IMG/VR virus record: IMGVR_UViG_3300031992_000005
Location: 1-64,000 of that record
DNA: 64,000 bases
Source of the DNA: a virus
Reading direction: 5' to 3' (one strand)
In this document: piece after piece, positions 1-64,000 of the stretch
Position numbering within the stretch: the first letter of the stretch is position 1
Layout: each line of letters starts with the position of its first letter
Made by a program: the position numbers and the translations under genes
Notes under the pieces: model-generated
The model's input: only the letters and a program-made list of their open reading frames with translations
What the model was told of the DNA's origin: nothing
The model's database searches: none

Positions 1-26
1 TTAACAGTAGTAAAAATTGCATAAAA
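1..26. repeat. 26-nt direct repeat, copy 1 (TTAACAGTAGTAAAAATTGCATAAAA)
   Basis: Identical to 78-103. Abuts the window start. Confidence 0.9.
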
Positions 27-77
27 TTATTTTAATCAATATTTTAACCTAAATTTGGAAATTTATATATATAACCA

Positions 78-103
78 TTAACAGTAGTAAAAATTGCATA
101 AAA
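78..103. repeat. 26-nt direct repeat, copy 2
   Basis: Identical to 1-26, 77-nt period. Confidence 0.9.
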
Positions 104-191
104 GGTTTTATCTCCCACTTTAACGCGAAAAACTCTTGTATAAAGTCATAAACCCTTTATTAGAAGAAATTAATATAAATTTACAGATTTT

Positions 192-2300
192 ATGAATAAA
201 AAGATTTTAAAAATCCCAGCAAATATTGAATATATTTCAGATTGGGAAGATTATAAGATAGAGGATTTTCCTCATATCTTAGATAAGCAAGTTCCAGGAT
301 GTGGTTATACAGAGTATTGTATTAGAAATGACCAGAATATAATTCTCTGTTCTCCAAGAAAGATTCTTTTAAAGAATAAGGCAAAGCAACATCCAGGAGA
401 AGTATTCTTAGTTAGGTATCTTTTAGATGAACCCGAAGTTGATATTGATATTAGTAAACTTTCTAAAATTGATGGAAATTTTAGACAGAATATTAATATT
501 ACAAGTAATATTCAATTTTACAAAAAAGAATTTAAACTTAGGGAACAAGAGAAAAAGAACAGAGAAAAATTGGCTGAACAACTTAAACAGGAGCATGAAG
601 AGTTAAGGCAAGGAATTCTTAATTATTGTCAAGAAAGAAAAATGGGTAATAAGCCATATAAGATCTTAGTTACTTATGATTCTTTCAGAAAAGTAAAGGC
701 ATTATTAAAAGATCTTGGTATCTTAGAAGAATTCCATATAGTAGTTGACGAATTTCAGAGCATATTTACGGACTCCTATTTCAAGTCAGAAACAGAGAAT
801 GAATTTCTCACTCAATTACGAGATTTAAAGAAGGTTTGTTATGTATCAGCAACACCTATTATGGAGAATTACTTAGATCAGATTGATGAATTTAAGAATC
901 TCCCGTACTATGAATTTGACTGGATTAGTGAGGATCCTTCAAGATTAATCAGGCCAGTTATTGATATACATACTTTACAATCTATTACTTCAGTAGCTTC
1001 TGATATAATAAGTTCTTATAGAAAAGAAAAGGGGGTTTGTGAATTATCTTATGATCCCGAAACAGGAGAACAGAAATATGTTCAATCTAAGGAAGCTGTA
1101 TTCTATGTTAATTCAGTTGAAAACATTATAAGAATAATCAGAAGTTCTAATCTTCAGCCTGAGGAGGTAAATATCTTATGTGCTGATACTGAGAATAACA
1201 GAAAAAGAATTCAGATGAAATTAGGTAAGGATTTTACTATAGGTGAAGTTCCATTAAGAGCAGAGCCTAGAAAAATGTTTACTTTCTGTACTAGAACTGT
1301 TTACTTAGGAGCTGACTTTTATTCGGATAATGCTAGAAGTTTTGTCTTTAGTGATGCTAATATTAATACCTTAACAGTTGATATTAGATTGGACTTACCT
1401 CAGATCTTGGGTAGACAAAGACTTGCTAGTAACCCTTGGAAAAACAAGATAACGGTTTATGTCAATCCATTATTTAAGAATAACGAAGTACCTAAAGATG
1501 AATTTAATAGAGTTTTGAAAGAGAAAAAGGACTATACAAATTCAATTCTAATGGCTTGTGAAAATATAAATTTGGAAGAGCAAAAGAAAAACTTTACAAA
1601 AGTCATGAAGAAGCTCTGTGAATACAGTAAATATAAGTATTGTTATGTATCTGCAGATAAATTAATATCTCCTAATGATACTAAGTCCGTAGACTTTGAA
1701 TTAAAGTTTAATAACCTAGTATTCTTGTCAGAGAAGAGAGCATTTGAAATACAACAATCGGATTATAAAAATATGTTCTATGTTAAAAATGCTCTTAATA
1801 CTGCTTTTAAATCAGGACTTCAATTCTCTGAGGTTGAGAGGATATCTGAGGAAATCCTGAGTCAGGTTAATAAACTCCCTAGGTTTTACGAAATGATGAA
1901 GTATGTCTGTGAAAGATTAGTAAAAGAATCTCCAGAAGTACGTGAACGAGTTTTAGACCAAGTACCTAGGTATGTAAGAACATTCTACTTAACGGTTGGC
2001 CCTGAGAGATGTAAAGCTCTTAGTTATAACTATGGCAGAATCTATAATGAATTCAATAATATGATCTTAGTTGATCAAGCGAAAGTTGATGATATGATTT
2101 TAGCTTCTTTCAAGGTAGGTGATTTTTATGATGGGAAAGAAATAAAGAAGATTCTGTTAGAAATTTATAATAAAGCAAACCTAAAGAAAACTCCAAAAAT
2201 AAATGACTTAGAGGATACCTTTATTATACTGAGAACTACAATAACGAAGGATGATGGTAGCCATGTACAGGGATATAAAATCATCGCCTTAAAACCTTAA
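192..2300 (+). CDS. SF2 (DEAD/DExH-like) helicase-family protein
   Basis: 702-aa ORF. Motif II VVDEFQ, motif III VSATP, motif VI QILGRQR. The position expected for motif I reads PGCGYT (no Lys). Confidence 0.7.
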   Translation: MNKKILKIPANIEYISDWEDYKIEDFPHILDKQVPGCGYTEYCIRNDQNIILCSPRKILLKNKAKQHPGEVFLVRYLLDEPEVDIDISKLSKIDGNFRQNINITSNIQFYKKEFKLREQEKKNREKLAEQLKQEHEELRQGILNYCQERKMGNKPYKILVTYDSFRKVKALLKDLGILEEFHIVVDEFQSIFTDSYFKSETENEFLTQLRDLKKVCYVSATPIMENYLDQIDEFKNLPYYEFDWISEDPSRLIRPVIDIHTLQSITSVASDIISSYRKEKGVCELSYDPETGEQKYVQSKEAVFYVNSVENIIRIIRSSNLQPEEVNILCADTENNRKRIQMKLGKDFTIGEVPLRAEPRKMFTFCTRTVYLGADFYSDNARSFVFSDANINTLTVDIRLDLPQILGRQRLASNPWKNKITVYVNPLFKNNEVPKDEFNRVLKEKKDYTNSILMACENINLEEQKKNFTKVMKKLCEYSKYKYCYVSADKLISPNDTKSVDFELKFNNLVFLSEKRAFEIQQSDYKNMFYVKNALNTAFKSGLQFSEVERISEEILSQVNKLPRFYEMMKYVCERLVKESPEVRERVLDQVPRYVRTFYLTVGPERCKALSYNYGRIYNEFNNMILVDQAKVDDMILASFKVGDFYDGKEIKKILLEIYNKANLKKTPKINDLEDTFIILRTTITKDDGSHVQGYKIIALKP

Positions 2301-2307
2301 TAATGAA

Positions 2308-2387
2308 GGGAGGATGCCGAACACATTCGCTGCCATATAAGTTGATTAAAGTTATTTGATTTTATTGGCACCCTCCCATTTTTTTTT
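2308..2387 (+). terminator. long-loop hairpin plus T-run after the helicase gene
   Basis: GGGAGGATGCC (2308-2318) pairs with GGCACCCTCCC (2367-2377) with 1 mismatch, followed by T9. The loop is an unusual 48 nt. Confidence 0.5.
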
Positions 2388-2392
2388 GCTCG

Positions 2393-2427
2393 AAAAAAAA
2401 AGAAACTCTCACACTTGGTGGAGTTTC
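2393..2427 (-). terminator. intrinsic terminator
   Basis: GAAACTC/GAGTTTC stem overlapping the stop of 2409-3134, then T9 on the minus strand. Confidence 0.7.
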
Positions 2428-3134
2428 ATAATTAATTTTGGAATATAGTTCAGATCACCTTCCCAACCACTTCTTCTTAGGTCTTCTTCAGATACTAATC
2501 CTCTTATGAGAAGCCAATACGGAACTTCTGAGAAATACTCTTTCAATTGGTTAGTTAGTATCTTAGGATTTTTATTAGGTCTAGAAAATACTGATATAGA
2601 TTTTATATTTTCCAATAGATTATATACAATGTCAAGATCTTCCTTGTAGTTTGTAACCTCTAGTGGTACTTGGGTCCAAAGCTTAGAAGGAGCAACTGGC
2701 ATTTTTATCATAAACCTTTTTACGTTTAAGTCAAAATATACTATTGGATGTGTATAAAGATACGTGAAGTTTTCTGCTTTCCCATGAGTGGCAGATAGTA
2801 ATCTTAATCTATCTATCAATTCAGTTAATAGGGATGCACCCATTGGAACATATTCAATATTCGCTTTTAAGAGATTCTTCAATAGAAGTCTGTGTGCTGG
2901 ATATGATCTAATCTCTGACTTTAGTTTTCTAATATACCAAGATTCATCCCCATCTGAATTTGTTACTCGAAAATATTCTCTCGCACTAGAGGCTTTTTTT
3001 CTGAATATTTTATGCTCTAAGCCCTTGTTGAATTCTAAGCAATACCAATCAGGCTCGAGTTCTTGTACTCCTTCCGTACCTAATAGGCAGGTTGGATCTT
3101 CTAGGTTAAACCCTATATAAGATTTACAGGACAT
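2409..3134 (-). CDS. hypothetical protein
   Basis: 241-aa ORF. A hairpin plus T-run overlaps its stop. No recognisable motif. Confidence 0.6.
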   Translation of the reverse strand: MSCKSYIGFNLEDPTCLLGTEGVQELEPDWYCLEFNKGLEHKIFRKKASSAREYFRVTNSDGDESWYIRKLKSEIRSYPAHRLLLKNLLKANIEYVPMGASLLTELIDRLRLLSATHGKAENFTYLYTHPIVYFDLNVKRFMIKMPVAPSKLWTQVPLEVTNYKEDLDIVYNLLENIKSISVFSRPNKNPKILTNQLKEYFSEVPYWLLIRGLVSEEDLRRSGWEGDLNYIPKLIMKLHQV

Positions 3135-3967
3135 TCTTTATAAATTTTATCATATTCAAGAAAAAACCCTTCCCTTGGTTGATCCATCTGAGCGTAGGCA
3201 AATTGTCTAGTTTTATTAGATAGAATTTCCTCTATAAATGAAATTAAGTAATCTATTTTATTTCTCAGATTAAACAGTACGCGAAGATAGTGTATACTGT
3301 AGAATAAGTTTTCTGTAGCATAGGGAGTAGGTCCGCTGATTAAAGGATCTAATCTAAAATATAGATCTGCTATTGCATGGTAATCTTCGTTATTATCCAA
3401 GCTAGCTCTAAAATTGCCATCCATGATTTTATGTAATGGATATTTCTTATAGCTAGGGTGATCCAATAAACAGAATTCTATGTGTGGTTTTGAAGATTCG
3501 ATAACATAGCCGTCTTTATTTCTCTTTTCAGGTTTTCCGCAGAGTTCTATTATACTACACGTTGAATCTTTTCTTGCAAAATCATATGTTATTGGCGGTT
3601 CATCAGAATGTAGCTCAATTCCATTTATAACCGTATGATGACCCCTTAATTTAAAGGGAGTTATTTTCCTATAACCAATTCCTTCTTCCTCATCTACAAA
3701 TAATTCCCAGATTTTATTTTTCCTAAGAATCAGGTTAAATAAACCAGACGTGATTGTCAGGTTATTGTTGATAAGCTCAAAGATCTTCTCAAGAAATATA
3801 TGTGTTGGAATAATAATCGCACTCAAGTTATCTCCAGGAAAATACCAAGGAATCTTATTGGAATCTAATATAGAAGCTCTCATTCTTAGTGCTTCATAAC
3901 TATCAAGATTCTCAATTAAGAAATAACTTGTTGTTTCTTGATTTTTTGGGAAAAATTTCTTCATCAT
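3113..3967 (-). CDS. hypothetical protein
   Basis: 284-aa ORF packed against its neighbours. No recognisable motif. Confidence 0.6.
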   Translation of the reverse strand: MMKKFFPKNQETTSYFLIENLDSYEALRMRASILDSNKIPWYFPGDNLSAIIIPTHIFLEKIFELINNNLTITSGLFNLILRKNKIWELFVDEEEGIGYRKITPFKLRGHHTVINGIELHSDEPPITYDFARKDSTCSIIELCGKPEKRNKDGYVIESSKPHIEFCLLDHPSYKKYPLHKIMDGNFRASLDNNEDYHAIADLYFRLDPLISGPTPYATENLFYSIHYLRVLFNLRNKIDYLISFIEEILSNKTRQFAYAQMDQPREGFFLEYDKIYKECPVNLI

Positions 3968-4356
3968 AATGTGGGGTCTTTTAATTCAGGTATAATATTG
4001 GTAATGTATTTCCTATATGGAAGAATTAGTTCATAATCCCCATCTTTAAAGTAACCTTTCATGACCTCTAAGCTACTCTTTAAACAGTCACGACGATATT
4101 TCATATCCCTCCTACTAATCTTAAGCTTATCATATTTGAATGCCAGGTATACGTCATTAAACGCCTTCTCTGTCTCAGGTTTAATATTTCTACTAACTCT
4201 TCCGAGAGCAGCAAGGAATTCATCTGTTGCCTTCATGTCATATTCATAGCAGAAGATATAATGTTCATAGAGACTCATTATTGTCTTCGCTGAATTCTTT
4301 CTTCGGTTTAATCTAGCCCAGACTAGGCGAATGGTTTTAATAATATCCTTTAACAT
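3964..4356 (-). CDS. hypothetical protein
   Basis: 130-aa ORF with a 4-nt overlap onto the downstream gene. Confidence 0.55.
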   Translation of the reverse strand: MLKDIIKTIRLVWARLNRRKNSAKTIMSLYEHYIFCYEYDMKATDEFLAALGRVSRNIKPETEKAFNDVYLAFKYDKLKISRRDMKYRRDCLKSSLEVMKGYFKDGDYELILPYRKYITNIIPELKDPTL

Positions 4357-4541
4357 AATATTGAGACGGTTAATGCTGTTAATACTAATGTCGGATTCTT
4401 TGCAATAGCTACGATAGTAGCCGTTAGTAATGCTGTAGTACCGATTACAACTGGTACTATTGGAGTTACAGTAAGAGCTATTCCTATTACTCCTGCTAAT
4501 TTAAAAAATTGTTTCATAATTAATTCTAAATAAGTTTTCAT
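4350..4541 (-). CDS. small membrane protein
   Basis: 63 aa, almost entirely hydrophobic (two predicted TM stretches by eye). Confidence 0.5.
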   Translation of the reverse strand: MKTYLELIMKQFFKLAGVIGIALTVTPIVPVVIGTTALLTATIVAIAKNPTLVLTALTVSILC

Positions 4542-4740
4542 GTTTTATTTGTATAAAAGTGTTAAACTTAATTAGCACTACTAATACCACTACTAATATT
4601 AGTGTGGCTATAATACCGACAATTAGTCTATTCTTCTTTACATTGATTAATATCAAGCCATATATAAAATATGCTAATAAACAAACTATTGTATATATAG
4701 TTGCATATAAGCTATAATGTTCAATTAAGAACTCTATCAT
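4501..4740 (-). CDS. small membrane protein
   Basis: 79 aa with two hydrophobic stretches. Confidence 0.5.
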   Translation of the reverse strand: MIEFLIEHYSLYATIYTIVCLLAYFIYGLILINVKKNRLIVGIIATLILVVVLVVLIKFNTFIQIKHENLFRINYETIF

Positions 4741-4750
4741 ATGGTTTGTT

Positions 4751-5341
4751 TTAATCCTCCGTAACGTTAATCTTGGCTAATACAAAGTATACATCTTTTT
4801 CATCGTCGTCAAGTTTTTCCTCATATTCATCTAAAGCTACTTGCAAGTCCTTTAGATTAGGATTTATTGTCTTACCAACTAAGTTTGATACGTAATTAGC
4901 GGTTTCTTCTATTGTCCTGAACATATGGGAATCGTCAAAGAATTCCAAGTAATATCGTCCAGGAAAATATTGGCCAGAACAATCATTTGTTACGTACCAT
5001 CCACAACCTACTTCAATATCTTGGTAGTAAACCTTGATTGATGGAAATTTCTGTTCAATAAATTTCCTGAATCCCTCCTGTTCACACCAGGCAGTACTTT
5101 GATAGATAGTAAGTTTCTTGGCTCCTTTCTCCATATCGAAGTCGATAATCTCACCTCTACATTTCCAATTTTTCCAGTTACCACCAAGTTGATCAATAAT
5201 ATTACCTATCCAAAGAGTACCGAAGCCATTCTTAATACGACTTGTTTTTCTCTTGTTATTAGTTTTTATTGCATTATTTAATTGGCGAATTTCTTTTGGA
5301 TCGCCTACACAAATATAAGTTGTATCGCACCAATTTGGCAT
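4751..5341 (-). CDS. DUF1281/Api92-like protein (tentative)
   Basis: 196 aa starting MPNWCDTTY, an N-terminal motif I associate with the DUF1281 / Api92-like ferredoxin-fold family. Promoter-like motif at 5365-5378. Confidence 0.45.
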   Translation of the reverse strand: MPNWCDTTYICVGDPKEIRQLNNAIKTNNKRKTSRIKNGFGTLWIGNIIDQLGGNWKNWKCRGEIIDFDMEKGAKKLTIYQSTAWCEQEGFRKFIEQKFPSIKVYYQDIEVGCGWYVTNDCSGQYFPGRYYLEFFDDSHMFRTIEETANYVSNLVGKTINPNLKDLQVALDEYEEKLDDDEKDVYFVLAKINVTED

Positions 5342-5364
5342 AATAAATTTGTTTTAATACATTC

Positions 5365-5378
5365 GTATATAAGGAAAT
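5365..5378 (-). promoter_or_regulatory. phage promoter-like motif (plus-strand GTATATAAGGAAAT)
   Basis: Member of the CCTTATATA family, about 25 nt upstream of the ATG at 5341. Confidence 0.5.
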
Positions 5379-5382
5379 AAAG

Positions 5383-5401
5383 GGTGAGCTAATTGCTCAC
5401 C
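5383..5401 (-). terminator. hairpin overlapping the stop of 5397-6242
   Basis: GGTGAGC/GCTCACC stem followed by a T-rich tract. Confidence 0.5.
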
Positions 5402-6242
5402 TTAACATACTGAGTATTTCTTTCTTATTTTTGATAGATATGAATTCAAATGGTATATAATTAGTTTGATTGTTGGCATAATTAATGTTCACACCAAGAT
5501 CTGTTATGCGAACTTCAGAAATTGTTATATCTTTATTTTGACAAAACATTTTTCTTATTTTCTCAAACGAATCTAGATCCGTTATCGTTATACTTGCAGG
5601 TGTAGCCGCCTTTTTAATTCTTTTGTCCAATGCTCTATTCAGTTCTAAGTATTTGATTAACTTATCTTTGAACTCAGAAGAGAAGACAGAGTTATCCCTT
5701 AGTGGAACTGTACAGAAATATTTTTCATATACACGATCCTTGAGCTTAAGTTTGAGTATTAATCTAAATAAGACTCGTCCGCCTCTTATTTTTGTCAAAT
5801 GAAATTTAGTTACCTTAAGGATCTTTTGTAGTTCAACCTCTTCTAATGGTTGTGATTTTCTCAGACGATCTTTAACTAATTTAAAAAGACCTGGATTTTT
5901 ACATAAATCATTGGATAAGTCTTCATCTACAATTATTCTTTCGAAGTTAATATATTTATGTAACTTCGTTTCGATTGGATCAAGTGTTGCTAATCCAGTC
6001 TCATTACCAAGATAAATATTTATATTTTCAAATCTTGTTAGTAATTCTATAACCTTTGCTTCAAGATCTGTTTCGGTCATACCTAAGATCTCAGCTTTCA
6101 GGCTTAGTTCTGATTGATATGAGTTTAGAATATTTTTCTTAATTCTTGAATAACAACACCGTATATCACTAAATAAAATTACTTCTCTTTTTAAGAGAGC
6201 TAGGTTTTTTAATGCTAAAAATTTTTTTCTTGAATCGTTCAT
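5397..6242 (-). CDS. hypothetical protein
   Basis: 281-aa ORF. A hairpin overlaps the stop. Confidence 0.6.
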   Translation of the reverse strand: MNDSRKKFLALKNLALLKREVILFSDIRCCYSRIKKNILNSYQSELSLKAEILGMTETDLEAKVIELLTRFENINIYLGNETGLATLDPIETKLHKYINFERIIVDEDLSNDLCKNPGLFKLVKDRLRKSQPLEEVELQKILKVTKFHLTKIRGGRVLFRLILKLKLKDRVYEKYFCTVPLRDNSVFSSEFKDKLIKYLELNRALDKRIKKAATPASITITDLDSFEKIRKMFCQNKDITISEVRITDLGVNINYANNQTNYIPFEFISIKNKKEILSMLR

Positions 6243-6292
6243 AGTTACACTTAATTTATATTATACTATATTAGTAAGGATTTTCAGGGAAC

Positions 6293-6326
6293 AAAAAAAA
6301 AGAGGATTCTGTTGCCAAGCTCCTCT
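6293..6326 (-). terminator. intrinsic terminator
   Basis: AGAGGA/TCCTCT stem followed by T8 on the minus strand, downstream of the DUF1874 gene. Confidence 0.7.
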
Positions 6327-6364
6327 TTTATACTCCGTCACCTATTGTGCAGTGGTTTTTGCAC

Positions 6365-6670
6365 TCATCCCTGATGTACGGTTACCTTCACAAATGTGAA
6401 GTGAAATCCATCTGGGAGCGTCGTGGCGCCTTCTGGAAGACGTCCGCCGGTCAGCTGAGCTACAAAGATGCTGTCGCCATCTTCGAGTTTTACATTAACT
6501 CGATTACAAGGCAAACCCAGCACCCTAGCTGTATCTGCATGACCAATAGCGGATACACCATCCTTAGGAAGGCTATCTACAGGCTCTGATGTGATTACCC
6601 ACTTCTTAGTGAGGTCTAACATCTGAAATGAAAATGCATTGCACACGAATGCTTTTACGTTCTTTTCCAT
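6365..6670 (-). CDS. DUF1874 (STIV B116-like) family protein
   Basis: 101 aa. Contains NAFSFQML, SAIGHADTA and VAQLTGGRLPEGATTLP, a pattern typical of DUF1874. It has its own promoter motif and terminator and is visibly more G+C-rich than its flanks. Confidence 0.65.
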   Translation of the reverse strand: MEKNVKAFVCNAFSFQMLDLTKKWVITSEPVDSLPKDGVSAIGHADTARVLGLPCNRVNVKLEDGDSIFVAQLTGGRLPEGATTLPDGFHFTFVKVTVHQG

Positions 6671-6707
6671 AATCTGTTTGGTTTTAGTTAAACATATTAA
6701 TTACTAT

Positions 6708-6727
6708 CTCTATATATAAGGCATTTT
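6708..6727 (-). promoter_or_regulatory. phage promoter-like motif (coding-strand AAAATGCCTTATATATAGAG)
   Basis: About 40 nt upstream of the ATG at 6670. Consensus member. Confidence 0.6.
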
Positions 6728-6742
6728 CCTCCTTCAGGGAAG

Positions 6743-6771
6743 GAAAAAAAAGGCAGTGGGTTTTCACTGCC
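6743..6771 (-). terminator. intrinsic terminator
   Basis: GGCAGTG/CACTGCC stem plus T8, overlapping the micro-ORF stop. Confidence 0.7.
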
Positions 6772-6868
6772 ACCGTAGAATCGCAGCTAAGATGAATCCT
6801 GCGATTCCTATCAATAAGTAAACCGTCTCTAATTTCTCATAGAGACTTATTTCACTTCGCTTTTTCAT
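6764..6868 (-). CDS. 34-aa micro-ORF, hydrophobic peptide
   Basis: MKKRSEISLYEKLETVYLLIGIAGFILAAILRWQ. The ATG lies about 20 nt downstream of promoter motif 6888-6907, and the stop sits inside terminator hairpin 6752-6771. Below the ORF-track threshold. Confidence 0.35.
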   Translation of the reverse strand: MKKRSEISLYEKLETVYLLIGIAGFILAAILRWQ

Positions 6869-6887
6869 AATTTTTTTTGTTTTAGTT

Positions 6888-6907
6888 ATTATATTAATAA
6901 GGCATTT
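6888..6907 (-). promoter_or_regulatory. phage promoter-like motif (variant CCTTATTAATAT)
   Basis: Precedes micro-ORF 6764-6868. Confidence 0.5.
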
Positions 6908-6923
6908 CTTTTACTCCTGGAAG

Positions 6924-6995
6924 GAAAAAAATAAAGAGGTCTATATCTATCTCAGACGTTGACCTCTTGCGAGAATTACAATAGATAAAGTATGT
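6924..6995 (-). ncRNA. candidate short transcript U5 (about 65-70 nt, boundaries approximate)
   Basis: Lies between promoter motif 6998-7022 and an 8-bp hairpin (6934-6968) plus a T-rich run. No ORF. Confidence 0.35.
6934..6968 (-). repeat. hairpin module, copy A (AAGAGGTCTATATCTATCTCAGACGTTGACCTCTT on the plus strand)
   Basis: Near-identical to 7386-7419 and similar to 7281-7313. Confidence 0.85.
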
Positions 6996-6997
6996 TA

Positions 6998-7022
6998 CCA
7001 TTAATAAGGCATTAAGGGGAAG
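6998..7022 (-). promoter_or_regulatory. phage promoter-like motif
   Basis: Coding strand reads CTTCCCCTTAATGCCTTATTAATGG. Confidence 0.5.
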
Positions 7023-7110
7023 AAAAAAAATGGCCAAGGGAACCTTTAGAAATGTTTTGGGGAGTAGTGTCTAGCGTCAATGTTCGTGGTTCCCCGGCCA
7101 TCTATACAAG
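7023..7110 (-). ncRNA. candidate short transcript U4 (about 85 nt, boundaries approximate)
   Basis: A 13-bp interrupted closing stem (ATGGCC-GGGGAACC with GGTTCCC-TT-GGCCAT) encloses about 43 nt and is followed by T8. No ORF. Confidence 0.4.
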
Positions 7111-7113
7111 ATT

Positions 7114-7136
7114 CATTTATAAGGAATTAAGGGGAT
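7114..7136 (-). promoter_or_regulatory. phage promoter-like motif
   Basis: Coding strand reads ATCCCCTTAATTCCTTATAAATG. Confidence 0.5.
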
Positions 7137-7138
7137 AT

Positions 7139-7247
7139 AAAAAAAAAAGGGGTCTACTCTCACAAGCGAACCCCCTTGAATGTTGTGGTGGAAAAATTAT
7201 TTAAAAAACCACCACACTCTAATTGAATAATGAGCTTTACCAACATG
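7139..7247 (-). ncRNA. candidate short transcript U3 (about 100 nt, boundaries approximate)
   Basis: Two hairpins: GTGGTGG/CCACCAC at 7185-7215 and GGGGT/ACCCC at 7149-7174 plus T10. The only ORF is a 30-codon one starting inside the promoter motif. Confidence 0.35.
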
Positions 7248-7249
7248 TT

Positions 7250-7272
7250 CATATATAAGAGTTTAAGGGGAT
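7250..7272 (-). promoter_or_regulatory. phage promoter-like motif
   Basis: Coding strand reads ATCCCCTTAAACTCTTATATATG. Confidence 0.5.
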
Positions 7273-7352
7273 AAAAAAAAAGAGATCTATATCTTCTCAG
7301 ACTTTGACCTCTTTACAAATAAATCATGAATAATACTGAATTCAAACTAAAA
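7273..7352 (-). ncRNA. candidate short transcript U2 (about 70-80 nt, boundaries approximate)
   Basis: Lies between promoter motif 7356-7378 and hairpin module copy C plus T9. No ORF longer than 5 codons. Confidence 0.35.
7281..7313 (-). repeat. hairpin module, copy C (diverged)
   Basis: AGAGATCTATATCTTCTCAGACTTTGACCTCTT: two substitutions and a 1-nt deletion relative to copies A and B. Confidence 0.8.
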
Positions 7353-7355
7353 CTA

Positions 7356-7378
7356 CATATATAAGGAATTAGGGGGAT
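7356..7378 (-). promoter_or_regulatory. phage promoter-like motif
   Basis: Coding strand reads ATCCCCCTAATTCCTTATATATG. Confidence 0.5.
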
Positions 7379-7450
7379 AAAAAAAAGAGGTCTATATCTA
7401 TCTCAGACGTTGACCCCTTAAATACCAAAAAAAGTAGTTAAATATTTTAA
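7379..7450 (-). ncRNA. candidate short transcript U1 (about 60-70 nt, boundaries approximate)
   Basis: Lies between promoter motif 7454-7477 and hairpin module copy B plus T8. No ORF. Confidence 0.35.
7386..7419 (-). repeat. hairpin module, copy B
   Basis: AGAGGTCTATATCTATCTCAGACGTTGACCCCTT, 1 mismatch to copy A. Confidence 0.85.
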
Positions 7451-7453
7451 TAC

Positions 7454-7477
7454 CTATACATAAGGCATTGAGGGGAT
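7454..7477 (-). promoter_or_regulatory. phage promoter-like motif
   Basis: Coding strand reads ATCCCCTCAATGCCTTATGTATAG. Confidence 0.5.
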
Positions 7478-7514
7478 AAAAAAAGAAAGCTCCACCCTCA
7501 CGGGCAAAGCTCTC
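7478..7514 (-). terminator. intrinsic terminator of the Clp ATPase gene
   Basis: GAGAGCT/AGCTTTC stem (one G-U pair) followed by T7 on the minus strand. Confidence 0.6.
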
Positions 7515-7527
7515 AAAGAATAATATG

Positions 7528-10197
7528 CTACTCTTCAACAAGTTCTACTTTTTCTATTGGAGTGACTTTAGTAGTTTCTCCTTCCAGGGTTGCTGAGAAC
7601 TTCGTAACCCCTGGATGTTTTAGCATTACCTCGCTAATAGGAGATATGATATACTTTTCAATATTTCTACTTAAGTCTCTAGCTCCATAGAGAGGATTAC
7701 ACTTACTTATGGTATAATCTCTAAGGGCATTATTTACCTTAATATATACCTTGAATTTGCTCAACTTCTTTTTTATGTCAAGCATCTCGATATTATAGAT
7801 CTTGATTAGATCTTGTGTAGATAATTCATTGAATACTACAATCTTATCAAGTCTATTCAGGAACTCTGGTCTAAACTGTTTTTCTACGGCCTTCATAATG
7901 ACAGCCTTATTTTTCAAAAGCTTATCTTCTCGGTTAGGAGCACCAAAGCCGATGTTCTTATTATTCTTAAGTTCCTTTGTTCCGGTATTTCCTGTAAATA
8001 TAATTACACAGTTGGAGAAATCAACTTCCTCTCCATTTGCCAATTTACATCTACTTGTTTCGAGAATTCCAAGCCAGATGTCATATAGGCTAGGGTGAAT
8101 TTTATCCACTTCGTCAATTAGAATGACGGAGTGCTTTTTTCTTCTCACTTTTTCAAAGATACAATCCTCTCCATATCCTACATAACCTGCAGGACTACCG
8201 ATGAGTTTTGACAATGAATGTTCCTCTTTAAATTCACCTCCATCGATCTTTACAAGATTGTCCAATGAACCGAAGAATATCTTAGCAACTTCTTGTGAAA
8301 TAAGAGTTTTTCCTACACCACTTGGTCCAACAGCCAATATACTGCAAAGAGGCTTTTTCTCATTCCTTAATCCTAAGAAATTTAGCTGTAGTGCTTGAGT
8401 AATTGTATCGATTGCTTCTTGCTGACCAATAACTCTCTTTTCGAGTTCGGCTTTCATGTGAGCAATTTTCTCTCGATCTGTTTGATTTATACTATCAACA
8501 GGTACTCTGGAAATACAACTTACTGCCAGTGCTACATCTGGAATAGTAACCTCTGGCCAAGTTTTCTTTTGATTTCTTTGCTTGTTCAAGGATTTTTCCT
8601 CAGCTTCAATGAGATCTTCGATTTCTGCACATTGATCTTTTAATTCTGTACCCTTATCGAAATCTCTATCTTCTTGAACAGCCTTTATCTTTTCCTTCAC
8701 CAGTTCTTGGAGTTTTTTCTCCAATTCATCCTTCTTTTCAGATACTAGTTCTACTCTTCGTAGGCTAACAATGGCTAGTGATAGATCTAGTACATCTACA
8801 GCTTTGTCTGGAAAGTTCTTATCTGTTATATAACGATCACTCCATCTTACGCAAGCCTCAATGACTTCCTTACTAACCTTTACTCTATGGAACGATTCAT
8901 ATTGACTTTGTATACCTTTCAGAATACGGATTGTTTCTTCCGCAGTTGGAGTAGTTACGTCGACTTGTGTGAATCTTCGATTAAGTGCTGCGTCTTTTTC
9001 GATAAACTTTCTATATTCATCGTTTGTAGTAGCACCAATACACTGGAATTCGCCTCTACTGAGATAAGGTTTAAGGATATTTGCCCCATCACCATTTCCA
9101 CTAGAACCACCATTACCTACTAAGTTATGAAGTTCATCGATGTAAATGATAATATCCTTGTTCTTTATGACCTCCTCAATGATTCTTTGAAGTCTCTCTT
9201 CGTATTCACCTCTATACTTAGTACCTGCTACTAAGTTATTGAGGTTCAGCGAGTAGATCTTCTTATTCTTAAGTCTTTCTGGAACATTACCTTTTACAAT
9301 TTGTTGAGTCAATAGTTCAACAATACTGCTTTTTCCAGTTCCAGCTGCACCTACCAAAGCTACATTAGCTTTCTTTCTCTTTGAGAGAATTTCAATAATG
9401 GACTGTACATAGCCATCTCGTCCAATCACTGGATCATATTTTCCTTCCGCAGCTTCTTTATTCATATTCTGCGCAAATTGATCTAGATATGGAGTTGTGC
9501 TATCCTTATCCATCATGTTTTCCATTATAGGTCTATTATCTCCGTATCTCTCGAAGTCATCTGGATCGTCGTCACTATCTTCTTTATCAGCATCGATGAA
9601 TTCAGCTTTATCATCGTTTTCCGTGACTTTCTTAGCAACGTCTTTAAGAATATTCATCAAGTCACTGAAATTCTTTATGCCTTTATCGTATTTTTTCTCC
9701 TGCCTTTTCTTATTTCCATTAGATTCTTCAAAGGCTGTAAAGAAATCCTGTGGAGTAATTCCTAGTGGAGCAAACATTTCACTCACTAGTTCATCGTGCT
9801 TAAAGATAGCATAGAATATAGTATCTAATTCTACTATTTCTTCTCTATTTTCCAACCCTTTCACAAAATCCATTGCCTCACTAATAACTCCATCCAGTAG
9901 AATACTGCATGGAATAGTATCATCTTCAGTCTTATCTTGGATTTCCTTTGGAATAACTTCAGAGACAGTTTTCTCTCTTTTTTCCAAGTATTCTAAAAGA
10001 CTGTAGACCTTGTTTTCAATTTTGTGAAGAAATCTTCCTACAGCCGGACAATCCCCACCTTCACCTAAGTACTTGTTTATTGCAATATGTACGAAAGTTT
10101 CCGGTATTATCCACTTATAGTGATTTTTCTCCGTGCGTTCTTTACAACGTTTTAATATTTCTTGAACTTCTTCTGAAATAATAATGTGTTTTGACAT
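7528..10197 (-). CDS. ClpC/ClpA/ClpB-family double AAA+ ATPase (unfoldase)
   Basis: 889 aa with a Clp_N-like N-terminus. AAA-1 has GAAGTGKSS plus IIIYIDELH. A short coiled-coil linker follows. AAA-2 has GPSGVGKT plus VILIDEVDK, and GARDLSR lies near the C-terminus. Confidence 0.85.
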   Translation of the reverse strand: MSKHIIISEEVQEILKRCKERTEKNHYKWIIPETFVHIAINKYLGEGGDCPAVGRFLHKIENKVYSLLEYLEKREKTVSEVIPKEIQDKTEDDTIPCSILLDGVISEAMDFVKGLENREEIVELDTIFYAIFKHDELVSEMFAPLGITPQDFFTAFEESNGNKKRQEKKYDKGIKNFSDLMNILKDVAKKVTENDDKAEFIDADKEDSDDDPDDFERYGDNRPIMENMMDKDSTTPYLDQFAQNMNKEAAEGKYDPVIGRDGYVQSIIEILSKRKKANVALVGAAGTGKSSIVELLTQQIVKGNVPERLKNKKIYSLNLNNLVAGTKYRGEYEERLQRIIEEVIKNKDIIIYIDELHNLVGNGGSSGNGDGANILKPYLSRGEFQCIGATTNDEYRKFIEKDAALNRRFTQVDVTTPTAEETIRILKGIQSQYESFHRVKVSKEVIEACVRWSDRYITDKNFPDKAVDVLDLSLAIVSLRRVELVSEKKDELEKKLQELVKEKIKAVQEDRDFDKGTELKDQCAEIEDLIEAEEKSLNKQRNQKKTWPEVTIPDVALAVSCISRVPVDSINQTDREKIAHMKAELEKRVIGQQEAIDTITQALQLNFLGLRNEKKPLCSILAVGPSGVGKTLISQEVAKIFFGSLDNLVKIDGGEFKEEHSLSKLIGSPAGYVGYGEDCIFEKVRRKKHSVILIDEVDKIHPSLYDIWLGILETSRCKLANGEEVDFSNCVIIFTGNTGTKELKNNKNIGFGAPNREDKLLKNKAVIMKAVEKQFRPEFLNRLDKIVVFNELSTQDLIKIYNIEMLDIKKKLSKFKVYIKVNNALRDYTISKCNPLYGARDLSRNIEKYIISPISEVMLKHPGVTKFSATLEGETTKVTPIEKVELVEE

Positions 10198-10248
10198 ATT
10201 AAATAAGTATAAATTTATATTGTTAATACTATATCAATATTAAGAGTC

Positions 10249-11178
10249 TCATGGGTTTGGAAAAGAGAAAACCGTATTGTGATAAAAATTATCAAATATT
10301 ATTATTTGATTATTAATAGGGTTTGTTTCTTTTTCCATTAAAACATCACATAGGTTTCTTAAATCTTCTCGTACAAGTTCATGAAAACAGCCACCGAAAC
10401 CATTCGGGAATATTATCGTAACTGGATTATCCTGATCAGTAGCTTGCAATAGTTTTCCCATTAGGATGGATAGTAATATTCTACCTGCTTGAACACCCGA
10501 TCCCATTTCAAGTTCTGAAAAACTAACTTGTTTTGTATGGAAAAAATAGTAATGATCTTTCCAGGTTGCATTATCTACCTTTCCTCCGCCAGAGTTGATT
10601 ATTCTATTTACCAAGTAATTTCCAACATTTTTCCTCAAATCTACACTAGAGCTAATGAATTTATCTGATAATTTAAGGTTATCAGGGGAAAATAGATTCA
10701 TAGAATCTATGAAATACAAATTCTTGATTGGCTTAAGAAATTTTTGAAGAATCTGTGGAAGAATTGGTATTTTCCAAGGATCACTAGGAACATCTAGTTT
10801 TATTAAGGCCTCATTATCTTCATCATATTCTAAGTAGTCCTTATTAAACCAGTTATTTTTTAGAATTGCATCTTTAGAGCTATAGTCTATCGTTATTAGG
10901 GCATTTACTTTTTTATCTATTTCTTGATATAAAGCTTCCCTAACAATAAGTCCGTCCTCCAAGTAGATACCATATATTATTATTTTTTCTTTTATATTAG
11001 GATCTTGAAAACCTATGGAAAAGTTACCCGTAAATAATTTAATTTTGTCTTTTCCTTCACTAATTCTTTTTAATAGGTTAGTTACTAAAGGAAAAGATCT
11101 TTCAGGTGAACTCCACCATACTGAATTAAGATCAAAAATTACTTCATATTTTTCTACTAATTTTATATCTGTTATCAT
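10249..11178 (-). CDS. hypothetical protein
   Basis: 309-aa ORF. No confident motif. Confidence 0.6.
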   Translation of the reverse strand: MITDIKLVEKYEVIFDLNSVWWSSPERSFPLVTNLLKRISEGKDKIKLFTGNFSIGFQDPNIKEKIIIYGIYLEDGLIVREALYQEIDKKVNALITIDYSSKDAILKNNWFNKDYLEYDEDNEALIKLDVPSDPWKIPILPQILQKFLKPIKNLYFIDSMNLFSPDNLKLSDKFISSSVDLRKNVGNYLVNRIINSGGGKVDNATWKDHYYFFHTKQVSFSELEMGSGVQAGRILLSILMGKLLQATDQDNPVTIIFPNGFGGCFHELVREDLRNLCDVLMEKETNPINNQIIIFDNFYHNTVFSFPNP

Positions 11179-11228
11179 ACAATATATTTATTATCATACA
11201 GTAATAAGGAAAAGAAAGCTCAGGGAAT

Positions 11229-12101
11229 TTACTTTTTCCCTGAGAAAATTTTTAGAAATGCCTTTAGATCAGTTACGTCTTCTTTAAGCTTTTCTGCTTC
11301 CTCTACAAAGATGTCCAGTACTCTATCATAGATAACACTTGGATCTTCTCGATAATTTGACACATCAACCTCAGGCTTTAGTTCAGTAATACTAGTATAA
11401 CCGTCCCTCTGTTTTAGGAGTTCTCTTTTAGTCATCCAGGTTGATATTTTACCTGTATCTTTATCTTTTCTAACCTGAAATATTATACTAATAGATCTCT
11501 GGCCAAATTCACTAGGCTTGACATAAGGAAGAGTAATTGTGCAGCATAAGACACTGAATGACCTATCTACGTCATCAATGATGTATAAGGTATTATTTTT
11601 TCTTTTTTCTGTAGACGATTTACATAATCCAGCTGCCCTAAGTCTCTTTCCATAGCCTGTTGCAACTTTCATAATATTATTCTCAGACGCCGTTAACCAC
11701 TGAGAGAGGTTTGAATGTTCATCCCAAATATCACTATTTTTAGATTTCTTGAATGTATTGTCTAAGTAATTATTTATCCAATCAACTAACTTATCTGGAT
11801 CTCCAAAGACATCAATGAATTTACAGATATTTGTTCTTATTTTTCTACTTACGTGCTTAGGAGTAAATAAGACGCATAATGTATATATTCTGACACCTTC
11901 ATATCCAGAGATAAACCAAGAACTACCTGTAATAACATTTAGTTCTACTAGGTTATTTTCAAGATATCCAATTAGTGTTTCTGGTTTCCCAAATTCATTC
12001 CCATCGCCAGGAGAATATTTAAACTTATTAAATCTCGAAACATGTTCCTTGAGATAATTAATTGTTTCCGTCGTCGACATAATTAGAATAACCTTTATCA
12101 A
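11229..12101 (-). CDS. hypothetical protein
   Basis: 290-aa ORF. Confidence 0.6.
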   Translation of the reverse strand: MIKVILIMSTTETINYLKEHVSRFNKFKYSPGDGNEFGKPETLIGYLENNLVELNVITGSSWFISGYEGVRIYTLCVLFTPKHVSRKIRTNICKFIDVFGDPDKLVDWINNYLDNTFKKSKNSDIWDEHSNLSQWLTASENNIMKVATGYGKRLRAAGLCKSSTEKRKNNTLYIIDDVDRSFSVLCCTITLPYVKPSEFGQRSISIIFQVRKDKDTGKISTWMTKRELLKQRDGYTSITELKPEVDVSNYREDPSVIYDRVLDIFVEEAEKLKEDVTDLKAFLKIFSGKK

Positions 12102-12501
12102 TTAATATATGCTTTAACATTCCCTTACCTTGTTCAGATTTTATTTCCCTTTGTAATTTCTTAATAAAAGTAACTACCTCTGGTGTAGGAGATTTACCTA
12201 GCATTTTCTCTAAGTCACTTAGTAATTCTCTTTCTTTTTGATCAATTGCACTATTTTCTATAGAATTGAGTATACTAAATATGAGTATGTAATCTAGGTA
12301 TCTGGATTTTTTATAAAACTCCGAATAGGATTTAAGAACTATATATATCCAGGTTAATGGAATAATTATTTTCCATAAAGTACCCATTGTTTCCCATAAA
12401 GTAAATTCTAATTTACCCAGTATTAACCCAGATATAATAGAAATTGCATAGAAACATAAACTTTCTAGGATTAGATATTTTTTATAAAGTTGTTTAAACA
12501 T
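12058..12501 (-). CDS. membrane protein
   Basis: 147 aa with three hydrophobic stretches in the N-terminal half. Confidence 0.55.
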   Translation of the reverse strand: MFKQLYKKYLILESLCFYAISIISGLILGKLEFTLWETMGTLWKIIIPLTWIYIVLKSYSEFYKKSRYLDYILIFSILNSIENSAIDQKERELLSDLEKMLGKSPTPEVVTFIKKLQREIKSEQGKGMLKHILIDKGYSNYVDDGNN

Positions 12502-12510
12502 TTTAGTAAA

Positions 12511-12540
12511 AATTTATGGGGAGTACATAACATACTCCCC
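12511..12540 (-). terminator. hairpin downstream of 12558-13235
   Basis: GGGGAGTA/TACTCCCC 8-bp stem. The T-run is weak (ATAAATTTTT). Confidence 0.45.
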
Positions 12541-12557
12541 TGGTTATTTTAATCTTT

Positions 12558-13235
12558 TTACTGTAATATCCTCCATTCCTGAGCTCGGATTGCACGATTC
12601 AATTCCGAGTTCCTAAGCTTACCCGAGAACTTGTCAGTTGGGTAATAAGGATGGAAGTTTTTAATAGGACGTTCCAGATTTACATCTAAGACATTATATG
12701 TATTTACTGGTTCTAGCCATAAAGATTCACCGTCATCATGAATCTTAAATACGGTGAACTTGTTATCATTTTGGAGAATATCTACATATTTTCCATCAAA
12801 GAATTTATACACATTCCATCTTAGACTATCTCTTAGGTTAATGATAATAGACCTAGAGATTAAATCACCAGAATCCATACTAAAAATCGGAAAGTCTGAT
12901 CCATTCTCTTTGACATTAATAGGCTCATCGTCCCCAAGAATCTTTTTAGTACTTGCTGAGATTAGGTCTTTCTTGACATAATCCGACAAACTCTTTCGAT
13001 TCTTCCTCATCAATAGACGAATAATATCCCCACTATTCATACTTAGGGTTTCTTCGTTTGCCTGAAAATCATCTTTTCCTGTCTTTTCACCTACCTTCGT
13101 AAGAGTTAGGGTAGGCTTCAACTTATCATCTAATCCAGGACTAGTTACCTGATAGAGATAAAAGCTACTACCTATTGCTGTGTTGTTGGTGAAAAATGGA
13201 AAATACTTTCCAATTAATGTATTTACATCCTTCAT
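12558..13235 (-). CDS. hypothetical protein
   Basis: 225-aa ORF. Its start overlaps the infA stop (ATGA). Confidence 0.6.
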
Positions 13236-13504
13236 TTCTTTTTGTAATTTGTTGAGTTATTGTTATTATTGTTAGTTCCTTGAAGTCTAAGTCTCGTAGT
13301 TATTCGTCCTTTTGTTAGATCATAAGGGCTCATCTCTACCTTAACTTTATCTCCTGCCATAATTCTAATATAATTCTTTCTGATCTTTCCAGAGATAGTA
13401 CAAATTATCTCTGGGGATCCGTCTAAGTTTAATTGAACTAAGAACATTGAATTCCCTAGTTCTTTCAATACTTCTCCTTCACTTTCTATGTTTCCTTGTT
13501 TCAT
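13232..13504 (-). CDS. infA: translation initiation factor IF-1
   Basis: 90 aa. It aligns by eye with bacterial IF-1 (S1-like OB fold): [17 protein letters not shown]...[33 protein letters not shown]. It carries an extra Asn-rich C-terminal tail. Confidence 0.85.
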
Positions 13505-15111
13505 TTTATCATTTTAGCTGATAGATCAAACTCTAATTCTAGCTCGGTGAATCTTTCTTTAAGTATATTCTTCTTTAGAATTTCCGTAAGTTCATTATTA
13601 TGGGTGGCATATTCTACTACCTTATTTACGTTTATCGTAAGATGAACATACTCTTTTGGTTTAGATTTTGTACCAAGATTAATTACTTCAAATGAAGATA
13701 CTGCCGCAGGATTACCATTTCTAGCATCGTTGACCTGCTTCATTAATATTTCGCCTAATGGAGTTTTTCCAAAAAGCGATTCAATAGTATTCTTAGCTGC
13801 TTTTTGATCTACCTTTCCTTTACCATATCCTCCTACAGCTTTTACTCTTTGACAACTTTTTTTGGTTGAAGTTTGGGTATCATGATATCTATAATATTGT
13901 TCCCACCATTTAATAAAGTTATCAAAAGACTCGGTTATGAAGGATTTATCAAATGTCTTGATCTGTTCAATAATTATGTCATTTATTGGAATATCAAAAT
14001 ATTTGAAGAATTCTTCATAGTAAGAGTAAGACAATGCATTAGGATCCATTATATATTTACAAAATAGCTTGAATGTATTCACTACATTAGCATCCATTGT
14101 CTGTTGTTCTGATATATATAATCCTCTGCCACCAAACAATGAATAATCACTATTGTAGTAGATTATCAGGAGCTCTTTTATAATGACTTCAATGTATTGT
14201 ATTAATGTTTCCTTAAGCATTTCCGGAATTTCTTTTACTCCAGAAATACTTGAGAATGCATAAGGTTCTAGGGCTCGATAGAAATATTGGAAATTTATAT
14301 GAGCACTACCTAATAACGGTTGTCTTGCAATATCACATGCATTTGTAGTCAGGGTTTCCCAAAAATCTTCTATCCTAGGTGAATCATTTTCTAGGATTTT
14401 TCCACTGTCTACCATACTCTGAATGTTCGTCTTATACTTTATAGCATAAGGATCGTTTTCATCAAAGTAACTCAGTTTAAATACATCTGATACTGTTTTT
14501 GCTTCTTTCGGTAGTTTATTTACGAAAAGATATGCAACCTCTACTTTATCTTCACTTAAGAAGTTGGCACAGTATGGTTGTGCTTTTTTGGCAAACACTG
14601 TACCTAAGAAGAAAAGTGTTTCCTTTTCAGAGTCATATCTATGTCCAGGAATGAATTTCTTCGTCTTCTTATAGGACTTACAACTAGCTAGTCTTGTCAT
14701 CTCATCAAAGCAATCATTATATTCAGACATCTCTGGTGAGACAAGCTTAATATCTGTGCAAGCATCATCATCGCTAAATGCGATTTCAAATCTTTCTTGA
14801 AAATGTCCTTTTTCTAAGGTGCATTCTGTCAAAAGATGGCCCATGTTTTCATTATTAACATAATTGCCTACGCCTACCCAGGAATTACCTAGTTTAATTT
14901 CTATATTACGCGAATTGTTAAACCTAGCTTCAAGACTATCTATACTAAAGTTTTCGATTTCACCTAGATCTATCGCTTTAGCAGAAATACCTTGAAGATT
15001 TAGATTAGAAATGAATTTTGAATTCTTTTTGTTTTCTACTGGAACAAAATATACTAAATTTCTTTCATTTTGAAATAGTAAGTCATAGTCTGTAACTAAT
15101 CTCCACTTCAT
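13501..15111 (-). CDS. hypothetical protein
   Basis: 536-aa ORF with a 4-nt overlap onto infA. Confidence 0.65.
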
Positions 15112-15526
15112 ACTTTACTTTAACCTTAACACTATTAAATTTAATAATATTACCACCAAAAAATTTGTAAACATGTTTCAGCTCGTCTTTAAGCTGATCC
15201 GTCGGATTTTCTATCTCAGATTCTTGTACCAATGTTAGGATAGCCAATTTATAACGTTTTTTCATTTCGTCTGGCTCTATCAATTCACATTTAAATACAA
15301 ATCCATCTAAGAGTTCACAAGCTGTTCTTAGTTCTGGTATATCCCAACAGTCTCTATTGAATTTTGCTTCAATAAATTCTTCTAGGGAATTTACCATATT
15401 AACATCAGAGGTTGGAGTTCTTCTACAATCTATCCAGCCACCTTTCTTGTACCAGTATAGACTTTTGTTAACTCCAGCAATTAATCTCCGAATTACTTTT
15501 TCGGTACCATTGGCATCATTTGACAT
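15083..15526 (-). CDS. hypothetical protein
   Basis: 147-aa ORF. Confidence 0.55.
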   Translation of the reverse strand: MSNDANGTEKVIRRLIAGVNKSLYWYKKGGWIDCRRTPTSDVNMVNSLEEFIEAKFNRDCWDIPELRTACELLDGFVFKCELIEPDEMKKRYKLAILTLVQESEIENPTDQLKDELKHVYKFFGGNIIKFNSVKVKVKYEVEISYRL

Positions 15527-16127
15527 TTAGTATACAATTTAGAATCGATCCTAATAGGAGATCCATAGTTACTGCATATCTTGAATTAAAATGTTGTCTT
15601 TTCTTTTCTGGATAACAGGAATAAATACGTATACTCCAGTCATTCTCTTCCACTTTTAGTGTTACTTGAAAAGTATCTTTAGACCAAGAGTCATGGAACT
15701 CATATGTCCCAGATCTAATTGATTTTCTAATATTGTCAATCTTTCTAGAGTACTCTTCATCTAGTTCTCTTGTTGAATTATAATGATAAGTACTTAAATA
15801 CAATATCGAATCTTCTTCTGTTTTATGAAATTCACTACATAGATAAGGAACTTGGTCGTTTATTTTGGCAAAATTCCAGTTTGAGAGGGTAAATTCTGGA
15901 GGATCCTTCTCAAGTTTTTCAATAATATTGAATTTCTTAGGAATAAGTAGCTTTTTGAAGGGTTCTATGTACGCAAATACTTCACCAGTATCTAATTGAT
16001 AGTATGGATAATTTTCTACCTTTACTAAGTCTTTAATGAAGGGTTTATCTTCCAAAGAATATTTAAAATACTCTTGATTATTACCAACTATCTGATGAAA
16101 TGCTTCTTTTCTAATTATACTAATCAT
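15516..16127 (-). CDS. hypothetical protein
   Basis: 203-aa ORF. Confidence 0.6.
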   Translation of the reverse strand: MISIIRKEAFHQIVGNNQEYFKYSLEDKPFIKDLVKVENYPYYQLDTGEVFAYIEPFKKLLIPKKFNIIEKLEKDPPEFTLSNWNFAKINDQVPYLCSEFHKTEEDSILYLSTYHYNSTRELDEEYSRKIDNIRKSIRSGTYEFHDSWSKDTFQVTLKVEENDWSIRIYSCYPEKKRQHFNSRYAVTMDLLLGSILNCILNVK

Positions 16128-17169
16128 TTCTATTGTTCTTAAAATAATCTATAATACCTTTTGTACTAGACCAACTTACTCTTTCACTCAATAGTGATCT
16201 AGACGTTGGGGCAAATGTTTCATTGACCGCATCTACATACATACTACAAGTGAATTCATCGCCAAAATATAACCTATCCCATTCCTCTGAGAGAAGAATA
16301 TCTCTTATTCCCAGCTGTTCTATAGCTAGATTATCAAAACCGATTGTTTTATAGTATTCACTACCTTTTCCACCCTTTCTGAAATCGTAGATAAATTTCT
16401 TTACAACTCTTCTCCATTCATCTAGGTGTTCTGGCGCCATTCCTTCAGCTCTACCAAATTGCTTGAATCCTAAGATTAAAATTTTCTTATAATTCAAGTT
16501 ACCTAGCATTTTCACTAGGTCTTCGATTGGAAATAGTCCAACTATGACATGAAATACTACTTTAGACGACAGTATAAATCCATCTGTTATCTTCACGTTT
16601 GGCTCAAACTTAGAAATACTAACACCTAGGTATTCGGATTTTCTGATGATCGTTTTTATACTAGGACTTATTTCAGTATGCTCATTTTCTTCTGAAAATG
16701 GTCCCATACTTTTCAAGTAGTCTGTGTATGGGAGAAGATGTTCGTAGTTTAAGGTAGTTCTTACACTAAAACCCTTTTCTCTACACCAATTAATTAATTT
16801 TGCTGCATCTTCAGGTATTTCCAGAACATTACCTCCACCAATAGCAATTTCTATTCCGCAAGAAGGTAACTCATCCAACATTGATATAGTTCTATCTAAG
16901 TTAAAAGATTTACCACTTGGACAGCTAGATTCATGACAATATGGACAACCTTTATTACATTTATTGGTTATCTTTAAGTCAATTGAATCTGGAAAATCTG
17001 GAATAAATTTACTATCCGTAGTTCTGAGTAACCTCTTTTCTTTCCCACCGTCTATCAGGTCATGAACGAAATAATTACCATTGATGTAATTACTGCGACT
17101 ATGGGATTTTATATCGGTCTCAATACCATCAATACTTGCTCTATTGTTTGTTACCCAAGTTCTTCTCAT
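16120..17169 (-). CDS. radical SAM enzyme
   Basis: 349 aa. CNKGCPYC (CxxxCxxC cluster) at about residue 70, followed by a GGGN(V)LE SAM-binding-like motif. Confidence 0.75.
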   Translation of the reverse strand: MRRTWVTNNRASIDGIETDIKSHSRSNYINGNYFVHDLIDGGKEKRLLRTTDSKFIPDFPDSIDLKITNKCNKGCPYCHESSCPSGKSFNLDRTISMLDELPSCGIEIAIGGGNVLEIPEDAAKLINWCREKGFSVRTTLNYEHLLPYTDYLKSMGPFSEENEHTEISPSIKTIIRKSEYLGVSISKFEPNVKITDGFILSSKVVFHVIVGLFPIEDLVKMLGNLNYKKILILGFKQFGRAEGMAPEHLDEWRRVVKKFIYDFRKGGKGSEYYKTIGFDNLAIEQLGIRDILLSEEWDRLYFGDEFTCSMYVDAVNETFAPTSRSLLSERVSWSSTKGIIDYFKNNRND

Positions 17170-18215
17170 AATTCTCCAAACTCTTTACTAATTATTTTAA
17201 ACTTTTGAATAATAAAGTTTTCTCCAGGTATAGACTTTTTCTTTATGAAATTTACCTTATCATTTATATAATCATCTATATTCCAAGTCGTTTGTCTAAA
17301 TTTTTCAAACGCCTCTGATTGTAATGTTCGAAAACTTGTAATAAAATTACAAGAAGCCCACACTATGGTATCTATTCCAAAACCTACCGATGCTATTTCT
17401 CCATAATCTGTATAAAGTTCAGAAAATAATATCAAATCATTTGGATTATTTCCCTTCCTTTGACAGATTGGAAGAAATTTCTTCTGGTTATAATCAAAGT
17501 AAATTGATTGTAATATATTTCCTACTTCTTCATCAAGAACTATCCCATCACTAATCTCCTTAAGGTCCGTCAGTTCAAATTCAATTTTTCCGATTGGATC
17601 CCCCAAGTCTATACTAGCTGTAAATTCAGGTTCAGATTCATTAAAGAAGTCGTATTTTTCCTGTGTAAGTACTCTTCCATCAGAGTCTATGAATAGTAAT
17701 GATCTTTCGTTGAAAATAAAATTCTTTAAAGATTCTTTACTTTCCCAAACGAGTTCATCATTATCCATACTTTGATGATCTACGCTAGGTACACTAGGAT
17801 AATTAGGGTAATCATCGTATGAGTCATTAGTTTTACCTTGGAGAATTCTATTATCAACATATTCTTTCACCCAGTCAAATATGACTCCCTTACATCCAGT
17901 AAATTCTACAATGACTTCCTGGAGTTCCTTTAATGATTCCCAACCAGCACAGACTAACCCCGAACTATCCCCATATCCGTGAAGTAATCCACAGGCATAC
18001 TGAATTTTTCGTAGAACGCTGTTATATACTCTGGAGTCTTGTCCAAAATCCATTCCCCCAGGAATATGTATATAACCTTTATCATCTTCATCTAAGTCCC
18101 AATAAGGACTATCTGTTTTTAACAAACTGGTCTCATCCGTATCTATAACAATAGAATGAGAAGAGCTTGAATTTGTTTCTGGTAAATTATACCGATAAAC
18201 TCTTTTTATTTTCAT
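17166..18215 (-). CDS. hypothetical protein
   Basis: 349-aa ORF with a 4-nt overlap onto the radical SAM gene. Confidence 0.6.
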   Translation of the reverse strand: MKIKRVYRYNLPETNSSSSHSIVIDTDETSLLKTDSPYWDLDEDDKGYIHIPGGMDFGQDSRVYNSVLRKIQYACGLLHGYGDSSGLVCAGWESLKELQEVIVEFTGCKGVIFDWVKEYVDNRILQGKTNDSYDDYPNYPSVPSVDHQSMDNDELVWESKESLKNFIFNERSLLFIDSDGRVLTQEKYDFFNESEPEFTASIDLGDPIGKIEFELTDLKEISDGIVLDEEVGNILQSIYFDYNQKKFLPICQRKGNNPNDLILFSELYTDYGEIASVGFGIDTIVWASCNFITSFRTLQSEAFEKFRQTTWNIDDYINDKVNFIKKKSIPGENFIIQKFKIISKEFGEL

Positions 18216-18275
18216 AATACATATTGTATTGTTTCGTACATAATTAAAGAAATAGGGGGAAAAGAAAAGGGCTCA

Positions 18276-18785
18276 TTAGAACCCCTTTTTTGTCTCTTTA
18301 TCCAATGTCTGTAAGATCGTAGGTAAATTTCCTGCTCCCCAAGACATTGACTTGATAATACTTCCTGCAATATTATTACTAATCGGATAACCTTGAATAA
18401 ATAAGTGTGATAACTTACAGTAGCTAATCTCTTTTGTCCTGCAATAGTTAGACTTGGCTACTCCAATAATAGGGGGATGTTTTCCGTTAAGAGCTTTTGA
18501 TAGATGCATACCTAAGCCATCTTTTATATTCCCATCATTATCTTTTAATAAGATATACCCATCTAAGATAATATACTCAATCCCATTTAATGATATCTTC
18601 CTAAGTAAGTCTAGAATTGGTGGTAATTCCCTTTTATAGAACTCACCTGGAATATAAGATGAATATTTATCACTGGGAAGAATACTTTTTATAATATCAT
18701 GTGGGTAGGAGCAACCCAATTCAAAGATCACCCCTACCGTATGAGCTTCTCTTGGAAGATAATAAGTATCAATCGCTAGAACCAC
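18276..18785 (-). CDS. nfi: endonuclease V-like nuclease
   Basis: 169 aa. LAIDT, YIPGEFYKRELPPIL, ILDG and PIIGVAK align by eye with the catalytic D/E/D and IGVAK motifs of E. coli Nfi. It is shorter than Nfi. Confidence 0.65.
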   Translation of the reverse strand: MVLAIDTYYLPREAHTVGVIFELGCSYPHDIIKSILPSDKYSSYIPGEFYKRELPPILDLLRKISLNGIEYIILDGYILLKDNDGNIKDGLGMHLSKALNGKHPPIIGVAKSNYCRTKEISYCKLSHLFIQGYPISNNIAGSIIKSMSWGAGNLPTILQTLDKETKKGF

Positions 18786-19506
18786 CTAAGTCAATGATTT
18801 TAAGATCACCTACCCTATCTTTTAAGAAGAATTCGTAATACTCATCCTCGTCATTGATAAGAATAGTATAGGTGTTTTTCTCTTGATCTGTCAAGGATAA
18901 TATCCATTCATGGCCAAACTTATGTTTTAGACCAAGCTTCGATATTCTGAAGATATAAAGCTGGGATTCATCATTATAAGTTTCACCATTCTCTTCCTTA
19001 ATTGGCCTGATAGCTGCTACCAAGTTAATTGAATAGCCTAAGAGGTTGCTTTGATCTTTGTTCTCTGCAAGAATCTTAAGCCCCTTGAATGGTATAACTT
19101 TTCGATTCTCATCAAAGTATTTACCTACTAAGTTATAGTAGGAAGCAGTCTCGATCATATTCATGTGATGACTGTAAGGGATAAATTTATGCATTATCTT
19201 TGGCTTTCCCTTATCCTTTTCATCAATCATGATAAAGCCCTCTGGAATGATTCTATCTTCTTTAACTTCAGGGTCTTTTCCTACTGTATATTTAATTAGG
19301 TAGGTCATTGTAACTGGTTCATATCCACTAATTTCGTGAATATGCGCTTCCTGATAGTTTTCTTTGATTTCATCATTCTCTAGAGTTTCATAGGTGGCAA
19401 AGATAACTTCGGTTCCAACATATTTTAGTATATTGCCACCACCAACTAACCACTTATAGTCTCCTGGCTGGAAACTATAATCTTTAATAAATTGTTCTTT
19501 AGTCAT
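18769..19506 (-). CDS. hypothetical protein
   Basis: 245-aa ORF. Confidence 0.6.
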   Translation of the reverse strand: MTKEQFIKDYSFQPGDYKWLVGGGNILKYVGTEVIFATYETLENDEIKENYQEAHIHEISGYEPVTMTYLIKYTVGKDPEVKEDRIIPEGFIMIDEKDKGKPKIMHKFIPYSHHMNMIETASYYNLVGKYFDENRKVIPFKGLKILAENKDQSNLLGYSINLVAAIRPIKEENGETYNDESQLYIFRISKLGLKHKFGHEWILSLTDQEKNTYTILINDEDEYYEFFLKDRVGDLKIIDLGGSSD

Positions 19507-20027
19507 AACTTTATTATATCTGTTTTTAAAGGTTTTTCTATTATCCAGGGTTCTATATAACTGCTAGTTGTTATAAACATTGAAAGAAGTATGTTTGTTT
19601 TGAAAAAACCTATTAGTCTACGTTCATCGTAGAACCTAGGGAATACTTCGCCTAGTGAAAAACAAAGGTCATCTGGTAAATGATGTCCTGTCATTAATTT
19701 CACCCTATTTCTCGTACTAGAACTAATTTTTATTGAAGTCGCAGGTATATCATAACATTGTATGTTTGGGGAAGTACATCCTTTAGCCAATTTAGATATA
19801 GTTTTCTTCATATACTCAATCAGTTCTAACTTCCTACCATAGAGTTCGTAGAGTTTAGGGGTATCCTTAATGTCAACTTTATTTAGGTTTTCCTCTATGT
19901 ATAACCACTTTTTCATCCAAATATTTAGATCTAACTCCGTACCCATTATGGATATTGAAGTAGATTCTACTCTATATAAAGTTTTGTTATCTGGGAAATA
20001 ATACCATTTTTCAGCAATCATATCCAA
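19503..20027 (-). CDS. hypothetical protein
   Basis: 174-aa ORF. Confidence 0.55.
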   Translation of the reverse strand: MDMIAEKWYYFPDNKTLYRVESTSISIMGTELDLNIWMKKWLYIEENLNKVDIKDTPKLYELYGRKLELIEYMKKTISKLAKGCTSPNIQCYDIPATSIKISSSTRNRVKLMTGHHLPDDLCFSLGEVFPRFYDERRLIGFFKTNILLSMFITTSSYIEPWIIEKPLKTDIIKL

Positions 20028-20545
20028 ACAAGATCTTTTCGCTTACTACTTAATATTGGATTTTTGTAATAACCCTTATTGACTAACCAAAGATCTATAC
20101 TTTCCCAATCAACAACGGGTTTGTATTCACCATTCTCATTATAGTAATCAATGAGGGGCATCATTGCACCATGATCGTCTATATAAACATCTGCATATAC
20201 TTTCCTACTAGGGGGATATATACTATCATCTATGGGGAATTCATTTACAGCATATAGGTGAATTCCTTGTTCCCTAACAAGATTTATAGCAGGTAGTAGT
20301 GTATCTGGACAACCAGGTACAGCTACATGTTCCCTTTGTGTGTAGAGAATGATTTTGTGACCGTTTCTTTCTAATTCCTTTAGAACTTCAAATGCTCCAG
20401 GTATTATCTTTCCTACCCCTGGCCACTTTTCGTAAACTAATGTATTATCAAAATCTACGGCAATAATTTTGCCTCTGCTATTTTCAGGCATTCTCTTAAT
20501 AAGACCCGAAATAAGCTTTTCAGTAAGTTTTCTTAAGATCTTCAT
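20018..20545 (-). CDS. HAD-superfamily phosphatase
   Basis: 175 aa. Motif I is IIAVDFDNTLV (DxDxT), motif II ILYTQRE, and VYIDDHG is motif IV-like. Confidence 0.7.
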   Translation of the reverse strand: MKILRKLTEKLISGLIKRMPENSRGKIIAVDFDNTLVYEKWPGVGKIIPGAFEVLKELERNGHKIILYTQREHVAVPGCPDTLLPAINLVREQGIHLYAVNEFPIDDSIYPPSRKVYADVYIDDHGAMMPLIDYYNENGEYKPVVDWESIDLWLVNKGYYKNPILSSKRKDLVWI

Positions 20546-20574
20546 ACATTGTTAAGGATTTATGGGGAAGAAAA

Positions 20575-20604
20575 AAGAAAAAAGAAGTCCATAAAGGGCT
20601 TCTT
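20575..20604 (-). terminator. intrinsic terminator
   Basis: AAGAAGTCC...GGGCTTCTT hairpin flanked by A- and T-runs. Same family as 21269-21304 and 22026-22056. Confidence 0.6.
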
Positions 20605-20642
20605 TTCTTATAGGAGTGATTTGATTCTTTATCTAACAACTT

Positions 20643-21227
20643 CTAATTTTTTACCCAATCTTGAAGCTCAAGCATTAGGTTCATACTTTTCAGTGTTTTC
20701 TTCAATTCATCTACGATCATAACAATCAGGTCGATTGAAAGAAATCTCTCTTCTTCGTCCTCAGGTTTTTCGTCGATTCCAACGTACAGTTGAAGACCTC
20801 TCTTCTTATCGTAAGAGAGTTGGGCCGAGTATGTACGAGTAGGGGATTCCTGCTTACGTTCTCTGATATAGATAGTGCTTGACCAAGATACCTTGAATTC
20901 ACTTGAATGGGGTTCTTCTTTTTTCTCAGGATTGAATACATAATTCAATCCTCTGGAAATCAAACTATATTTAATGATAAACTTTGGGGTTATAACATTA
21001 ATCCCCGACTTAGTTACTCTTAGATAAGTACTGTCAAAATCTTTGACTGCACCTAATTTGTCGCCAATTGGAATCATTTCACCATCTTCGTGTTTCATCA
21101 ATTCCGACAGACCTTCATCTAATATGAGTGGCATTGCAGCTGCCTTTTTCATTTCGAGGCCTTCTTCTACTAATGTAATAAATTTTGTTTTTCTCATTTT
21201 TTTTTTGAAATTTAAAAAGTTATACAT
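20643..21227 (-). CDS. hypothetical protein
   Basis: 194-aa ORF flanked by a terminator-promoter cassette. Confidence 0.6.
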   Translation of the reverse strand: MYNFLNFKKKMRKTKFITLVEEGLEMKKAAAMPLILDEGLSELMKHEDGEMIPIGDKLGAVKDFDSTYLRVTKSGINVITPKFIIKYSLISRGLNYVFNPEKKEEPHSSEFKVSWSSTIYIRERKQESPTRTYSAQLSYDKKRGLQLYVGIDEKPEDEEERFLSIDLIVMIVDELKKTLKSMNLMLELQDWVKN

Positions 21228-21240
21228 ATATTTTTATTAT

Positions 21241-21266
21241 CTCTATACATAAGGCATTAATAGGAT
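21241..21266 (-). promoter_or_regulatory. phage promoter-like motif
   Basis: Coding strand reads ATCCTATTAATGCCTTATGTATAGAG, upstream of 20643-21227. Confidence 0.6.
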
Positions 21267-21268
21267 AA

Positions 21269-21304
21269 GAAAAAAAAAGAAGTCTTTGACGGGCTTCTTT
21301 TTTC
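21269..21304. terminator. hairpin flanked by A-run and T-run
   Basis: AAGAAGTCTTTGACGGGCTTCTT, downstream of 21323-21955. Confidence 0.6.
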
Positions 21305-21322
21305 AGTTTATGTATTGTTCTT

Positions 21323-21955
21323 TTATTCTGCTACAGTTTTGAAGAAATCTGCTACAGCTACAGTCATGTTCTTTACCCAAGTGTTAGCATCTGGTAATAG
21401 TTTACTCCCCAGAGGTATCCACTCTGTAATATCCGTTATTCCCATTCGAATATTAAATCCATTGCCACCGAGATGTTTCTCGAGCTGTAAGAGCACATTT
21501 ATAGTTACTTCACCCCTTGCTTCATAGAGAAGCATGAACTCTGACCCTCTTAATCTTATTCCGTTCTTTTTTACGTTGGTGAGTTCATTGTTATACTCTC
21601 GGTGCAGAGGATATAAGGAATACTGTATACTTTTATTTGACTGAGTATCTAGCAGTTCTATGTCAATTCTATATCCGTTCTTCACTGGTACGATTATCTG
21701 GAGGTCTTTGAGTACCAGACGATCCGTTCCAAAGAACTTTTTCAAATAATGCCCCACTATTTTGTTAGGAGCCTTTATCTCACTATATCCGCTTGATATA
21801 ATAAGATCAAGTATTTTCTTCACCATTTTTTCACAAAACTTCTCATCCTCAGAGAAAAATTTCGTGAACATCTCATCTGCTAAGAATGGGATGTTTCTTT
21901 TTTCTTTCAACTCTATAGAGAGCTGGTGATTAATTAATCCTTTAAATTCTGCCAT
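21323..21955 (-). CDS. hypothetical protein, tandem paralogue 1
   Basis: 210 aa, similar in length and in motifs (IPF.A, LLQ.EK...GF.IR.G) to 22079-22714. It has its own promoter motif and terminator. Confidence 0.65.
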   Translation of the reverse strand: MAEFKGLINHQLSIELKEKRNIPFLADEMFTKFFSEDEKFCEKMVKKILDLIISSGYSEIKAPNKIVGHYLKKFFGTDRLVLKDLQIIVPVKNGYRIDIELLDTQSNKSIQYSLYPLHREYNNELTNVKKNGIRLRGSEFMLLYEARGEVTINVLLQLEKHLGGNGFNIRMGITDITEWIPLGSKLLPDANTWVKNMTVAVADFFKTVAE

Positions 21956-21995
21956 TTCTTATTTTTTTTTTGTGTTAAACAAATAATAAAATTAT

Positions 21996-22021
21996 CTCTA
22001 TGTATAAGGCATTAATAGGAT
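21996..22021 (-). promoter_or_regulatory. phage promoter-like motif
   Basis: Differs from 21241-21266 at two positions. Upstream of 21323-21955. Confidence 0.6.
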
Positions 22022-22025
22022 AAGT

Positions 22026-22056
22026 AAAAAAAAGAAGTCTTTGACAGGCTTCTTTT
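22026..22056. terminator. hairpin flanked by A-run and T-run
   Basis: AAGAAGTCTTTGACAGGCTTCTT, a near-copy of 21269-21304. Confidence 0.6.
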
Positions 22057-22078
22057 TATTAATTAGATGAGTAGAAAA

Positions 22079-22714
22079 TTAAGAATTTTCTTCTACGGAA
22101 ATTTCAGCTATTCTTTTAAATAACTTCACTAAACTATTAGTTACGTGATGAATTCCGGCCTTTATTGCTAATTTAGTCGCTAGTCCGATACCTTCAAGCT
22201 CTTTCTTTGAAAGACCGAATCTAATATCAAATCCAGTTTTCTTTTTTTCGATCTGAAGAAGTGACATTACTTTTGTAGTTTCAATTCCAAATTCTACGAC
22301 GAGAATAAATTCACTCTTTCTACTACCATCATTTGTTCTTGAATAATCAAACTCCTTAAAGCAAGGATAAACTTCAAGTTTCACTTCTTTATCCGGATTT
22401 TTAACTGCCGAAAGTCCAATTGCAAGGTAATTCCCATTCTTTTCTAGGGTTCTAATTCTTAGATTTTTCAACTTATCTATTTCTAGATCAATGAGAGAAA
22501 ATACTCCCATTAGGTTAGATTCAACTACCTTAAATGCTTCACTCTGACAAGTTTTTTCAATATATGAGAAAAATTTATCAATGAATTGATCTATTTGGTC
22601 TTTATCTTTCCCAAAAAATTGATTTAACTTTTGTTCTGCGTAGAATGGGATAATATTTCCACCCTCTACTTTTACTTTTCTAAAACTAGTAATAAAATCT
22701 TTTTCTAAATCCAT
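22079..22714 (-). CDS. hypothetical protein, tandem paralogue 2
   Basis: 211 aa, paralogous to 21323-21955. It has a near-identical flanking regulatory cassette. Confidence 0.65.
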   Translation of the reverse strand: MDLEKDFITSFRKVKVEGGNIIPFYAEQKLNQFFGKDKDQIDQFIDKFFSYIEKTCQSEAFKVVESNLMGVFSLIDLEIDKLKNLRIRTLEKNGNYLAIGLSAVKNPDKEVKLEVYPCFKEFDYSRTNDGSRKSEFILVVEFGIETTKVMSLLQIEKKKTGFDIRFGLSKKELEGIGLATKLAIKAGIHHVTNSLVKLFKRIAEISVEENS

Positions 22715-22752
22715 TTGATTTTTTTTTATTAATTAATAATAAATTTAATTAT

Positions 22753-22776
22753 CTCTATGTATAAGGCATTCACTGG
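22753..22776 (-). promoter_or_regulatory. phage promoter-like motif
   Basis: Plus strand reads CTCTATGTATAAGGCATTCACTGG. Upstream of 22079-22714. Confidence 0.6.
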
Positions 22777-22780
22777 AAAT

Positions 22781-22805
22781 AAAAAAGTCCGCCATAATAG
22801 CGGAC
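22781..22805 (-). terminator. intrinsic terminator
   Basis: GTCCGC/GCGGAC stem plus T6 on the minus strand. Confidence 0.7.
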
Positions 22806-22812
22806 AATGCTT

Positions 22813-23289
22813 TTACTTGACATTATCATTATATCTCAGGTTATATTGATACTTGACGAGTCTCCACCAAGTTTCAAATATATCATATACCTGATCTCTA
22901 TCTAGACCTAGTTGATAATGATCAGGTCCCATTCTGAGAATAGTTTCTTTTATATCTGCCCATTCAGGACTACCTAAGTAGTCTGACATTGCTTCTAGGC
23001 AATATTTCAAGTAACCTTCCCCTGGTCCCTCTTTTATCAATCTTTCGGTCCATCCCCAGACAAGCTTTTCCATGCTCTTATCTTCTCTCCTGGTTTTACT
23101 AAGAAAACCTTCAAGTGAACCTAATAGTTTGAATGTCTTAAAGTACTTAGAATTTCCTGCAGGACATCCAATAGTTCTTGGAATTCTACAGCTATTTCCA
23201 ACGCGAAGATCGCAGTACTTACACTTGTCTACGCCCTCTGGTGCTCTCAGTTTTTCTTTACCTTTTGTGAAAATGTCAACAATATTCAT
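22813..23289 (-). CDS. hypothetical Cys-containing protein
   Basis: 158 aa with an N-terminal CKYCDLRVGNSCRIPRTIGC cluster. Confidence 0.55.
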   Translation of the reverse strand: MNIVDIFTKGKEKLRAPEGVDKCKYCDLRVGNSCRIPRTIGCPAGNSKYFKTFKLLGSLEGFLSKTRREDKSMEKLVWGWTERLIKEGPGEGYLKYCLEAMSDYLGSPEWADIKETILRMGPDHYQLGLDRDQVYDIFETWWRLVKYQYNLRYNDNVK

Positions 23290-23346
23290 AGGACTAAAAT
23301 AAATTTACAATACATATTTAAGGATTTAACTTCCCCAAATATTCTC

Positions 23347-23913
23347 CTAACAAGTAAATTCTCCAGAATCTACTATTTCACCCCAATTACTGCACTTTTC
23401 TACGTAAAAGTCAAAGTATTCCTTTTTCATTAATTGTGGTAAAGCTTCATTAAATTCAACACTGTTTGCATCTAAAGCATAAAAAGGAGAAATACACTTG
23501 TAGTTATAAAATCCAAGAAATAACCTTTTACAGTGTCTTCCCGTCAACGGCTTTATACTAGAGTATTTCAGATCTCTCCATCCATAATTTAATACAAATC
23601 CTGAATGATAAATAAAGTCTATAGATAGCCCTATAGTATATATTCCATGTGTTTTTCCAAAAGATAATATTCCACGTCTCGCTCCCGTGCAATTAAAGAT
23701 CATACTCTTTAATCGAAAGTCGCTGGAGGTTATTAATTTTTTTAAAGTCAACTCATCAGTTTCTGGTGGTAAGTTACTGAGAGTCTCCATATATTGTGTA
23801 TATTTTCGCGTATTAGTCCATTTAGTGGGACAGATAACTGAATTTGGTGTAAGAAAATGAAGTTCTTTAAGCCTAAGATCATTTTTAAATGTAATATACC
23901 ACTTGACATTCAT
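23347..23913 (-). CDS. hypothetical protein
   Basis: 188-aa ORF. Confidence 0.55.
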   Translation of the reverse strand: MNVKWYITFKNDLRLKELHFLTPNSVICPTKWTNTRKYTQYMETLSNLPPETDELTLKKLITSSDFRLKSMIFNCTGARRGILSFGKTHGIYTIGLSIDFIYHSGFVLNYGWRDLKYSSIKPLTGRHCKRLFLGFYNYKCISPFYALDANSVEFNEALPQLMKKEYFDFYVEKCSNWGEIVDSGEFTC

Positions 23914-24356
23914 ATTTGTATTAATTTACTTTCAAAAATTATAGTTTTTTGTTGATAATCTTTGAAAAGACGAAAAATTTCAGAGAATGAGATTTCTTCT
24001 ACTCCTTGTGGGAAAGGAAATGAATCACAAAAAATTTTAAACTTAGCAGAGTAGTAAAGATTCGTTGCTTGCTTGTTGGAGAATTTAATTAGGGGATTTT
24101 CAATATTTATCAAAGAAGCTCTCCAATACGGAATAACTATAGGAGTAAAATTTAAATTAATATAGTTTAGTCGTTGTGCTTCCGTTAGGCCATTAAAGAA
24201 TTTGACATAATCTTTGTCTACCCTATAACAGTTACTTAAATTAATGTAAACTGGATTATTAATTGTCCACCAAGCTTTTTTCAGGAAAATTATATATTCT
24301 TGTTGGAGTCTTTTATTTCCGAGTATGATCCATCTAAATTCTGCCATCTTATCCAC
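23910..24356 (-). CDS. hypothetical protein
   Basis: 148-aa ORF. It overlaps the upstream ORF by 67 nt, so the start is uncertain. Confidence 0.5.
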   Translation of the reverse strand: MDKMAEFRWIILGNKRLQQEYIIFLKKAWWTINNPVYINLSNCYRVDKDYVKFFNGLTEAQRLNYINLNFTPIVIPYWRASLINIENPLIKFSNKQATNLYYSAKFKIFCDSFPFPQGVEEISFSEIFRLFKDYQQKTIIFESKLIQI

Positions 24357-24832
24357 TTATAAGTATTAGTCCAATTAGTATATTTAAAGAAATCCCACAG
24401 TTTTTTATCACTGAGATAATCTAATCTAGGAAATACCCGCTTATCTAATACAGATCCCTCCCGTTCTCTTACACAAGTTTTTATTAAGTAGGGGGATAAT
24501 AATTTTATTGTAGTTCTATTAACAAAAGCGTACGTATATTTTCTAAATACAGGTAACTCTAGTTCAGAAGTTATAGTAGCAAATACAGGATTTCTTATAT
24601 CTAAATTTTCTGAACAAAATTTATCCCAATCCTGTACTATACCTGTCCTGCTATTTCCTACATAGTAGTTATTATAGTACCTCAAAAGTCTATTTTGATC
24701 TACTACATAAAATTTCATCATTTCTTTTCTAAATACCTCAATAACAGGAATAAGCCTAGCTTCAATTCGCTTATTTCCTAAGAAATGTGCATATTCTTCT
24801 GTATATGCTACTAGTACGGCTTCATCTTTCAT
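24290..24832 (-). CDS. hypothetical protein
   Basis: 180-aa ORF, first gene left of the divergent promoter region. Confidence 0.55.
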   Translation of the reverse strand: MKDEAVLVAYTEEYAHFLGNKRIEARLIPVIEVFRKEMMKFYVVDQNRLLRYYNNYYVGNSRTGIVQDWDKFCSENLDIRNPVFATITSELELPVFRKYTYAFVNRTTIKLLSPYLIKTCVREREGSVLDKRVFPRLDYLSDKKLWDFFKYTNWTNTYKWIRWQNLDGSYSEIKDSNKNI

Positions 24833-24900
24833 ATTGTATTTTTATTACAGTATTAAGGAAACGAAAGCCTGCTTAATGCAGAGTCCAGTTTGGGAAAAGT

Positions 24901-24919
24901 TTAAAGCCTTATATGTGAG
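24901..24919 (+). promoter_or_regulatory. phage promoter-like motif (TTAAAGCCTTATATGTGAG)
   Basis: First of two tandem plus-strand motifs in the divergent region 24833-25014. Confidence 0.5.
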
Positions 24920-24955
24920 TATATAATTTAATGCGGGGCAAAAATCTCAAAACCC

Positions 24956-24980
24956 GTTAAACCCTTATATATAGAGATAA
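24956..24980 (+). promoter_or_regulatory. phage promoter-like motif (GTTAAACCCTTATATATAGAGATAA)
   Basis: About 44 nt upstream of the ATG at 25015. Confidence 0.6.
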
Positions 24981-25014
24981 TTAACATTAATTAATTTTTA
25001 AAACATTCAGCAAT

Positions 25015-25293
25015 ATGAAGAACAACACAGAAGATACTTCTTCACAGCAGGAAGTAAAGAACGAAAACGAGAACGTGAACGCGAACAACAACAAGAAAAG
25101 TGGAAAACGCATCGTAAGGGATATACTGTGGTTTGTTACAGGAGCAGCCGTAGGTTGCAGTGGCACGCTGCTGTACAACAAGTCTCGTAGCGGCAAAGGA
25201 ACAGAAGAACCAAAGCCGCAGACTCAGTCACAGCAGTACAACAACAACACTGGAAACAACCGCCCATTCAATGGCAACAACGGTCAGCGATAG
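25015..25293 (+). CDS. small membrane protein, YtxH-like (tentative)
   Basis: 92 aa. WFVTGAAVGCSGTLLYNKSRSGKG resembles the YtxH motif. Termini are N/Q-rich. Promoter motif upstream, terminator at 25325-25353. Confidence 0.5.
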   Translation: MKNNTEDTSSQQEVKNENENVNANNNKKSGKRIVRDILWFVTGAAVGCSGTLLYNKSRSGKGTEEPKPQTQSQQYNNNTGNNRPFNGNNGQR

Positions 25294-25324
25294 ATAATAT
25301 TCCGACGAGAGCGAATCCATGTAG

Positions 25325-25353
25325 AGCGATCTTTAGGGATCGCTTTTTTTTTT
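25325..25353 (+). terminator. intrinsic terminator
   Basis: AGCGATC/GATCGCT stem plus T10. Confidence 0.75.
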
Positions 25354-25364
25354 CTTTCACATAA

Positions 25365-25387
25365 CCCCTCAAAGCCTTATATATAAG
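25365..25387 (+). promoter_or_regulatory. phage promoter-like motif (CCCCTCAAAGCCTTATATATAAG)
   Basis: Immediately follows the terminator and precedes micro-ORF 25408. Confidence 0.55.
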
Positions 25388-25407
25388 AATAATTAAATTA
25401 TAATAAT

Positions 25408-25509
25408 ATGGAAGAAGAAGAGAAAAAAGAATTCAGCGAGAATCTAATTTATTTTATTGCATTTTTAATCTCAATTGCAACTATAAGTTATTATGGAAGA
25501 AAAAAATAA
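25408..25509 (+). CDS. 33-aa micro-ORF, one TM
   Basis: MEEEEKKEFSENLIYFIAFLISIATISYYGRKK. It lies about 25 nt downstream of promoter motif 25365-25387. Confidence 0.3.
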   Translation: MEEEEKKEFSENLIYFIAFLISIATISYYGRKK

Positions 25510-25648
25510 AGATTTCTCGGATTATGTAGTGGACGGTTTGGATTACCTCACAGAGGAATTATTCCCTACAGTTTTTAGAATTTTGAAAAAAGCAACGCCC
25601 GTTTTAGTAGGAATCGCTATTGGAGCTTGGGCATCATCGGAAAAGTAA
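25493..25648 (+). CDS. 51-aa small protein, C-terminal TM
   Basis: MEEKNKDFSDYVVDGLDY...PVLVGIAIGAWASSEK. It overlaps the previous micro-ORF and is followed by terminator 25645-25669. Confidence 0.35.
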   Translation: MEEKNKDFSDYVVDGLDYLTEELFPTVFRILKKATPVLVGIAIGAWASSEK

Positions 25649-25669
25649 CCAGAAATGGTTACTTTTTTT
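25645..25669 (+). terminator. intrinsic terminator
   Basis: GTAACC/GGTTAC stem plus T7, followed by an ATCCTTTTAAAACCTTAC cassette variant. Confidence 0.7.
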
Positions 25670-25745
25670 ATCCTTTTAAAACCTTACTCGTGTAATTGAA
25701 AAAGAAAATTTATTTATTTATTAACAATTTATATATTATTATTTT

Positions 25746-25946
25746 ATGAATCAACATTTTAATGGTAGGCGCAACAGATTTTATGGCGCAAACGACAGTA
25801 GAGGTGGTGGAGGCTTAAAAATGCTTTATCAGTGGGCCTTCAAAGTTGGAGAAGGATTAACCGATGTAGGGTTAATTGTGATGGTAGCTACAGTTATAGT
25901 AGCTATTTGTGACAGTTTTATTAATTCAATCTTAAATAAGAAATGA
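25746..25946 (+). CDS. small membrane protein
   Basis: 66 aa with a C-terminal hydrophobic helix. Confidence 0.45.
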   Translation: MNQHFNGRRNRFYGANDSRGGGGLKMLYQWAFKVGEGLTDVGLIVMVATVIVAICDSFINSILNKK

Positions 25947-26131
25947 AAATGGACTTTAAACTTTTTACAAACGAGTGGGCATCTCGTCCTTTATTTGGAA
26001 AGGATAGACAACTCGAACAGCTAATAAAGCACGCTGGTGGTAAGTTAACAATAGTTCTTGTGATATTCACAGCATTGATATCTATCATCCGGCTTTCTGC
26101 AATGAATAGTGATAGCTGCGATAGATCATAG
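25943..26131 (+). CDS. small membrane protein
   Basis: 62 aa with one hydrophobic helix and a 4-nt overlap onto the previous ORF. Confidence 0.45.
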   Translation: MKMDFKLFTNEWASRPLFGKDRQLEQLIKHAGGKLTIVLVIFTALISIIRLSAMNSDSCDRS

Positions 26132-26208
26132 CTCCTTGAAGATAATATATAATATATAGGAGGTATGATCTGTTTTATTTCGTTTTCATAAATCTAAGAT
26201 AAATAAAA

Positions 26209-27432
26209 ATGAAAAACCAAAAACAGATTTTAAGGACATTAACTTTGTTAATTACCTTATTAGTCATATTGATTGTAGGGTATTTTTCTTGGAGAAAATT
26301 AAAAAAGCTTTCCCAAAAGAAAACTACATACAAGGAAGATGAAAATTTCTTTAGAAAGAGTCACCTAGACCTAATAAATGAGAAAAAAAACAAAGAGGAA
26401 AATAAGGAAAAGGTAGATGAAGTTTCTGAAGAAGATAATAAAAAAACAACCGAAACAAAGAAGAAAAGAGCGGAATTAATTGATAACTTAAGTTTGGATA
26501 TAGCTGAAGCAGTTCTGGACGAAGGATTCGTGAGTCTAAACGTTCATACAAAGCCTAAAGATCCAGAGACTTCTCTGAGATGGGCTTTCGTAAGACTCGA
26601 GGTTGCAGAATATGAAGGCTATGGAAGTGATCCAGGAGGAATTCAGGTTCTCTTGGATTTCAGAATCCCAAAAGGAGCATATCCACGGTTTAATAAATTT
26701 AGTCGAGGAATTACTCCGATACCAAACGAATTTGATTTTATAAAAACATTATTGGGCGAAAGAAAGAAGTCAGAAAACGGAGAAATAGTCGAAGTCAGTG
26801 GCGGTTGGAAAGAGCGCTTTGAAGAAAGACTGAAATCCTTCGTTAGTGATGATTTGAAGTTGATTTATAATCCTGGTAAGAGTCCTAAGAAGGTACTTCT
26901 TCTTGAGGTAACATTTACAGAACAGTGTAATGGTAAATCAATTAAAAGATCTGAAACGATAGAATGCCCAAGACCACTTTGGGAAAATAATATATTTGCA
27001 GATAGACAGGTAACTGATAAGGATGTAAATCCTAATTCGGAAAAAGGTTTGTATTTCAACATTATGAGAATCTTAGAAAAAGATCGTAATAATGAAGGAA
27101 TACTTATTGATGATGTTTATCTTTCAAATAGAAACATTAAAAATCTTAGAATTGTTGGTGCATACTTTTCTATTAGATTCACGTATTTCTGGCAAAGATC
27201 AGAACGGAATATTTCCGGAATAAATATGGAGCAGCTAATGGATTTATTGCATGCAATATTTACAGATGAAAGCTATGCAGTATCGGTAGGTGAATATAAG
27301 TTCCGGTGGACAAAACTGGCATTGATCGACCCGTATACAAATTGGACTGATGAAGAGTGTAAAGAATGTGCATTCAGGGAGTCAGTTGAGGGCGATGATG
27401 AAGATTACTTAAATTCAAAACCATACTTCTAA
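26209..27432 (+). CDS. membrane-anchored hypothetical protein
   Basis: 407 aa with an N-terminal TM (LTLLITLLVILIVGYF) followed by a charged K/E-rich linker. Confidence 0.65.
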   Translation: MKNQKQILRTLTLLITLLVILIVGYFSWRKLKKLSQKKTTYKEDENFFRKSHLDLINEKKNKEENKEKVDEVSEEDNKKTTETKKKRAELIDNLSLDIAEAVLDEGFVSLNVHTKPKDPETSLRWAFVRLEVAEYEGYGSDPGGIQVLLDFRIPKGAYPRFNKFSRGITPIPNEFDFIKTLLGERKKSENGEIVEVSGGWKERFEERLKSFVSDDLKLIYNPGKSPKKVLLLEVTFTEQCNGKSIKRSETIECPRPLWENNIFADRQVTDKDVNPNSEKGLYFNIMRILEKDRNNEGILIDDVYLSNRNIKNLRIVGAYFSIRFTYFWQRSERNISGINMEQLMDLLHAIFTDESYAVSVGEYKFRWTKLALIDPYTNWTDEECKECAFRESVEGDDEDYLNSKPYF

Positions 27433-27477
27433 AAAAAAGAATGAGGGCTAGGTAAAAACCTAGTCCCTTTTCTTTTT
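27432..27477. terminator. bidirectional terminator between convergent genes
   Basis: GGGCTAGG/CCTAG(T)CCC stem flanked by A8 and a T-rich run. Confidence 0.65.
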
Positions 27478-27667
27478 ACACCTTGATCTTTAATACTTTT
27501 TTGCCCAATCTTCCTTTATAGACTACGACTTCATACTTTTCAAGATCTTTTGCCACAAAGCCCACATTAGCTAACCTAATATCATCTAATGTTACTTGGC
27601 TTCGATCTTTTCTACAATCGATATCATTATCGTCCACAATAAGGGCATTTAATGTCTTTCTATCCAT
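27476..27667 (-). CDS. hypothetical small protein
   Basis: 63-aa ORF downstream of 27673-28299. Confidence 0.45.
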   Translation of the reverse strand: MDRKTLNALIVDDNDIDCRKDRSQVTLDDIRLANVGFVAKDLEKYEVVVYKGRLGKKVLKIKV

Positions 27668-27672
27668 AATTA

Positions 27673-28299
27673 TTACATATCAATTTCAACTACATTACCT
27701 AGACTTAATCTAGTATTACTTCCTTGTAGTTCTGATTTAGGTTGAGGAGTTTCTGTATCTATAATGGAGAAAGTATCTAGGTTATGCTTCCCAATTAATC
27801 CTTTGTCCATATAAGTTCTAATTGTGTTTGCCATTATGTAGAGAGAGTCTTCTTTTGCTCTATTTCTAATATTATCATAGAGTTTTGTGATTACTTTCTT
27901 TACTGTCATAGCTTCTCTCAATTTAGAAAAACTTTCAGTTTCCTCTAATATAAGTAATATTTTTCTAATGATACAAATATCAGCATCAGCAGGACTAAGT
28001 CCTCTTGATACTAATCTTGTAAAATTTTTCTTTAGGAGAGGTTTATAAAGATATAGGATTTTCCCATAAACTTCTAAATCCTCTTCACATACGTCCTCAT
28101 TGGCTTTATGGAACGCTCCTCTAATACTATTGATATAAGACTTTACTATACCAAATTTTCTATTCTCTTGGGCAAGTAAGTCTTCAAGATCAATACATAA
28201 ATATTCTACCACATCTAATAGGCCGGAGAGATATAGGTTCAATTCTATAGGTTCTTCTGACCCAACTCTTTGTGATAGATCAAATTCTTTTTTATTCAT
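27673..28299 (-). CDS. hypothetical protein
   Basis: 208-aa ORF. Confidence 0.6.
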   Translation of the reverse strand: MNKKEFDLSQRVGSEEPIELNLYLSGLLDVVEYLCIDLEDLLAQENRKFGIVKSYINSIRGAFHKANEDVCEEDLEVYGKILYLYKPLLKKNFTRLVSRGLSPADADICIIRKILLILEETESFSKLREAMTVKKVITKLYDNIRNRAKEDSLYIMANTIRTYMDKGLIGKHNLDTFSIIDTETPQPKSELQGSNTRLSLGNVVEIDM

Positions 28300-28389
28300 A
28301 TTCTTAAGTTGTTTTTCTTATTCTTAAGGTATTTCTGGCAGGAAAGATCCATTTATTCCCTTACAAATGTAATTTAAATTTCAGATTAT

Positions 28390-28971
28390 ATGTTAAACAT
28401 TAAGATTAGAAGTACAATACTGAAGAATTGGCTGAAAAATGCAGAACTTCCTCAGCAGTATTTAAAAACAAAAACAGAGATTGAAAATTATCTCAAAGAC
28501 TTAAGTTATTTTATATTATCTGATAGTGCTAAGGAATATATTAGGTTATATCCAAATAAGTATCGCCTGCAAGATGTTATCTACTACCGTCCTTTATACG
28601 AGGTCTTATCCGAACTTGGATATGATTGTAATAAAGAAAAATGGGATGTAGATTATATCTCCGCTTATAGGTTTACTGATAACTTTAATTTTCAACTAAT
28701 TGATGTCGGATTTAGTTATACTGCAGGGTTTGAATTCCCCACAAATCCTCCGTACCTCTGGGAAAATGATAAAACATCTATTCTAAATTTAAAAAAGATT
28801 TTATCAAAAGAGATTTTTGATGAGTTGATAGAAAAGTTTCTAGTTGCTGAAAAGACAATTTATCAGTTTGCAGAAGCATTAGATCTTCTACGGGGGATAT
28901 TACTTGATGAAGAATTATCTTTGACAAAATTAAAATTCTTAAACGAAAAATTAATTCAATATTATGTTTAA
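28390..28971 (+). CDS. hypothetical protein
   Basis: 193-aa ORF. Confidence 0.6.
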   Translation: MLNIKIRSTILKNWLKNAELPQQYLKTKTEIENYLKDLSYFILSDSAKEYIRLYPNKYRLQDVIYYRPLYEVLSELGYDCNKEKWDVDYISAYRFTDNFNFQLIDVGFSYTAGFEFPTNPPYLWENDKTSILNLKKILSKEIFDELIEKFLVAEKTIYQFAEALDLLRGILLDEELSLTKLKFLNEKLIQYYV

Positions 28972-29809
28972 TGTAGAGAAACTAAAGAGGTATGAATTAT
29001 GTCGTAGTTTTCCAGAAGATATATACTTAAAATATACCTCTCCTTATTACAATTACCTAAAACGGGTTTTAAGTAATAAGACAAAGTACCTAGGAGTAAT
29101 TGCATTAAAACTCATAAAAAAGTATGTCCTAGATATTGATTCACTGGCCAAATACCTAGATGATCCGGAATGTAATAGAATAATACAGGGTTTTAATAAT
29201 AGCGCAGACTTGAGTATAGTATCTATCTGGATAACTGACGATGATAGACTTAATATACGTAGACTCAGTTTCTTAGATATAGATCAACTTGGAAAAGAGG
29301 TGTCTTCGTTACCTTATCTTCATAAATTCCAATATTATCCGGGAAGGCCAACTTTTCACTATAATGAATTAGGTATACCAGATCAAGTCGCATCAATTAT
29401 TGGGAGTGTTGATCTAGACCAAAGAACTCTAAAAATACCAGATGAAGAATGGTCTGAATTGATGAGTGTCTTTTGGGAATACGTAAAGTGTCTATTTAAT
29501 AGAGAGGTTATGGAAATTAGGTGTAGGGAAAAGTTAAGTAGCCTTGAACTTATTACAGATTCTGAAAATAACAATCTGTATAGATTTTATGTAGAATTAG
29601 GTGAAAATGCAATTCTTGATTACCTGAACCTTATGGGACGTGATCCTGCAGAACTATTCGATACTCCAGATTATAAGACCGCAGGTGATAGATTAAGGGA
29701 ATATATAAAATGTTTTGATGAACCATCAGGTATTCTTGATAATCCTAGAGCAATAAATAACTTTTCGGATAATCTGAGAAATAAACTTGATAAGTTTTAT
29801 AAATTTTAG
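28964..29809 (+). CDS. hypothetical protein
   Basis: 281-aa ORF. A strong terminator hairpin starts at its stop. Confidence 0.6.
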   Translation: MFNVEKLKRYELCRSFPEDIYLKYTSPYYNYLKRVLSNKTKYLGVIALKLIKKYVLDIDSLAKYLDDPECNRIIQGFNNSADLSIVSIWITDDDRLNIRRLSFLDIDQLGKEVSSLPYLHKFQYYPGRPTFHYNELGIPDQVASIIGSVDLDQRTLKIPDEEWSELMSVFWEYVKCLFNREVMEIRCREKLSSLELITDSENNNLYRFYVELGENAILDYLNLMGRDPAELFDTPDYKTAGDRLREYIKCFDEPSGILDNPRAINNFSDNLRNKLDKFYKF

Positions 29810-29842
29810 GGATAAGATTTAATATCTTATCCCCTTTTTTTT
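29809..29842. terminator. terminator between convergent genes
   Basis: GGGATAAGAT/ATCTTATCCC 10-bp stem plus T8. Confidence 0.8.
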
Positions 29843-31037
29843 ATCTTAATACCGTTAGTCTGGCTCTTATATTACCGACTGCATCTGAGTCAGTCATATT
29901 GTTAATACAAAAACCTCCTTGTCCATAAACACTGTTAGATTCTCCGCCAACTAGGGCGATACCAATAATATCTGGATTCTCTTTCATGCAGGCACCCACA
30001 CCAAAGCCAGTACTACTAGAACCACCAAATTCAGTTGGAATACCTAGGGTATCAATGTTCGAAATGTACGTAGCTCCAAAAGTAATCTTACCAGAAACAT
30101 CAGGATAAACATAGGCTGAATTAAGATCTTCAGTCATATGTTCTTCCTTAAACTTAACTCTATAAGAATCTCCCTTACTATTCCAACCTGTTACCCAAAG
30201 ATTTTTATATCCGTGGATAGCATTTTCAATATTCATGAAACGATAAGGTTGATCCCCATCATTACGAAAACCATTAGCTACTCCAAGAGAATCTGTAGTT
30301 CCATTGGTGAAATTATTCCATGTATTAATTCCCTCGAAGATTTCATGGTGTAGGAAAGTTTTATAATAAGCTGAGAATAAATATGTCAGAACGATATGTT
30401 CCCAGTAAGTTTCTTCAACTAAGTTAGGATTAGTGGCCTTCATTAGGTCATTAATCATTTTTGCACTCCAAGGATCAGAGCAATTCTTCCCAGAGGTACA
30501 AACTATCCTAGTTCCATCTTCGCTAACAGTACTATCATACCTACCGAAGAGCTTTGTATAGCATTTTCTAGTATTATTCCAAGTTCCGTTAAACCATTTT
30601 CTGAATTTTTGTGGACAGCCATTATTAAAATTAAATCTAACTTCAATAGTCTGGTTAATAGTGTCCTTAAAAATACCAATATTAACTCTAGGAATTTCTA
30701 CTAGTTGTAAGTAATCCTCATCTCCAAGATGGCTAGGGGAACCATTCTGTAGTTTAGTCAGGTCTTCCTGTTTTAGGTAATTAAATTCTGTTCCATCATA
30801 CTTCATTTCACAGGGAAGAGCTTCTGTTTCTACCCACGTCTTAAAAGTATCATGTGACATTGTCCCTAGAATTCTAGGAGTTTTGATAAGATCCTTTTCT
30901 GACCATCTCATAATTAGTTCATCACAATAATGAATCTTACCACCTACTAAACAAATGCTTGGATATCCCCAACCATCTTCCGATAGGTATCTTTTATAAT
31001 CTTGTTCAGTTCTAAATTTTTTTACATTACTTGACAT
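29841..31037 (-). CDS. hypothetical protein
   Basis: 398-aa ORF with a G/S-rich C-terminus. It lies in the same block as the LRR protein. Any tail or host-recognition role is only a guess. Confidence 0.65.
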   Translation of the reverse strand: MSSNVKKFRTEQDYKRYLSEDGWGYPSICLVGGKIHYCDELIMRWSEKDLIKTPRILGTMSHDTFKTWVETEALPCEMKYDGTEFNYLKQEDLTKLQNGSPSHLGDEDYLQLVEIPRVNIGIFKDTINQTIEVRFNFNNGCPQKFRKWFNGTWNNTRKCYTKLFGRYDSTVSEDGTRIVCTSGKNCSDPWSAKMINDLMKATNPNLVEETYWEHIVLTYLFSAYYKTFLHHEIFEGINTWNNFTNGTTDSLGVANGFRNDGDQPYRFMNIENAIHGYKNLWVTGWNSKGDSYRVKFKEEHMTEDLNSAYVYPDVSGKITFGATYISNIDTLGIPTEFGGSSSTGFGVGACMKENPDIIGIALVGGESNSVYGQGGFCINNMTDSDAVGNIRARLTVLR

Positions 31038-31046
31038 AATCTAACC

Positions 31047-31691
31047 TTATTTTCTACATCCACAATTACATTCTGGAGTTCTACTACCAACTCTCCATCC
31101 GGCGGTTGTAGTATTAGCAACGTCATATCTATCGTATTCTTCATCCTCCGGATAAACGCCGCTTGTATATTTCTCCCAATCTTTGTAAGTTTCACCCTTA
31201 CCACAGCAGCAAGGACAACCTTGAGATACAGGATCAACGAGGAGGCTAGCATACATGATCTTAAGTCTAGTAATAAGACAGCTCATGACATTAGTCCAGG
31301 TAAAAATGAATCTATCTTGATCGTAAGAGCAAGTACAATCTTCTTCACTATTTTCATCAAGTTCAGTTACTTCCGATGAATCAACTGGAGAAGTATCAAT
31401 GCCAATTTGTTCGGCCAATATTTTTCCATTATCATCCACAATTAAGTCTGCACCATCTTTAAATATATCAAAGACTTCCTGCAATTTATCTCTAATGTCA
31501 GCATCTTCACCGAGATCTACTAGTCTTTGTACTAAGTATTTTATTGTGTAAGTTAGATAGGGAGCTAGTTCTGGCCTAATTTCCCAATCTGCTACACCAA
31601 TTCCAAGTAATCCGAATAAAGAGTTAACTGCACTCTTATATTCATAATAGCCGGTTTTAGGATTCCACTTCATCTCCCCATTCTCCTCCAT
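31047..31691 (-). CDS. hypothetical Cys-rich protein
   Basis: 214 aa. The C-terminal half has CPCCCGKG and CNCGC clusters. Confidence 0.6.
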   Translation of the reverse strand: MEENGEMKWNPKTGYYEYKSAVNSLFGLLGIGVADWEIRPELAPYLTYTIKYLVQRLVDLGEDADIRDKLQEVFDIFKDGADLIVDDNGKILAEQIGIDTSPVDSSEVTELDENSEEDCTCSYDQDRFIFTWTNVMSCLITRLKIMYASLLVDPVSQGCPCCCGKGETYKDWEKYTSGVYPEDEEYDRYDVANTTTAGWRVGSRTPECNCGCRK

Positions 31692-32034
31692 CTATTACAT
31701 AATTTACCATAGCCCAATTCTCTCTATCAACCCACTCAATCTCGTCTGTACTTTGACCGTTAAATGTATATTCAACCCAGTCTCCGTCGGTATCAATAAA
31801 TTGAATTGTTGTTCCTATGGATCTTCTTTCTTCTGGTATACTGAGTACTGCATTATTCCAGGTAAAAGGCTCAGTAGAATTTTCTTCAAAGTTTATATTA
31901 ATTTTCCCTTTTAAGAATGAATTTACTGTTCTAACTAGTCGATTTATAGTATCATTCATTACATTTAAATCTTGACTAGATAGCCTTTGTCCTACAGTAA
32001 AAGATACACCAGTTTCTCTTAATAGCCCGTTCAT
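31657..32034 (-). CDS. hypothetical protein
   Basis: 125-aa ORF. Confidence 0.55.
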   Translation of the reverse strand: MNGLLRETGVSFTVGQRLSSQDLNVMNDTINRLVRTVNSFLKGKININFEENSTEPFTWNNAVLSIPEERRSIGTTIQFIDTDGDWVEYTFNGQSTDEIEWVDRENWAMVNYVIDGGEWGDEVES

Positions 32035-32039
32035 ATAAA

Positions 32040-32228
32040 TTAATCAAGCTTTAATACATCCAAGTATCCGCTATTTTCATTAAGAGTGGCATCTGATGTC
32101 TTACCCTCAATAGCTTTTTTATACATTTTTGCAGCAGAACCATCATCATAGATTTCTGTTCTTTGATATGGCTTAGATTTACGATTCTGCCTACTTGGAA
32201 GTTTCATAGATTTAACTGATTTAACCAT
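32040..32228 (-). CDS. hypothetical small protein
   Basis: 62-aa basic ORF. Confidence 0.4.
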   Translation of the reverse strand: MVKSVKSMKLPSRQNRKSKPYQRTEIYDDGSAAKMYKKAIEGKTSDATLNENSGYLDVLKLD

Positions 32229-32547
32229 TGCTCAGCTCAACAAATTCTAAATCTCTTAAAGTAAATGTCCTATTACAAATTTCTTCTAATTCAATAATAG
32301 TATGACATTTGCCATCCACTGTTATCCTGAAGCCTATTTTTTTTATTGTAAAAAGCTCATTCTTTTTTCCATGCCAAAGATGATTATTCTGCATAGTCAA
32401 GGATACTACTTTTACTTTGGCTCCAATGATATTTTCATAAGCAGCAACTCCGGATTGTTCATCCCTTGAAATAAGTCGCTGATCATCTATACAAAATCCT
32501 TTCATTCTTTCTCTCCTTTTGCTAAAGAATCTACATAAGAATTCCAA
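32221..32547 (-). CDS. hypothetical protein
   Basis: 108-aa ORF. Confidence 0.5.
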   Translation of the reverse strand: MEFLCRFFSKRRERMKGFCIDDQRLISRDEQSGVAAYENIIGAKVKVVSLTMQNNHLWHGKKNELFTIKKIGFRITVDGKCHTIIELEEICNRTFTLRDLEFVELSNG

Positions 32548-32981
32548 TAAGCATCTCTTTGGAGAACGCTTTTCTTTTGATGTCCCTTAACCCAAGCAAA
32601 AGTAATATTTATTTTCTTAGTCTGAATTATTTTATCAATATCATCCTTTATAATCTTGATATAGCGCTCCTTTATTCTCCAAGAACCATTCATCCAATCT
32701 CTAACACCCTGATAATCGGCATAAAGAGTAACATGTGCTCCCCCGGGTATATTGAATGATTGAAGAGCAACCAAGACTCCTAGCATTTCTGCTGTTGGAT
32801 TACTTACTTCAGAAGTTCCTAGGTATCCTTTTAACCAATCCTGTGCTAATTCTTTGGAGAATTTATCCAAGATTGTACCAAATCCACTTCCAGAGGGATC
32901 TACTAGGATACCGCCACAACCAAGTCTTTTACTTGTATGCTTTAAGTGAGATCCATCTGTATATATTTCAAGTTCTTTCAT
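32502..32981 (-). CDS. rnhA: ribonuclease HI
   Basis: 159 aa. IYTDGS, AEMLGVLVAL, LYADYQ, WVKGH and NSYVDSLAKG match the RNase H DEDD pattern. Confidence 0.8.
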   Translation of the reverse strand: MKELEIYTDGSHLKHTSKRLGCGGILVDPSGSGFGTILDKFSKELAQDWLKGYLGTSEVSNPTAEMLGVLVALQSFNIPGGAHVTLYADYQGVRDWMNGSWRIKERYIKIIKDDIDKIIQTKKINITFAWVKGHQKKSVLQRDAYWNSYVDSLAKGEKE

Positions 32982-33433
32982 ATTGTTATTATTCCTTTCT
33001 CGGATTTAAATTCAAACGGCTCTAGGTTTAGGTTAAAATCTTTTTTACAAAAGTCCCTAAACTCGGTCGTGCCTATGTCACAGAGATCTCCTAAGTTAAG
33101 TAAAAATTCTTCTAGGTTCTTCTGCTTTAAGTTACTGTGAGTCTTTACAAAAAGATATGTAAATTTATCAAGATTATCAATTAAGGTATCGGGATCTTCT
33201 TCTAATATAAAGGCTCCACTATATACATATAATGAATCTATTAGGTCTATCCAGTCCCAAGATATAGAAAGAGAATTTCCTTTACTTAAGTAATATAAAA
33301 TACTTCTTGTTGGCTTTTCTCGTAGGATTATATATTCATTCCTAGATATAACAATATCTTTTAACCTGGTGGGACTTTTACCTTTACTGTAATCAAGAGA
33401 AAGAAAATTCTTTAAAATTTCTCTATTCGTCAT
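32978..33433 (-). CDS. hypothetical protein
   Basis: 151-aa ORF. Confidence 0.55.
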   Translation of the reverse strand: MTNREILKNFLSLDYSKGKSPTRLKDIVISRNEYIILREKPTRSILYYLSKGNSLSISWDWIDLIDSLYVYSGAFILEEDPDTLIDNLDKFTYLFVKTHSNLKQKNLEEFLLNLGDLCDIGTTEFRDFCKKDFNLNLEPFEFKSEKGIITI

Positions 33434-33695
33434 CTTTCAAATTACTAATTAAAGTTTCCATTGGCCAACCACTTCTCACTAGAATGGTTTTTGTATCCCA
33501 AAATAATTGAAAACCTGCACTATCACATATATGTACAATACCTAGGCGGTCATATAGCTCTTGTAGGTCTTCTTCATTATAGAAAGTTATTCCAAGAACT
33601 CCTCCAAGCTGATACGTAAAAATCACACTCCTAGGAAATAATTCAGCTTCAACAAGAAGATCTTCAACTTGTTCTTGTATTTTTTCTTCTAACAT
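33423..33695 (-). CDS. hypothetical protein
   Basis: 90-aa ORF. Confidence 0.5.
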   Translation of the reverse strand: MLEEKIQEQVEDLLVEAELFPRSVIFTYQLGGVLGITFYNEEDLQELYDRLGIVHICDSAGFQLFWDTKTILVRSGWPMETLISNLKDDE

Positions 33696-33714
33696 AAATC
33701 ATATGTTTTTTATT

Positions 33715-34926
33715 TTATTCAATTGGATAAATATCCGATGCGTAAGTACTCCAACCTTCGGCTGCTTTATATACATCTAGACTTTCAGATGGGACGTAGA
33801 ATTTACGACCAGAGGCGTTACCTTCGAATACAGTAATACCCAATTCTGGTGGAGTTGTTGCTAGAATTGTTACGCTAGAAAGATTATTATTATTGTAAAA
33901 TGCATTTTTTTTAATGCTAGTAACTGAGCTTGGTATAGTAACTGCAGTCAAACTATTAGCTGCAAATGCACTTTCGTCAATAATTTTAATACTATCGGAA
34001 AAAGTGATATCTGTTAATGAACAAGCAGCAAAAGCCGAATTACCTATTGACTGTACCCCATATAAAAATTCAACATTTTTTAGATTACTGCAACTTACGA
34101 ATGCTTGTTCAGCTATATTAATGATTGAGCCCGGTATTGTAACCGAGGTTAAACTACTGCAAGTACCAAATGCCATATAGTCAATGCTGGTTACTGAGTC
34201 AGGTATCGTAATAGAAGTTAAGGCAGAACATCCTTGAAATGCCTGATTACCAATACTTGTAACTGAATCTGGAATTGTAATGGAAGTTAAAGAAGAGCAA
34301 CCACTAAATGCTCTACTACCTATACCAGTAACTCCGTCACCTAAAGTAATACATGTTACCTTTCTACAGCCTGAAACGAGGTCATTAGGAACATCAATCT
34401 TCGCATTAAATATTAATTTACTAAACACTTCACTATTATAAATTCCCTGAAGAATTGCAGTTCCTATATAAGTGACTGAACTAGGTATCGTTAGTTCAGT
34501 TAATTCAAAACATCCACCAAATGCGCTATCACCTATACTAGTAACTGAATCTGGAATATTTATGGTTACTATTCCACTACCACCAAAAGCACCCTGACCA
34601 ATACTAGTAACTGAATTTGGAATCATTACTTCGATATTTCCACAACCAACAAATGCACTGTTACCAATACTAGTAACGGAGTTCGGAATTATTACTTTTG
34701 TTAAATTATGGAGTCCACTAAACATGCTTGGAGGAACGATAGTACTGTCTACTAAACTATACTTCACTGTATGTTCCCCCAGTGAATCAAAGGTATATGT
34801 CTTAGTAATTTCAGTTAATTCGATCCCATCGACCTCAACGTTAATGAAATCACCTAGGGATACAGAATTGACACTACTAATTATCTGTGTTGCCTCTTCT
34901 GTACTAGTAACATTAAACTTAGCCAC
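33715..34926 (-). CDS. BspA-type leucine-rich-repeat (LRR_5) protein
   Basis: 403 aa with about 10 repeats of the IP.SVTSIG..AF.GC..L type. The only start in the ORF track is GTG. The frame stays open upstream to 34974 (see the G10 tract). Confidence 0.8.
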   Translation of the reverse strand: MAKFNVTSTEEATQIISSVNSVSLGDFINVEVDGIELTEITKTYTFDSLGEHTVKYSLVDSTIVPPSMFSGLHNLTKVIIPNSVTSIGNSAFVGCGNIEVMIPNSVTSIGQGAFGGSGIVTINIPDSVTSIGDSAFGGCFELTELTIPSSVTYIGTAILQGIYNSEVFSKLIFNAKIDVPNDLVSGCRKVTCITLGDGVTGIGSRAFSGCSSLTSITIPDSVTSIGNQAFQGCSALTSITIPDSVTSIDYMAFGTCSSLTSVTIPGSIINIAEQAFVSCSNLKNVEFLYGVQSIGNSAFAACSLTDITFSDSIKIIDESAFAANSLTAVTIPSSVTSIKKNAFYNNNNLSSVTILATTPPELGITVFEGNASGRKFYVPSESLDVYKAAEGWSTYASDIYPIE

Positions 34927-34937
34927 GATTCGAGTTT

Positions 34938-35093
34938 CTACGGGTTCAGATTCTCCCCCCCCCCTATGAGGTCCTCACTATTGAGAGATGGAAAGTAATC
35001 GCTCTTAACCCTTTTCTTTACATTCGCATAAATATATTCGCTCAATGTATCTCCTCCTAATTCATGGGAGAAACAGTCATTTACGTTGCTCAT
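34938..35093 (-). CDS. 51-aa leader ORF ending just past a G10 tract (possible N-terminus of the LRR protein)
   Basis: Its ATG overlaps the TGA of the DUF488 gene (ATGA). It reads MSNVNDCFSHELGGDTLSEYIYANVKKRVKSDYFPSLNSEDLIGGGENLNP. One extra G, or a -1 slip, fuses it to 33715-34926. Confidence 0.4.
   Translation of the reverse strand: MSNVNDCFSHELGGDTLSEYIYANVKKRVKSDYFPSLNSEDLIGGGENLNP
34955..34964 (-). repeat. G10 homopolymer on the coding strand (C10 on the plus strand)
   Basis: The only long G/C homopolymer I found in this AT-rich window. It sits at the junction of leader ORF 34938-35093 and the LRR frame. Confidence 0.95.
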
Positions 35094-35515
35094 ATTATTA
35101 TCTCATTTATCCTATTAGTTAATAAGCCAGAATTATTTAGTATATCAGCTAGGACGTGTCTGTGACAATTTTCATAGCTGCTACCATATCCTAAGAGAAC
35201 AATTGCTTTTGCTCCACAGCATTCCACAAGTTGTTCAAAAGTCCTAATTACTTTTTCCAAATTGACCTGGCTTATTTCAATTGCGTATCTTTTCTCAAAT
35301 TCTTCCTGTGTAATTAGGTTATCTCTCTTTGCCCTGAATAATTCATTACTAGGGGCAAGATCTTTCATATGTATTGGAGTATCTGAATATCCTCCAATTA
35401 ACGTAGAATTCTTTATGTTTCTGATTATAAAAATTGGTAAGAATTCTTTTTCAATATAATCCTTTAGTGTTAATGGTGACACGAAGGATGTATAAATTTT
35501 CAAATCTGTTTTCAT
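35090..35515 (-). CDS. DUF488-family protein
   Basis: 141 aa. DLAPSNELFRAK...FEKRY...IVLLGYGSSYENCHRHVLADIL matches the DUF488 pattern (APS..L, F...Y, LLC....CHR). Confidence 0.55.
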   Translation of the reverse strand: MKTDLKIYTSFVSPLTLKDYIEKEFLPIFIIRNIKNSTLIGGYSDTPIHMKDLAPSNELFRAKRDNLITQEEFEKRYAIEISQVNLEKVIRTFEQLVECCGAKAIVLLGYGSSYENCHRHVLADILNNSGLLTNRINEIII

Positions 35516-35524
35516 TTACTCGTT

Positions 35525-35950
35525 CTAAAGTTTAGACCCACCAAACTTCCTATACGAGCTTCTAAATCCTGTTGCACTAGCAAATCCTCCTCCAGTTTTC
35601 TGTTTCCCTTTACTAGGGGTGGTGTTAGATTGCTGGTTACTATTGCTGTTATTATTCCCGCTTCCGAACTTTTGGCCGCTAAGCATAAAGCCTGAGGGAG
35701 CGGTATTTAATCTTTTTATTAGTTTCATATTTCCTTCAATAATAGCTCTCATCGTGGCAGAGTCTACGTGATAGGAAATGTCAGGACAATCTAGGAGATC
35801 TACCTTTGACATTCCCGATGTTTGAAGGAAATTATTTAACATAACTAATGCTTCCGTTAGATTAGAAGCTACCATAAGTGAGTCTGTAGTAGGTTCATAG
35901 ACTGCATAGTTGTTCTTTGTTTTATCAAATTTAATAACAACTTCAACCAT
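35525..35950 (-). CDS. hypothetical protein
   Basis: 141 aa with an N/S/G-rich basic C-terminal tail. Confidence 0.55.
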   Translation of the reverse strand: MVEVVIKFDKTKNNYAVYEPTTDSLMVASNLTEALVMLNNFLQTSGMSKVDLLDCPDISYHVDSATMRAIIEGNMKLIKRLNTAPSGFMLSGQKFGSGNNNSNSNQQSNTTPSKGKQKTGGGFASATGFRSSYRKFGGSKL

Positions 35951-35954
35951 TTAG

Positions 35955-36356
35955 TTAAATAATTATTGCTAATAAGATGCCCAATACAAATCCTCCTCCT
36001 GCACCTAAGACAGTTTTGAAGAAAGATTTTTTCTTAAGCTTTTCATTTTCTTGATATAATCTCTTAGACTGATCTAAGTAATATTCTTCTTTAATTCTCT
36101 CTCTTTCCTGGATCTCTACGATAATAGAGTCCTTTATTCCAAGCTGTTCATCTTTTATAGTTAAGAGGGAGTCCATTATAACACTTTCTCTCATTCTATA
36201 CTCCCAATCTGCAATAATACCATTAATTGTTTTTAATTCTTGTGGTGTTATTGTAATAAGAGTATCTATGCCGATGACAACTTTTTTCTGTGAATATAAA
36301 GAAGAAGGGATAAAAAGAAAAGCTAAGAGAATAGTAATCATCCTAATAGTTTTCAT
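35955..36356 (-). CDS. secreted or membrane coiled-coil protein
   Basis: 133 aa with an N-terminal signal-like segment, a coiled-coil-like middle and a C-terminal TM. Confidence 0.55.
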   Translation of the reverse strand: MKTIRMITILLAFLFIPSSLYSQKKVVIGIDTLITITPQELKTINGIIADWEYRMRESVIMDSLLTIKDEQLGIKDSIIVEIQERERIKEEYYLDQSKRLYQENEKLKKKSFFKTVLGAGGGFVLGILLAIII

Positions 36357-36666
36357 ACTCTCTTAGTTTTTTCCCGAGATATTTTACTGCATCATCGGTA
36401 GATAGGTTTTTCACTTGTTCTATTTCTACCCCTCTTTGGCTCTCGAGTATCCAAAGGGCTTCTTTCAATGCATTGTTCATTAATTCTAGGCTATCTCCTC
36501 TCCTACTGAGAGAATCAATTCTATCATTCTCCTTTTGTACCAGGGAGTCAGGTATAATTATATCCCCTGGCATTACTGGTTTAGGTTGGTAGATTCCTTT
36601 ACCAAGGAGGAATCCACCAATCATACCCAATATGAAGGAACTTATAATTTTAAGATACTTCTTCAT
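36343..36666 (-). CDS. membrane-anchored coiled-coil protein
   Basis: 107 aa with an N-terminal TM (IISSFILGMIGGFLLG). Confidence 0.55.
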   Translation of the reverse strand: MKKYLKIISSFILGMIGGFLLGKGIYQPKPVMPGDIIIPDSLVQKENDRIDSLSRRGDSLELMNNALKEALWILESQRGVEIEQVKNLSTDDAVKYLGKKLREYENY

Positions 36667-37237
36667 TAGCTTCAGTCACATATATTCCTATTCTATATTC
36701 GATCCCATCTTTCTTGAGGTAATTTACATAGTTATGAAATATTCTATAGTCTTTTTCTCCATCTCTTTGGATCATATGTGAATCCCAGCCATTAGATTCT
36801 GTTAATCTGGTTGCCAGGTATTCCAACTTATGAACCTTAGGACCATACTCAGTGAGAAGTTCTAGGCTAGAATTAGGATTCATTTTATCCTTCATTTCTT
36901 CAAGTTCCTTATAAACTTCTTCCTTAGTCATAATATTAGATGGAAATTCCTCCAACTTATATTGTTTTGGATCCGTCTGATTAGTAACAGTATTAATAAA
37001 TTGATCTCCTACTTTCTTACTGCTAATCTCCGCCAGGACTGCATTATAGTTTTTATTACCATTAATGAAATCCTTTATGTCAGTTAGAGTTTTCAGACTA
37101 GTTGTCATTCCAAGGCTAACAAATACGCCTAGGGGTCTTGTTAAATCTTTTCCATCTTCACTATTAACGTAAAAAGTTTTATACGTGGGCTGGTAAAATA
37201 ACTTTACCAGCTCATGTACCTTATCTCTATTAATCAT
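36650..37237 (-). CDS. hypothetical protein
   Basis: 195-aa ORF. Confidence 0.6.
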   Translation of the reverse strand: MINRDKVHELVKLFYQPTYKTFYVNSEDGKDLTRPLGVFVSLGMTTSLKTLTDIKDFINGNKNYNAVLAEISSKKVGDQFINTVTNQTDPKQYKLEEFPSNIMTKEEVYKELEEMKDKMNPNSSLELLTEYGPKVHKLEYLATRLTESNGWDSHMIQRDGEKDYRIFHNYVNYLKKDGIEYRIGIYVTEANEEVS

Positions 37238-37249
37238 TTTTCTATAGTT

Positions 37250-39040
37250 TTAATCCGCATATGAGCGATTGAAATTCTTTACAATGAAATTCGGCGCCCA
37301 TGTAAAGTTGTTATTGTAGTTAGACCTTCCATAATTGAAGCCATACACTGTATACTTAGGCATGTTCTTCAATACGTCGTTCCATTCTTCCAGATAATCT
37401 TCAAAGTCACTAACTACGATCAGTATAGAATCGGGTCTGTAGTTTTCCTTGAAGTACTGAATACCACGAGCTAGTCTTGTTCCACCACCAGAATGAATCT
37501 TTTCTACTCTTTCACCAGCTTTGATATTTCTGATATGTTCACCCATCCTAGTATTCCAAGTGATGATATCATATAGAAGACCCCTATTGATTGATCGCAT
37601 CTTTCTTGAAATGGTAGCTAAGATTCTGTCAATCAGAACAGTATCCATAGAGCCTGAGATATCAATAAGATATACAATCTTTGGTTTCGTATTGATACTG
37701 AACTTTGGTGTAATGGATGGAACTATAGCCGATCGAATCTTTCCGAGGTTATAGTTTCTCATAACGCTTCTCTCGAAACTGATCTTAAGAACTCTTGATC
37801 GAGTCTTATTAATCACTTCCTCAATAGCATCGTCAACTGGATCTTGCTTAGTAGTTATTCTTACACCGTCAGATCCACCTGAGCTTCCACAACCTGCTCC
37901 TCCACCGGCAGTAATTTGACCTAGTTCACGTGATTTATCTGCAGCGTCACGTTCTGTAGTTCTATGATCCTTATGAGTTCCTCCAGAAAGTTCCATGAAG
38001 TTCGAATCTCTCTTTCCAATGTACTTACTTAGTGCGTCTTTTCCGTTTTCCTTAAAACCACCAGAATTGCTGGTATCATTACCACTAGCACCTCCATTAG
38101 AACCAGAGTTTTGATCTCCCTGTTGATCCTGACCAGATTGTCCTTGACCATCCTGACCATCTTCGATCATACCAAGCTGTCTCATCATATCAGTCAAGCT
38201 TGTCATGCCATTTCCAAGTGCTTGAGCCAATTCATCATCTGTAACGCTGCTAGTATCTCCATTACCGCCGGAGCTAATACTAACCAACATCTTCACAAAC
38301 TGACTTATGTTCTTGATAATCAGAATCAGGTATTCAGGATAAGTTAAGCCAATTGGGAATGGACTACCATCCGAAAGATGATAGAAACTAGGGTGCATAA
38401 ACTTGATCTTAGCTTCTTTGGCCATCTTATCCAGGAGTTCATCAATCTTTTTCTTAATATGATCTGGAACGTTTTCTTGATCTCTAATTCCCTTTAATAC
38501 CTCTTCCTCCACTTTTGGTAGGGTTGAAGTTACTCCATTCTGCATAGTTTCAATACAGTCTAAGTCAAGAATCACTGAGTTAACTTCAAAATCCATTGCA
38601 ATATTATGGAGGGAGTGATTGAGAACTGGATCATCTATGATTCGATTAATCAGATCTTCCGCAAAATCAATCTTACATTCATTATTAATTCGATCGATTA
38701 ATTCTCCTCTATAGATTTTCAGAACACTTGCTACTTTTCTATCAAGCTCTTCATAAATACCATCAAGATGTGCAAGATAGATGTGACCATACTCATGCAT
38801 CTTAATGAAGTATTCAGTAGTTTGAAGAAGCTTATCATTGCCATCTTTATCCAACTTGGCTACAACCACATTATACAATGTTTTTCCTCCACTTGCATCT
38901 GCAAATTTCCAGGAGTAACCAAGTTCTGGATTATAAGGATCAAACGGCTTATTTAAGTTTTCTATTAACCGATACTGACCCCTATTGTAAGCTCTTTTAA
39001 CCAGGTTTTCAATAGGTCTGAGCTCATTAACAGTTTTCAT
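37250..39040 (-). CDS. VWA-domain protein with N-terminal HExxH metallopeptidase-like domain (DUF2201-like)
   Basis: 596 aa. HEYGHIYLAH (HExxH), a central G/Q/S/D low-complexity linker, and a C-terminal IVYLIDISGSMD MIDAS (DxSxS) motif. Confidence 0.8.
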   Translation of the reverse strand: MKTVNELRPIENLVKRAYNRGQYRLIENLNKPFDPYNPELGYSWKFADASGGKTLYNVVVAKLDKDGNDKLLQTTEYFIKMHEYGHIYLAHLDGIYEELDRKVASVLKIYRGELIDRINNECKIDFAEDLINRIIDDPVLNHSLHNIAMDFEVNSVILDLDCIETMQNGVTSTLPKVEEEVLKGIRDQENVPDHIKKKIDELLDKMAKEAKIKFMHPSFYHLSDGSPFPIGLTYPEYLILIIKNISQFVKMLVSISSGGNGDTSSVTDDELAQALGNGMTSLTDMMRQLGMIEDGQDGQGQSGQDQQGDQNSGSNGGASGNDTSNSGGFKENGKDALSKYIGKRDSNFMELSGGTHKDHRTTERDAADKSRELGQITAGGGAGCGSSGGSDGVRITTKQDPVDDAIEEVINKTRSRVLKISFERSVMRNYNLGKIRSAIVPSITPKFSINTKPKIVYLIDISGSMDTVLIDRILATISRKMRSINRGLLYDIITWNTRMGEHIRNIKAGERVEKIHSGGGTRLARGIQYFKENYRPDSILIVVSDFEDYLEEWNDVLKNMPKYTVYGFNYGRSNYNNNFTWAPNFIVKNFNRSYAD

Positions 39041-39102
39041 AATTTTTCTATGTATTTAAAGAATTAACCCCAAGAGTTAATACCCCTGGGGTTCAAATGT
39101 TT

Positions 39103-40881
39103 TTACATAATGTCAGGGAATGTTGCTACCAAGTCTGGGCAACTTCTCTGAAGGCCTTTTTTAGTCATCTTAAGATGAGTACTGCACTGTCTACAATCAG
39201 AACGAAGATCGTTCAATGTAGTCTTAACTGTTGCAGGATACTTCTTCGACGGATCTGTAATCAAAGCACCAATCTCAGTAACAAGAGCATTCAAGTTATT
39301 CCAAGCATGGATCTTGCCAATATAGTCCTCTGGATTTGCCTTGATTTCATCAATCAAGTTACCACCGTTAGAACTACTGATCTTATTGGAAATGGACTTC
39401 GTAATCGTGCTCTTGATACTGCTGCAGATCTTTGAAATGATATCTTCGTCGAGTGGACGATCAATCGTATCAATTTCCTTGTCTGCACGAAGCTCCTTAA
39501 TCTTATTGGTGAGAATATTCATATCACCAATCGAGAATACCGTTCTTGTCTCATTCCCGATGAATGAGCGGAAGAATTCCTGATATTCTGGAAGCTTATT
39601 GCTCGTCATCTTTTCGATATCGTTCGAAGTATCACAGATGTTCATAAAGAATCGATCTGTCAGGATATTTCTTACAACCTCCCTAGTCTTAGGATCTCTT
39701 GTCAATCCAAGACCAATAGTACCGTTGATAATATTCTTAAAATTATCAGACATCAAACCTTCCTTTCCGAAGCAAGCATAACATGCTACAGCTGCATCAA
39801 GGAGATAGTTGAGCGTACGATACGTTGTGAGATTGCTAAGTGGCTCATCCACCTCATTTGTATCGGAATAAATATCCTTCATACTTGTGACATTGAAGTC
39901 AAGCAAACCTTCCTTCTGGAGAGCTTTTGCTTCTGTATTCAGGTTATTCTCGATATATTCACCCGCCTTATGAAGGAAATCTTCATCCAATGGCTTTTCT
40001 TGTGCCATAAGAGCACTCATAGATTTCTTGATCTCTTCAAATAGATCAATTCTCTTACCTGCAAGTGATCCCTGATACTTGCACAGATAATGATCAAGAT
40101 CATTAGCCTTTGGCTGGATATTGAATATGATGAAGCGGTTCAACATTGGAGCCAGAACTGTCATTTCATCTGACAGGTTTTCCGCATAATTACCGGCAGC
40201 TACAATTAATGTATCATCTGGCAATAACTCATCATGACATTTTCTATCGAACACTAGGTTTAGGGCTGCACCTTGAGTCTGTGGATTTGCTGTAGTCAAC
40301 TCATCAAGGAAGAGGAGAGTTTTCTTACCCTGCTCTTTGTTCTTGAGAATCTTCTGAAACCAAGATGGTCTGATATGCTTAGCTGAAGCATGATCATCGT
40401 TGGTCAACGCCTGTACGTTCGCAGACCCCTTCTTCGTAAGATCTTCAACCATCTTGTGGAATTCAGCGGTTGCAAATTCATTGAACTTTGCCTTGAACTC
40501 CTCAGGAATATTGTAATCTGAGCAAGAATCATCGATAAACTTCAAAAAACTGCCTTTTAAGGATTTCAATGAATGGGCAAACTGTTCTGTTGTTTTACAA
40601 ACTGCCTTATTGATTTCCTCTCCGCTAGTTTCAGATTTTACAGTGTCATAACCCGTAATAGTGTCTGGAGTTTCATTACTGATTCGAAGCAATACTAGCT
40701 CGTAATCATTAATTTCGGCAAAGAGCTTGACAGCAGTACTTTTTCCTACACCAATATTGCTAATAAGCAGGATGTTAGGAATGTCTATTGATCGGTCCTT
40801 TGCTCTCATCTCCATACATTTACGTGTGATTTGTAACGCGTAAAAGATGTTCGTGTCGATTGAATTGTTAAAATTAACCAT
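39103..40881 (-). CDS. MoxR/AAA_5-like AAA+ ATPase
   Basis: 592 aa. Walker A NIGVGKSTA, Walker B TLLFLDELT, sensor VAAGN and MLNRF, plus a long C-terminal extension. Confidence 0.8.
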   Translation of the reverse strand: MVNFNNSIDTNIFYALQITRKCMEMRAKDRSIDIPNILLISNIGVGKSTAVKLFAEINDYELVLLRISNETPDTITGYDTVKSETSGEEINKAVCKTTEQFAHSLKSLKGSFLKFIDDSCSDYNIPEEFKAKFNEFATAEFHKMVEDLTKKGSANVQALTNDDHASAKHIRPSWFQKILKNKEQGKKTLLFLDELTTANPQTQGAALNLVFDRKCHDELLPDDTLIVAAGNYAENLSDEMTVLAPMLNRFIIFNIQPKANDLDHYLCKYQGSLAGKRIDLFEEIKKSMSALMAQEKPLDEDFLHKAGEYIENNLNTEAKALQKEGLLDFNVTSMKDIYSDTNEVDEPLSNLTTYRTLNYLLDAAVACYACFGKEGLMSDNFKNIINGTIGLGLTRDPKTREVVRNILTDRFFMNICDTSNDIEKMTSNKLPEYQEFFRSFIGNETRTVFSIGDMNILTNKIKELRADKEIDTIDRPLDEDIISKICSSIKSTITKSISNKISSSNGGNLIDEIKANPEDYIGKIHAWNNLNALVTEIGALITDPSKKYPATVKTTLNDLRSDCRQCSTHLKMTKKGLQRSCPDLVATFPDIM

Positions 40882-40923
40882 TTTTCTTACAACTTGAATT
40901 TTTTAATTTAAAATTAAACATGA

Positions 40924-40950
40924 GTTATCATATATAAGATTTTAACGGGG
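40924..40950 (-). promoter_or_regulatory. phage promoter-like motif
   Basis: Coding strand reads CCCCGTTAAAATCTTATATATGATAAC, upstream of the AAA+ ATPase gene. Confidence 0.55.
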
Positions 40951-40968
40951 TTATATATGCAAAAATGC

Positions 40969-40993
40969 AAATAAAAAGGGGGAATATCCCCCT
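40969..40993 (-). terminator. intrinsic terminator
   Basis: GGGGG/CCCCC stem within AGGGGGAATATCCCCCT, followed by TTTTTATTT on the minus strand. Confidence 0.65.
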
Positions 40994-40996
40994 ATT

Positions 40997-41890
40997 TTAC
41001 TCTAATACGTACTTTCCGTCTCTGAGATTATATACATCGATATAATCCATTCCTGCTTCTCTGGCGGAACAGATATCTCGATTGCTTAATCCCCATCTAC
41101 CAGTACAGATACCTATGAAAATTGTATTTTGTTGTGGAATCTTTAAGTTATCCAATACTTTCATTAGGATATCTGCTCTTGGAGAAGTTTCATCTGTATA
41201 TCTTATGAAAAGTACATTTTCTTTCGGAATACGCAGATAAGAACTAAGACATAATGATACATAATTGAGTAGTACGGTAGAAGATGTACTATCTTCCACT
41301 AGTCTCTTTAAATCCTTGTCGCTGACTAATATACCAAGTGTCGTTAATCCAAAGCTTCCAATTCTACTCCAGATATCAAGCTTGGGAATTAGGTCATAGA
41401 TTCCTCTCGGGAATATTCTTGGTCTTCCTCTACTATCAGATGATTCATATAAGCAGTCCAAAAAATTTGTTACAACAAAGGATTTTATTGGTACTGTACC
41501 TTCTACTTTTACTGTAGTATTATCTGTAGTTGAACTAACATTACTACTACTACTGTAGTAGCCATTAGGAGAGGCGTTCTTCCAATTTTTATAGGAATTT
41601 GTAGATCCTTCCATCTCCCAAGGGCCAGGATCATTAGGATTATTCCCGCCGGGAGATCCTACTCCAAAATTAGGTCCTCTTCCTTTATTACCTTCTACAA
41701 AAATATTATTTGTCATTGACGAATCTTTTTTCGTTTCCTCATATTCCAGACGATCTAGTTCTCGTTCAATAGCGATTTCGTCTTCGTCCATCAACTCCTC
41801 TAGACCATCACTTCCATCTTCCGTTGGATGTAAGCTTTCTGCCATTATCCCTGTATAATCTGGAGGTAAATACTTTAGAGGCTCGCTCAT
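40997..41890 (-). CDS. hypothetical protein
   Basis: 297 aa with an acidic N-terminus and a G/N/S-rich middle. The C-terminal approx. 150 aa is faintly HAD-like but lacks a clear DxDxT. Confidence 0.6.
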   Translation of the reverse strand: MSEPLKYLPPDYTGIMAESLHPTEDGSDGLEELMDEDEIAIERELDRLEYEETKKDSSMTNNIFVEGNKGRGPNFGVGSPGGNNPNDPGPWEMEGSTNSYKNWKNASPNGYYSSSSNVSSTTDNTTVKVEGTVPIKSFVVTNFLDCLYESSDSRGRPRIFPRGIYDLIPKLDIWSRIGSFGLTTLGILVSDKDLKRLVEDSTSSTVLLNYVSLCLSSYLRIPKENVLFIRYTDETSPRADILMKVLDNLKIPQQNTIFIGICTGRWGLSNRDICSAREAGMDYIDVYNLRDGKYVLE

Positions 41891-41892
41891 TC

Positions 41893-42474
41893 TTAGTTAG
41901 AATTAGATTCGACTTTAAGCTGCTCTTCACTACTTGGTGAATCTGCCATTGGATTTTTATCCTTCTTGATCAGCTTATTAGCCAGTTCAATATCATAGTC
42001 TTCATTTTCAAAGACTTGAGCTAACCAGCAGAATTCATTAGTGGATTTACACTCCGATTTATCTTCCCTATAAGATGCGCATGTACCCGGACATAATTTA
42101 TCAATTATCTCAGGGATACTAACGAGCATTTTCTCTTTAATGGCCTTCTGATAAAGGTCTGGAATAATATCGGGGTAAGCCTTTTCAATGGACATTGGTG
42201 CAGGTACAAAGTGATTTAATTCCACATCCCTTTCCGATACGTTGTCCACATTTCCCAGATCGCTACATAAATCCATATAACTTCTTTCTGGGTCGCTTGG
42301 ATCTCTTGGATCTGGGTAAGTCCTGCACTTCTTTTCTCCGTAAGGGCAAACGGCTGTACAAGCTGCACATTTCATTTCGTTTAGCTTGTCAGTATCAACT
42401 CCAATAAATTCTTGATAACGATCTCCAAACGGAGTACTAACCTTAACCATTCTAGGTTTCATCAACTTCGACAT
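41893..42474 (-). CDS. hypothetical Cys-rich protein
   Basis: 193 aa. Contains CAACTAVCPYGEKKC and CPGTCASYREDKSEC clusters. Confidence 0.6.
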   Translation of the reverse strand: MSKLMKPRMVKVSTPFGDRYQEFIGVDTDKLNEMKCAACTAVCPYGEKKCRTYPDPRDPSDPERSYMDLCSDLGNVDNVSERDVELNHFVPAPMSIEKAYPDIIPDLYQKAIKEKMLVSIPEIIDKLCPGTCASYREDKSECKSTNEFCWLAQVFENEDYDIELANKLIKKDKNPMADSPSSEEQLKVESNSN

Positions 42475-42492
42475 ATATTTTAAATTTTAAAA

Positions 42493-42513
42493 GTACATTT
42501 ATAAGGATTTCGG
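42493..42513 (-). promoter_or_regulatory. phage promoter-like motif
   Basis: Coding strand reads CCGAAATCCTTATAAATGTAC, directly after the stop of 42515-44047 with no terminator in between. Confidence 0.45.
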
Positions 42514-42514
42514 C

Positions 42515-44047
42515 TTATTGAATATTTACTTCTCTAAGCTTCCACTTAACTGTAGCCATGTAAGAGGAATCTCCGAGGATAGGGACTTTACATTCGATAT
42601 CTTCAATGTAAGGCGAATGGTGATCCTTCTTGAAATTCACTGTTTTGGAGATGATCATTCTGAGAGTTAGGTACTTCAGAGAATCACTGCATGCGCGAAG
42701 CTTCTTTGACCAAAATTCCAAATCCTTACCTTGTTCATTAACCTTATCAAGAATCCACTTGAGTTGACTTGACTTATTCTTTGACAAGAAATTGCCTACT
42801 TCCCCAGTCTTGATATAACTTACTATGGCCTCCTGGATTTTTGCTGTATCCGAAGGAACGTTGTTAATATAAGTTATCAATGCCGTGGAGAATTTCTTTG
42901 GTAATTCTGCATCAACTGAAACTGCGTTTGATGGATAGAACTTCTTGCCATAGATACCAAGGCTTTCTAGGAACTGTATCTGAGGATCAATCTTCTTTTC
43001 GCCTTTATTCATATCCTCAATAGTCTCGTAGTATTGTACAGCAATCTTAGAGACATATTCGCTTACCTTAGCCATAGCTAACTGATTAGCATAAAGCTTT
43101 CCAATCTTAGTCTTTTCTATGATAGGAAGCTTTGTCAGATCAACTGTATCTCCTACAAGAACCTTCATACTATGAAGTTTTTTCTTGAGAGAAGGATCAC
43201 TGAGTCTTACTTTCAGCTTATTGATGTTCAATACACCATCGCTGACAACGTTGATTGTTCTGATACAAGTCAAACCCTTTCCAGCTTCTTTACTGATGCC
43301 AAGGTTGTTGTCTGGAACATCAACGTCGACAAATGTTCTGTAGGAAAGCGAGAGATTAGCCCTTTGCTTATTGCCCATGACACTTATTACAGTTTTCCAA
43401 GGACAATTGTCAAACTTTACATTATCTGGAAGTTTAACTTTGCTATCCGTAACACGCACAAATCCTTCAATAGAAACTTCTGCATGATCCTTTGCCAGGT
43501 CTTGGAGAAGTGAGAATACACTATACTTACTATTACAACTTCCGTAAGTCACTGGGTACTTTACTTTCTCAGCCAAGATGTTCAGTTTAAGATTCTCTTG
43601 ATTATTTTGAATATAGAGAGCCAACCCTTCCTTTAGCAACTGGAATTGTTTTTCTCCATACGCTCTATTGAAAGATGTAATAAGGTCATCGTCTTTCGTA
43701 GACAAGAACAGTGATTCCATCAAGCTCAAGTACTTAATAGGTAATCCTATGATTGTTCGCAGAATAACCAATAATTCTGCATTGTTGTGGAGATTCTGTC
43801 TTTTAGGTTCTCCTGCTTTTATCTCTGTGATAAGATAAAAAACAGATACATTAGCTAAAGGCAGCATCTCCCCTTTCAGGGGAACAAATCGAATATTATT
43901 ACCCCCTTCGCCAACAGTAATGGCGAATTTGTACATAAGACTACCTCTATTTTCCACTCGATAGAGGCCATTCTCGTTAACTACATGGTAAACTGATAGC
44001 TTAATTTTACTATCTCTTACCTTAAATTCATTCGTTTTTGTTACCAT
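42515..44047 (-). CDS. hypothetical protein
   Basis: 510-aa ORF. It shares its first 8 codons (MVTKTNEF), leader and promoter with gltX upstream. Confidence 0.7.
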   Translation of the reverse strand: MVTKTNEFKVRDSKIKLSVYHVVNENGLYRVENRGSLMYKFAITVGEGGNNIRFVPLKGEMLPLANVSVFYLITEIKAGEPKRQNLHNNAELLVILRTIIGLPIKYLSLMESLFLSTKDDDLITSFNRAYGEKQFQLLKEGLALYIQNNQENLKLNILAEKVKYPVTYGSCNSKYSVFSLLQDLAKDHAEVSIEGFVRVTDSKVKLPDNVKFDNCPWKTVISVMGNKQRANLSLSYRTFVDVDVPDNNLGISKEAGKGLTCIRTINVVSDGVLNINKLKVRLSDPSLKKKLHSMKVLVGDTVDLTKLPIIEKTKIGKLYANQLAMAKVSEYVSKIAVQYYETIEDMNKGEKKIDPQIQFLESLGIYGKKFYPSNAVSVDAELPKKFSTALITYINNVPSDTAKIQEAIVSYIKTGEVGNFLSKNKSSQLKWILDKVNEQGKDLEFWSKKLRACSDSLKYLTLRMIISKTVNFKKDHHSPYIEDIECKVPILGDSSYMATVKWKLREVNIQ

Positions 44048-44108
44048 TTTTCTAGTAATTATTATGAATTAAACAATATAACATTCAAATATAAAGAGTT
44101 TAAGGCTT
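44014..44108 (-). repeat. duplicated promoter / leader / first-codons cassette, copy A
   Basis: Matches 45691-45779: a 29-nt block with 1 mismatch, a short variable segment, then a 39-nt block with 2 mismatches. Includes MVTKTNEF(-)KVR codons and an AGTTTAAGGC...TATAAAGAG promoter-like motif. Confidence 0.9.
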
Positions 44109-44146
44109 AGATACTGCAGCTCTTTCTATCGTATTTTCATTGCAAC

Positions 44147-45727
44147 TTATCTCAGTTGCGCAATAGCATTTTTCATGCGCTTAATGGTTTCTTCCTTGCC
44201 AAGAAAAGCTGCCAACTCATACATATCAGGTCCCTGTCCTGTTCCCACCAAGCAAACACGCCAAGCGTTCCAAGGCTTGAATCCATGTGCCTCCGTCCAT
44301 GCTTCAATCATTTTCTTCAGACTTTCAACAGAGAAGTCATCAAGTGATTCGAGCACACCAATAAGCTCATCCATCTCCATAGCAGTTGTTTCTTTCCAGT
44401 TCTTGCGGACAAACTTATCTTCCTTGTTGTATATTTCAGGAGTTACAAAGAAGAACTTAGTCAGCGGCCAAAGGTCACTGATGAAGCTTACATTCCTCTT
44501 CTTCTTGTTGCCGTCGTTGTCAACATATTCAATCACTTTCTGTTTCATCATCTCCACGACTTGCGCTTCCTGCTGAGGCGTGGATTCAATGCCATTAGCA
44601 CGAAGAATCTTATTAAATTCAGGAACCCACTCCTCCGCTGGCTTTTTGAGTATATACTGGTGATTGAACCAAATGCTCTTCATGTAGTCAAAATGCGCAC
44701 CACACTTTGAGCACTTACTGAGATCGAACCTCTCAATAAGTTCATCCATCGACATTAATTCCTGGTCGTTACCTGGATTCCAACCAAAGAGAGCCAAGAA
44801 ATTGACTAATGCCTCTGGCAGGTAGCCTTTTTCACGATAGCCTGGACTAACCTCTCCCGACTTAGGGTCGTGCCATTCAAGAGGGAACACAGGAAATCCC
44901 AGTTTATCGCCATCGCGCTTTGAGAGTTTTCCATTACCCATACCCACTGGCTTGAGAATCAATGGTAAATGAGCAAAGCGTGGCATTGTGTTCTGCCAAC
45001 CAAATGCTTCATAGAGCAGCACGTGAAGTGGAGCCGAAGGCAACCATTCCTCACCACGAATAACGTGGGAAATCTTCATTAAGTGGTCATCCACAATGTT
45101 TGCCAAGTGATAAGTAGGCAATTCATCAGCACTCTTGTAGAGTACCTTGTCGTCGAGGATACTGCTGTTAATGCTTACATCGCCACGAATCAAGTCATCC
45201 ACATGCACATCACGTCCTGGCTCAATCTTAAAACGAACCACATACTGTTTGCCGTCAGCAATCAGTGCATCCACTTCTTCCTTACTGAGAGTGAGAGAAT
45301 TACGCATCATCATGCGGGTTTTGGCATCGTATTGGAAGTTCTCTATTTCCTGACGCTTAGCATCAAGTTCCTCGGGTGTGTCGAAAGCAAGATAAGCTTT
45401 GCCATCGTCAAGCAACTGCTGTACATATTTCTTATAGATGTCACGGCGTTCACTTTGGCGATATGGGCCATAGTTGCCACCAAAGGAAACACCTTCATCG
45501 AATTTGATTCCTAACCAATTGAACGACTCAATGATATACTCTTCAGCTCCTGGAACAAAACGATTGGAATCGGTGTCTTCGATACGGAAAATCAAGTCAC
45601 CACCATGTTGTTTTGCGAACAAGTAATTGTAGAGAGCTGTGCGAACCCCACCAATGTGCAGAGGTCCTGTTGGGCTGGGTGCAAAACGCACTCTTACCTT
45701 ATTAAATTCATTTGTTTTTGTTACCAT
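44147..45727 (-). CDS. gltX: glutamate--tRNA ligase (GluRS)
   Basis: 526 aa. [16 protein letters not shown] (HIGH motif), FRIEDTD and GKLSKRDG (KMSKS). It is full length including the anticodon-binding region. The N-terminal approx. 130 aa closely resembles Bacteroides GltX as I remember it. Visibly more G+C-rich than the phage background. Confidence 0.93.
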
Positions 45728-45779
45728 TTTTATTATTAATTAAACAATATAACATTCAAGTATAAAGAGTTTAAAGCTT
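45691..45779 (-). repeat. duplicated promoter / leader / first-codons cassette, copy B (drives gltX)
   Basis: See copy A. It has one extra codon (Asn) after MVTKTNEF. Confidence 0.9.
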
Positions 45780-45832
45780 CAGGACCTCAAGCCCTTACAG
45801 GTGTATATAATTAATATTAAAAAGATTAGACT

Positions 45833-46423
45833 ATGAAATGGGAATGGTATGAAGTAACAACTGAAGTCTTAAAAGAAGCTTTGGAGTTTTATAGCAAGCC
45901 TGAAGAAGACTGGATCAAAGATGTAGTTATTGAAGTCCAAAATCCAGCTAGCTTAATAAATTCAAGAGTATATCTTACTGCAGTGCCACCAGATAAGATG
46001 GATAAAAAATTGGCAGAAGTAGCAAAAATGATTTCAGTTATTGTTGTTAACCCAGGAGAAAAGTTTGCCAGAGTTACATTAACGCCAATGAATCAATTTT
46101 TTGGTAGTAGTTGCTTAGAGAAACTTTTCGGAAATGTGTATAAGCCACATGAACGTAGCTATCTAAATTTTCTCAAACAGAAAAAGATAGAAGGTGAATC
46201 TTTTGAGAAATATCTCAATAGGATGTGGTATATATTCTGTAACGATGAACGAGTACGGGTCGGAATCGGAGAAGAGGATATTTATAACCCTAATGAGAAA
46301 TTCGTTAGAATTAGGCCTATATACTACGACACTTGGTTAGACTTGATGAAATTATATACAGAAACAGGAAACATTAAATACCTTATACCTGAACAAGATA
46401 TTAAAATTTTTAAAGTTAAATGA
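45833..46423 (+). CDS. hypothetical protein
   Basis: 196-aa ORF. Confidence 0.6.
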   Translation: MKWEWYEVTTEVLKEALEFYSKPEEDWIKDVVIEVQNPASLINSRVYLTAVPPDKMDKKLAEVAKMISVIVVNPGEKFARVTLTPMNQFFGSSCLEKLFGNVYKPHERSYLNFLKQKKIEGESFEKYLNRMWYIFCNDERVRVGIGEEDIYNPNEKFVRIRPIYYDTWLDLMKLYTETGNIKYLIPEQDIKIFKVK

Positions 46424-46887
46424 GTAAACATTTCAGAGGTATATTTTTAAATGTATACTTACTAGAAGCAGATATAGTCCGATATTTAGAGGGTAAAGGC
46501 TATAAAATTATTACATTAAATACCGCGATAAAGACTTTTTGCAACTTAAAGGATACCATTGATGTAAGACCTTTCTTAAGTTCTTCTACTAGGTATATGA
46601 AACTCTGTTATAAAACAGAAGAGGATTATCTTCACTTAAGAGATATGGTAGAACTACTCTTTAGTGGAGTAATAGGAGAGGTTAAAACGTGGTTAGATAT
46701 TAAAGAACCTAAACCAAATTTAACTATTAATATCAACTATATCAGTACTGGATTTCTATTTACTGAAGAAAATGGCAGTTTCTATGACCACGTTGCCCTT
46801 AAGGTAGGTAAAAAGTTATTGAAAGAAAATTTAAAAAAGATATTAACATATGAAAAAGGCGAAAACGGCAATAATATTTTTTCATAG
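46420..46887 (+). CDS. hypothetical protein
   Basis: 155-aa ORF with a 4-nt overlap onto the previous ORF. Confidence 0.55.
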   Translation: MSKHFRGIFLNVYLLEADIVRYLEGKGYKIITLNTAIKTFCNLKDTIDVRPFLSSSTRYMKLCYKTEEDYLHLRDMVELLFSGVIGEVKTWLDIKEPKPNLTININYISTGFLFTEENGSFYDHVALKVGKKLLKENLKKILTYEKGENGNNIFS

Positions 46888-47782
46888 ATCAGACTACGAT
46901 GGCCTATTTTCAGGCTTTATCGCAAAGTCTAAGTTACAAGAAGACGGATACCTAGTTACATCAATAGGCTGGACTTATGGAATGCCTATTCCAAAAGAAT
47001 TAAAACAACGGACATGGGATGTTGTAGTAGTAGTTGACTTGAGTTTTCCACCAGAAATAATGGATAGTATTGAAAACCTGGTTTGGATAGATCACCATGA
47101 TACTTCCATTAAAGATAGTAAACCTTTCAAATACTTCTTCTCTCCCGGAAAAAGAGTATTAGGTAAAGGTGCTTGTGAATTAGCTTGGGAATATTTCTAC
47201 CCAGAGATTGAAGTGCCATTATCTATACAATATCTGAGTGCATATGATGTACATGATATGAAAAGATTTGACTGGCAAGAAAAATCTCTACCACTACAGT
47301 ATGCATTGAAGGCGATGTACGGTAACTCTAAGGATCCGTTGTTTGAAGAATTTGTAAATCTAACCAACCCAGGTAATCTTAATAGGGTGGATGAGTTAAT
47401 AGAAACCGGAAAAATAGTTTTGCAATATGCAAGACGAATGGCTGAGATAGCTGTAAAGAATTACGGTTTCGTAGTAACTGTAAATGAAAAATATAGCGGA
47501 TTATGTATAATCACTACTGATTTCAAGGCGTCTTTGTATACTGAGCTAATGATTGATAAATATGATATCTTAGTTCTAGTTAACAGAAAAAGATCCTCAC
47601 CAGAAGATATATTTATAGTGGGCTTTTATTCTGAGGAAGGAAAACTTGACTTCTCTTTAGGTGATTATGCAAAAGAAATTGTTAAAGGAACTGGAAGAAA
47701 CGGAGGTGGTCATAAGTGTGCCTCTGGTTGTGAAATAGATAAGGAACAGTTCCTAAAACTAATTAGTAGTAAAAAAATATAA
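46850..47782 (+). CDS. DHH/DHHA1-family phosphoesterase (NrnA/RecJ-like)
   Basis: 310 aa. FHRSDYDG, VVVDLS, WIDHHDT (DHH motif) and GGGHKCASG (DHHA1 GGGH motif). Confidence 0.75.
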   Translation: MKKAKTAIIFFHRSDYDGLFSGFIAKSKLQEDGYLVTSIGWTYGMPIPKELKQRTWDVVVVVDLSFPPEIMDSIENLVWIDHHDTSIKDSKPFKYFFSPGKRVLGKGACELAWEYFYPEIEVPLSIQYLSAYDVHDMKRFDWQEKSLPLQYALKAMYGNSKDPLFEEFVNLTNPGNLNRVDELIETGKIVLQYARRMAEIAVKNYGFVVTVNEKYSGLCIITTDFKASLYTELMIDKYDILVLVNRKRSSPEDIFIVGFYSEEGKLDFSLGDYAKEIVKGTGRNGGGHKCASGCEIDKEQFLKLISSKKI

Positions 47783-47816
47783 AAAAATTCAGTGGGATTC
47801 GTCCCACTGTTTTTAT
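47783..47816. terminator. bidirectional terminator between convergent genes
   Basis: CAGTGGGA/TCCCACTG 8-bp stem flanked by A7 and a T-run. Confidence 0.8.
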
Positions 47817-47817
47817 T

Positions 47818-48237
47818 TTAAAATAATTTTTCTAAAAATCTAACAAGTTCACTTAATAATTCTTCGTGTGGTTTAATACAAATCCACTCCCAAATCATAA
47901 AGTAATAGATAACACACGTTAATATGCAATCTATTACAATAAAAATATACTTATCAGGTCTTTTTATAATAGATAAAACTAGGATCAGTAAGAATCCAAA
48001 CTTAAAACTACTAAAAAATAATCCCCCAATAAGAAAAACCCAGTATATAATATCAATAAGAATAAAACAAATATACCTAGACTTTAATTTTTCTTCATCG
48101 TGGTCTAGGTTTTCTTCTTTCAATATTACATCTCTTCCTTTATCAAGCCCCTCCTTGAAAAAAGTAATGTTTGATAATTTCCATAATTCCCATACGAAAA
48201 ATATCAAAGCTCCAAAAATAATAATCGAATCAAACAT
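47818..48237 (-). CDS. membrane protein
   Basis: 139 aa with about four hydrophobic helices. Confidence 0.55.
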   Translation of the reverse strand: MFDSIIIFGALIFFVWELWKLSNITFFKEGLDKGRDVILKEENLDHDEEKLKSRYICFILIDIIYWVFLIGGLFFSSFKFGFLLILVLSIIKRPDKYIFIVIDCILTCVIYYFMIWEWICIKPHEELLSELVRFLEKLF

Positions 48238-48257
48238 AGCATAAATAGTATATTATA

Positions 48258-48278
48258 TCTAATATAAGGCTTTTAAAC
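48258..48278 (-). promoter_or_regulatory. phage promoter-like motif
   Basis: Plus strand reads TCTAATATAAGGCTTTTAAAC. A divergent plus-strand variant, AAACTCTTACTTATG, is adjacent. Confidence 0.45.
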
Positions 48279-48331
48279 TCTTACTTATGTAAAAACTTTA
48301 TTTAGTATTAATTTTTAAATAAAAAAAAAGC

Positions 48332-49501
48332 ATGGAACAAGAAAAAGAAAAATTAGTTGGTTTATCAAAAACGAGTTGGCATTATAAGCTCGTTAGATTT
48401 TGCTGGAATATTGAGCCAGACAAAGTCTTTAAGAACCTATGTCCTTATTTCTGGCTATCTATTGCTTCAATCCTAGTAGTTATTCCGATAGGAATCTATC
48501 GAGGAATTATCAGCCTAGCCAAGGAGTGGGGTAAGTATATCTCAAAAACCCTTGACAAGGTTAACTTATCTAGGGTTGATTCAATTCTCGATTCGTTCGA
48601 TAAGATGGATTTGTTCTTCTTTTTGATGAACGAAGCACCTTCTAAGCTTGGAATAGAATTTGATGAGCCTGATTATGACGATTATCGTTTCTTAAGAGAT
48701 TCCGGATCAAGGGAATATAAAGCCCTAGATCGAAAAGTAGAAATAATCAGAGATGCTTCAGAAGATTACTATGTAACCTATAGCGACTTGCTTGAGAAGA
48801 TTAAGACTAGAAGAAATCTCAGCAATGAGGATATTTACTCTTATAAGAAGATCTTTCATAATAGAGTGGAAGAGATTAGGAAAAGAGTAGAGAAAGAAAG
48901 AGCTGAGCGGGCTGAGGAAATGATGAAAAAAGATATCCGAGAGAAAAAGATGAAGGAAAGACTGTATGTCATTGGAAACTATACAAAGAGCTTCTTGACC
49001 GGTGTTTTCATCGCCATTCTGATAGCTTTTGGATTCATAATACAACACCCATTTATTCAGTTGGTTCTGACAGCCGACGGAGAAGATGTGCTTGGATTCC
49101 TAAAATTCGTGCTCATTGTTTGTGCAGCCTTAGCTTTTCTTCTGTGTTGCGTATTTCTTGGAATTCAGTCAGCAGAACTCCTGAATTCTTATAAGGACGT
49201 AGGTAAAGACGCATTGAAAGGATTAAATAAGTTTGAAAAAGTATCTGTTATTATATTACTTGGTCTGGCAAAAACAGCCGTAGTAATTAAGGACGTACTT
49301 GTATTCTTGTACAAATATCTCATATACTATCCATTGTATAAATTCCTATACTGTACAATTCTAGGAGGAATTGGAAGAGGATTTGTAGAAGGAATTCAGG
49401 AGTTTGGAGGTATATTTTCAGACTACTTCAATGCCTCTTATTCAGATTATTGCCCAAGTATTGATTGGGACAACGAAGAAAAAGAAAAAGAAAATAATTA
49501 A
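48332..49501 (+). CDS. membrane protein
   Basis: 389 aa with several TM helices and a charged K/E-rich middle segment. Confidence 0.6.
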   Translation: MEQEKEKLVGLSKTSWHYKLVRFCWNIEPDKVFKNLCPYFWLSIASILVVIPIGIYRGIISLAKEWGKYISKTLDKVNLSRVDSILDSFDKMDLFFFLMNEAPSKLGIEFDEPDYDDYRFLRDSGSREYKALDRKVEIIRDASEDYYVTYSDLLEKIKTRRNLSNEDIYSYKKIFHNRVEEIRKRVEKERAERAEEMMKKDIREKKMKERLYVIGNYTKSFLTGVFIAILIAFGFIIQHPFIQLVLTADGEDVLGFLKFVLIVCAALAFLLCCVFLGIQSAELLNSYKDVGKDALKGLNKFEKVSVIILLGLAKTAVVIKDVLVFLYKYLIYYPLYKFLYCTILGGIGRGFVEGIQEFGGIFSDYFNASYSDYCPSIDWDNEEKEKENN

Positions 49502-49516
49502 AATTAGAAAAATATT

Positions 49517-50053
49517 ATGTACTACTTTATTATATTAGCAATTATTGTATTAATTTCAATAACTTGCTTGAAAAACAGCGTAGCAAAAAAAGGTATCTTG
49601 GTTGTAGTATTTATTGCTGCAATTATAGGAGGCATACTTGGTGGTATTATCGAAGGTGCTATTATTCGAACCTCTGGAATTAAGGCAGAGAATATCACAA
49701 CTACCTCAAAATTTGAACCTTATGTAACAGACTCAGTTATGACAGAGGATTGTATCATTCGTGAGGGCAAGGGTGGAATATTTGAAGACAAGTATTCACT
49801 GAGTGATATTAGAGGTGGAGAAGGTCTAGAACATAAGATTATTATTGTGAATGATTCTCTTCAGCCCGGTATCTTGACAGTTAAGAAAACTCTAGCTCAT
49901 AGAGTACTTCCGGGGATACCAAGTTTCAAAATGACACTTGAGAGTAAAAATTATGTAGTATTACCAAAGAAGCAGTATGAAGTATTCAAGACTATTGAAA
50001 ATCATGCTAGAGAAAGAGAAGATTCATTGGCGAAGGCTAAAGAATCTGTTTAA
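49517..50053 (+). CDS. membrane-anchored hypothetical protein
   Basis: 178 aa with two N-terminal hydrophobic helices. Confidence 0.55.
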   Translation: MYYFIILAIIVLISITCLKNSVAKKGILVVVFIAAIIGGILGGIIEGAIIRTSGIKAENITTTSKFEPYVTDSVMTEDCIIREGKGGIFEDKYSLSDIRGGEGLEHKIIIVNDSLQPGILTVKKTLAHRVLPGIPSFKMTLESKNYVVLPKKQYEVFKTIENHAREREDSLAKAKESV

Positions 50054-50228
50054 AGCAATTGACTCTATCTCTGGAAAATTGGTATCTTGGCCGATAATAG
50101 TAGTGCTAGTATCTATTGCGCACTATTGTTTTGCGGCAATGCATTTCCTATTTGAAACTTATCTTTATCTCTTCAATAGAGATCAGTTTGAATTAAATAT
50201 GGTATCCTTAAGCAAGAGGTTAGCATGA
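49977..50228 (+). CDS. small membrane protein (start uncertain)
   Basis: 83-aa ORF with one TM. Its stop overlaps the next ATG (ATGA). It overlaps the previous ORF by 77 nt. Confidence 0.4.
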   Translation: MKYSRLLKIMLEKEKIHWRRLKNLFKAIDSISGKLVSWPIIVVLVSIAHYCFAAMHFLFETYLYLFNRDQFELNMVSLSKRLA

Positions 50229-50380
50229 AAAAGACTAGTTTCTGGCATAACCTTCTTAGGGGAATGATATACCTCCTGGTATGCAAAGGCATATTTTGGT
50301 TAATGCCTTTTCAAGATGCCATAGTACTTATCTCTGCGATAGTAATATGTAATTTGGATCTCATAAATGAGAAAAAATAA
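50225..50380 (+). CDS. 51-aa small membrane protein
   Basis: MKKTSFWHNLLRGMIYLLVCKGIFWLMPFQDAIVLISAIVICNLDLINEKK. Followed by terminator 50389-50420. Confidence 0.4.
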   Translation: MKKTSFWHNLLRGMIYLLVCKGIFWLMPFQDAIVLISAIVICNLDLINEKK

Positions 50381-50388
50381 AAAAGAAA

Positions 50389-50420
50389 GAATAGAGCCCG
50401 AAAGGACTCTATTTTTTTTT
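50389..50420 (+). terminator. intrinsic terminator
   Basis: ATAGAG/CTCTAT stem plus T9. Confidence 0.65.
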
Positions 50421-50480
50421 GTCTCCAAAGATTAAACGTTTATTTTAAAAGCTTTAGTTCTAATTCACCGTTTCCGCCTG

Positions 50481-50512
50481 AGGTTCTATACATACATATG
50501 TATAGATTACCT
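50481..50512. other. strong isolated hairpin
   Basis: AGGTTCTATACAT, loop ACAT, then ATGTATAGA-TT-ACCT: 13 bp with a 2-nt bulge. It lies in the 170-nt spacer between two terminators that face each other. Confidence 0.7.
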
Positions 50513-50590
50513 GGCATCTTCAGTACGAGCTTCACCCGTATACGATTTATCAGACCTAAAGTGTTAAAATTGTTTCTATAAAGGTTACAA

Positions 50591-50640
50591 ATAAGAAAAG
50601 AGAACCTTAACTGAAATTGTTGTGTGTGTTAAAGTTCTCT
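50591..50640 (-). terminator. intrinsic terminator of the 58-aa ORF
   Basis: AGAACCTTAA/TTAAAGTTCT stem (1 mismatch) followed by a T-rich run on the minus strand. Confidence 0.55.
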
Positions 50641-50648
50641 TCTCTCCA

Positions 50649-50825
50649 TTAGAGTTTGTCTGTCACCGTTTTCAGGTGAAACAAACAGTACGTTGTCATC
50701 AAGAACCAGATACCAATTGAAATCTGGTTCTCACAGAATGGCCGGTAATCGGCCAAAAGAAGTGCTAATCCAAAAAACATTCCTATGAAGGAAATAATTC
50801 GGATTATTTTAACTAATTTTTTCAT
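50649..50825 (-). CDS. 58-aa small membrane protein
   Basis: MKKLVKIIRIISFIGMFFGLALLLADYRPFCENQISIGIWFLMTTYCLFHLKTVTDKL. Promoter-like motif upstream (about 50877-50890), terminator at 50591-50640. Confidence 0.45.
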   Translation of the reverse strand: MKKLVKIIRIISFIGMFFGLALLLADYRPFCENQISIGIWFLMTTYCLFHLKTVTDKL

Positions 50826-51055
50826 GTCGCTAATTTTTTTTTGTTATAATTTCTATAAATAGGTTACCTATATCTTCTCTATATAGGATTTATGATCTCC
50901 GATTATAGTTCACTGTGAGTATTTTTCTATTTATACTCTGACCTCTTCGGTCTTTAGATTCCTATAATAGTCAGGCTGTAACCTAACCACCGGATATCAC
51001 GCTCTATTACTTCAATGATTTGGATTTACAGATCCTCCTCATCTTTTCATAGTTC

Positions 51056-51071
51056 CTCAGGACGTCCTGAG
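51056..51071. repeat. 16-nt perfect palindrome CTCAGGACGTCCTGAG
   Basis: Read directly from the sequence. It contains an AatII-like GACGTC core. Confidence 0.9.
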
Positions 51072-51178
51072 TACTGCGCTTTGATCGAGACCCTGCCAAA
51101 GATTCTTCATCTTCAGGTTTCTCGTCCCGTAGATAATCTCTTCGATTATCCAAAATTTTGTATAAAAATTATTTTAAA

Positions 51179-51221
51179 ATACCCCAAACGTACCTCAATA
51201 TTTGTGGGTACTGCGGGGTAT
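51179..51221. other. two-tier hairpin
   Basis: ATACCCC/GGGGTAT (7 bp) enclosing GTACC/GGTAC (5 bp). Confidence 0.7.
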
Positions 51222-51497
51222 GTGTCTATAAATAATAGTGTTATTGTCTTCTTTAACACTTTAACCTTTTATACGCTCTGAGCCAATACATCAATCGGGT
51301 ATAACAACTTCCCTTTTTCCCAATCTCCTGGTAAGATTGATGCGCTATGCTATTTTCTGTTCGCTCAGACGAACCCAAGTACTATCTATCTTGGCTGTCC
51401 TTATATAGGTCCCCCATAGCCACCTTCAGTATGCCTATATAAGTTAGTAGTATACGTTTCAACTACATAGTATCGGTATATATTTATTCATATATAA

Positions 51498-51511
51498 CCT
51501 TATATATAAGG
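51498..51511. promoter_or_regulatory. palindromic (potentially bidirectional) promoter motif CCTTATATATAAGG
   Basis: The motif reads the same on both strands. Two further plus-oriented variants lie at 51399-51409 and 51431-51443. Confidence 0.5.
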
Positions 51512-51574
51512 CTTTCACCAGATAACAAAAAGGAAAAAAATTTCGGTCTATTTCCTTAAGAATGTACTAAAATT

Positions 51575-51697
51575 ATGAATATTATGAGAAAATTAGTGAA
51601 TTTTAACATGGGAACGCTATTATTAATAAATTTTTTAGTAATGGCAGTTATTACATTAGTGAGACTTGGTTATCGGATCGCTGAAAATGGATATTAA
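51575..51697 (+). CDS. 40-aa micro-ORF, one TM
   Basis: MNIMRKLVNFNMGTLLLINFLVMAVITLVRLGYRIAENGY. It lies downstream of the palindromic promoter at 51498-51511 and overlaps the next ATG. Confidence 0.35.
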   Translation: MNIMRKLVNFNMGTLLLINFLVMAVITLVRLGYRIAENGY

Positions 51698-52271
51698 AAT
51701 TTGGGATGGAGGCTATTTTTATAGTTTTGTGGGGAAATACTATCCCCAACTAGACTATAAAACTGAGTTTGAACAATCTACAGATCCTATTGGTACGGAT
51801 CCAAATCTCCCTATTCTTGATTTCAAAGAACGTATCCTATTAGTTGCGCCTGATGTTAAAACGGGTGACATAATGAAGTTTAGTTCTACTAGAATTCTAC
51901 TTAGTAAATGTAGGAAGAAGTATAATGTGGTCGAGCAGGTGCATATTGTACATGAGTATTTTTACCCTTTTAATAAGATAATAGCTAAACTTCCACTCTA
52001 CATGAGGTATTGCTATATCTTCGGAGATAAGAATCAAGTCCTGGAAGAATATAAAGATATTCTAAAAAGAAGCTACCAAAAAACCTTATCACAACAAGTA
52101 GTGAAAACTACGGTACTAGAAGCGATTAAAAGTACCATCGAAGAGTATTCTAAAGTGGGTACGAGAATTGTTATAATAAGTGCAGAAAGAGATCAAGAGC
52201 ATTCTTTTAAGAGTGTTCTAGTGAATTCTTTGAGAGAGAATGGAATAATTGTGGAAAAATTATGGGATTAG
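51687..52271 (+). CDS. hypothetical protein
   Basis: The ORF track starts at a TTG (51666). I prefer the ATG at 51687 (MDIKIWDGG...). Confidence 0.6.
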   Translation: MDIKIWDGGYFYSFVGKYYPQLDYKTEFEQSTDPIGTDPNLPILDFKERILLVAPDVKTGDIMKFSSTRILLSKCRKKYNVVEQVHIVHEYFYPFNKIIAKLPLYMRYCYIFGDKNQVLEEYKDILKRSYQKTLSQQVVKTTVLEAIKSTIEEYSKVGTRIVIISAERDQEHSFKSVLVNSLRENGIIVEKLWD

Positions 52272-52756
52272 TATTAGCATGTAGCAGGTTTAGCTTTCCT
52301 AAGTATGTTGAAGAATTTGGCGGACCTAATTCAAAGGATTCCGCTTACATATCTATATCAGCAACCAAGGAATGCGCAGAATATTATCTACAATATAATC
52401 TAAGTAGAGATTGGGAAAGTGAATGTTCTCATTATCTCTTAGATTCTGATAATGTTTGTAATGTAAATTTCGATGACCTAGAGAAAGATATTGTTTTTAC
52501 GGATAACATAGTATTCAGAACAATATCAGAAGAACAGGCGAAGAAAATTGTTCTTTTTATTGAGAAGAACTTAGGAAAAAATTTCCTAATTCATTGTAGA
52601 GCTGGCATGAGTAGAAGTCAAGGAGTAGTTAGGTTTATCTTAGATACCTACCCCGATTATAAGGAACACCCTGATAATCATTGCATTACTCCTAACATGG
52701 AAGTTGTAAGAAAGCTTAAGAATGAATATTGCAAAATAAAAAAAGAAAGGGATTAA
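52262..52756 (+). CDS. CX5R protein-tyrosine / dual-specificity phosphatase-like protein
   Basis: 164 aa. The LIHCRAGMSRSQG signature (HCxxGxxRS) lies in the expected C-terminal third. Confidence 0.7.
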   Translation: MGLVLACSRFSFPKYVEEFGGPNSKDSAYISISATKECAEYYLQYNLSRDWESECSHYLLDSDNVCNVNFDDLEKDIVFTDNIVFRTISEEQAKKIVLFIEKNLGKNFLIHCRAGMSRSQGVVRFILDTYPDYKEHPDNHCITPNMEVVRKLKNEYCKIKKERD

Positions 52757-52781
52757 TTTCCCTCTCTTTTTTTTTCATTCC

Positions 52782-52991
52782 TTACGTATCTCTTGTAAGT
52801 ATTGTCCAGAATATGGCTACTATTAATACGATCATTACTATAGGCCATAGCCATAGCATGAAAAACTTCAAGATACGCTCTAAGAGTTTATTCTTGAAAG
52901 TAATTCTCCTAGTAAGATTATATTCCTGTAGGGTCATAAATCCTACTATCAAGTAGCAAATTACTATAAATGTAATTTCAATGTAACCCAT
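52782..52991 (-). CDS. small membrane protein
   Basis: 69 aa with two hydrophobic helices. Confidence 0.5.
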   Translation of the reverse strand: MGYIEITFIVICYLIVGFMTLQEYNLTRRITFKNKLLERILKFFMLWLWPIVMIVLIVAIFWTILTRDT

Positions 52992-54471
52992 AAAACGCCT
53001 TTCTAATTTTTATTAATATATCATCTACTACAGATTTGTCAATTTCATCAGGGAGAGATGAATTAGCCATAGCCTGTTTCATCTCCTCGTCTTTACTTTC
53101 TAAGAATTTCATAAGATCATCATATACGACATTACCTTCTCGAATATTCATCAAGAATTCTCTATCGATATTTCTTCGATCTAATTTCATGCCTTCTCCT
53201 TTGGCGATCTCAATTCCCATTGTTAAGAGTCTAGCACTATGACAAGCATTTTTCAGGTCATAATGTCCTTTCTTTGCGAGATTAAATCTCTCTTCATTAT
53301 GATGCTTATTCCAGTCATTGTATTCATGATACTGCTTACAATAGTTCGAGTAGCCATCTTTATTATAAGATACATCAATGAGAGGCAACTCACCTTTCGG
53401 AATGGAGCTTAGTCTTACTTGATTACTAGTATCAGCCAAGTTAACTAATCCCTTATAGCCAAAAGGCTTTTTATATCTCTCCCAAGTGAGATGAATGAAA
53501 TCTCCTTCATCATATGCCCCGAATAATGTAAAAGCATTTACGAATAGTAATTTCCAGAATGGATCAATATCTTGGAAATTCTCCGTGAACGTATTGGAGA
53601 ATTTTGGCAAATGTTCTGCAAATTCTTCTTCTGTTGTAATACCAATATCCTTAAGATGTGCTCCCCAGTCATAGTACATGCTATACATGCAGTTCATTCC
53701 GTCCAGGTTAACTAATCCACAGAATTCCTGCTTCAATTTATTGAAACCTAGGTAATCGACAACCTTCTTAACATCACCGTCAACTGCATATAAGATATAC
53801 TCTAGACAGCTCTTAAGTGGACCTGTCATAGGTTGAGTAATTTTCTTCTTTAGATCCCTAGCTCTTTCAATCTGAGTCTTAGCATATCCTAAGAATGAAT
53901 GGAAGCATTTCTTAGTGATAAACCTATCTCTTTCCTGTAAGATAATATCCATTAATGGATGTTTATAAAGAATTTTATCTTCAGGAACAAATAAAGACTC
54001 TAAGACATTTGGATTTGATTTAAGCAAGAGGAGAAGAAATTTTTTGAGACTAAACCAAGACTCATTATTATCCCGAGTATTAATATCCTCTGGAAAATCC
54101 AGTCCTGTTCCAAAACAGATTTCCATAGGTTCAATGAATACTCCGCCATGATCTTCATCGCTTTCTGGCCTATCTAAGCCATATAAACGACTACCACGTA
54201 TATATTCATATAACAAGAACCCATTTTTTCTAATGTAATCAAATTCAAAATGATCTAATGAATAGTCATCCTGAATAGCTACATTAGTAGTACAGAATTC
54301 ACTATTAATTTCTATTGTATAAACTTTACCAACTTCTACTATGAAAGTTTTTTCAAGTAAGTCGATAACAGTTCCTACCATTCTCCAACACCATCTATGC
54401 TGAAGAATTATTAAGGTTGACCCTTTTTCAATAGTCTTTCCATAAAAGTCTACAAATTTCATTTTTTCCAT
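52978..54471 (-). CDS. Pol-beta-fold nucleotidyltransferase, RlaP-like (PF10127-type)
   Basis: 497 aa. GSRLYGLDRPESDEDHGGVF matches the GS..YG....SD.D..GV nucleotidyltransferase motif. It has an approx. 85-aa N-terminal extension. Confidence 0.7.
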   Translation of the reverse strand: MEKMKFVDFYGKTIEKGSTLIILQHRWCWRMVGTVIDLLEKTFIVEVGKVYTIEINSEFCTTNVAIQDDYSLDHFEFDYIRKNGFLLYEYIRGSRLYGLDRPESDEDHGGVFIEPMEICFGTGLDFPEDINTRDNNESWFSLKKFLLLLLKSNPNVLESLFVPEDKILYKHPLMDIILQERDRFITKKCFHSFLGYAKTQIERARDLKKKITQPMTGPLKSCLEYILYAVDGDVKKVVDYLGFNKLKQEFCGLVNLDGMNCMYSMYYDWGAHLKDIGITTEEEFAEHLPKFSNTFTENFQDIDPFWKLLFVNAFTLFGAYDEGDFIHLTWERYKKPFGYKGLVNLADTSNQVRLSSIPKGELPLIDVSYNKDGYSNYCKQYHEYNDWNKHHNEERFNLAKKGHYDLKNACHSARLLTMGIEIAKGEGMKLDRRNIDREFLMNIREGNVVYDDLMKFLESKDEEMKQAMANSSLPDEIDKSVVDDILIKIRKAFYGLH

Positions 54472-54510
54472 AAAAATATATTTATTAAATACATATTTAA
54501 GGGAATAATG

Positions 54511-54541
54511 TCCCCTTAAATTCTTATTTATATATGATAAC
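54511..54541 (+). promoter_or_regulatory. plus-strand phage promoter-like motif inside a minus-strand gene block
   Basis: TCCCCTTAAATTCTTATTTATATATGATAAC. It forms an inverted repeat (TTAAGGG/CCCTTAA) with the minus-direction motif serving 52978-54471. Confidence 0.5.
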
Positions 54542-54633
54542 GAATTTAATTGTCAGTTTCAGTTTCGTTTGCTTAATTTTAGTGGTGGCTTATTATCTAT
54601 CCAAGAATGGAAGGTAATAAGCCTTTCTTTTTT
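54542..54633 (+). ncRNA. candidate approx. 90-nt antisense-oriented small transcript (or 27-aa hydrophobic peptide mRNA)
   Basis: It runs from the promoter motif at 54511-54541 to a 9-bp hairpin (GGCTTATTA/TAATAAGCC, 54587-54623) plus TTTCTTTTTT. Confidence 0.4.
54587..54633 (+). terminator. intrinsic terminator on the plus strand
   Basis: 9-bp stem, 19-nt loop, T-rich tail. Confidence 0.65.
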
Positions 54634-54698
54634 GTTCAAAAAAAAAATAAGAAGGGAACAACCTAATCTCTAGGTCCCTCCCCTCCTTACTATAAACT

Positions 54699-55964
54699 TT
54701 AGGAAAATATCTTATTTTCTAACTGGATGCTTGATCCGATATTGTCTCCATTCCTACTCTGAATGAAAGTCAATAGGCCGAGCTTCTTTAATCCAAGCAA
54801 AACTACTGCTGCAAAATCCTTTGGATATACACTTTGAATTACTGAAGCAAGTCCCCCAGACAGTTCTGCATCTAAAACTCTCAGAGACAAATTGGCTGTC
54901 TTTTCTGCAAATAACAGTATTGCATTCATTATACCTAACCAAGCCACAATCTTATTGAAGTTAAAGGTTGGACTCAAGAATCTAAATTCTACAGTCTTAT
55001 TAATCCTATAACACAATAAGTTGACTAAGTTCATCCAGTAATATCTGGTAGGTATTCTCCATTTTGCCTCACGAGTAATATCACGTGGATGTGGTTGTGT
55101 GAAACTACCCATGTAATTCTTACCCACCAGGTATGCATATAGTGCATTGAAATTTGGCAGAGAATCTATACTAGGCAATTTCTTACAGTAATCCTTGCCA
55201 GTAGCCTTATACTCTGAACTTCTAAATGCCAGAGGTGGAAGAATAGTCGATAATTCGCATTCTAGCTTCTTACAAACTCGATAGAGATTATAGACTACTT
55301 CTGGTACCATAGGGTAACCCCCCAGGTGAACATGCAGAGAACATTCCTTATTAAAGATGGTATATTCATTCAGGGTATCTACTTGTTGACGAAGGAGATT
55401 AATTCCCTCATTTCCAGAAAGAACCACGGTTGAATATTCCAATCCACCGATAGATCCATCTCTTAGTGGAATAAGACCGTCTCTGAAACAGAGGTGTTCT
55501 GGAATATATCCACCACTTGTCTCAAACTCAAGACCAAAGGTATACTTGAGATATTTAGACAGTTCATAGAAGTCTATCTTTAATAGCTTCTGCTTATCCT
55601 TGAAAATGTCAAAGCTTTCTACAGCCTCATATTTTCTGACGAATCTCTGATAAGGATATCTACCATTTCCATAAGTGAATCTCTCACGAAGATAACCTTC
55701 CTGCGAAAAATCTACAAATTTACTGAAATAAACACCTTGTAAGTTACTGTAGAAAATCTTATCCTTCACCAGCTCATAGCAAGCATTTACTGTTCTGAGA
55801 GAATGTGGGTCTTTGTCGTAATCAATCAACATTAATTGAATGATAGATGCTCTATCCGCTACATATCCGTATATTATGTGGCCATCTTTTAAGAGATCAA
55901 CCACCACTGACATACATCTTCCTTTATTCTCTAGATTTCCAGTATAACTATCTACTACTTTCAT
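54699..55964 (-). CDS. amidoligase (Amidoligase_2 / GCS2-like COOH-NH2 ligase)
   Basis: 421 aa. Contains FGLEFETSGG, GGLEYSTVV and CSLHVHLGG. Confidence 0.7.
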   Translation of the reverse strand: MKVVDSYTGNLENKGRCMSVVVDLLKDGHIIYGYVADRASIIQLMLIDYDKDPHSLRTVNACYELVKDKIFYSNLQGVYFSKFVDFSQEGYLRERFTYGNGRYPYQRFVRKYEAVESFDIFKDKQKLLKIDFYELSKYLKYTFGLEFETSGGYIPEHLCFRDGLIPLRDGSIGGLEYSTVVLSGNEGINLLRQQVDTLNEYTIFNKECSLHVHLGGYPMVPEVVYNLYRVCKKLECELSTILPPLAFRSSEYKATGKDYCKKLPSIDSLPNFNALYAYLVGKNYMGSFTQPHPRDITREAKWRIPTRYYWMNLVNLLCYRINKTVEFRFLSPTFNFNKIVAWLGIMNAILLFAEKTANLSLRVLDAELSGGLASVIQSVYPKDFAAVVLLGLKKLGLLTFIQSRNGDNIGSSIQLENKIFS

Positions 55965-55970
55965 GTTACT

Positions 55971-57392
55971 TTAACCTTTAAATAAGCGAGCAACAAGCGT
56001 TGCTATCTCTGATTTCGTAAATTGTTGATTTGCTTCAACGGCTTTAAATGGTTTACTATACTGTTGACCATAACAAGTCGTTACCAAAGAGCCGTCCCTA
56101 TAGGACTTGGAAAATCCTTCACCCAATCTCTGAATGTGCCCTGTAAAAGGTACCGTCTTAGATCCTTCAACAACTTGGTGAACAATATTCTTGTCATCTA
56201 TGTAGAAAGGCTCTAAGCTGAGATATCTAATCAAGTAGCAATTCTTGATTAAGAAATCCTTGACAGAGGCACAGGTCTTTTTTCTTTGCACGGAAACTTC
56301 TTCCTCGTGTGTTATATATTTCCAGCACCTCTTATTTAAGAGTGGAATTCCGTTATAAAACCAAACTGAATGGGTTGTACAGTTTTTATCTTTTCCAAGA
56401 TCTGCCTCAGGAATTACTCTACCATAAATTGTGAGGTTATACTTACCATTCATAGGTACACCCCTCAATTGATAGGTGAAGTTCTCCATTGCTCTTATGT
56501 AATTAGACTGATGATATACACCATCACTATCATAATAGCCATTATAGACATGAGTATTTCCAAAGGCAGTGGTACCAACACCATTAAAACCAACGGTAGG
56601 TACTCCTCCCCCACTATAATATGTGGCTTTATATGGTTTCGTTTGGATAGCTTTATCTCTACTATAAACTCCAAGATCCACTAATCCATCCTCAGCTGTA
56701 TAAGACATTAAGTGATTTCCGTCAATGGTATATACCTTTTGTCCTCTTCTAAGGGCATCGAGATATTTACCTATTGATGAGAATACAATCTCATCTTCCG
56801 AATCATCAAAAGTCATATACAAAGGTCTTTCTTCCTCAGGCTTTACCGAATATTCTGTTCTCTTAGATATTCCCTTGAAGAACAGACACTTAGGGCTATC
56901 TACTCGATAGTCAATGATTACAAATACACTACCGCCATTATATTCTGACAGTACGTCATATCCCTTGTAATAGAAGATCCTGGCCATGACTTGTGAATCA
57001 GTCATGTCATCTATCTTAATGTTTGGGATATACTTTTGAGCAAGTTCTTTGTAATTATAGATTGTACCGTTATGAAGAACTACAAATCTGATTCTTCCAG
57101 ACTTATCCTTCAAAACAACAGGCTGAGCAGTTCTTTCATTGATGGCACCAACAGATGCTTTTCTACAATGTCCAACTGCTATCGTAGACTCTTTTTTATT
57201 TTTCAGAATCTTACTTTCAGTGAAGAAGTCTTGAAACAGCTTATTATCTCTAACGCCGTATTCATATTCTCCATCGATGAAGATTCCACACGAATCTCCG
57301 CCTCGGGAATCATTGTTGACCCCGAGTACAGAGAATGTAGAATAGTCGAATGCCCGTTTTTTCCTATTTATTATTCCGAAAAGTCCGCACAT
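55971..57392 (-). CDS. class-II (Ntn) glutamine amidotransferase domain protein with unknown C-terminal domain
   Basis: 473 aa. MCGLFGII (Cys2 nucleophile), VGHCRKASVG and VLHNGTIYN. The C-terminal approx. 230 aa is unassigned. Confidence 0.8.
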   Translation of the reverse strand: MCGLFGIINRKKRAFDYSTFSVLGVNNDSRGGDSCGIFIDGEYEYGVRDNKLFQDFFTESKILKNKKESTIAVGHCRKASVGAINERTAQPVVLKDKSGRIRFVVLHNGTIYNYKELAQKYIPNIKIDDMTDSQVMARIFYYKGYDVLSEYNGGSVFVIIDYRVDSPKCLFFKGISKRTEYSVKPEEERPLYMTFDDSEDEIVFSSIGKYLDALRRGQKVYTIDGNHLMSYTAEDGLVDLGVYSRDKAIQTKPYKATYYSGGGVPTVGFNGVGTTAFGNTHVYNGYYDSDGVYHQSNYIRAMENFTYQLRGVPMNGKYNLTIYGRVIPEADLGKDKNCTTHSVWFYNGIPLLNKRCWKYITHEEEVSVQRKKTCASVKDFLIKNCYLIRYLSLEPFYIDDKNIVHQVVEGSKTVPFTGHIQRLGEGFSKSYRDGSLVTTCYGQQYSKPFKAVEANQQFTKSEIATLVARLFKG

Positions 57393-58198
57393 GTTATTTC
57401 TTCTTCTAAGATATAGAACTTTCTAATTAATTCTTTTGCTTTTTCTGCATCACTATTATTAATAGCGACGATAGTATCCTCATACAAAGGAATATTCGAG
57501 CAACTATTATAAGCATTGATTGCTCTCATAACCTGATGGAACACAAACTTAATTGTTTTACTGTTCTTCATCATAGCGCTGGATAATACTCGATACTCAA
57601 CGCCATAATCGGTTAATCTGAAAGCTCCTGCCTTACCATACAGCGATCTTCTCCGAGTATCGGTATCAATAATCACTGATGGTAGTCCTACGAATGCATC
57701 CAGGTACTTTACAAGACACACTGAATCCTCGATATTAGGATTTTCATATCCAATATGCACATGGAATCCTGCTGATCTTAAGCAGGTATTCGTTCCCTTT
57801 GGCTTTGGATTTTCATTCTCAGTGTATGCATTGTAGTCAGGAGAGCACCCAAATAGTTTTGCCAATGGGTGTCTCAGCTGCGTCTTTGGTACCATTTCAC
57901 TTGCAGAACATTTGATTTCCAAATTTGGATCAATGTTCTTGATGTAAGTTGTAATATACTTTTTCATGTAATTGATGTTGTTAAGGAAAGCCAGTTCGCT
58001 AGTAACTGGTGGGATATTGAATTCGGCTAAGATATTATCTATCTCCAATCCAAATCCTTTTGGCATGTCCTCACCAACCCAAGGATTTCCTTTTTCTCCT
58101 GGAATAATACCGATAGCTGATACTACTGGCTTATCGGTTTTTGCACCGTTTACCAGGAACAACTCGGGATCTGCCCCAATTGTAACTTGACTAATCAT
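57371..58198 (-). CDS. phiEco32-type COOH-NH2 ligase (GCS-superfamily amidoligase)
   Basis: 275 aa. Contains TIGADPELFL, GLEIDNILAEFNIPP, AGFHVHIGY and GVEYRVLS. Confidence 0.65.
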   Translation of the reverse strand: MISQVTIGADPELFLVNGAKTDKPVVSAIGIIPGEKGNPWVGEDMPKGFGLEIDNILAEFNIPPVTSELAFLNNINYMKKYITTYIKNIDPNLEIKCSASEMVPKTQLRHPLAKLFGCSPDYNAYTENENPKPKGTNTCLRSAGFHVHIGYENPNIEDSVCLVKYLDAFVGLPSVIIDTDTRRRSLYGKAGAFRLTDYGVEYRVLSSAMMKNSKTIKFVFHQVMRAINAYNSCSNIPLYEDTIVAINNSDAEKAKELIRKFYILEEEITCADFSE

Positions 58199-58850
58199 TG
58201 TTCTTTTCCTCCTTTAATTTGATTTGTACAAGCTGACTTTCGATCAATTCGTTCAACATCTTCACCACTGGCTCAGTATCTCTCATAATCTCTGGATGAC
58301 CTTGAATTGCAAGGCATCTTGGATTTCCAGGCTTGGTATAAAGCACTACTTCAGGCTCCACCTTGATTGAATGAACATCAATCTTATCGCCTGCATAATA
58401 ACTGCTAATAGCATTTGCCCAATAGAGGATCTTGTATTCGTTACCAGGTAGATCAAATGGATACTGCATCTGATGATGAGTCGATGTGATCTGATAAGCA
58501 ACACTGCCATTTGTGATCTCATGTGTTCCGTATCTTGCATGACGATCACAATCCTGAATCAACTTACCTCCGTTCATAACGCAGAGGAACTGAGATCCAC
58601 GGCAAATACCAACTGCCAACTGACTTGGTTTGATCGAATCGAACACCTTCTTTTCTGCAGAGTCTCTACCCGCACTGTAATGCGTAGTCGAATGTGCCTG
58701 ACAGCCATAGAGAGATGGATTTACGTCTTCTCCACCAGTGAAAAGCACTACATCTGCATTCTTGATGTCCTTCACCAATTCATGATTGTTAATGAAATTC
58801 GCATAATAGGTTGAACCACCTACTACAAAAACTTTAATCTTCTTTTCCAT
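58191..58850 (-). CDS. class-I glutamine amidotransferase / peptidase C26 (gamma-glutamyl hydrolase-like)
   Basis: 219 aa. FTGGEDVNPSLYG, GICRGSQFL (nucleophile elbow), HHQM and IQGHPE. Confidence 0.75.
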   Translation of the reverse strand: MEKKIKVFVVGGSTYYANFINNHELVKDIKNADVVLFTGGEDVNPSLYGCQAHSTTHYSAGRDSAEKKVFDSIKPSQLAVGICRGSQFLCVMNGGKLIQDCDRHARYGTHEITNGSVAYQITSTHHQMQYPFDLPGNEYKILYWANAISSYYAGDKIDVHSIKVEPEVVLYTKPGNPRCLAIQGHPEIMRDTEPVVKMLNELIESQLVQIKLKEEKNND

Positions 58851-58855
58851 AAAGT

Positions 58856-59695
58856 TTACTTTGATTTAAGAAATTTTTTTGAAATTTTATCTAATATTTC
58901 TCTGTAAACAGAGAATCGTACTTCTCTTTCTTCGCGATTTTCCAGGAATTCTTGTAAATCTCCAGGAAACGCGACAGATGATTTTTTTATTTCACTCAAC
59001 ATTACAAAATCACTTTTTGATAAAGCATGATTTGATGTATATGTTGTAAAAACATTGTTTAATCTACAATTGTCGTATTCGTTTATAAGGTATTCAAGGC
59101 TTGTCTTAATACACCTATTGTTACGATAAATTGGACTATTCGATGAGGGATCAATAAGACTATGTAATTCAAATTCACAAGTACGTCTCGATCCAACATC
59201 AGACACTGTTCTATTCAACAGTGATATCATATTGATTAAACTGACAAACGAATACTTGGGATTATTCTTATGAGCTTTTATAAACTCATGAGCCTCAAAT
59301 AGTAAGAGGTTGTATGGGAATTCATACAGTAGCCTAGTCCAGGCTAGTATGAACTTGTGGTATAATTTTCTACCACCTACATGAAATGCAATTCTAACAT
59401 ATTTATGATTTTGCCATGTATAATCCCCTACCAGTACTTTTGACTCTTTACCTATCAGCTTGAGCCCAAGTTTTACATAGTTCCTAATGAAAGTCTTATC
59501 AAATGGGGCAAAATTGCTATAATGATTTTTCTTTATAGATTCATTTGTCGTATCGACAAGAATTCTATATGTAGAATCAAGCTCACTCTCCGGACTATTA
59601 AAGATGGTTCCGAAGCATGCATGACTATGAAAATTCTTATCTTCTTCTCCTATACAATAAATTGTACGATAACTAATGCATCTCCAATAACTCAT
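58856..59695 (-). CDS. hypothetical protein, tandem paralogue A
   Basis: 279 aa. It shares HK[YF].L...R..YEFP[FY]N..L and NPK motifs with 59702-60664. Confidence 0.6.
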   Translation of the reverse strand: MSYWRCISYRTIYCIGEEDKNFHSHACFGTIFNSPESELDSTYRILVDTTNESIKKNHYSNFAPFDKTFIRNYVKLGLKLIGKESKVLVGDYTWQNHKYVRIAFHVGGRKLYHKFILAWTRLLYEFPYNLLLFEAHEFIKAHKNNPKYSFVSLINMISLLNRTVSDVGSRRTCEFELHSLIDPSSNSPIYRNNRCIKTSLEYLINEYDNCRLNNVFTTYTSNHALSKSDFVMLSEIKKSSVAFPGDLQEFLENREEREVRFSVYREILDKISKKFLKSK

Positions 59696-59701
59696 ATAGC
59701 A

Positions 59702-60664
59702 TTATTTTCTAAAATGTTGTCTAACTATATCGTAAATTTCTAGGTATCGATTATTTTTTGCCTCAATTATTTGAGGCTTTAACCAATTTTCTAGGTTACC
59801 TTCTATATCTGTCCCTAAAAGACTTTCTTTTACTAACCTTGTCGAATTATTTGAGAAATATTTCCTAGCAGTTTCCTCTGTAGAAATTGATTTCAAAAAG
59901 TCCTTTGATTTTTGATAACTAACCCAAGACTTTATTTCATCTGTTCCCGTCAGATAATCTAGCCTGTTAGATCTTCCTCCAAAATCAAAATTATCCAATA
60001 AGTTACGAATTTCTTTGTTACTGAACATAAAGCTTCTTGGACCAAAGTTTATATCATGTCCAGAAACAGGAGTAGCAAAAGCTAGTTGATATATTGAATA
60101 TAAGGTCTGCAAAGGTATTCTCCATAACTTAGGATTATTTCGTCTAATCCGATATACATCCATTAATATCATATTAAATGGAAATTCATAAGCTCTTCTT
60201 AAATAGAAGAGAGCATACTTGTGAGCTATAGGTCTACTGTTTATCGTAAAAGATACCTCAAACGCTGGATAACGCTGTATAAAAATATCTTCTATTCTAA
60301 TATCAGATATATCTACTATCTTCACTAACGTCTTGATATACTGTAATAACTGTCTCTTATTAAAGAAACACTTATTATTTATTGAAGAACTGAGTAATTC
60401 TTCTTTATGAGCATCAAGAAATACAAGACTATATCTCAATTCAACTCTCTGATAGCTAGTTATCTTATTTTCTGCTATCTTAGCATCGAAAGCTGAGAAT
60501 ATGGTATTGAAACAAGCACTGTTAGCTACATACCCAACTCCTGTGCTATGAAGGAGCTTTCCTTTATACTTATATAAAGTCTTGAAATTCAAAAACCTAA
60601 ATTCGTTCATATTGAATTTAAATAAAAAAGTAGAGTACCCCCACAGAAGGTACTCTACATACAA
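59702..60664 (-). CDS. hypothetical protein, tandem paralogue B
   Basis: 320 aa, paralogous to 58856-59695. Confidence 0.6.
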   Translation of the reverse strand: MYVEYLLWGYSTFLFKFNMNEFRFLNFKTLYKYKGKLLHSTGVGYVANSACFNTIFSAFDAKIAENKITSYQRVELRYSLVFLDAHKEELLSSSINNKCFFNKRQLLQYIKTLVKIVDISDIRIEDIFIQRYPAFEVSFTINSRPIAHKYALFYLRRAYEFPFNMILMDVYRIRRNNPKLWRIPLQTLYSIYQLAFATPVSGHDINFGPRSFMFSNKEIRNLLDNFDFGGRSNRLDYLTGTDEIKSWVSYQKSKDFLKSISTEETARKYFSNNSTRLVKESLLGTDIEGNLENWLKPQIIEAKNNRYLEIYDIVRQHFRK

Positions 60665-60678
60665 ACGGTTACTTAATC

Positions 60679-61806
60679 TTAGTCTTCGTCGTCTTCAGCT
60701 TCCTTTTCCTTTTCTGGCTGCTTTGCCTCTTCTGGAGCTGGCTGTGGTTGAGGCTGAGCCTGACCACCGAACAGACCACCAAAGAGTCCGCCACCGTTAC
60801 CATTTCCACCGAAAGCGCCGAACGCCTGCATCATCAACAAATCCTTGAAGCTAGACTCGTCACCGTCCTTGTCACCCAAGAAGGCCAACATTGCCAAGTT
60901 ATTTGGAGCCACCTGACCATTGTTCTGGCTGAGGAGCATGAGTGGAAGGAGCTTTGAGAACTTTCCTTCACCTTCACCTTCATCGTCGTTGAGCGCCAAA
61001 AGCATCATAGGGTTGATACCACCACCGAAATTACCTGCGAGCGGAGAAACTACTACACGAACGTAGCTCTCGTTGAACAGGAAGTCCTTAATGGTGTGGA
61101 TAGTCTTGCCCGAACCGGTATAGCTGATCGCCTTGATCTTACCGAATTCGCCGATCTTAATGATCTTAGCAAAACTTCTGTCAAGAGCGATAACGTCACC
61201 CACCTGCAGCTGAGCCTTAGGCTTGCTGATTGTGTAAACTGGAACTGGAAGCGTAAACTCTTTTGGATAAGAGATAAGCTCGTTGTTCTGATTGATTGTG
61301 ACGTAACCTTCGTCGGTTTCTACACAGATGTTACCATCCTGTGCTACTCGTACACCCTTCACCTCTCTTGGCATCAATGTGTCCTTGAGGCGAGCCATGC
61401 AACCTGAAATAGAAGAATTTTTCTTCATGCTGTTTTCCTCCTTGCTTGAATTGTTTGTTTTATTGAATACTGGGATTGCTTCCTTACACCAGGTCTCGTA
61501 ACGAACTCTGTTAGCTACACTGGTGATATTTACTTTCTTAAGACCATAAGATCTCTGGAGTTCGTCAATGTACTCCTGATCTTCCGCAGAGAGCTCATCA
61601 ATAGACTTATCGAAAGTCTTAATGATGTAGAGCGAGTTACCTTTCTTCGTAATGATATTGTCGCCGGCATTTACACCTGTAAGGTGAGCATTGAGTTCTA
61701 CGTTTGCAATGTAAAACTTGCTGTTCTGCTGAGCGAACTTGATTACATCCTTGATGTTCTTAGGAACGAATCCTAGATTAGATGTATAGACAACAAATTT
61801 GTTCAT
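60679..61806 (-). CDS. hypothetical protein with G/F-rich and acidic C-terminal tail
   Basis: 375 aa. The C-terminus reads GGNGNGGGLFGGLFGGQAQPQPQPAPEEAKQPEKEKEAEDDED. The 3' two-thirds of the gene is visibly G+C-rich. Confidence 0.65.
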   Translation of the reverse strand: MNKFVVYTSNLGFVPKNIKDVIKFAQQNSKFYIANVELNAHLTGVNAGDNIITKKGNSLYIIKTFDKSIDELSAEDQEYIDELQRSYGLKKVNITSVANRVRYETWCKEAIPVFNKTNNSSKEENSMKKNSSISGCMARLKDTLMPREVKGVRVAQDGNICVETDEGYVTINQNNELISYPKEFTLPVPVYTISKPKAQLQVGDVIALDRSFAKIIKIGEFGKIKAISYTGSGKTIHTIKDFLFNESYVRVVVSPLAGNFGGGINPMMLLALNDDEGEGEGKFSKLLPLMLLSQNNGQVAPNNLAMLAFLGDKDGDESSFKDLLMMQAFGAFGGNGNGGGLFGGLFGGQAQPQPQPAPEEAKQPEKEKEAEDDED

Positions 61807-62010
61807 TTTTTCTAAGATTTAAAATTTCGAAATTTATCTTGCTGTGGTCAAGAACCGTTTTAGCTATGCCTAATACATCTAATCTCAAAACTAATCGAAT
61901 AATATCTTTCATATTCAATTTTGTTTTAAAACTAATCTTAATCATACATATGTAAGATTTTAACGGCTTCTCATTTTCCTCTTATTTTCACCTTACTTCT
62001 TTAATAATGT

Positions 62011-62832
62011 ATGATTGACTTTAAACTTAGAGAATGTGTATTTAAAAAAAGCACTAGAAAAAGAAAAAAGTTTTCAAAAAGAAGAAACTTTCTAGAGAAG
62101 TATGAAGGTTCACACATCGGTCATAAGAAGCTTCAAAAGCTTGCTGGATACTGGGGTAAAGGTAGAAAAATGATTCCGTACCTGACAACGATGGATGAAT
62201 TCTTTGCTTCTTATGAGGGGAAGGATTTCCAAGAGGCTTGTGAAGAATTTATTAGGAGATATAAGAAAAGTAGAACTAAGTATAAACTAAGATATCCATT
62301 ATCTGCTATATATACTCAATACCTATACGGTCATACATCTTACAGGTTTAAATTCTTTAAAGATAATTTTGGAATAATGCTCTTGAGTGCATCAGGTAGA
62401 ATAGGTATATTAAAGGACGGTACAATTAAGAGCTTTGATTTATACGATGCAAAAGAAACTTCAGACCAATATTACTCCTTTGTTAAGCTAAGAAGACAAA
62501 AAGAAGATTATGTATCTTATAATAAAAGATTCTTAAATACTTACTTGAATAGAATCAATCCAGACTCTAATTGGATTCAACCGCTCGGTAAATTATTTGT
62601 AGTAGATCTTGTGACAAAGAAAGTCATTCCTGAACCTAGGATGACCTATGTCATTAGAGTCCGTATGTATTCAGGGCGTTATATCGAATCCCTACCAAAA
62701 CTGAGTGTAGTTTTATCAACGTACACTAGGGTTGGTATAGCAGGAGAAAAAACAATCGGTATAATGGCAAGAGAAAGAAAAAATAATTATTATGTTTATT
62801 ATACATTAATAAAAAAGCCATATGTTAGGTAA
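62011..62832 (+). CDS. hypothetical basic protein
   Basis: 273-aa ORF, K/R-rich. Confidence 0.6.
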   Translation: MIDFKLRECVFKKSTRKRKKFSKRRNFLEKYEGSHIGHKKLQKLAGYWGKGRKMIPYLTTMDEFFASYEGKDFQEACEEFIRRYKKSRTKYKLRYPLSAIYTQYLYGHTSYRFKFFKDNFGIMLLSASGRIGILKDGTIKSFDLYDAKETSDQYYSFVKLRRQKEDYVSYNKRFLNTYLNRINPDSNWIQPLGKLFVVDLVTKKVIPEPRMTYVIRVRMYSGRYIESLPKLSVVLSTYTRVGIAGEKTIGIMARERKNNYYVYYTLIKKPYVR

Positions 62833-63361
62833 AATATATTTCTTAGTTAAGTCTAAGTTCGAAGAAATGGAAATATACCATAAAAAGATGACTGCACTTA
62901 GAGCAAAGATGGCTGTAGTTTATAAAAATTGTGGTAAATATAAACTACTGGTTATCTGGTCAGCAGTACCAATAAAAGAATTCTTCAGAAATTATGACGA
63001 TTATATAATAAAACCCATTGTAACTATTACATTTGCTTGTAGTATGTTACGTACTCCTGATAAAGTCTACGTAGAAGAATTCGATAGCGAGGAAGAATCG
63101 TTAGAAGCTTTGAATAAACTTTACACAAAAGAACAAGACGGCTGGAGAAGAATCGGATTTAAAGCGAGAAATGAGGAGGGTACACTCTACAGAGGACAAG
63201 ATATTCTTAGTCGTTCTGAATTTCTTACTAATATATTACTTGGTAGTGTGAGGGGAGATAGAATTAGGTTTGGGCGCTTTAACCTAATAGAAAAATGCCT
63301 GAATAGCTTAGCAGTTTTTTATAAGAAACAAGCCATTTTAAGAAAAAAGGAAGGGAATTAA
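62822..63361 (+). CDS. hypothetical protein
   Basis: 179-aa ORF. Confidence 0.55.
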   Translation: MLGKIYFLVKSKFEEMEIYHKKMTALRAKMAVVYKNCGKYKLLVIWSAVPIKEFFRNYDDYIIKPIVTITFACSMLRTPDKVYVEEFDSEEESLEALNKLYTKEQDGWRRIGFKARNEEGTLYRGQDILSRSEFLTNILLGSVRGDRIRFGRFNLIEKCLNSLAVFYKKQAILRKKEGN

Positions 63362-63936
63362 TCCCTTCTTTTTTTATCGAAATCATTTTCTATTTCTTCA
63401 TATAATAAGTCTTCTTCAATTTCAACAGGATCTTCTACTGAAGGTTGAGGAAATTTTTTATTCTTTTTCTCTATGGCATTTTTTCCATTTCCCCACCTAA
63501 AGTTGAGCCAACCGTAGTATTCACCTTCATCCCACTTATAATTTTCAGGAACTTCTCCAGGTTTTCTGAATACACTGTCCATGAATAAAAGATTTCCTGT
63601 CTTATGAGGATAAGAGTAATTTTCTAAACCAACTCCTCCCACTTCAACCGGTTTATTTAGCTTAAAGTCTAGGACTAAATATCCCCACCAGTAATGATCC
63701 TTGTCATAAATATAGTTTTTATTGTATATATTATCACATATACAGTACAATCCAGTATTAGAAGACCTTGCCGTTTTCTCCCGATACCCATCTTTATTAA
63801 CTTTGTTAAGAACAGATATATTCTCATCAGGGCGTCTTACATCTTGATAAATTTCTTTTATCATTTCAATATCAGGCTTAAGCTCTTCTAGGGTATCTGC
63901 CTCAAACCTAGATTCCTTGATCCAACGAGAAGGCAT
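63358..63936 (-). CDS. hypothetical protein
   Basis: 192-aa ORF, convergent with and overlapping the stop of 62822-63361 by 4 nt. Confidence 0.6.
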   Translation of the reverse strand: MPSRWIKESRFEADTLEELKPDIEMIKEIYQDVRRPDENISVLNKVNKDGYREKTARSSNTGLYCICDNIYNKNYIYDKDHYWWGYLVLDFKLNKPVEVGGVGLENYSYPHKTGNLLFMDSVFRKPGEVPENYKWDEGEYYGWLNFRWGNGKNAIEKKNKKFPQPSVEDPVEIEEDLLYEEIENDFDKKRRD

Positions 63937-64000
63937 CTTAAATATGTCTACTCCCCATTCTTGGGCTATTAAGACATATCTTTTAGTGTGTTCAAATGCT

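Follow-up and report, generated by a model that had tools for sequence, protein, structure and literature searches.

A recurring tandem array of gene-less promoter-like and terminator-like units in a very large gut or rumen phage

Layout of the Clp–DUF1874 gap

The window, the whole 64,000-nt stretch analysed here (positions 1 to 64,000 of IMG/VR record IMGVR_UViG_3300031992_000005), is 91.5% coding. From the stop codon of a Clp ATPase gene (7528–7530) to the start of a DUF1874 gene (6670) runs an inter-gene gap of 857 nt with seven promoter-like boxes, all on the minus strand, as a first-pass annotation of the same DNA had claimed; boxes and hairpins of this array span 6711–7517 (minus strand). 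Five are full boxes, CCCC(T/C)nAAnnCCTTATnnAT(G/A), at 7475–7455, 7376–7356, 7270–7250, 7134–7114 and 7019–6999. The other two are variants in which only the core ATGCCTTATwwATA is kept (ends at 6892 and 6711), and these last two front a 34-aa ORF and the DUF1874 (AcrIII-1-like) gene. The units of the full boxes, U1–U5, are 89–136 nt long and contain only a box, an AT-rich leader, a hairpin and a T-run. The features are listed below, 'family' denoting the hairpin family treated later and R1 a covariance model.

7528–10197, minus strand: gene for an 889-aa ClpB/ClpC-like double AAA+ ATPase, bounding the array upstream (Pfam AAA_2, AAA_lid_9, AAA, ClpB_D2-small; PHROG 4871 at 1.3e-185)
7477–7517, minus strand: predicted Clp terminator, family hairpin (13-bp stem, GUGA loop) and T-run, where the module hairpin first appears (RNAfold -20.4 kcal/mol, z -4.84; terminator scan; R1 44.4 bits)
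7377–7475, minus strand: U1, 99 nt; box 7475–7455 (CCCCTCAATGCCTTATGTATA), AT-rich leader ~7454–7420, family hairpin and T-run 7420–7379 (R1 46.1 bits at 7379–7420)
7271–7376, minus strand: U2, 106 nt; box 7376–7356, leader, diverged copy of the family hairpin and T-run 7314–7274 (R1 41.4 bits)
7135–7270, minus strand: U3, 136 nt; box 7270–7250, leader with an additional hairpin (GTGGTGG...CCACCAC), family hairpin (GUGA loop) and T-run 7179–7139 (z -2.59; R1 43.3 bits)
7020–7134, minus strand: U4, 115 nt; box 7134–7114, long-range stem of ~16 bp (~7103–7028) around a 43-nt loop, T-run (z -2.85; non-family hairpin, no R1 match)
6925–7019, minus strand: U5; box 7019–6999, leader, family hairpin 6968–6934, interrupted T-run 6933–6925 (R1 40.6 bits at 6928–6969)
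6744–6924, minus strand: U6; variant box (CCTTCC..N..ATGCCTTATTAATA, 6924–6892), A-rich 5'UTR, putative 34-aa ORF 6868–6764 (ORF list, terminator scan)
6744–6771, minus strand: predicted U6 terminator, non-family hairpin 6771–6752 and T-run 6751–6744
6671–6743, minus strand: seventh cassette, variant box 6743–6711 and the 40-nt 5'UTR of the DUF1874 gene (ATG 41 nt past the box end)
6365–6670, minus strand: DUF1874 / STIV B116-like gene, 101 aa, candidate AcrIII-1-type ring nuclease, bounding the array downstream

The DUF1874 protein scores 23.4 bits against Pfam PF08960, under the 26-bit cut-off, and matches PADLOC Csx16 at 2e-4; its E values against PDB 2x4i, 2j6b, 6scf and 2j85 range from 7e-4 to 0.03, and the IGH..T motif falls within the alignment.

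In every unit of the array the hairpin, T-run and box adjoin one another directly, as they also do in the loci of large phages described below. U1–U5 end in hairpins of -12 to -20 kcal/mol (RNAfold), each followed by a T-run of 7–10, and the layout of an intrinsic terminator, a stable stem-loop and then a U-run on the transcribed strand, is present in all units, where termination is predicted. A simple terminator scan caught only two of the U1–U5 terminators because the other loops or stems lie outside its limits. The first-pass annotation had placed a hairpin and T-run 60–110 nt past each of the first six boxes; the terminator of the sixth stands ~145 nt from its box. The hairpins of U1 and U5 share an identical 32-nt stretch, with an identical 27-mer at 6938–6964 and 7389–7415. 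Those of U4 and U6 do not belong to the family, and the array is therefore not perfectly uniform. The U6 RNA is unusually structured (z -5.80), U6 is identical in close variants, and its putative 34-aa product has a C-terminal hydrophobic helix.

The description of U1–U5 as consecutive ORF-less miniature promoter-to-terminator units is anatomically correct: each has its hairpin and T-run, and none contains an ORF that opens with ATG behind an A-rich leader. Just two ORFs in these units reach 20 aa, one of 30 aa (U3, 7160–7252; start inside the box) and one of 29 aa (U4, 7012–7101); they begin in or just past the -7-like box and read through the terminator hairpin. By inspection, TAG or TGA reassignment does not hide ORFs, as the flanking genes are normal under the standard code, and the only recoded ORFs would begin within the -7-like box and cross terminators. 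The unit bodies are not recognizable gene remnants, with no blastn or tblastx similarity to the remaining window or to 166 related loci. A tRNA/tmRNA search of the array returned nothing, and no Rfam family reached its gathering threshold, the best sub-threshold match being BTnc231 (24.3 bits vs 80.4).

Boxes, leaders and the source phage

A degenerate box pattern matches 25 times in the window against an expectation of 4.9 +/- 2.1, and none of 100 shuffles reaches 25. A stricter 20-nt box has nine matches in the window, all nine intergenic although intergenic DNA makes up 9.2% of it, and five of the nine lie in the array. The claim that every cassette elsewhere fronts a protein gene is nearly true; the exceptions are a plus-strand box at 54512–54532, flanked on both sides by minus-strand genes, together with the reverse halves of palindromic boxes at ~25373–25390 and ~51496–51513.

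The box consensus, CCCYTnrAnnCCTTAnnnnTG, ends in TAnnnnTG, a -7-like element of Bacteroidota type. Bacteroidota promoters have a -7 element TAnnTTTG, a -33 element TTTG and a median 5'UTR of 32 nt (PMC7366714), and box ends such as TATATATG, TATTAGTG and TATAGTTG match 4–5 of the 6 specified positions of that -7 consensus (PMC7366714). Where boxes front genes, the ATG lies 17–48 nt downstream and the leaders are A-rich and SD-less, a spacing and composition that fit Bacteroidota promoters and 5'UTRs (PMC7366714). A sigma-70 scan gave 8 sites, compared with 7.6 in shuffles, and none at the boxes. For the CCCYTnrAnnCC part of the box, which is conserved, no counterpart is known, and it may be read by a polymerase or factor specific to the phage. 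The best protein relatives of a 526-aa protein of the window are proteins of Mahaphage genomes of 634–735 kb (39–49% identity), and such genomes have predicted Bacteroidetes hosts (PMC7162821). The source is a very large gut or rumen phage of Bacteroidota type.

The leaders are mostly unalignable between units and between lineages, although the U1 leader resembles the 5'UTR of the DUF1874 gene, which is the best match of several empty-unit leaders. Between two related loci, L128 and L156, the leaders are 88% identical with many indels, compared with 80% at fourfold-degenerate sites, 93% for hairpins and 90% for boxes. Leader complementarity to 87 phage translation-initiation regions shows no excess over shuffled leaders (z -1.0 to +0.35). 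Judged by these comparisons, the leaders are 5'UTR-like, barely constrained, non-coding segments that have been turned over between lineages.

The hairpin family and the recurrence of the array

Twenty-six hairpins from four sources (the window, L128, L156 and the more diverged L051) were aligned, with 98.4% of cells paired. The covariation check in related genomes that had been proposed for this region bears out the structure: 11 of the 12 pairs carry compensatory changes on both sides across the four sources, and none of 500 shuffles reaches the observed values. One G.U pair is invariant throughout the family, and the loop is of GNRA(+1) type, either a tetra- or a pentaloop. On the opposite strand G.U pairs become C.A mismatches, which makes the hairpin strand-specific at the RNA level. 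One substitution, to G-C or A-U, would make the invariant G.U pair stronger, and its retention is not expected of an element that is purely structural or in decay. All matches of the covariance model are on the sense strand, and within ~74 kb of the window phage they occur in the array only. From this pattern of substitution, the family hairpin is judged to be under structural selection. Searched as one exact pattern, the window hairpin was absent from the genomes of 185,579 bacterial and archaeal species and from IMG/VR.

Boxes preceded by a hairpin and T-run are also found in IMG/VR phage contigs of 200–350 kb. Gene-less units stand at the orthologous position in a lineage of ~340 kb (8–9 units) and in L051 (5 units). 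Arrays were found in 17 loci with a downstream gene 92–100% identical, and also in L051, where it is 75% identical. Between genomes with a flanking gene of only 77% identity, the array has been kept at the same locus while the leaders have been replaced. The array is a real recurring feature of related huge phages, not an isolated oddity.

Arrays are absent from relatives with a 61%-identical Clp protein and from genomes whose downstream gene is 48–49% identical. Farther out, relatives carry one module or no module at all, which marks the arrays as expansions specific to certain lineages. This absence means that phages can do without them in the long run, as expected of a neutral by-product and of an accessory function alike. 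Clp homologues in the protein collection are either 99% or at most 61% identical, with none intermediate, and close variants of the window lineage differ from U1–U5 at few positions only. A DNA search of deposited phages with 6300–7900 gave no match, and a Clp protein search of IMG/VR gave no relatives. A Clp motif search of metagenome contigs picked up generic ClpB/C motifs, leading only to cellular homologues of ~40% identity. The three-box array pattern hit bacterial genomes only as chance singletons and ordinary CCTTAA-rich satellite repeats of Bacteroidota; these satellites are not analogues of the array, having no hairpin, T-run or R1 match.

Unit number and box identity vary among close relatives. 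Within the ~340 kb lineage, three loci (L116, L124 and L157) each lack one unit, L156 has two units fused within their leaders, unit 0 exists as alternative alleles, and two box variants occur, as mosaic boxes, in each of their four combinations. Whole-unit indels and mosaic boxes together indicate recombination between modules. In the window lineage itself, L002 lacks U2–U5, with the junction inside the 32-nt repeat common to U1 and U5; Logan assemblies use k = 31, so this deletion could be an assembly artefact.

Interpretation

We read the region, with a probability of roughly 55%, as a tandem reiteration of a terminator/promoter module like the PeSL of T4, shaped by recombination, with its units as predicted short-RNA transcription units. 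The module would comprise the family-specific terminator hairpin, the T-run, the box with its TAnnnnTG -7-like end and a short AT-rich, 5'UTR-like leader, and would do for a Bacteroidota-type huge phage what the PeSL cassettes do for T4-like phages. Over most of the genome it would punctuate small genes; its ORF-less repetition would start from the Clp terminator, and each repeated unit, being without an ORF, is predicted to be a self-contained transcription unit for the host RNA polymerase. The product of a unit would be a non-coding RNA of 70–115 nt whose 5' tail evolves freely and whose GNRA-capped hairpin, bearing the G.U pair, is conserved. Homologous recombination between modules would make the array grow, shrink and homogenise. 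As promoter and hairpin are maintained and leader sequence is not, any function probably lies in the copy number of promoter and hairpin. The copies would sit before an early gene, here the candidate anti-CRISPR, and candidate functions are hairpin-RNA dosage, titration of a box- or hairpin-binding factor and conditional read-through. That transcription starts at the box, stops at the hairpin and runs early, and that the array has any function at all, we infer from sequence.

PeSLs (promoter-early stem-loops) are composite terminator/promoter cassettes of T4-like phages (Arbiol et al. 2010; Comeau, Arbiol and Krisch 2014, PMC4122927); they flank ORFs, and recombination between two of them deletes the intervening DNA (PMC4122927). 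In both systems a stem-loop lies immediately 5' of an early-type promoter, followed by a 5'UTR, as one composite module; many copies occupy the intergenic spaces between small accessory genes; and the copies are alike enough to recombine and are tied to indels and exchanges among close relatives. The PeSL promoter, however, is of sigma-70 type (TTGACA or TTTACW, N17, then a TATAAT-like element), whereas the array box is CCCYTnrAnnCCTTAnnnnTG, and the array has no PeSL sequence homology and belongs to another phage group, with Mahaphage-type relatives. Neither ORF-less runs of 5–9 cassettes nor invariant hairpin sequence features are described in PMC4122927. The PeSL analogy is the best-supported part of the first-pass annotation, resting on the composite module and on the whole-unit indels and mosaic boxes of related genomes, and the module appears to drive modular recombination in PeSL fashion. 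The simple recombination scar proposed alongside it is not supported: PeSL–PeSL recombination ends with one cassette and would not produce several in a row, each with a unique ~40-nt leader, and other huge phages, too, carry gene-less arrays at a conserved locus.

The statement that no described system looks like this was too strong, as tandem sRNA arrays are known in bacteria. NsiR1 of Nostoc/Anabaena is, as presented in PMC4030482 (citing Ionescu et al. 2010), a tandem small-RNA gene array, and OmrA/B, PrrF1/2 and AbcR1/2 are tandem sibling sRNAs (PMC4211561). Arrays of the NsiR1 and OmrA/B type likewise consist of head-to-tail ORF-less units of ~60–110 nt with their own promoter and intrinsic terminator (predicted for the phage array), and OmrA and OmrB resemble the units in having conserved ends and a different middle. 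The bacterial arrays are cellular, not viral, and their RNAs have been detected, with conserved paralogous transcribed sequences and known targets, whereas the phage array is known from sequence alone and conserves only the 3' hairpin while the remainder turns over. At lambda pR'-tR' a short 6S leader transcript awaits antitermination by Q, which acts with the qut site. There, too, a phage promoter, a short non-coding leader and an intrinsic terminator lie directly upstream of the controlled genes, but lambda has one unit with Q and qut and the array has 5–9 serial units with no antiterminator identified. ToxI is the RNA repeat array of type III toxin–antitoxin systems. Racr are phage RNA anti-CRISPRs (PMC10651486). 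Both involve short phage hairpin RNAs or repeat arrays, as the array may, and these act as decoys or antitoxins; the window array adjoins a candidate anti-CRISPR gene; they differ in having repeats of 28–47 nt, compared with array units of ~100 nt with individual promoters. CRISPR repeats are 23–50 nt with unique spacers. The array hairpin, as one exact pattern, matched no bacterial genome. A CRISPR-like repeat–spacer reading was rejected, since the conserved block is ~65 nt and includes the promoter box. In ToxIN, 34–45 nt RNA repeats lie upstream of a ToxN-family endoribonuclease gene, but the array units are 89–136 nt with no ToxN downstream, and a type III toxin–antitoxin or other defence system was set aside because the flanking proteins have no ToxN, defence-related Pfam or PADLOC match.

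Among alternatives to a PeSL-like module, the array may be a functionless by-product in which unequal crossing-over or slippage generates satellite-like empty modules, gene conversion keeps boxes and hairpins alike, and very large phage genomes tolerate some non-coding DNA. We regard this as possible but somewhat unlikely. Unit number does differ by strain and lineage (5, 8, 9), more distant relatives have no arrays, the leaders tolerate indels and are just slightly above fourfold-degenerate conservation, the mosaic boxes point to conversion or recombination, and the search for a target, homologue or Rfam family found none; gene conversion instead of selection could have kept boxes and hairpins intact. 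Against it, box and hairpin are intact in every unit of three lineages, with compensatory changes and the invariant G.U, and the array has persisted at the same locus at only 77% flanking-gene identity while its leaders turned over. In a window that is 91.5% coding, ~0.6–1 kb of junk would also be unusual.

Rather improbable is a conditional-termination leader array, in which every unit would work in the manner of lambda pR'-tR', initiating constitutively and terminating past a short leader, until a phage factor reads the hairpin to allow read-through; the downstream gene would then be served by several promoters in series, as by a timer or amplifier. In all three cases examined a co-oriented gene directly follows the array, the gene-proximal leader of the large phages has a hairpin and T-run just before the ATG, and the hairpin has features beyond a plain stem (the invariant G.U and the GNRA-type tetra- or pentaloop), which we take to be reminiscent of lambda boxB. 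The gene-proximal leaders of the window (U6, U7), however, have no such hairpin, no antiterminator homologue was identified, one module would yield the same on/off logic, and in relatives the homologous gene stands behind a single box.

Sequence-specific riboregulation is unlikely. The first-pass suggestion of a battery of such regulatory sRNAs finds no support in leaders that are barely above synonymous-site conservation, carry indels, turn over and show no excess complementarity. The wider possibility of trans-acting regulatory or anti-defence sRNAs, with the leader as seed and the hairpin as scaffold or host-RNA mimic (a CRISPR repeat, Racr-like), is in our view distinctly improbable. A variable 5' part, a constant 3' hairpin and an own promoter and terminator are the canonical layout of intergenic sRNAs (PMC7366714), the gene that follows encodes a candidate anti-CRISPR ring nuclease, and RNA anti-CRISPRs are known in phages (PMC10651486). 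Yet the leaders are AT-rich, of low complexity, indel-tolerant and unconserved between lineages, with no excess complementarity to the 87 phage translation-initiation regions, and the exact pattern of the window hairpin had no match in bacterial or archaeal genomes or IMG/VR. The fully palindromic 12-bp stem is also unlike a CRISPR repeat with handles.

The T4 origins oriF and oriG and the primary origin of T7 combine a promoter with an AT-rich unwinding element. A DNA-level element, whether a transcription-activated origin or a packaging or protein-binding repeat region, would suit the repeated promoters and ~40-nt AT-rich segments but is very improbable, with no DnaA-box cluster (a single 1-mismatch site in 6000–8000, at 7816 within the Clp gene), no skew inflection or change of gene orientation at the array, conserved G.U pairs that tie the hairpin to RNA from one strand, and relatives without the array that must still replicate.

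Beyond the PeSL-like module itself, a more speculative proposal, to which we give limited credence, is that each array encodes many copies of a phage small RNA of a new class, in which the constant GNRA-capped hairpin with its invariant G.U is the functional part and the 5' tail is only a spacer, free to evolve. Bulk expression from stacked early promoters would titrate or redirect an RNA-binding factor of host or phage, or gate the anti-defence gene, and by expanding or contracting the array huge Bacteroidota phages would use it as a dosage knob. If so, the factor could be a nuclease of a defence system, an RNase, or a factor for termination or antitermination.

Huge Bacteroidota phages are abundant in the gut and rumen and uncultured, and to our knowledge essentially nothing is known of their transcription signals. 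The definition of the module could be used to annotate early transcription units in their genomes. If the module drives recombination, it would be an independent example, in an unrelated phage group, of the PeSL strategy of T4-like phages, and if the hairpin is a decoy or regulatory RNA beside an anti-CRISPR-like gene, it would represent a new type of phage non-coding RNA system.

Anatomy and coding capacity of the window array

Read on the minus strand, the 857 nt from the stop codon of the Clp ATPase gene to the start codon of the DUF1874 gene are composed of one reiterated arrangement. A promoter-like box, CCCCTCAATGCCTTATGTATA, stands directly 3' of the Clp terminator and is followed by an AT-rich leader of about 35 nt, a hairpin, a T-run and the next box, after which the cycle repeats. 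Hairpin, T-run, box and leader are referred to here as the module.

7528-10197, minus strand: gene for a ClpB/ClpC-type ATPase of 889 aa, upstream neighbour of the array
7517-7477, minus strand: Clp terminator, a 13-bp hairpin with GUGA loop, then a T-run (-20.4 kcal/mol, z -4.8)
7475-7455, 7376-7356, 7270-7250, 7134-7114 and 7019-6999, minus strand: full boxes
Ends at 6892 and 6711, minus strand: two variant boxes with the ATGCCTTATwwATA core only, fronting the 34-aa ORF (6868-6764) and the DUF1874 gene
6365-6670, minus strand: DUF1874 gene of 101 aa, downstream neighbour of the array

The five ORF-less units, U1-U5, are 99, 106, 136, 115 and approximately 95-105 nt long, and in RNA folding all five give a leader and a terminal hairpin, then 7-10 T. 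The array is a real, reproducible feature: seven boxes and five ORF-less units ending in hairpin and T-run bear out the first-pass annotation, which had described tandem promoter-to-terminator units without coding capacity. Its statement that U1-U5 contain no plausible ORF also holds. Just two ORFs within them reach 20 aa, of 30 aa (U3) and 29 aa (U4); both start in or directly after the -7-like box, lack the A-rich leader of real genes and run into the terminator. The array has no tRNA and no Rfam match at threshold (the highest-scoring family reaches 24 bits, where the gathering score is 80). Compared by blastn and tblastx with the remaining window and with 166 related loci, the unit bodies resemble nothing.

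The ORF in the sixth unit, U6, is plausibly coding, since it has a normal A-rich leader and a hydrophobic C-terminal helix, and comparable cassette-fronted mini-ORFs lie at 25.4-26.2 kb in the window. Its predicted transcript (6745-6892, minus strand) folds into three hairpins, is far more structured than shuffled controls (z -5.8) and may act as an RNA besides, or in place of, coding for a peptide. At 25293-26209 (plus strand) a cassette is followed by a row of tiny ORFs for which hydrophobic helices are predicted (for example, 33 aa from 25409), and cassette-fronted mini-genes seem common in this phage.

Two other regions of the window deserve mention. Three successive genes of 194, 210 and 211 aa at 20643-22800 (minus strand), none of whose three products has a Pfam match, look like a local duplication of a gene-plus-module unit; the cassettes of the first two share a near-identical terminator, AAAAGAAGCCYGTCAAAGACTTCTTTT, and the hairpin of the third differs. 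The approximately 1.1 kb at 50420-51500, with a terminator at about 50395-50420 on one side and the palindromic box of 51496-51513 on the other, are relatively high in GC, hold no ORF of at least 90 aa and match nothing in Rfam at the gathering threshold; they may represent a large non-coding RNA, or genes that are decayed or recoded.

The box and the terminator hairpin

The window has 25 matches to a degenerate box pattern, where 4.9 +/- 2.1 would be expected. With a stricter 20-nt pattern there are nine, all in intergenic DNA, which makes up 9.2% of the window, and five of the nine are within the array. Outside the array (for example at 21244, 21999, 22756, 24973, 40929 and 42496) a start codon lies 17-48 nt downstream of the box, behind an A-rich leader without a Shine-Dalgarno sequence. 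As the boxes at 24905 and 24961, in a divergent intergenic region, have no preceding terminator, the box is separable from the hairpin and promoter-like by position. Its 3' end, TAnnnnTG, fits the -7 element of the Bacteroidota primary sigma factor, TAnnTTTG (PMC7366714), at 4-5 of the 6 specified positions, and leader lengths and A-richness in the window agree with those of Bacteroidota mRNAs (PMC7366714). Nothing in the Bacteroidota host consensus corresponds to CCCYTnrAnnCC, the conserved upstream half of the box, and a sigma-70 scan of the window gave nothing above background. The box is a putative promoter. Proteins of the 634-735 kb 'Mahaphage' genomes, for which replication in Bacteroidetes is predicted (PMC7162821), share 39-49% identity with a 526-aa window protein; besides the fit of box and leader, this suggests a Bacteroidota host.

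Palindromic boxes, GCCTTATATATAAGGC, at 25373-25390 and 51496-51513 read as a box on both strands and may be bidirectional promoters. A full box on the plus strand at 54512-54532, inside a 228-nt spacer between two minus-strand genes and with no plus-strand ORF downstream, may mark an orphan or antisense transcription unit. Bacteroidota satellites were considered as analogues of the phage array and rejected: their CCCTTAAnnCCTTAA-like motifs resemble the box superficially, without hairpin and T-run. The satellites, tandem repeats of 59-114 nt that are near-identical and contain many such motifs, occur in Echinicola (L271), Pedobacter (L298) and Prolixibacteraceae (L261), and also in Bacteroidales MAG contigs (L255, L259 and L288).

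Twenty-six hairpins were aligned in register, from the large-phage contigs L128, L156 and L051 and from the Clp terminator, U1, U2 and U3 of the window. Across the 12-bp stem 98.4% of cells are standard pairs, against 76% in shuffled alignments and at most 47% with the partner slid. Covariation in related phages, which the first-pass annotation had proposed to look for, is evident as compensatory changes on both sides of 11 of the 12 stem pairs, and none of 500 shuffles scores as high. One pair is an invariant G.U throughout the 26 hairpins, and 22 of them have a second, U.G; because G.U becomes a C.A mismatch on the opposite strand, this structure belongs to the sense RNA alone. All loops are GNRA with or without one added base, a type that GUGA to GAGA changes leave intact. 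All 89 matches of a covariance model of this family in large-phage loci lie on the gene-sense strand. In the window extended by 9.8 kb of flanking sequence, only the five array copies match the model (40-46 bits; best elsewhere 21.5 bits); the remaining terminators of the phage are of other types, and the U4 and U6 hairpins are unrelated to the family. With the family hairpin confined in this way, the window array appears to be the Clp-terminator module, repeated locally.

Arrays in other large phages and recombination between modules

The box is also found in IMG/VR contigs of approximately 140-350 kb, there too with a hairpin and T-run before it and a gene after it. L051 (326 kb) has five successive gene-less units at 8001-8543. 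Its hairpin motif, used as a query, leads to a lineage of approximately 200-350 kb contigs. In at least 15 of them 8-9 gene-less units, each 89-118 nt long, follow one another and fill a gap of approximately 1.0-1.1 kb between the same two genes. The first-pass annotation had named ordinary small ORFs between the cassettes of relatives as a result that would favour scars; L051 and these contigs have gene-less units instead. The same structured leader comes after the last box in L051 and in the approximately 340 kb lineage of L128 and L156, and then a homologous gene of 152-166 aa, so the arrays are orthologous in position despite a flanking-gene identity of only 77%. A second locus in the approximately 340 kb lineage has 2-4 boxes, spaced 110-133 nt, before a 195-aa gene. 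Family hairpins and boxes interspersed with genes of 175-195 aa are found here in:

L124, 368-783
L091, L122, L130, L139, L141, L144 and L152
L156, 1640-3240

Gene-less module arrays are therefore a recurrent trait of this phage group. Among the 19 IMG/VR loci found for the gene downstream of the long array, the array is present in all those examined of the lineage (at least 15 contigs; gene 92-100% identical) and in L051 (75%). Two loci in which that gene is 48-49% identical (L392 and L393) show one box, then the structured leader, and neither array nor family hairpin. Given this and the absence of an array from relatives with a 61% identical Clp ATPase, the arrays are lineage-specific expansions. 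The flanking proteins of the other arrays gave no informative matches.

Within its leader, the 152-166-aa gene has a purine-rich/pyrimidine-rich hairpin, GGGAGGAG...CTCTTCCC or GGGGAG...CTCTCC, then a T-run just before the ATG:

L128, 4965-5056
L156, 7959-8049
L051, 8564-8654
L393, 2453-2525

It is retained in the 48%-identity lineage without an array (automatic alignment is out of register for this distant pair) and may be an attenuator or translational element.

Closer to the window, which matches a 185-kb ENA contig (one of whose proteins is also on a contig of the 0.2-1 Mb class), three contigs with a 99% identical Clp ATPase (L003-L005) have the same array with few substitutions and changes in T-run length. 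Samples containing the window lineage are ERZ27257202, ERZ27257205 and JGI 3300028888 / 3300032030. In L002, a short Logan contig (SRR7634052; 1180-1250) terminating in Illumina adapter sequence, U1 joins directly to the 3' end of U5 and U2-U5 are missing. The junction falls within a 32-nt stretch identical between the U1 and U5 hairpins, as expected of recombination between two modules. Logan assemblies use a k-mer size of 31, one base shorter than this repeat, so L002 represents either a true loss of units or a collapse during k-mer assembly. Another Logan contig, L007, ends approximately 142 nt past the Clp stop, by arithmetic at the U1 repeat copy; in full-array samples the assembly graph may thus break at this repeat instead of jumping. 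The next-closest genomes (L009 and L010; Clp 61% identical) keep the upstream gene order and have an opposite-strand gene directly after Clp, with no array. At 15021-15705 they hold an ORF-free, GC-richer spacer of approximately 680 nt with diverged box-like motifs, CCTCATATAT and CTTTATTAAT.

Evidence of recombination comes from an alignment of 12 orthologous arrays, in which three genomes from different samples are each short of exactly one unit, two units of L156 are fused within their leaders, the first unit exists as two unrelated alleles in otherwise near-identical flanks, and two variable segments of one box are seen in all four combinations. Such deletions and exchanges parallel the behaviour of promoter-early stem-loop cassettes (PeSLs), composite terminator/promoter cassettes of T4-like phages that are concentrated in hyperplastic regions and through which segments are lost or exchanged (PMC4122927). 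The earlier suggestion of PeSL-like recombination scars is upheld for unit loss and mosaic boxes but not for the strings of cassettes: recombination between two PeSLs deletes everything between them, and so explains loss and homogenisation of units, not strings with unique leaders of approximately 40 nt.

What the arrays may do

Leaders change more freely than the other parts of the module. Between L128 and L156, whose flanking genes share 92-97% protein identity and 80% (85/106) identity at fourfold-degenerate sites, leaders are 88% identical at aligned positions with many indels, hairpins 93% and boxes 90%. Leaders of different units, and those of L051 against L128 (71% identity at fourfold sites), are mostly unalignable. 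The box and the sequence-specific hairpin are under selection, or at least strictly maintained, and the leaders are little constrained; the arrays persist over moderate divergence while leaders turn over, and are absent at larger distances. The best leader similarities are those of window U1, L128 unit 2 and L051 unit E to the 5'UTR of the window DUF1874 gene, AGATAnTAATTAATATnTTTAACTA. Since the empty leaders resemble a genuine 5'UTR, an empty unit would be a promoter, a 5'UTR-like leader and a terminator.

A composite module is thus reiterated in tandem without ORFs in three lineages, its copies recombining. Host polymerase would transcribe each unit into an RNA of 70-115 nt ending at the hairpin, and any function would be set by the number of promoter and hairpin copies, not by leader sequence. 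For this description as a whole, module reiteration yielding short hairpin-ended RNAs with a copy-number-dependent role before an early gene, we estimate a probability of roughly 0.55, and less for any particular role; the readings overlap, and their probabilities are not meant to total one. The leading alternative, tentative by comparison, is that recombinogenic modules generate the same structure as a neutral by-product. It is doubtful that the array works as a conditional-termination leader of the lambda pR'-tR' kind. Slightly less probable still are target-specific or mimic small RNAs: the window leaders are no more complementary to 87 phage translation-initiation regions than shuffled leaders, which tells against the battery of small RNAs proposed in the first-pass annotation. 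An origin or binding region acting at the DNA level is very improbable, there being no DnaA-box cluster and no skew feature.

For huge Bacteroidota phages, our literature searches gave no description of gene-less arrays or of the module. The view that no described system is similar is nevertheless too strong, as comparable systems exist elsewhere. T4-type PeSLs are closest to the module in working and evolution, although promoter type, sequence and phage group all differ, which places the module outside the PeSL family. Bacterial tandem small-RNA genes (NsiR1; OmrA/B, PrrF1/2) are likewise arrays of ORF-less promoter-terminator units, but in the phage array the terminator hairpin alone is conserved.

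The gene after the window array encodes a DUF1874 / STIV B116-like protein (6365-6670, minus strand) that aligns with the archaeal-virus DUF1874 structures 2x4i, 2j6b, 6scf and 2j85, including the IGH..T motif, and matches Csx16 in PADLOC, with marginal scores (23.4 bits against a Pfam cut-off of 26; PDB E-values 7e-4 to 0.03). DUF1874 is the AcrIII-1 family of viral ring nucleases degrading cyclic tetra-adenylate, and the protein is a candidate for such an enzyme, directed against type III CRISPR. If this assignment is right, the array heads an anti-defence gene, which fits early expression but does not itself explain the array.

Follow-up and report, generated by a model that had tools for sequence, protein, structure and literature searches.

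The gene for a BspA-type LRR protein in a phage-like genome carries an uninterrupted run of ten G residues that leaves its two parts one base out of frame, and comparison with related sequences indicates that this is probably a contingency locus of the slipped-strand type and belongs to a small family in the same genome. The window that we analyzed is a stretch of 64,000 nucleotides (positions 1 to 64,000 of IMG/VR record IMGVR_UViG_3300031992_000005). The tract lies on the minus strand at 34955-34964 (C10 on the plus strand), between the flanking sequences GAGGACCTCATA ... AGAATCTGAACC, and a tract of 11 G's joins two open reading frames. A first-pass annotation of the window had offered three explanations: phase variation, programmed slippage and a homopolymer sequencing error. 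We favor phase variation, on the basis of mixed frame offsets among homologs, a joining length that is always 11, length polymorphism, an interrupted paralog, and an intact downstream ORF that appears to be under selection.

The G10 tract and the reading frames on either side

The tract is far beyond chance expectation. It is the only G/C run in the window longer than 6 nt, the length of the next longest, and the G+C content of the window is 34%. With a first-order model, about 0.01 G/C runs of 10 or more are expected in the window. In the coding DNA of the window, it is also the only homopolymer of 9 or more; the A/T runs of that length in the window, including the A10/T10 runs at 7139-7148, 21197-21206 and 54638-54647, are all either outside long ORFs or just 5' of a start codon. 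GGG is the rarest glycine codon in the window (7.9%), and because of this the probability of three consecutive GGG codons is only about 5e-4. The first-pass annotation had remarked that such a tract is odd for an AT-rich genome, and these counts bear this out. Uninterrupted, located in an ORF and above the length of about seven G's that suffices for mutability, the tract is a homopolymer of the type that is characteristic of a contingency locus.

The TGA of the upstream DUF488 gene (35090..35515, minus strand; Pfam DUF488-N3a, 1.2e-11) overlaps the ATG of a short leader ORF in the sequence ATGA. In the G10 state the leader ORF has 51 codons on the minus strand, from ATG 35093 to a TAG at 34940-34938, 14 nt beyond the tract. 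It consists of a conserved N-terminal module of 43 amino acids (MSNVNDCFSHELGGDTLSEYIYANVKKRVKSDYFPSLNSEDLI; 34965..35093, minus strand), the tract, and an out-of-frame tail (34938..34954, minus strand; ...ENLNP then TAG) that is translated only at a tract length of 10 (or 7 or 13), giving a stub with the C-terminus GGGENLNP. The LRR_5 frame, called from GTG 34926 to 33715, remains open as far upstream as 34974, with no ATG, GTG or TTG ahead of 34926. The segment between the tract and the GTG (34927..34954, minus strand) encodes (G)ESEPVETRI in this frame, and the body called from the GTG (33715..34926, minus strand) comprises a beta-rich N-domain, BspA-type LRR_5 repeats and a C-terminal cap. 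The 412 codons 3' of the tract in the LRR frame contain no stops. One added G gives a 459-aa ORF reading ...EDLIGGGGESEPVETRIVAKFNV..., with the predicted junction peptide DLIGGGGESEPVETR, whereas translation stops 5 codons after the tract at G10 and 2 codons after it at G9 and G12. Thus, a change in length shifts the frame and causes early termination. The first-pass annotation had described the 51-codon ORF with its ATGA overlap and nearby stop, the GTG-only start with its frame open to 34974, and a joined ORF of about 460 amino acids at G11. All of these hold, and a G11 ortholog (L016) encodes the predicted fusion.

Recoding of the leader TAG as a sense codon was considered and rejected: the standard code gives long, closely spaced genes throughout the window, and translation past the TAG would meet a TAA about 17 codons on.

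Evidence that the leader and the LRR frame are one gene

The proposal that the leader is a separate, translationally coupled gene does not survive comparison with relatives, which show that the two ORFs form one gene, with the leader as the N-terminal module of its product. L016, which is 89% identical to the window at the nucleotide level and has a G11 tract, contains a single 439-aa ORF reading ...SLNSEDLIGGGGESEPVETRIVAKFNVTSTEEATQII..., and two homologs (P0001 and P0153) are fused single ORFs without any tract. Homology to other family members continues upstream of the GTG: the sequence EPVETR(V/L)VAKFNV in three leaderless homologs (P0003, P0006 and P0008) aligns with the segment there. 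This segment has the same amino acids in L016 and in a second ortholog (L023), and two substitutions in it are silent in no frame but that of the LRR protein. Because the segment is homologous and conserved in the LRR frame, it is coding and the GTG is not the real start; the start called at 34926 is an artefact of ORF calling. The frames read beyond the tract are likewise homologous between loci, with PNNMI(K/R)YY in L007, L008, L012 and L013, and EPVET in the window and L008.

It is quite improbable that the G10 allele works as two genes, one for a 51-aa peptide and one for a leaderless LRR protein re-initiated at GTG 34926, with the tract toggling between tagged and untagged forms. Re-initiation would be helped by the spacing at several loci: the GTG is only 11 nt past the leader TAG, the OFF-frame TGA of L013 overlaps an LRR-frame ATG, and L008 has an ATG 15 nt past its OFF-frame stop. 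In addition, many homologs carry another N-terminal module on the same body. However, the loci do not share a restart codon close by (L010 lacks an obvious one, and that in L012 is distant), the GTG is not preceded by a Shine-Dalgarno-like sequence, and ESEPVETRI, upstream of the GTG, is conserved and selected in the LRR frame.

Tract length among orthologs and paralogs

A comparison of tract length in related genomes, as suggested in the first-pass annotation, gave lengths of 9, 10 and 11 at the orthologous locus, and the family as a whole spans 7 to 14. The nine loci checked at the DNA level have assembled tracts of 9, 10, 10, 10, 10, 11, 11, 12 and 12, and the length that joins the frames is 11 in all nine. 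At the orthologous locus, where DUF488 is followed by the leader and the LRR frame, the tract is G9 in L023, G10 in the window and in L001-L004, and G11 in L016; the DUF488 synteny is the same in L001-L005 and L023. Among the DNA-checked paralogs and other relatives, three have G10 (L008, L010 and L013), one has G11 (L007) and two have G12 (L009 and L012). Variants seen at the protein level imply G7, G9, G10, G12 and G13. Length differs between close relatives whose flanks are unchanged: it does so among the orthologs, of which L023 is 95% identical to the window, and between L007 (G11) and L012 (G12), which match fully over about 50 nt past the tract and differ by 3 substitutions in the 126-nt leader.

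The strain of the window has G10 in every assembly, at the level of the consensus, and exact look-ups of its G6, G7, G8, G9, G11, G12 and G13 products in the collection found none. Four further haplotypes (P0133, P0140, P0144 and P0161) also have a G10 consensus. This prevalence fits a mutational or selective mode at G10, and also a working state of G10 plus slippage. Uninterrupted tracts in the ON (in-frame) state are rare in the sample (two of the nine DNA-checked loci), which was drawn via short-protein clusters and so tends to miss long ON products.

Homopolymers of 10 or more are error-prone, and a true tract of G11 misread as G10 would make the locus one ordinary ORF. One contig, L015, breaks about 80 nt after a G14 tract. 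However, besides the window, four assemblies made from separate runs at separate centres (JGI, Logan) have G10, with flanks that are the same or one SNP apart, and G10 recurs in at least five assemblies and several haplotypes overall. The same types of data gave G9, G11 and G12 at related loci. Because error would not give a consistent G10, we consider the sequencing-error explanation in the first-pass annotation very unlikely, with a probability close to negligible.

The frame relation and the case for slippage on a fixed template

A fixed G10 template could be the designed state, with RNA polymerase stutter or a -1 ribosomal slip producing a set fraction of full-length protein beside the 51-aa stub. 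We consider this unlikely, while giving it some weight. G10 is the consensus in all assemblies of the strain and in several other haplotypes, and no other length is as frequent among the paralogs (L008, L010 and L013). Ten identical bases are long enough for polymerase stuttering, and steady low-level expression would also explain a selected downstream ORF in out-of-frame alleles.

However, the frame relation is not conserved, neither as the shared out-of-frame arrangement expected for transcriptional slippage nor as the constant offset expected for a programmed -1 frameshift. The offset is -1 in the window, L008, L010 and L013, +1 in L009 and L012, and 0 in L007, L016, P0147 and P0001. The G12 loci would need the opposite shift, and the G11 loci are already in frame. 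Because G10 loci need -1 and G12 loci need +1, a programmed frameshift of fixed direction does not fit. Two of these members yield the fused protein only: P0001, which has no tract, and P0147, whose 11-nt tract GGGGGAGGGGG (G5-A-G5) is interrupted and in frame. P0147 was found on 10 contigs, two of which are from samples in which the window locus or its ortholog is present as well, and is very probably a paralog within the same genome.

The RNA downstream of the tract also gives no sign of a stimulatory hairpin or pseudoknot. The predicted fold of the 90 nt 3' of the tract was worse than that of shuffled sequences (z = +1.69), and an Rfam scan found no match to a frameshift element. Transcriptional slippage sites in bacteria are mostly A/T runs; to our knowledge, GGG is not a typical A-site slippery codon. 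In the zero frame, G GGG GGG matches the letter pattern of the slippery heptamer X XXY YYZ but is not known as an efficient -1 frameshift site. The absence of a conserved frame relation and of a downstream RNA structure, together with the in-frame relatives, disfavors the programmed slippage put forward in the first-pass annotation, which may contribute a minor extra layer on the switch.

Selection on both sides of the tract

The 43-aa module is 80-100% identical in protein across paralogs while its synonymous sites are saturated (omega 0.01-0.12). Every glycine third position in the tract remains G although the adjacent synonymous sites of the leader are saturated between paralogs, and the pure-G tract is retained in at least six diverged paralogs. 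This pattern points to maintenance of the tract at the nucleotide level.

The frame after the tract is intact and appears to be under purifying selection in out-of-frame (OFF) alleles. For the window (G10) and L023 (G9), both OFF, dS was 0.84 and omega 0.31, with no stops; for the window and L016 (G11), omega was 0.19-0.40. Over the dS range of 0.5-1.0, omega was 0.2-0.4 for both OFF-OFF and OFF-ON pairs. Thus, the downstream coding sequence of OFF alleles is kept in a functional form, with 412 codons free of stops and an omega of 0.31 for the OFF-OFF pair, as at contingency loci.

These values bear on the idea that the tract is a functionless mutational hotspot in a gene that is frameshifted and either dispensable or decaying in this strain. 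Most sampled alleles are indeed out of frame at the consensus, and the LRR family in this genome is large and redundant. However, the 412-codon frame is intact with an omega of 0.2-0.4, the tract is pure G in at least six diverged paralogs despite the rarity of GGG and the saturation of neighboring synonymous sites, and every locus joins at 11. We regard a functionless hotspot as improbable.

The encoded protein and its genomic context

The LRR body matches Pfam LRR_5 (PF13306) in three stretches with an E value of 5.7e-74 (246.5 bits, against a cut-off of 27.7). Its sequence matches in the PDB are LRR surface proteins of gut bacteria (e.g., 4fs7 and 4gt6). When the fused homolog P0001 was modelled with AlphaFold, the body had pLDDT values above 90 and the leader had values of about 40-50 and no secondary structure; on this model, the 43-aa module is probably disordered. 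PHROG matches were to families of unknown function. Foldseek searches of viral and PDB libraries returned LRR proteins only, and so give no clue to virion attachment.

An exhaustive profile search with the leader found eight matches among 1.84 billion representative proteins. Because these eight are the only representatives, the module appears to be restricted to this lineage, and its distribution gives no clue to function. Scans of GTDB genomes and IMG/VR with the leader profile found no relatives, and a search of IMG/VR for the exact flanks separated by a variable gap found nothing. A candidate from IMG/VR that matched a DNA pattern of the leader (L011) was discarded as a chance match; JGI metagenomes gave the same contig (L014) and L015. 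The region had no match in 50,697 phage records by megablast or blastn, and tblastn of these records with the fused protein matched only the LRR part, in uncultured phages, and never the leader.

The genome is very large and phage-like (contig of at least 354 kb), and is probably from ruminant guts; SRR9006730 and SRR10838750 are among the samples in which it occurs. Another paralog in the OFF state (P0142) was found on a contig of 353,905 bp. The neighbors of the locus are DUF488, RNase H, VWA and AAA genes with no tail module, and a scan of about 36 ORFs of the window found no capsid, portal or terminase match. Because of these neighbors and the lack of such matches, a role in host recognition is unsupported. 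The gene has neither a place in a tail module nor known receptor-binding homology, and the first-pass description of its product as a likely host-recognition protein was a presumption, made for a gene whose neighbors are non-structural. The LRR protein may be virion-borne or host-directed. A scan for promoters and terminators gave hits at chance level only.

A model for the locus

We propose that the gene encodes a 459-aa protein composed of the 43-aa module, a Gly-rich acidic linker, and a beta-domain followed by a BspA-type LRR binding domain, and that the uninterrupted poly-G tract, which encodes the GGGG of the linker, acts as the contingency locus. Slipped-strand mispairing in phage DNA replication would gain or lose G's. 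Tracts of 11 (or 8 or 14) would give the full protein, and other lengths would stop translation 0-15 codons past the tract. The G10 consensus of the strain would then be an OFF state, in which most genomes would make the 51-aa stub and a minority of G11 progeny the full protein. Such switching, caused by slippage in replication, would be fast and reversible within a population. Members of the family have in common the N-terminal module and the position of the tract, and differ in their C-terminal binding domains; because of this arrangement, one population could vary its binding proteins.

A more specific model is possible, though doubtful. In it, a huge ruminant-gut phage has a family of adhesins (LRR_5, Lcl_C-like and others) that share one disordered docking peptide, each gated by a tract that is ON at G11 at the junction of peptide and domain, so that combinatorial sets of adhesins are displayed at one attachment site used by all of them. 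When a gene is OFF, its free 43-aa peptide might still fill this site or cap it. If this is true, the family would be a modular, phase-variable repertoire of adhesins in a virus, analogous to the phase variation of bacterial surface antigens.

Phase variation by repeat slippage is a classic bet-hedging device of bacteria. The locus suggests that huge, uncultivated phages of the ruminant gut use this device too, for a family of LRR binding proteins. Because gene callers report two products here, a 51-aa orphan and an LRR protein with a GTG start, such switches are invisible in standard annotations. Tract length could also serve as a population marker, readable from public metagenome reads, for following phage subpopulations across animals or over time. 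In phages, experiments are reported to have demonstrated such variation for Campylobacter phages and, in a recent preprint (PMC12633550), for T-even phages.

Comparison with known systems

In programmed frameshifting and transcriptional slippage (dnaX, transposases of IS elements, the phage tail-chaperone G/GT), a slippery homopolymer also joins two frames and can yield products of two lengths, short and long. In contrast to those systems, the offset here varies among homologs, there is no stimulatory structure, and homologs that are in frame exist. With respect to BspA-type LRR proteins (PF13306), the body is a clear member, and the closest solved structures are cell-surface LRR proteins of gut bacteria; the protein here differs in having no signal peptide, in its lineage-specific module, and in being encoded on a phage-like genome.

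Slippage at short repeats in ORFs has been described as bet-hedging in T2/T4 and other coliphages (Gomez, Barrick and Waters 2025 preprint, PMC12633550). The counts given there are for repeats at least 6 bases long, in many gene classes, and such repeats were under-represented in tail-fibre genes (PMC12633550). Polymerase slippage at repeats within phage ORFs is common to both systems. In contrast, the tract here is much longer (G10-12), lies in an AT-rich genome whose coding DNA is otherwise free of such homopolymers, and has a position that is conserved across a gene family.

The poly-G genes of Campylobacter jejuni, Haemophilus and Neisseria resemble the locus in several ways. They have an intragenic homopolymer whose length modulo 3 sets the ON or OFF state, length polymorphism in close relatives, interrupted 'locked' alleles, and ORFs that remain intact when OFF. 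Unlike these bacterial contingency loci, the tract here is on a phage-like element, and because of this, switching would occur in phage DNA replication and would act on the phenotype of the virion or of infection.

The arrangement also resembles that in the Fletchervirus phages of Campylobacter, for which hypermutable poly-G tracts of 7-11 in receptor-binding-protein genes are reported (Sorensen et al. 2021, Cell Rep 35:109214, as cited in PMC12633550 and PMC10877375). Both systems have a G tract of about 7-11 in a phage binding-protein gene, a frame that shifts with tract length, and several such genes per genome; the purpose proposed for the Fletchervirus tracts, to produce subpopulations that differ in binding ability, is the one that we propose here. 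We found no sequence relation between the two, as the leader has no match in the 50,697 phage records. The present locus is on a very large, uncultivated genome (contig of at least 354 kb), probably of ruminant-gut origin, and its role in receptor binding and its switching are putative. In contrast to the Fletchervirus genes, the tract is always at the junction between a common 43-aa module and exchangeable C-terminal domains.

A G10 tract separates two open reading frames

A run of ten G (34964-34955) lies on the minus strand in the context ...GAG GAC CTC ATA GGGGGGGGGG AGAATCTGAACCCGTAGAAACTCGAATCGTGGCT... A leader ORF of 51 codons starts at an ATG (35093) that shares an ATGA overlap with the TGA of the DUF488 gene, runs through the tract, and ends at a TAG (34940-34938). 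The LRR_5 frame, also on the minus strand, was called from a GTG at 34926; upstream of it the frame stays open as far as 34974 and contains no other start codon. This geometry, described in the first-pass annotation, was reproduced in full from the window sequence. Adding one G gave an ORF of 459 aa, in agreement with the ~460 aa proposed for a joined G11 allele.

The tract is a strong outlier in the composition of the window, and the earlier description of it as striking in an AT-rich genome holds: the window is 34% G+C, its second-longest G/C run is 6 nt, and ~0.01 runs of ≥10 G/C are expected. GGG is the least used glycine codon in the window (7.9%). None of the 15 A/T homopolymers of ≥9 nt (including 21197-21206) is within a long ORF, the single run apparently inside an ORF being immediately 5' of an in-frame ATG. 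Coding DNA thus seems to exclude long homopolymers, the G10 tract excepted.

The leader and the LRR body are one gene

The leader ORF had been described as separate from the LRR gene, but two fused proteins indicate that they are a single gene. Using the predicted fused N-terminus as a query, we retrieved P0001, a 247-aa single ORF that has the leader as in the window, no tract (...EDLIGEADDNEDEEEDAKLIATFNV...), and an LRR_5 body. The other protein, P0138 (439 aa), clusters at 90% identity with the leader of the window itself. On its contig, L016, the tract is G11 and the flanks are 89% identical to the window; the sequence reads ...SLNSEDLIGGGGESEPVETRIVAKFNVTSTEEATQII..., encoding exactly the junction that had been predicted for the fused ORF.

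The sequence EPVETR(V/L)VAKFNV is matched by the leaderless homologs P0003, P0006 and P0008, so homology reaches past the GTG and into the sequence that separates it from the tract. Within this stretch, the window, L016 and a third orthologous locus (L023) differ by two substitutions, both synonymous in the LRR frame only. For these two reasons, the GTG start at 34926 is an ORF-calling artefact.

Tract length varies among loci, and 11 G joins the frames

Comparison with related genomes, one of the checks suggested initially, revealed several tract lengths. At the orthologous locus the tract was G9 in L023 (95% identical to the window), G10 in the window and in four assemblies from other runs (99.98-100% identical over the 2.1-6.4 kb compared; L001-L004), and G11 in L016. 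Among related leader genes that were checked at the DNA level, we found G10 in L008, L010 and L013, G12 in L009 and L012, and G11, in frame, in L007. Exactly 11 G joins the long downstream frame in all nine DNA-checked loci; a G10 locus falls short of this length by one base, and a G12 locus exceeds it by one. Further lengths (G7, G9, G10, G12 and G13) are implied by short proteins of these clusters that end in GGVM, GGG, GGGVM, GGGG and GGGGVM, respectively. A G14 run follows a leader in L015 (86-99; JGI Ga0255060_10016919), and ~80 nt beyond it the contig ends in unusual sequence containing C6 and G6 runs, which probably reflects a chimera or a break in the assembly at the tract.

The read-through peptide GGGGD.EE..(V/I).(P/S)NNMI(K/R)YY is homologous among L007, L008, L012 and L013, confirming that translation is meant to continue across the tract. 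L007 (147-431) and L012 (441-876) are identical for ~50 nt 3' of the tract, and their 126-nt leaders have 3 substitutions, yet the tract is G11 in one and G12 in the other. Beyond the ~50 nt the sequences are unrelated: L007 has a 94-aa ORF and then a VWA-protein homolog, and L012 has an LRR_5 body. This pattern suggests a recombination breakpoint just past the junction, and hence domain shuffling.

Two other origins had been proposed for the split frame. Programmed slippage would require a constant offset, but the offset varies by locus (-1, +1 or 0), the 90 nt after the tract are less stably folded than shuffled sequence (z = +1.69), and an Rfam scan for a frameshift element gave no match. 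Low-level slippage of polymerase or ribosome on the run could conceivably add some full-length protein. A sequencing error is unlikely, because G10 was found again in independent assemblies and several haplotypes (P0133, P0140, P0144, P0161) and data of the same kinds gave G9, G11 and G12 at other loci.

In the window's own strain, neither the assemblies nor exact look-up of the expected products gave a second tract length, and tract variation was confined to comparisons of paralogs and of diverged strains. The rate and reversibility of switching are therefore judged from the family pattern and known poly-G behaviour. ON alleles (leader and body joined) are a minority among uninterrupted tracts, a ratio not to be over-read, since loci were sampled by way of short-protein clusters, which disfavours the long ON products.

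A paralog with an interrupted, in-frame tract

P0147, an LRR_5 paralog of 391 aa, is present on 10 contigs, of which one is from a sample that also has the window locus (JGI 3300024342) and one from the sample with L016 (ERZ27257205). For P0147, the window's leader (P0124) and an out-of-frame paralog (P0142), the cluster table gives a shared longest contig of 353,905 bp, so the three are very probably in one genome. The P0147 tract, GGGGGAGGGGG, is 11 nt long and in frame, with one interrupting A; in its nearer homologs L008 and L013, the tract is an unbroken G10. Locking of the phase by an interruption of the tract is known from contingency loci. The P0147 allele also shows that the fused protein by itself is a sufficient product. 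Of two further leader-bearing genes in the P0147 region, both tract-less, one encodes an LRR_5 protein of 504 aa and the other a protein of 330 aa with a weak Lcl_C-like domain.

Both parts of the gene are under selection

Between paralogs, dS in the leader is >1 or undefined (saturated), with dN of 0.05-0.13 and omega of ~0.01-0.12, indicating that the leader peptide is translated and constrained. The tract, in these comparisons, remains pure G although third positions are synonymous, a sign of selection at the nucleotide level. Downstream of the tract, dS was 0.84 and omega 0.31 between the window and L023. Between the window and L016, dS was 1.03 and omega 0.40 over the whole aligned region, and 0.67 and 0.19 over the first ~100 codons. 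Downstream of the tract, 412 codons are free of stops. With omega <1, this means that the out-of-frame alleles are not pseudogenes. In comparison with L023 and L016, identity is 95-97% in the flanking genes and the LRR body (33715-34926) is far more diverged (dN 0.26-0.41), making the LRR region a local diversity hotspot.

A lineage-restricted leader on exchangeable bodies

The body is confidently assigned as a beta-domain plus BspA-type LRR (Pfam match 5.7e-74), and its PDB relatives are LRR surface proteins of gut bacteria. In the model of P0001, the body has pLDDT >90 and the 43-aa leader ~40-50; the leader is thus predicted to be unstructured. Reading its sequence by eye, we saw no hydrophobic signal-peptide-like stretch. 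A search of 1.84 billion representative proteins gave only 8 matches to the leader, which is restricted to this lineage. That proteins with differing binding domains share a short N-terminal peptide, followed by a Gly/acidic linker, suggests a common tag for docking or targeting.

In P0002-P0008 and L017 (4678-5997), a second N-terminal module (M.IYLK.F..H..Y......LPNVS.C.....VHYNP) is in the leader's place, on homologous beta-domain plus LRR bodies and on contigs of up to 430 kb. From these sequences, the two modules seem interchangeable on the same body families. Two 51-aa proteins (P0129/P0154; contigs of 521-637 bp) consist of leader residues 1-17 and a C-terminal ...QKTGGGFASATGFRSSYRKFGGSKL, which is the C-terminus of the 141-aa ORF upstream of DUF488 (35525-35950, minus strand); they may be a hybrid or rearrangement. 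The UvrC-like P0148 (581 aa), placed in a 46-aa leader cluster (cluster 4), is evidently a spurious database assignment.

Genome setting

The neighbours of the locus are non-structural (DUF488, RNase H, VWA and AAA proteins). Elsewhere on the minus strand of the window are an 889-aa Lon-like ATP-dependent protease (7528-10197; phrog_4871, 1e-185), whose nearest relatives among phage records, those of uncultured gut phages and of Listeria and Staphylococcus phages, share ~40% identity with it; a class-I Glu/Gln-tRNA synthetase (44147-45727; PF00749, 1e-92, plus an anticodon-binding domain); and a cluster of amidoligase, glutamine-amidotransferase-like, COOH-NH2 ligase and glutamine amidotransferase genes (54699-58850; PHROG matches down to 2e-65), possibly a peptide-ligase or modification system. 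In L017, an NrdD (anaerobic ribonucleotide reductase) gene with an intein and LAGLIDADG-type matches (10764-12848) is a few genes downstream of the paralog locus.

The tRNA synthetase gene and a contig of at least 354 kb fit a 'huge phage'. The leader is present on contigs of up to 353,905 bp, and searches of GTDB genomes and IMG/VR for leader relatives gave none, pointing to an uncultivated huge phage. The sample codes SHIW14, STEW19 and TONG22 suggest the ruminant gut as the source.

Comparison with known systems

Poly-G contingency loci are already known in phages. In Campylobacter Fletchervirus phages, poly-G tracts of 7-11 in receptor-binding proteins generate phenotypic subpopulations (Sorensen 2021, as summarised in PMC12633550; also listed in PMC10877375). 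A 2025 preprint (PMC12633550) shows that T2/T4 have contingency loci and puts forward the view that such loci are widespread among phages. The present locus would work in the same manner, but it is unrelated in sequence and is in another kind of phage. It has its own layout, in which a conserved tag, a tract and an exchangeable domain are combined and the gene is ON at 11 throughout the family.

Follow-up and report, generated by a model that had tools for sequence, protein, structure and literature searches.

The gltX locus lies on a rumen phage of roughly 353 kb (contigs of 353 kb), within the 64-kb stretch of phage DNA that was analyzed as a whole and is referred to here as the window. The gene itself (44147-45727, minus strand) encodes a predicted class I glutamyl-tRNA synthetase (GluRS) of 526 aa, as judged by a tRNA-synt_1c domain (PF00749) starting at residue 10 (E 1e-92, profile positions 1-309 of 314), an Anticodon_2 domain (PF19269, E 6e-20), and counterparts of the HIGH and KMSKS motifs, namely HIGG (residue 24) and KLSKR (residue 267). 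On the same strand it is followed by a resident phage gene of 510 aa (42515-44047) with no assigned function, while a divergently transcribed gene of 196 aa (45833-46423, plus strand) forms the left neighbour of the site at which gltX was inserted. No tRNA genes were found in the window. The 510-aa protein gave no Pfam match, and its homologues are limited to this phage lineage and three distant contigs of the huge-phage type, one of which is 380 kb long and carries RNA polymerase fragments. In the GenBank phage collection the 3.8-kb region had no megablast match and the 510-aa protein no tblastn match, and IMG/VR yielded no relative of either the 510-aa or the 196-aa protein.

The duplicated 5' region

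An initial annotation had described the 5' ends of gltX and of the 510-aa gene as nearly identical, and reading of the strand together with alignment of the two regions shows that they are. On the minus strand, positions 45691-45779 (copy 1: promoter-like region, leader and gltX codons 1-12) and 44014-44108 (copy 2: the corresponding parts of the 510-aa gene, again with codons 1-12) form a direct repeat of 89/95 nt, present in these two copies only and nowhere else in the window. An upstream block of 37 nt, TTAAACTCTTTATA[C/T]TTGAATGTTATATTGTTTAATT, is found at 45738-45774 and 44067-44103, and a coding block of 26 nt, ATGGTAACAAAAAC[A/G]AATGAATTTAA, at 45702-45727 and 44022-44047. Each block occurs exactly twice in the window when up to three mismatches are allowed, where shuffled sequences lead one to expect no occurrence. 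The two copies are distinguished by four substitutions, a 9-nt indel (AATTACTAG, 44052-44060, present in the copy of the 510-aa gene alone) and a 3-nt indel, the latter being an extra TAA/AAT that gives GluRS an additional Asn. The repeat reaches 33-36 nt into the coding sequence, and its right end coincides with the junction between phage and host DNA. No copy of the cassette was found in IMG/VR. Two pattern scans of the metagenome_contigs collection for the cassette or the empty site were likewise without a match, and since the same patterns do match the window and relatives L001-L003 locally, the lineage is evidently not in that collection.

Within the cassette, a promoter-like core is found in copy 2 as CCTTAAACTCTTTATATTTG (44086-44105, minus strand) and in copy 1 as CTTTAAACTCTTTATACTTG (45757-45776). 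The core resembles a recurrent intergenic motif located upstream of many genes here, for example CCCCTTAAACTCTTATATATG and AATGCCTTATATATAG, and these 12-20 nt are all that the cassette shares with it. On sequence grounds either copy may function as a promoter. The cassette contains no good match to sigma-70 or to the Bacteroidetes -33/-7 promoter, and the sigma-70 scan scored below shuffle expectation. A perfect instance of the Bacteroidetes -7 motif TAnnTTTG, TATATTTG, occurs in copy 2 but was set aside as evidence for a promoter, genes in the window showing no upstream enrichment of the motif. Neither 44048-44146 nor 45728-45832 holds a terminator-like hairpin, and the fold energy of both regions is no better than that of shuffles (z = +0.3), giving no indication of RNA structure. 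The lack of a hairpin after gltX, which had been put forward as a peculiarity of that gene, is thus real but not special to it, as the next two genes (510 aa and 193 aa) also lack a terminator-like hairpin.

From end to end, the N-terminus of the 510-aa protein can be aligned with that of its distant homologues (K-V against K-I, L-I and L-V), so that this start is native to the 510-aa gene and copy 2 is the original. The reverse, in which the 510-aa gene would have taken its start from gltX, was rejected on account of this alignment and because relatives with an empty site already possess that start.

The empty site and the junctions

Two contigs with an empty site, L017 and L018, were found through cluster members of the 510-aa protein. 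Their flanks are 93.4-94.5% identical to the window, and the gene order is the divergent gene (197 aa there), 113 nt, and the 510-aa gene, with one cassette and no gltX within the approximately 9.5 kb of each contig that was read, gltX being possible elsewhere in those genomes. A single cassette before the 510-aa gene is what had been predicted for relatives without gltX. It consists of the left flank of copy 1 joined to a body of the copy 2 type, and the left side of copy 1 in the window is continuous with the ancestral intergenic DNA. By blastn, L017 nucleotides 3-4034 map to 49727-45691 of the window, through copy 1, and nucleotides 3940-9533 map to 44108-38527, from copy 2. The 95 nt shared by the two matches (3940-4034) align to both 45691-45779 and 44014-44108, and this recipient segment has therefore been duplicated. 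Seven gltX-bearing relatives (L001-L007, 96.4-97.9% identity) have both copies and identical junctions, from which it follows that there was one insertion event. The gltX gene is an accessory gene placed between two genes that are adjacent in L017 and L018, and its base composition is deviant (GC 44%, against 34% for the window).

At the 5' junction, a three-way nucleotide alignment of phage and host sequences places the beginning of host identity exactly at AAGGTAAGAG (45691-45700, minus strand), the last 10 bases of the repeat. These bases are gltX codons 10-13 (first base only of the last) and host codons 5-8, while their resident partner at 44014-44023 (minus strand) encodes K-V-R-D as codons 9-12 of the 510-aa gene. 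The flanks on both sides are unrelated, making AAGGTAAGAG a microhomology. On that strand of the window it occurs at these two sites only, and the exact 10-mer is limited to hosts of the donor clade (2 of 80 species representatives, plus L009-L015). Residues 1-9 of GluRS come from the 510-aa gene (plus the one Asn) and the protein is host-derived from residue 10, which supports the proposal of an in-frame fusion between gltX and a duplicate of the resident promoter, leader and first codons. The junction had also been placed at the shared K-V-R codons, and there it is; however, these codons are not a phage stretch to which GluRS was appended, since the 12-residue stretch bearing KVR is the conserved native N-terminus in all 80 host GluRS examined. 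Host N-termini read M[VS][ED]RKVRVRF. The start MVTKTNEF of the two phage products, which in hosts would have spoken against a graft, was looked for and found in 0 of 80 species-representative host GluRS.

At the other end, host homology stops 14 nt past the gltX stop codon. The remnant of the host 3' flank (44126-44146, minus strand) reads TAA-A-TTGCCAATAG in L001-L007, and the window copy has an extra 10-nt insertion; the corresponding sequence at the end of gltX in host L020 (RUG14395) is TAA-T-TTGCCAATAG. Between this remnant and the clean repeat, just to the left of the latter, is the 3' junction zone AAAG[A/G]GCTGCAGTATCT (44109-44125, minus strand), a scrambled partial copy of the ancestral AAGGGCTTGAGGTCCTG, which is found at 45780-45796 (minus strand) and is identical to the empty-site sequence. 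As AAGGGCT is found only 7 times in the window, counting both strands, coincidence is unlikely to have placed it at the same offset. Any microhomology at this joint would amount to at most about 2 nt, its extent and the exact position being blurred by the scrambled patch of 10-17 nt and by the window-specific 10-nt insertion. The junction filler ATAGAAAGRGCTGCAGTATCT had no match in an exact scan of species-representative genomes, its part nearest the stop codon could be traced by alignment to host L020, and the 17-nt zone is only partly explained.

Host origin and later history of gltX

The phage GluRS is 94% identical in protein and approximately 90% in DNA to GluRS from rumen Prevotellaceae/Bacteroidales MAGs, in which the gltX neighbourhoods are plainly cellular (HSP20, glycoside hydrolases, Kdo transferase). 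The cellular origin suggested by the initial annotation thus holds, and gltX is a recent acquisition from a Bacteroidales host. Third-position GC is 0.46, compared with 0.38 in the neighbouring gene, and divergence from the hosts is AT-biased, with 73 GC>AT and 26 AT>GC changes. The dN/dS ratio is 0.06-0.08. A phage-specific insertion of 6 nt encoding Gly-Met (44939-44944, minus strand) lies three residues before the KLSKR (KMSKS) motif. It is accompanied by an L>I change and is present in every phage allele read there, i.e. the window, L004-L007, L016 and the protein of L001-L003 (P0006). At the same site LLLKP[VIET]GNGKLSKR is read at 87 host loci, and also in nearly all of the GluRS homologue proteins fetched.

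Since its capture gltX has become a mosaic, with tracts 99-100% identical to alleles of two host species. For nt 121-240 the window allele agrees with the L009-type host at every position (100% identity) and the L001 allele instead with the L020-type host (99.2%), and at 17 consecutive informative sites the window allele agrees with the host where L001 does not. The nearest host switches between the L009 and L020 types from segment to segment, and a runs test gave 21 runs where 40 were expected (P = 2e-5). Tracts are thus clustered, with conflicting nearest relatives inside one gene, as in host-phage intragenic recombination. In principle the host-identical tracts of the window allele could be chimeras of metagenome assembly. 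Against this, contig L016 (1,618 nt, JGI sample 3300035054, perhaps the same sample as that of the window) is 100% identical, and the L001-type allele is identical across three separate assemblies.

The phage GluRS presumably brings some benefit. A very improbable reading of it is that the phage enzyme does more than boost translation and is a defence-proof replacement for the host enzyme, one that a HipA-type kinase of growth arrest or abortive infection cannot switch off, with gene conversion keeping the remainder of the enzyme matched to the tRNA-Glu of the current host. The persistence of the Gly-Met insertion while neighbouring tracts were overwritten by host alleles would agree with this, and the serine phosphorylated by HipA in E. 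coli GltX, Ser239, is presumably located in the KLSKR motif. Phosphorylation of that residue by the toxin kinase HipA is documented in E. coli (PMC6581861).

Route of capture and comparison with known systems

Taken together, gltX represents a clean but mechanistically ordinary gene capture. Probably a single illegitimate recombination or replicative template switch placed a piece of host gltX into an ancestor of the lineage, the duplication being a by-product. The piece, which begins at codon 5 of the host gene and stops 14 nt beyond its stop codon, now separates the 510-aa gene from the divergent gene of 196 aa. Its 5' join used the chance 10-nt identity AAGGTAAGAG between phage codons 9-12 of the 510-aa gene and host codons 5-8; through the in-frame fusion GluRS would be expressed from resident signals, namely the promoter-like region, an A-rich leader and the first 8 codons. 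At the 3' join host DNA gives way to phage DNA approximately 95-115 nt upstream of the 5' breakpoint, where homology is slight or absent and the scrambled patch of 10-17 nt is found. Since phage sequence resumes upstream of the point at which it had been left, whatever lies in between (promoter-like motif, leader and codons 1-12) is doubled, so that the positions of the two breakpoints suffice to account for the duplication. The enzymology may have been end-joining between sister genomes or copy-choice. Selection would keep the duplication, as gltX gains phage signals and the 510-aa gene retains its own. Purifying selection, drift towards the AT-rich composition of the phage, and repeated tract exchange with chromosomal gltX alleles of hosts and with other phage alleles followed. 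The four derived changes of copy 1 relative to the empty site (C>T, T>C, the loss of 9 nt and the gain of TAA) are fixed in all relatives and are not specifically predicted by an insertion of this kind.

It is improbable that the empty site is secondary, in the sense that the ancestor had gltX between two cassettes and L017 and L018 lost it by recombination between direct repeats, which would leave the order of events unreadable. Direct repeats of approximately 90 nt that are roughly 93% identical and separated by 1.67 kb lend themselves well to deletion in phages proficient in recombination (the principle is given in PMC2839356), and polymorphic A/G and A/C sites common to both copies in some relatives hint at exchange between copies. 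However, the cassette of L017 and L018 has the left flank of copy 1 with none of the five copy 1-specific differences, so that the crossover would need to have fallen in the first 4-5 nt (AAGC) and not in the identical blocks of 29 and 39 nt. These two contigs also have the most divergent flanks, as would be expected of an outgroup that never carried the insertion, and even if gltX had been lost from them the formation of the junctions would be unchanged.

Quite improbable, too, is a capture in which dispersed promoter cassettes supplied the homology and gltX, for instance as a mini-circle bearing one cassette, entered before the 510-aa gene by homologous recombination. This is close to the suggestion of the initial annotation that repeated cassettes mediate shuffling in the manner of the PeSLs, the promoter-early stem-loop cassettes known from phages of the T4 type (Arbiol, Comeau & Krisch 2010, PMC2839356; Comeau et al. 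2014, PMC4122927). Recurrent composite intergenic elements with hairpin, T-run and promoter-like motif do exist here (families D1, D2, D5 and D7-D9), the gltX cassette has a similar core (CCTTAAACTCTT...TATAT), and direct repeats flank gltX and bound its presence or absence in relatives as they do for PeSL-flanked ORFs (PMC2839356). Yet the 89/95-nt unit is confined to its two copies in 64 kb, other sites sharing only about 12-20 nt, and has neither stem-loop nor terminator-like site; it takes in coding sequence and stops exactly where host DNA begins; the donor was a cellular chromosome without such a cassette; and a mini-circle would still require illegitimate joins to form the first gltX cassette. 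A repeat that is single-copy at the empty site and has its right end at the phage/host junction was created by the insertion and did not mediate it, and the suggested shuffling is not upheld. Assembly artefact, in which host gltX reads were misjoined into a phage contig and the repeat is a mis-assembly, is extremely improbable. In its favour are the metagenomic source of the sequences, the stretches of the window gltX that show 100% identity to host alleles, and the breaks of contig L016 at the repeat boundaries. Against it, identical junctions recur in at least 8 contigs assembled from different samples (JGI, ENA and Logan), the reading frame is kept across the fusion, the Gly-Met insertion is in no host, divergence is AT-biased from all hosts, and host homology does not go further than 14 nt beyond the stop.

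In most phage genes of host origin the insertion is too old to have left readable junctions, whereas for gltX the donor clade, junctions, pre-insertion state and later history are all visible in the nucleotide sequence. An insertion of this type offers a one-step route by which a huge phage makes a host housekeeping gene phage-expressed through an in-frame fusion, at a chance 10-nt match, with the start of a resident gene, and with promoter, leader and first codons duplicated neither gene loses its expression signals. A phage-borne essential gene can then keep swapping tracts with chromosomal alleles of at least two host species, which is useful for inferring host range and means that trees of phage tRNA synthetases are not simple. 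The case also corrects a tempting inference, namely that repeats on either side of a gene are proof of shuffling by cassettes.

A PeSL joins a terminator stem-loop to a consensus sigma-70 early promoter that comes directly after it; such elements are scattered through the genome in many nearly identical copies, within which exchange takes place by homologous recombination (PMC2839356). Likeness to the gltX locus is found in short regulatory sequences that flank a non-core gene, in relatives (L017 and L018 versus the window and L001-L007) that differ by gene presence or absence exactly between the repeats, and in the genome-wide intergenic family of hairpin, T-run and promoter-like motif; the gltX repeats could now support excision, mini-circle formation or re-insertion. 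The differences are that the gltX unit, in the 64 kb covered of approximately 353 kb, has two copies and no stem-loop, includes 33-36 nt of coding sequence, and was generated by insertion, with junctions to non-homologous host DNA in place of a crossover inside a cassette.

In the Hendrix/Hatfull model of phage mosaicism, morons and auxiliary host-derived genes are reportedly acquired by illegitimate recombination. A classical moron carries its own promoter and terminator. Mechanistic discussion of illegitimate acquisition is available (PMC2327257). The gltX gene is similarly of foreign composition, sits between genes adjacent in relatives, has low-homology junctions and encodes a functional product retained by selection. 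It differs in having taken neither signal from the host, its expression signals coming from the duplicated resident 5' region and a terminator being absent.

Huge phages are known to carry tRNA synthetases, including GluRS that groups with Bacteroidetes hosts (Al-Shayeb et al. 2020, PMC7162821, Extended Data Fig. 7a). The present phage likewise exceeds 200 kb (353 kb contigs), and its GluRS groups with that of Bacteroidales hosts. Where those enzymes were described as distinct from their host counterparts though related to these, the window GluRS is 94% identical in protein with DNA tracts at 99-100%, and insertion junctions and the pre-insertion state can be seen.

The later history of gltX resembles that of cyanophage psbA and psbD, whose phage copies recombine intragenically with those of the host (Sullivan et al. 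2006, PMC1484495). Common to both are patchy identity and GC, tract exchange among phages and between phage and host, and intermediate GC consistent with amelioration. For gltX the exchange is known from metagenomes, and it may have run in either direction and may in part reflect assembly. Unlike psbA and psbD, gltX encodes an essential housekeeping enzyme of translation, its setting is rumen Bacteroidales, and sister phages hold the alleles of two host species in the same segment of the gene.

gltX, its neighbour and the phage that carries them

The gene gltX (44147-45727, minus strand) encodes a complete glutamyl-tRNA synthetase (GluRS) of 526 aa, with a Pfam tRNA-synt_1c match from residue 10 (E 1e-92), an anticodon-binding domain, and the motifs HIGG at residue 24 and KLSKR at residue 267. 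The next gene (42515-44047, minus strand) encodes a 510-aa protein that matched no Pfam family, and a search of 5.8 billion proteins returned only near-identical copies of it and three 26% identical proteins, one of which sits on a 380-kb contig with RNA polymerase fragments. These distant homologues have no gltX upstream. Exact window proteins were found on contigs of 353,025 and 353,905 bp, so this is a huge phage of approximately 353 kb. Its accessory genes of the huge-phage kind, all on the minus strand, comprise a ClpB-like double-AAA ATPase of 889 aa (7528-10197) and, among 52978-57392 and 37250-40881, RlaP, an amidoligase and class-II glutamine amidotransferase (GATase) pair, and a VWA (CoxE-like) protein beside an AAA_5-like ATPase. 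Despite the GluRS, no tRNA genes were found in the whole 64 kb. A BspA-type leucine-rich-repeat protein (33715-34926, minus strand; Pfam LRR_5, E 3.5e-74) represents a host-like surface-protein domain in a phage, and its gene contains internal DNA repeats of 66-69 nt (33913-34697).

Outside the phage lineage the closest GluRS proteins are 519 aa long, share 91-94% identity and derive from Bacteroidaceae/Prevotellaceae MAGs of the rumen and ruminant gut. Among species representatives, RUG849 (uncultured Prevotellaceae, 94%) comes nearest, followed by RUG14395 (uncultured Bacteroidales, 92%). The neighbours of these host gltX genes encode HSP20, glycoside hydrolase, Kdo transferase and peptidase, a cellular context.

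The duplicated cassette, its joints and the empty site

Near-identical sequence precedes both gltX and the 510-aa gene when the minus strand is read directly. The alignment contains a 37-nt block, TTAAACTCTTTATA[C/T]TTGAATGTTATATTGTTTAATT, common to both upstream regions, followed by short leaders with a 9-nt indel between the copies and by coding starts reading ATGGTAACAAAAAC[A/G]AATGAATTTAA, a 3-nt indel and GGTAAGAG. Both protein products accordingly open with MVTKTNEF and then KVR, an extra Asn standing before KVR in GluRS. With up to 3 mismatches allowed, each cassette block has two copies in the 64-kb window and none in shuffled sequence. The initial annotation had placed the repeat at 45691-45779 and 44014-44108, and both its positions and its description are borne out by the strand reading and alignment. 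In its clean form the duplicated unit is 95 nt, and probably around 112-117 nt when a scrambled 10-nt patch at the joint is counted. At two of the sites that distinguish the window's copies (45737 and 44030: A/C after TTTAATT and A/G in AAAAC[A/G]AATG), some of the relatives L003 and L004-L007 show the other copy's state, which suggests occasional gene conversion between the two copies.

At the 5' junction, nucleotide alignment gives ...AAAAAATGGTTGAAAGA-AAGGTAAGAG-TGCGTTTTGCACCC... for host gltX, ...ATGGTAACAAAAACAAATGAATTTAAT-AAGGTAAGAG-TGCGTTTTGCACCC... for phage gltX and ATGGTAACAAAAACGAATGAATTT-AAGGTAAGAG-ATAGTAAAATT for the 510-aa gene. Host identity starts with the shared 10-mer AAGGTAAGAG (45691-45700 and 44014-44023, minus strand), which also closes the repeat as its last 10 nt and serves as codons 9-12 of the 510-aa gene. 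That strand of the window has no third site with the 10-mer, and among hosts the 10-mer is confined to the donor clade; the K-V-R codons differ in other species. KVRVRF is present in all 80 host GluRS species representatives, and KVR is native to both the GluRS N-terminus and the 510-aa gene. End-to-end alignment of the 510-aa N-terminus with the distant homologues (MEEIKINNSKLKI..., MEILINNSEFKL...) shows that codons 9-12 are native to that gene; the copy before the 510-aa gene is thus the original and the gltX copy its derivative. None of the 80 host representatives starts with MVTKTNEF, so the phage-type start, whose occurrence in hosts would have counted against a graft, is missing from this host set.

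At the 3' junction, alignment to hosts of the L009/L019 type loses identity at the gltX stop codon. The RUG14395 locus (L020) continues TAA-T-TTGCCAATAG and the seven gltX-carrying phages (L001-L007) TAA-A-TTGCCAATAG; from this common segment, host-derived DNA appears to extend 14 nt beyond the stop codon. It is followed by AAAG[A/G]GCTGCAGTATCT, similar to the ancestral AAGGGCTTGAGGTCCTG left of the gltX copy of the cassette. On its two strands together, the window has just 7 instances of the 7-mer AAGGGCT. Inside the 14-nt remnant the window copy (44126-44146) carries an extra 10-nt insertion, AATGAAAATA (compare L001, 11582-11595), and the GluRS of the window lineage ends ...AQLR instead of ...AQLK. 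A 1.6-kb contig (L016) reproduces the insertion exactly and also has the ...AQLR end. The short spacer between gltX and the cassette is fast-evolving.

The phage relatives were drawn from JGI, ENA and Logan metagenome assemblies, all three of which contributed to L001-L007. These seven are 96.4-97.9% identical over up to 20 kb, and all have both cassette copies and identical junctions, which points to one insertion event in the common ancestor of the carriers. Two further relatives, L017 (Logan SRR16020863) and L018 (Logan SRR16020858), are 93.4-94.5% identical to the window and have the arrangement 197-aa gene, 113 nt, 510-aa gene, with gltX absent. In these two relatives, nt 3940-4034 can be aligned with either copy in the window, and this single cassette, which had been predicted for relatives lacking gltX, combines the left flank of the gltX copy with the body of the 510-gene copy (AAGCC, TATATTTG and AATTACTAG present, the extra TAA absent). 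Recombination between the two copies could also have deleted gltX and left such a site; however, that route would confine the crossover to the initial 4-5 nt of the repeat, and L017 and L018 are the most divergent relatives by flanking DNA. For these reasons their empty site is most simply regarded as ancestral.

The repeat ends at the phage/host joint, was single-copy before the event and is without counterpart in the donor, which excludes it as a homologous mediator of the capture. Instead it represents the stretch of recipient DNA that the two breakpoints enclose. The 5' joint lies at codons 9-12 of the 510-aa gene and the 3' joint approximately 95-115 nt upstream of it. Such a product could arise by illegitimate joins between two sister phage genomes, or by a nascent strand that copied phage DNA across the promoter and initial codons, moved to the host gene where the 10-nt match allowed it and then switched back upstream of the promoter; neither route is favoured here. 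The fusion to the resident first codons, which gives GluRS a 9-residue N-terminal peptide, is in frame, and GluRS tolerates N-terminal extensions, given that host N-termini differ in length ahead of KVRVRF. Selection would clearly favour an in-frame product that puts gltX under phage expression signals and leaves the 510-aa gene with its own. The putative promoter, CCTTAAACTCTTTATA[T/C]TTG, is assigned solely by likeness to the recurrent intergenic motif of the phage (for example CCCCTTAAACTCTTATATATG and AATGCCTTATATATAG).

Evolution of gltX after capture

The GC content of gltX is 44% versus 34% for the window, and its GC3 is 0.46 versus 0.54 in hosts. At invariant host sites, 73 changes run from GC to AT versus 26 from AT to GC, and dN/dS is 0.06-0.08. 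By these measures phage gltX appears functional, and its base composition is moving toward the phage's.

The window and L001 diverge in a strongly clustered way, by 7-9% in mid-gltX versus approximately 2% in the flanks. The window allele equals the host at 17 consecutive informative sites (nt 108-253), the L001 allele mostly equals hosts across nt 585-1083, and a runs test on informative sites gave 21 runs versus 40 expected (P = 2e-5). Within nt 121-240 the window allele shares 100% identity with the L009/RUG849 type and L001 99.2% with the L020/RUG14395 type, host types that are themselves about 8% apart there. At nt 1321-1440 L020 is the closest host for all phage alleles, and other tracts are common to L006, L007 and the window. 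The clustered divergence and the segment-wise switching of nearest host argue that phage gltX has continued to exchange tracts, both with alleles of other phages and with gltX on the chromosomes of two or more host species. The host-identical tracts, at gltX nt 1-260 and 390-560, rest on metagenome assemblies and need read-level confirmation; an assembly artefact could also produce them, but three assemblies agree exactly on the L001 allele, and L016 has the same allele as the window. Continued exchange would resemble cyanophage psbA/psbD, for which host-phage tract exchange has been described (PMC1484495).

A 6-nt Gly-Met insertion (44939-44944, minus strand; GluRS residues 262-263), together with an L>I change, lies just ahead of KLSKR (KMSKS) in every phage gltX allele read there. 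The insertion was found in none of 87 host loci and is absent from nearly all homologue proteins fetched, one of which reads VVNGKLSKR. It persists although host alleles overwrote neighbouring tracts. In E. coli GltX the serine of this motif is Ser239. The E. coli HipA toxin inactivates GltX through phosphorylation of Ser239 (PMC6581861).

Comparison with PeSL cassettes and other known systems

PeSLs of T4-type phages are numerous composite elements, each combining a stem-loop terminator with a sigma-70 promoter, and they recombine homologously (PMC2839356). Similarly, this phage has composite elements of hairpin, T-run and motif elsewhere in the window (6269-7488, 18239, 20547-22789, 24963, 25375 and 51491). 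The gltX/510 unit is unlike a PeSL in having two copies only, no stem-loop, coding sequence and non-homologous junctions, and the PeSL-type capture first proposed for it is not supported. The repeats could, by analogy, now act like PeSLs in deletion or mini-circle formation. The lack of a terminator after gltX, also remarked on initially, is real, yet it is not peculiar to gltX, as the next two genes also lack one; downstream, no terminator-like site is reached before those at 40977-40993 and 39066-39093.

The most PeSL-like architecture of the window is at 20547-22789 (minus strand), where three successive intergenic regions, spaced at approximately 755 nt, contain composite elements (hairpin, T-run, AATGCCTTAT[AG][TC]ATAGAGATAAT) that are 70-88% identical. 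Two of the flanked genes (21323-21955 and 22079-22714) are paralogues, 31% identical. At 6700-7530 (minus strand) short units, about six or seven in number, are arrayed at spacings of 99-136 nt, each with a promoter-like motif (ATCCCCTTAATGCCTTATATATG type), 40-90 nt without an ORF, and a hairpin and T-run. The array has the look of tandem genes for small phage RNAs, or of decoy promoters and terminators.

There are precedents for illegitimate capture of host genes, for host-phage gene conversion and for tRNA synthetases in huge phages; among these synthetases, a GluRS grouping with Bacteroidetes hosts has been reported specifically (PMC7162821). The novelty lies in the resolved anatomy: the graft is in frame and sits at a 10-nt microhomology, the resident promoter, leader and initial codons are duplicated, and donor clade and empty site are both available.
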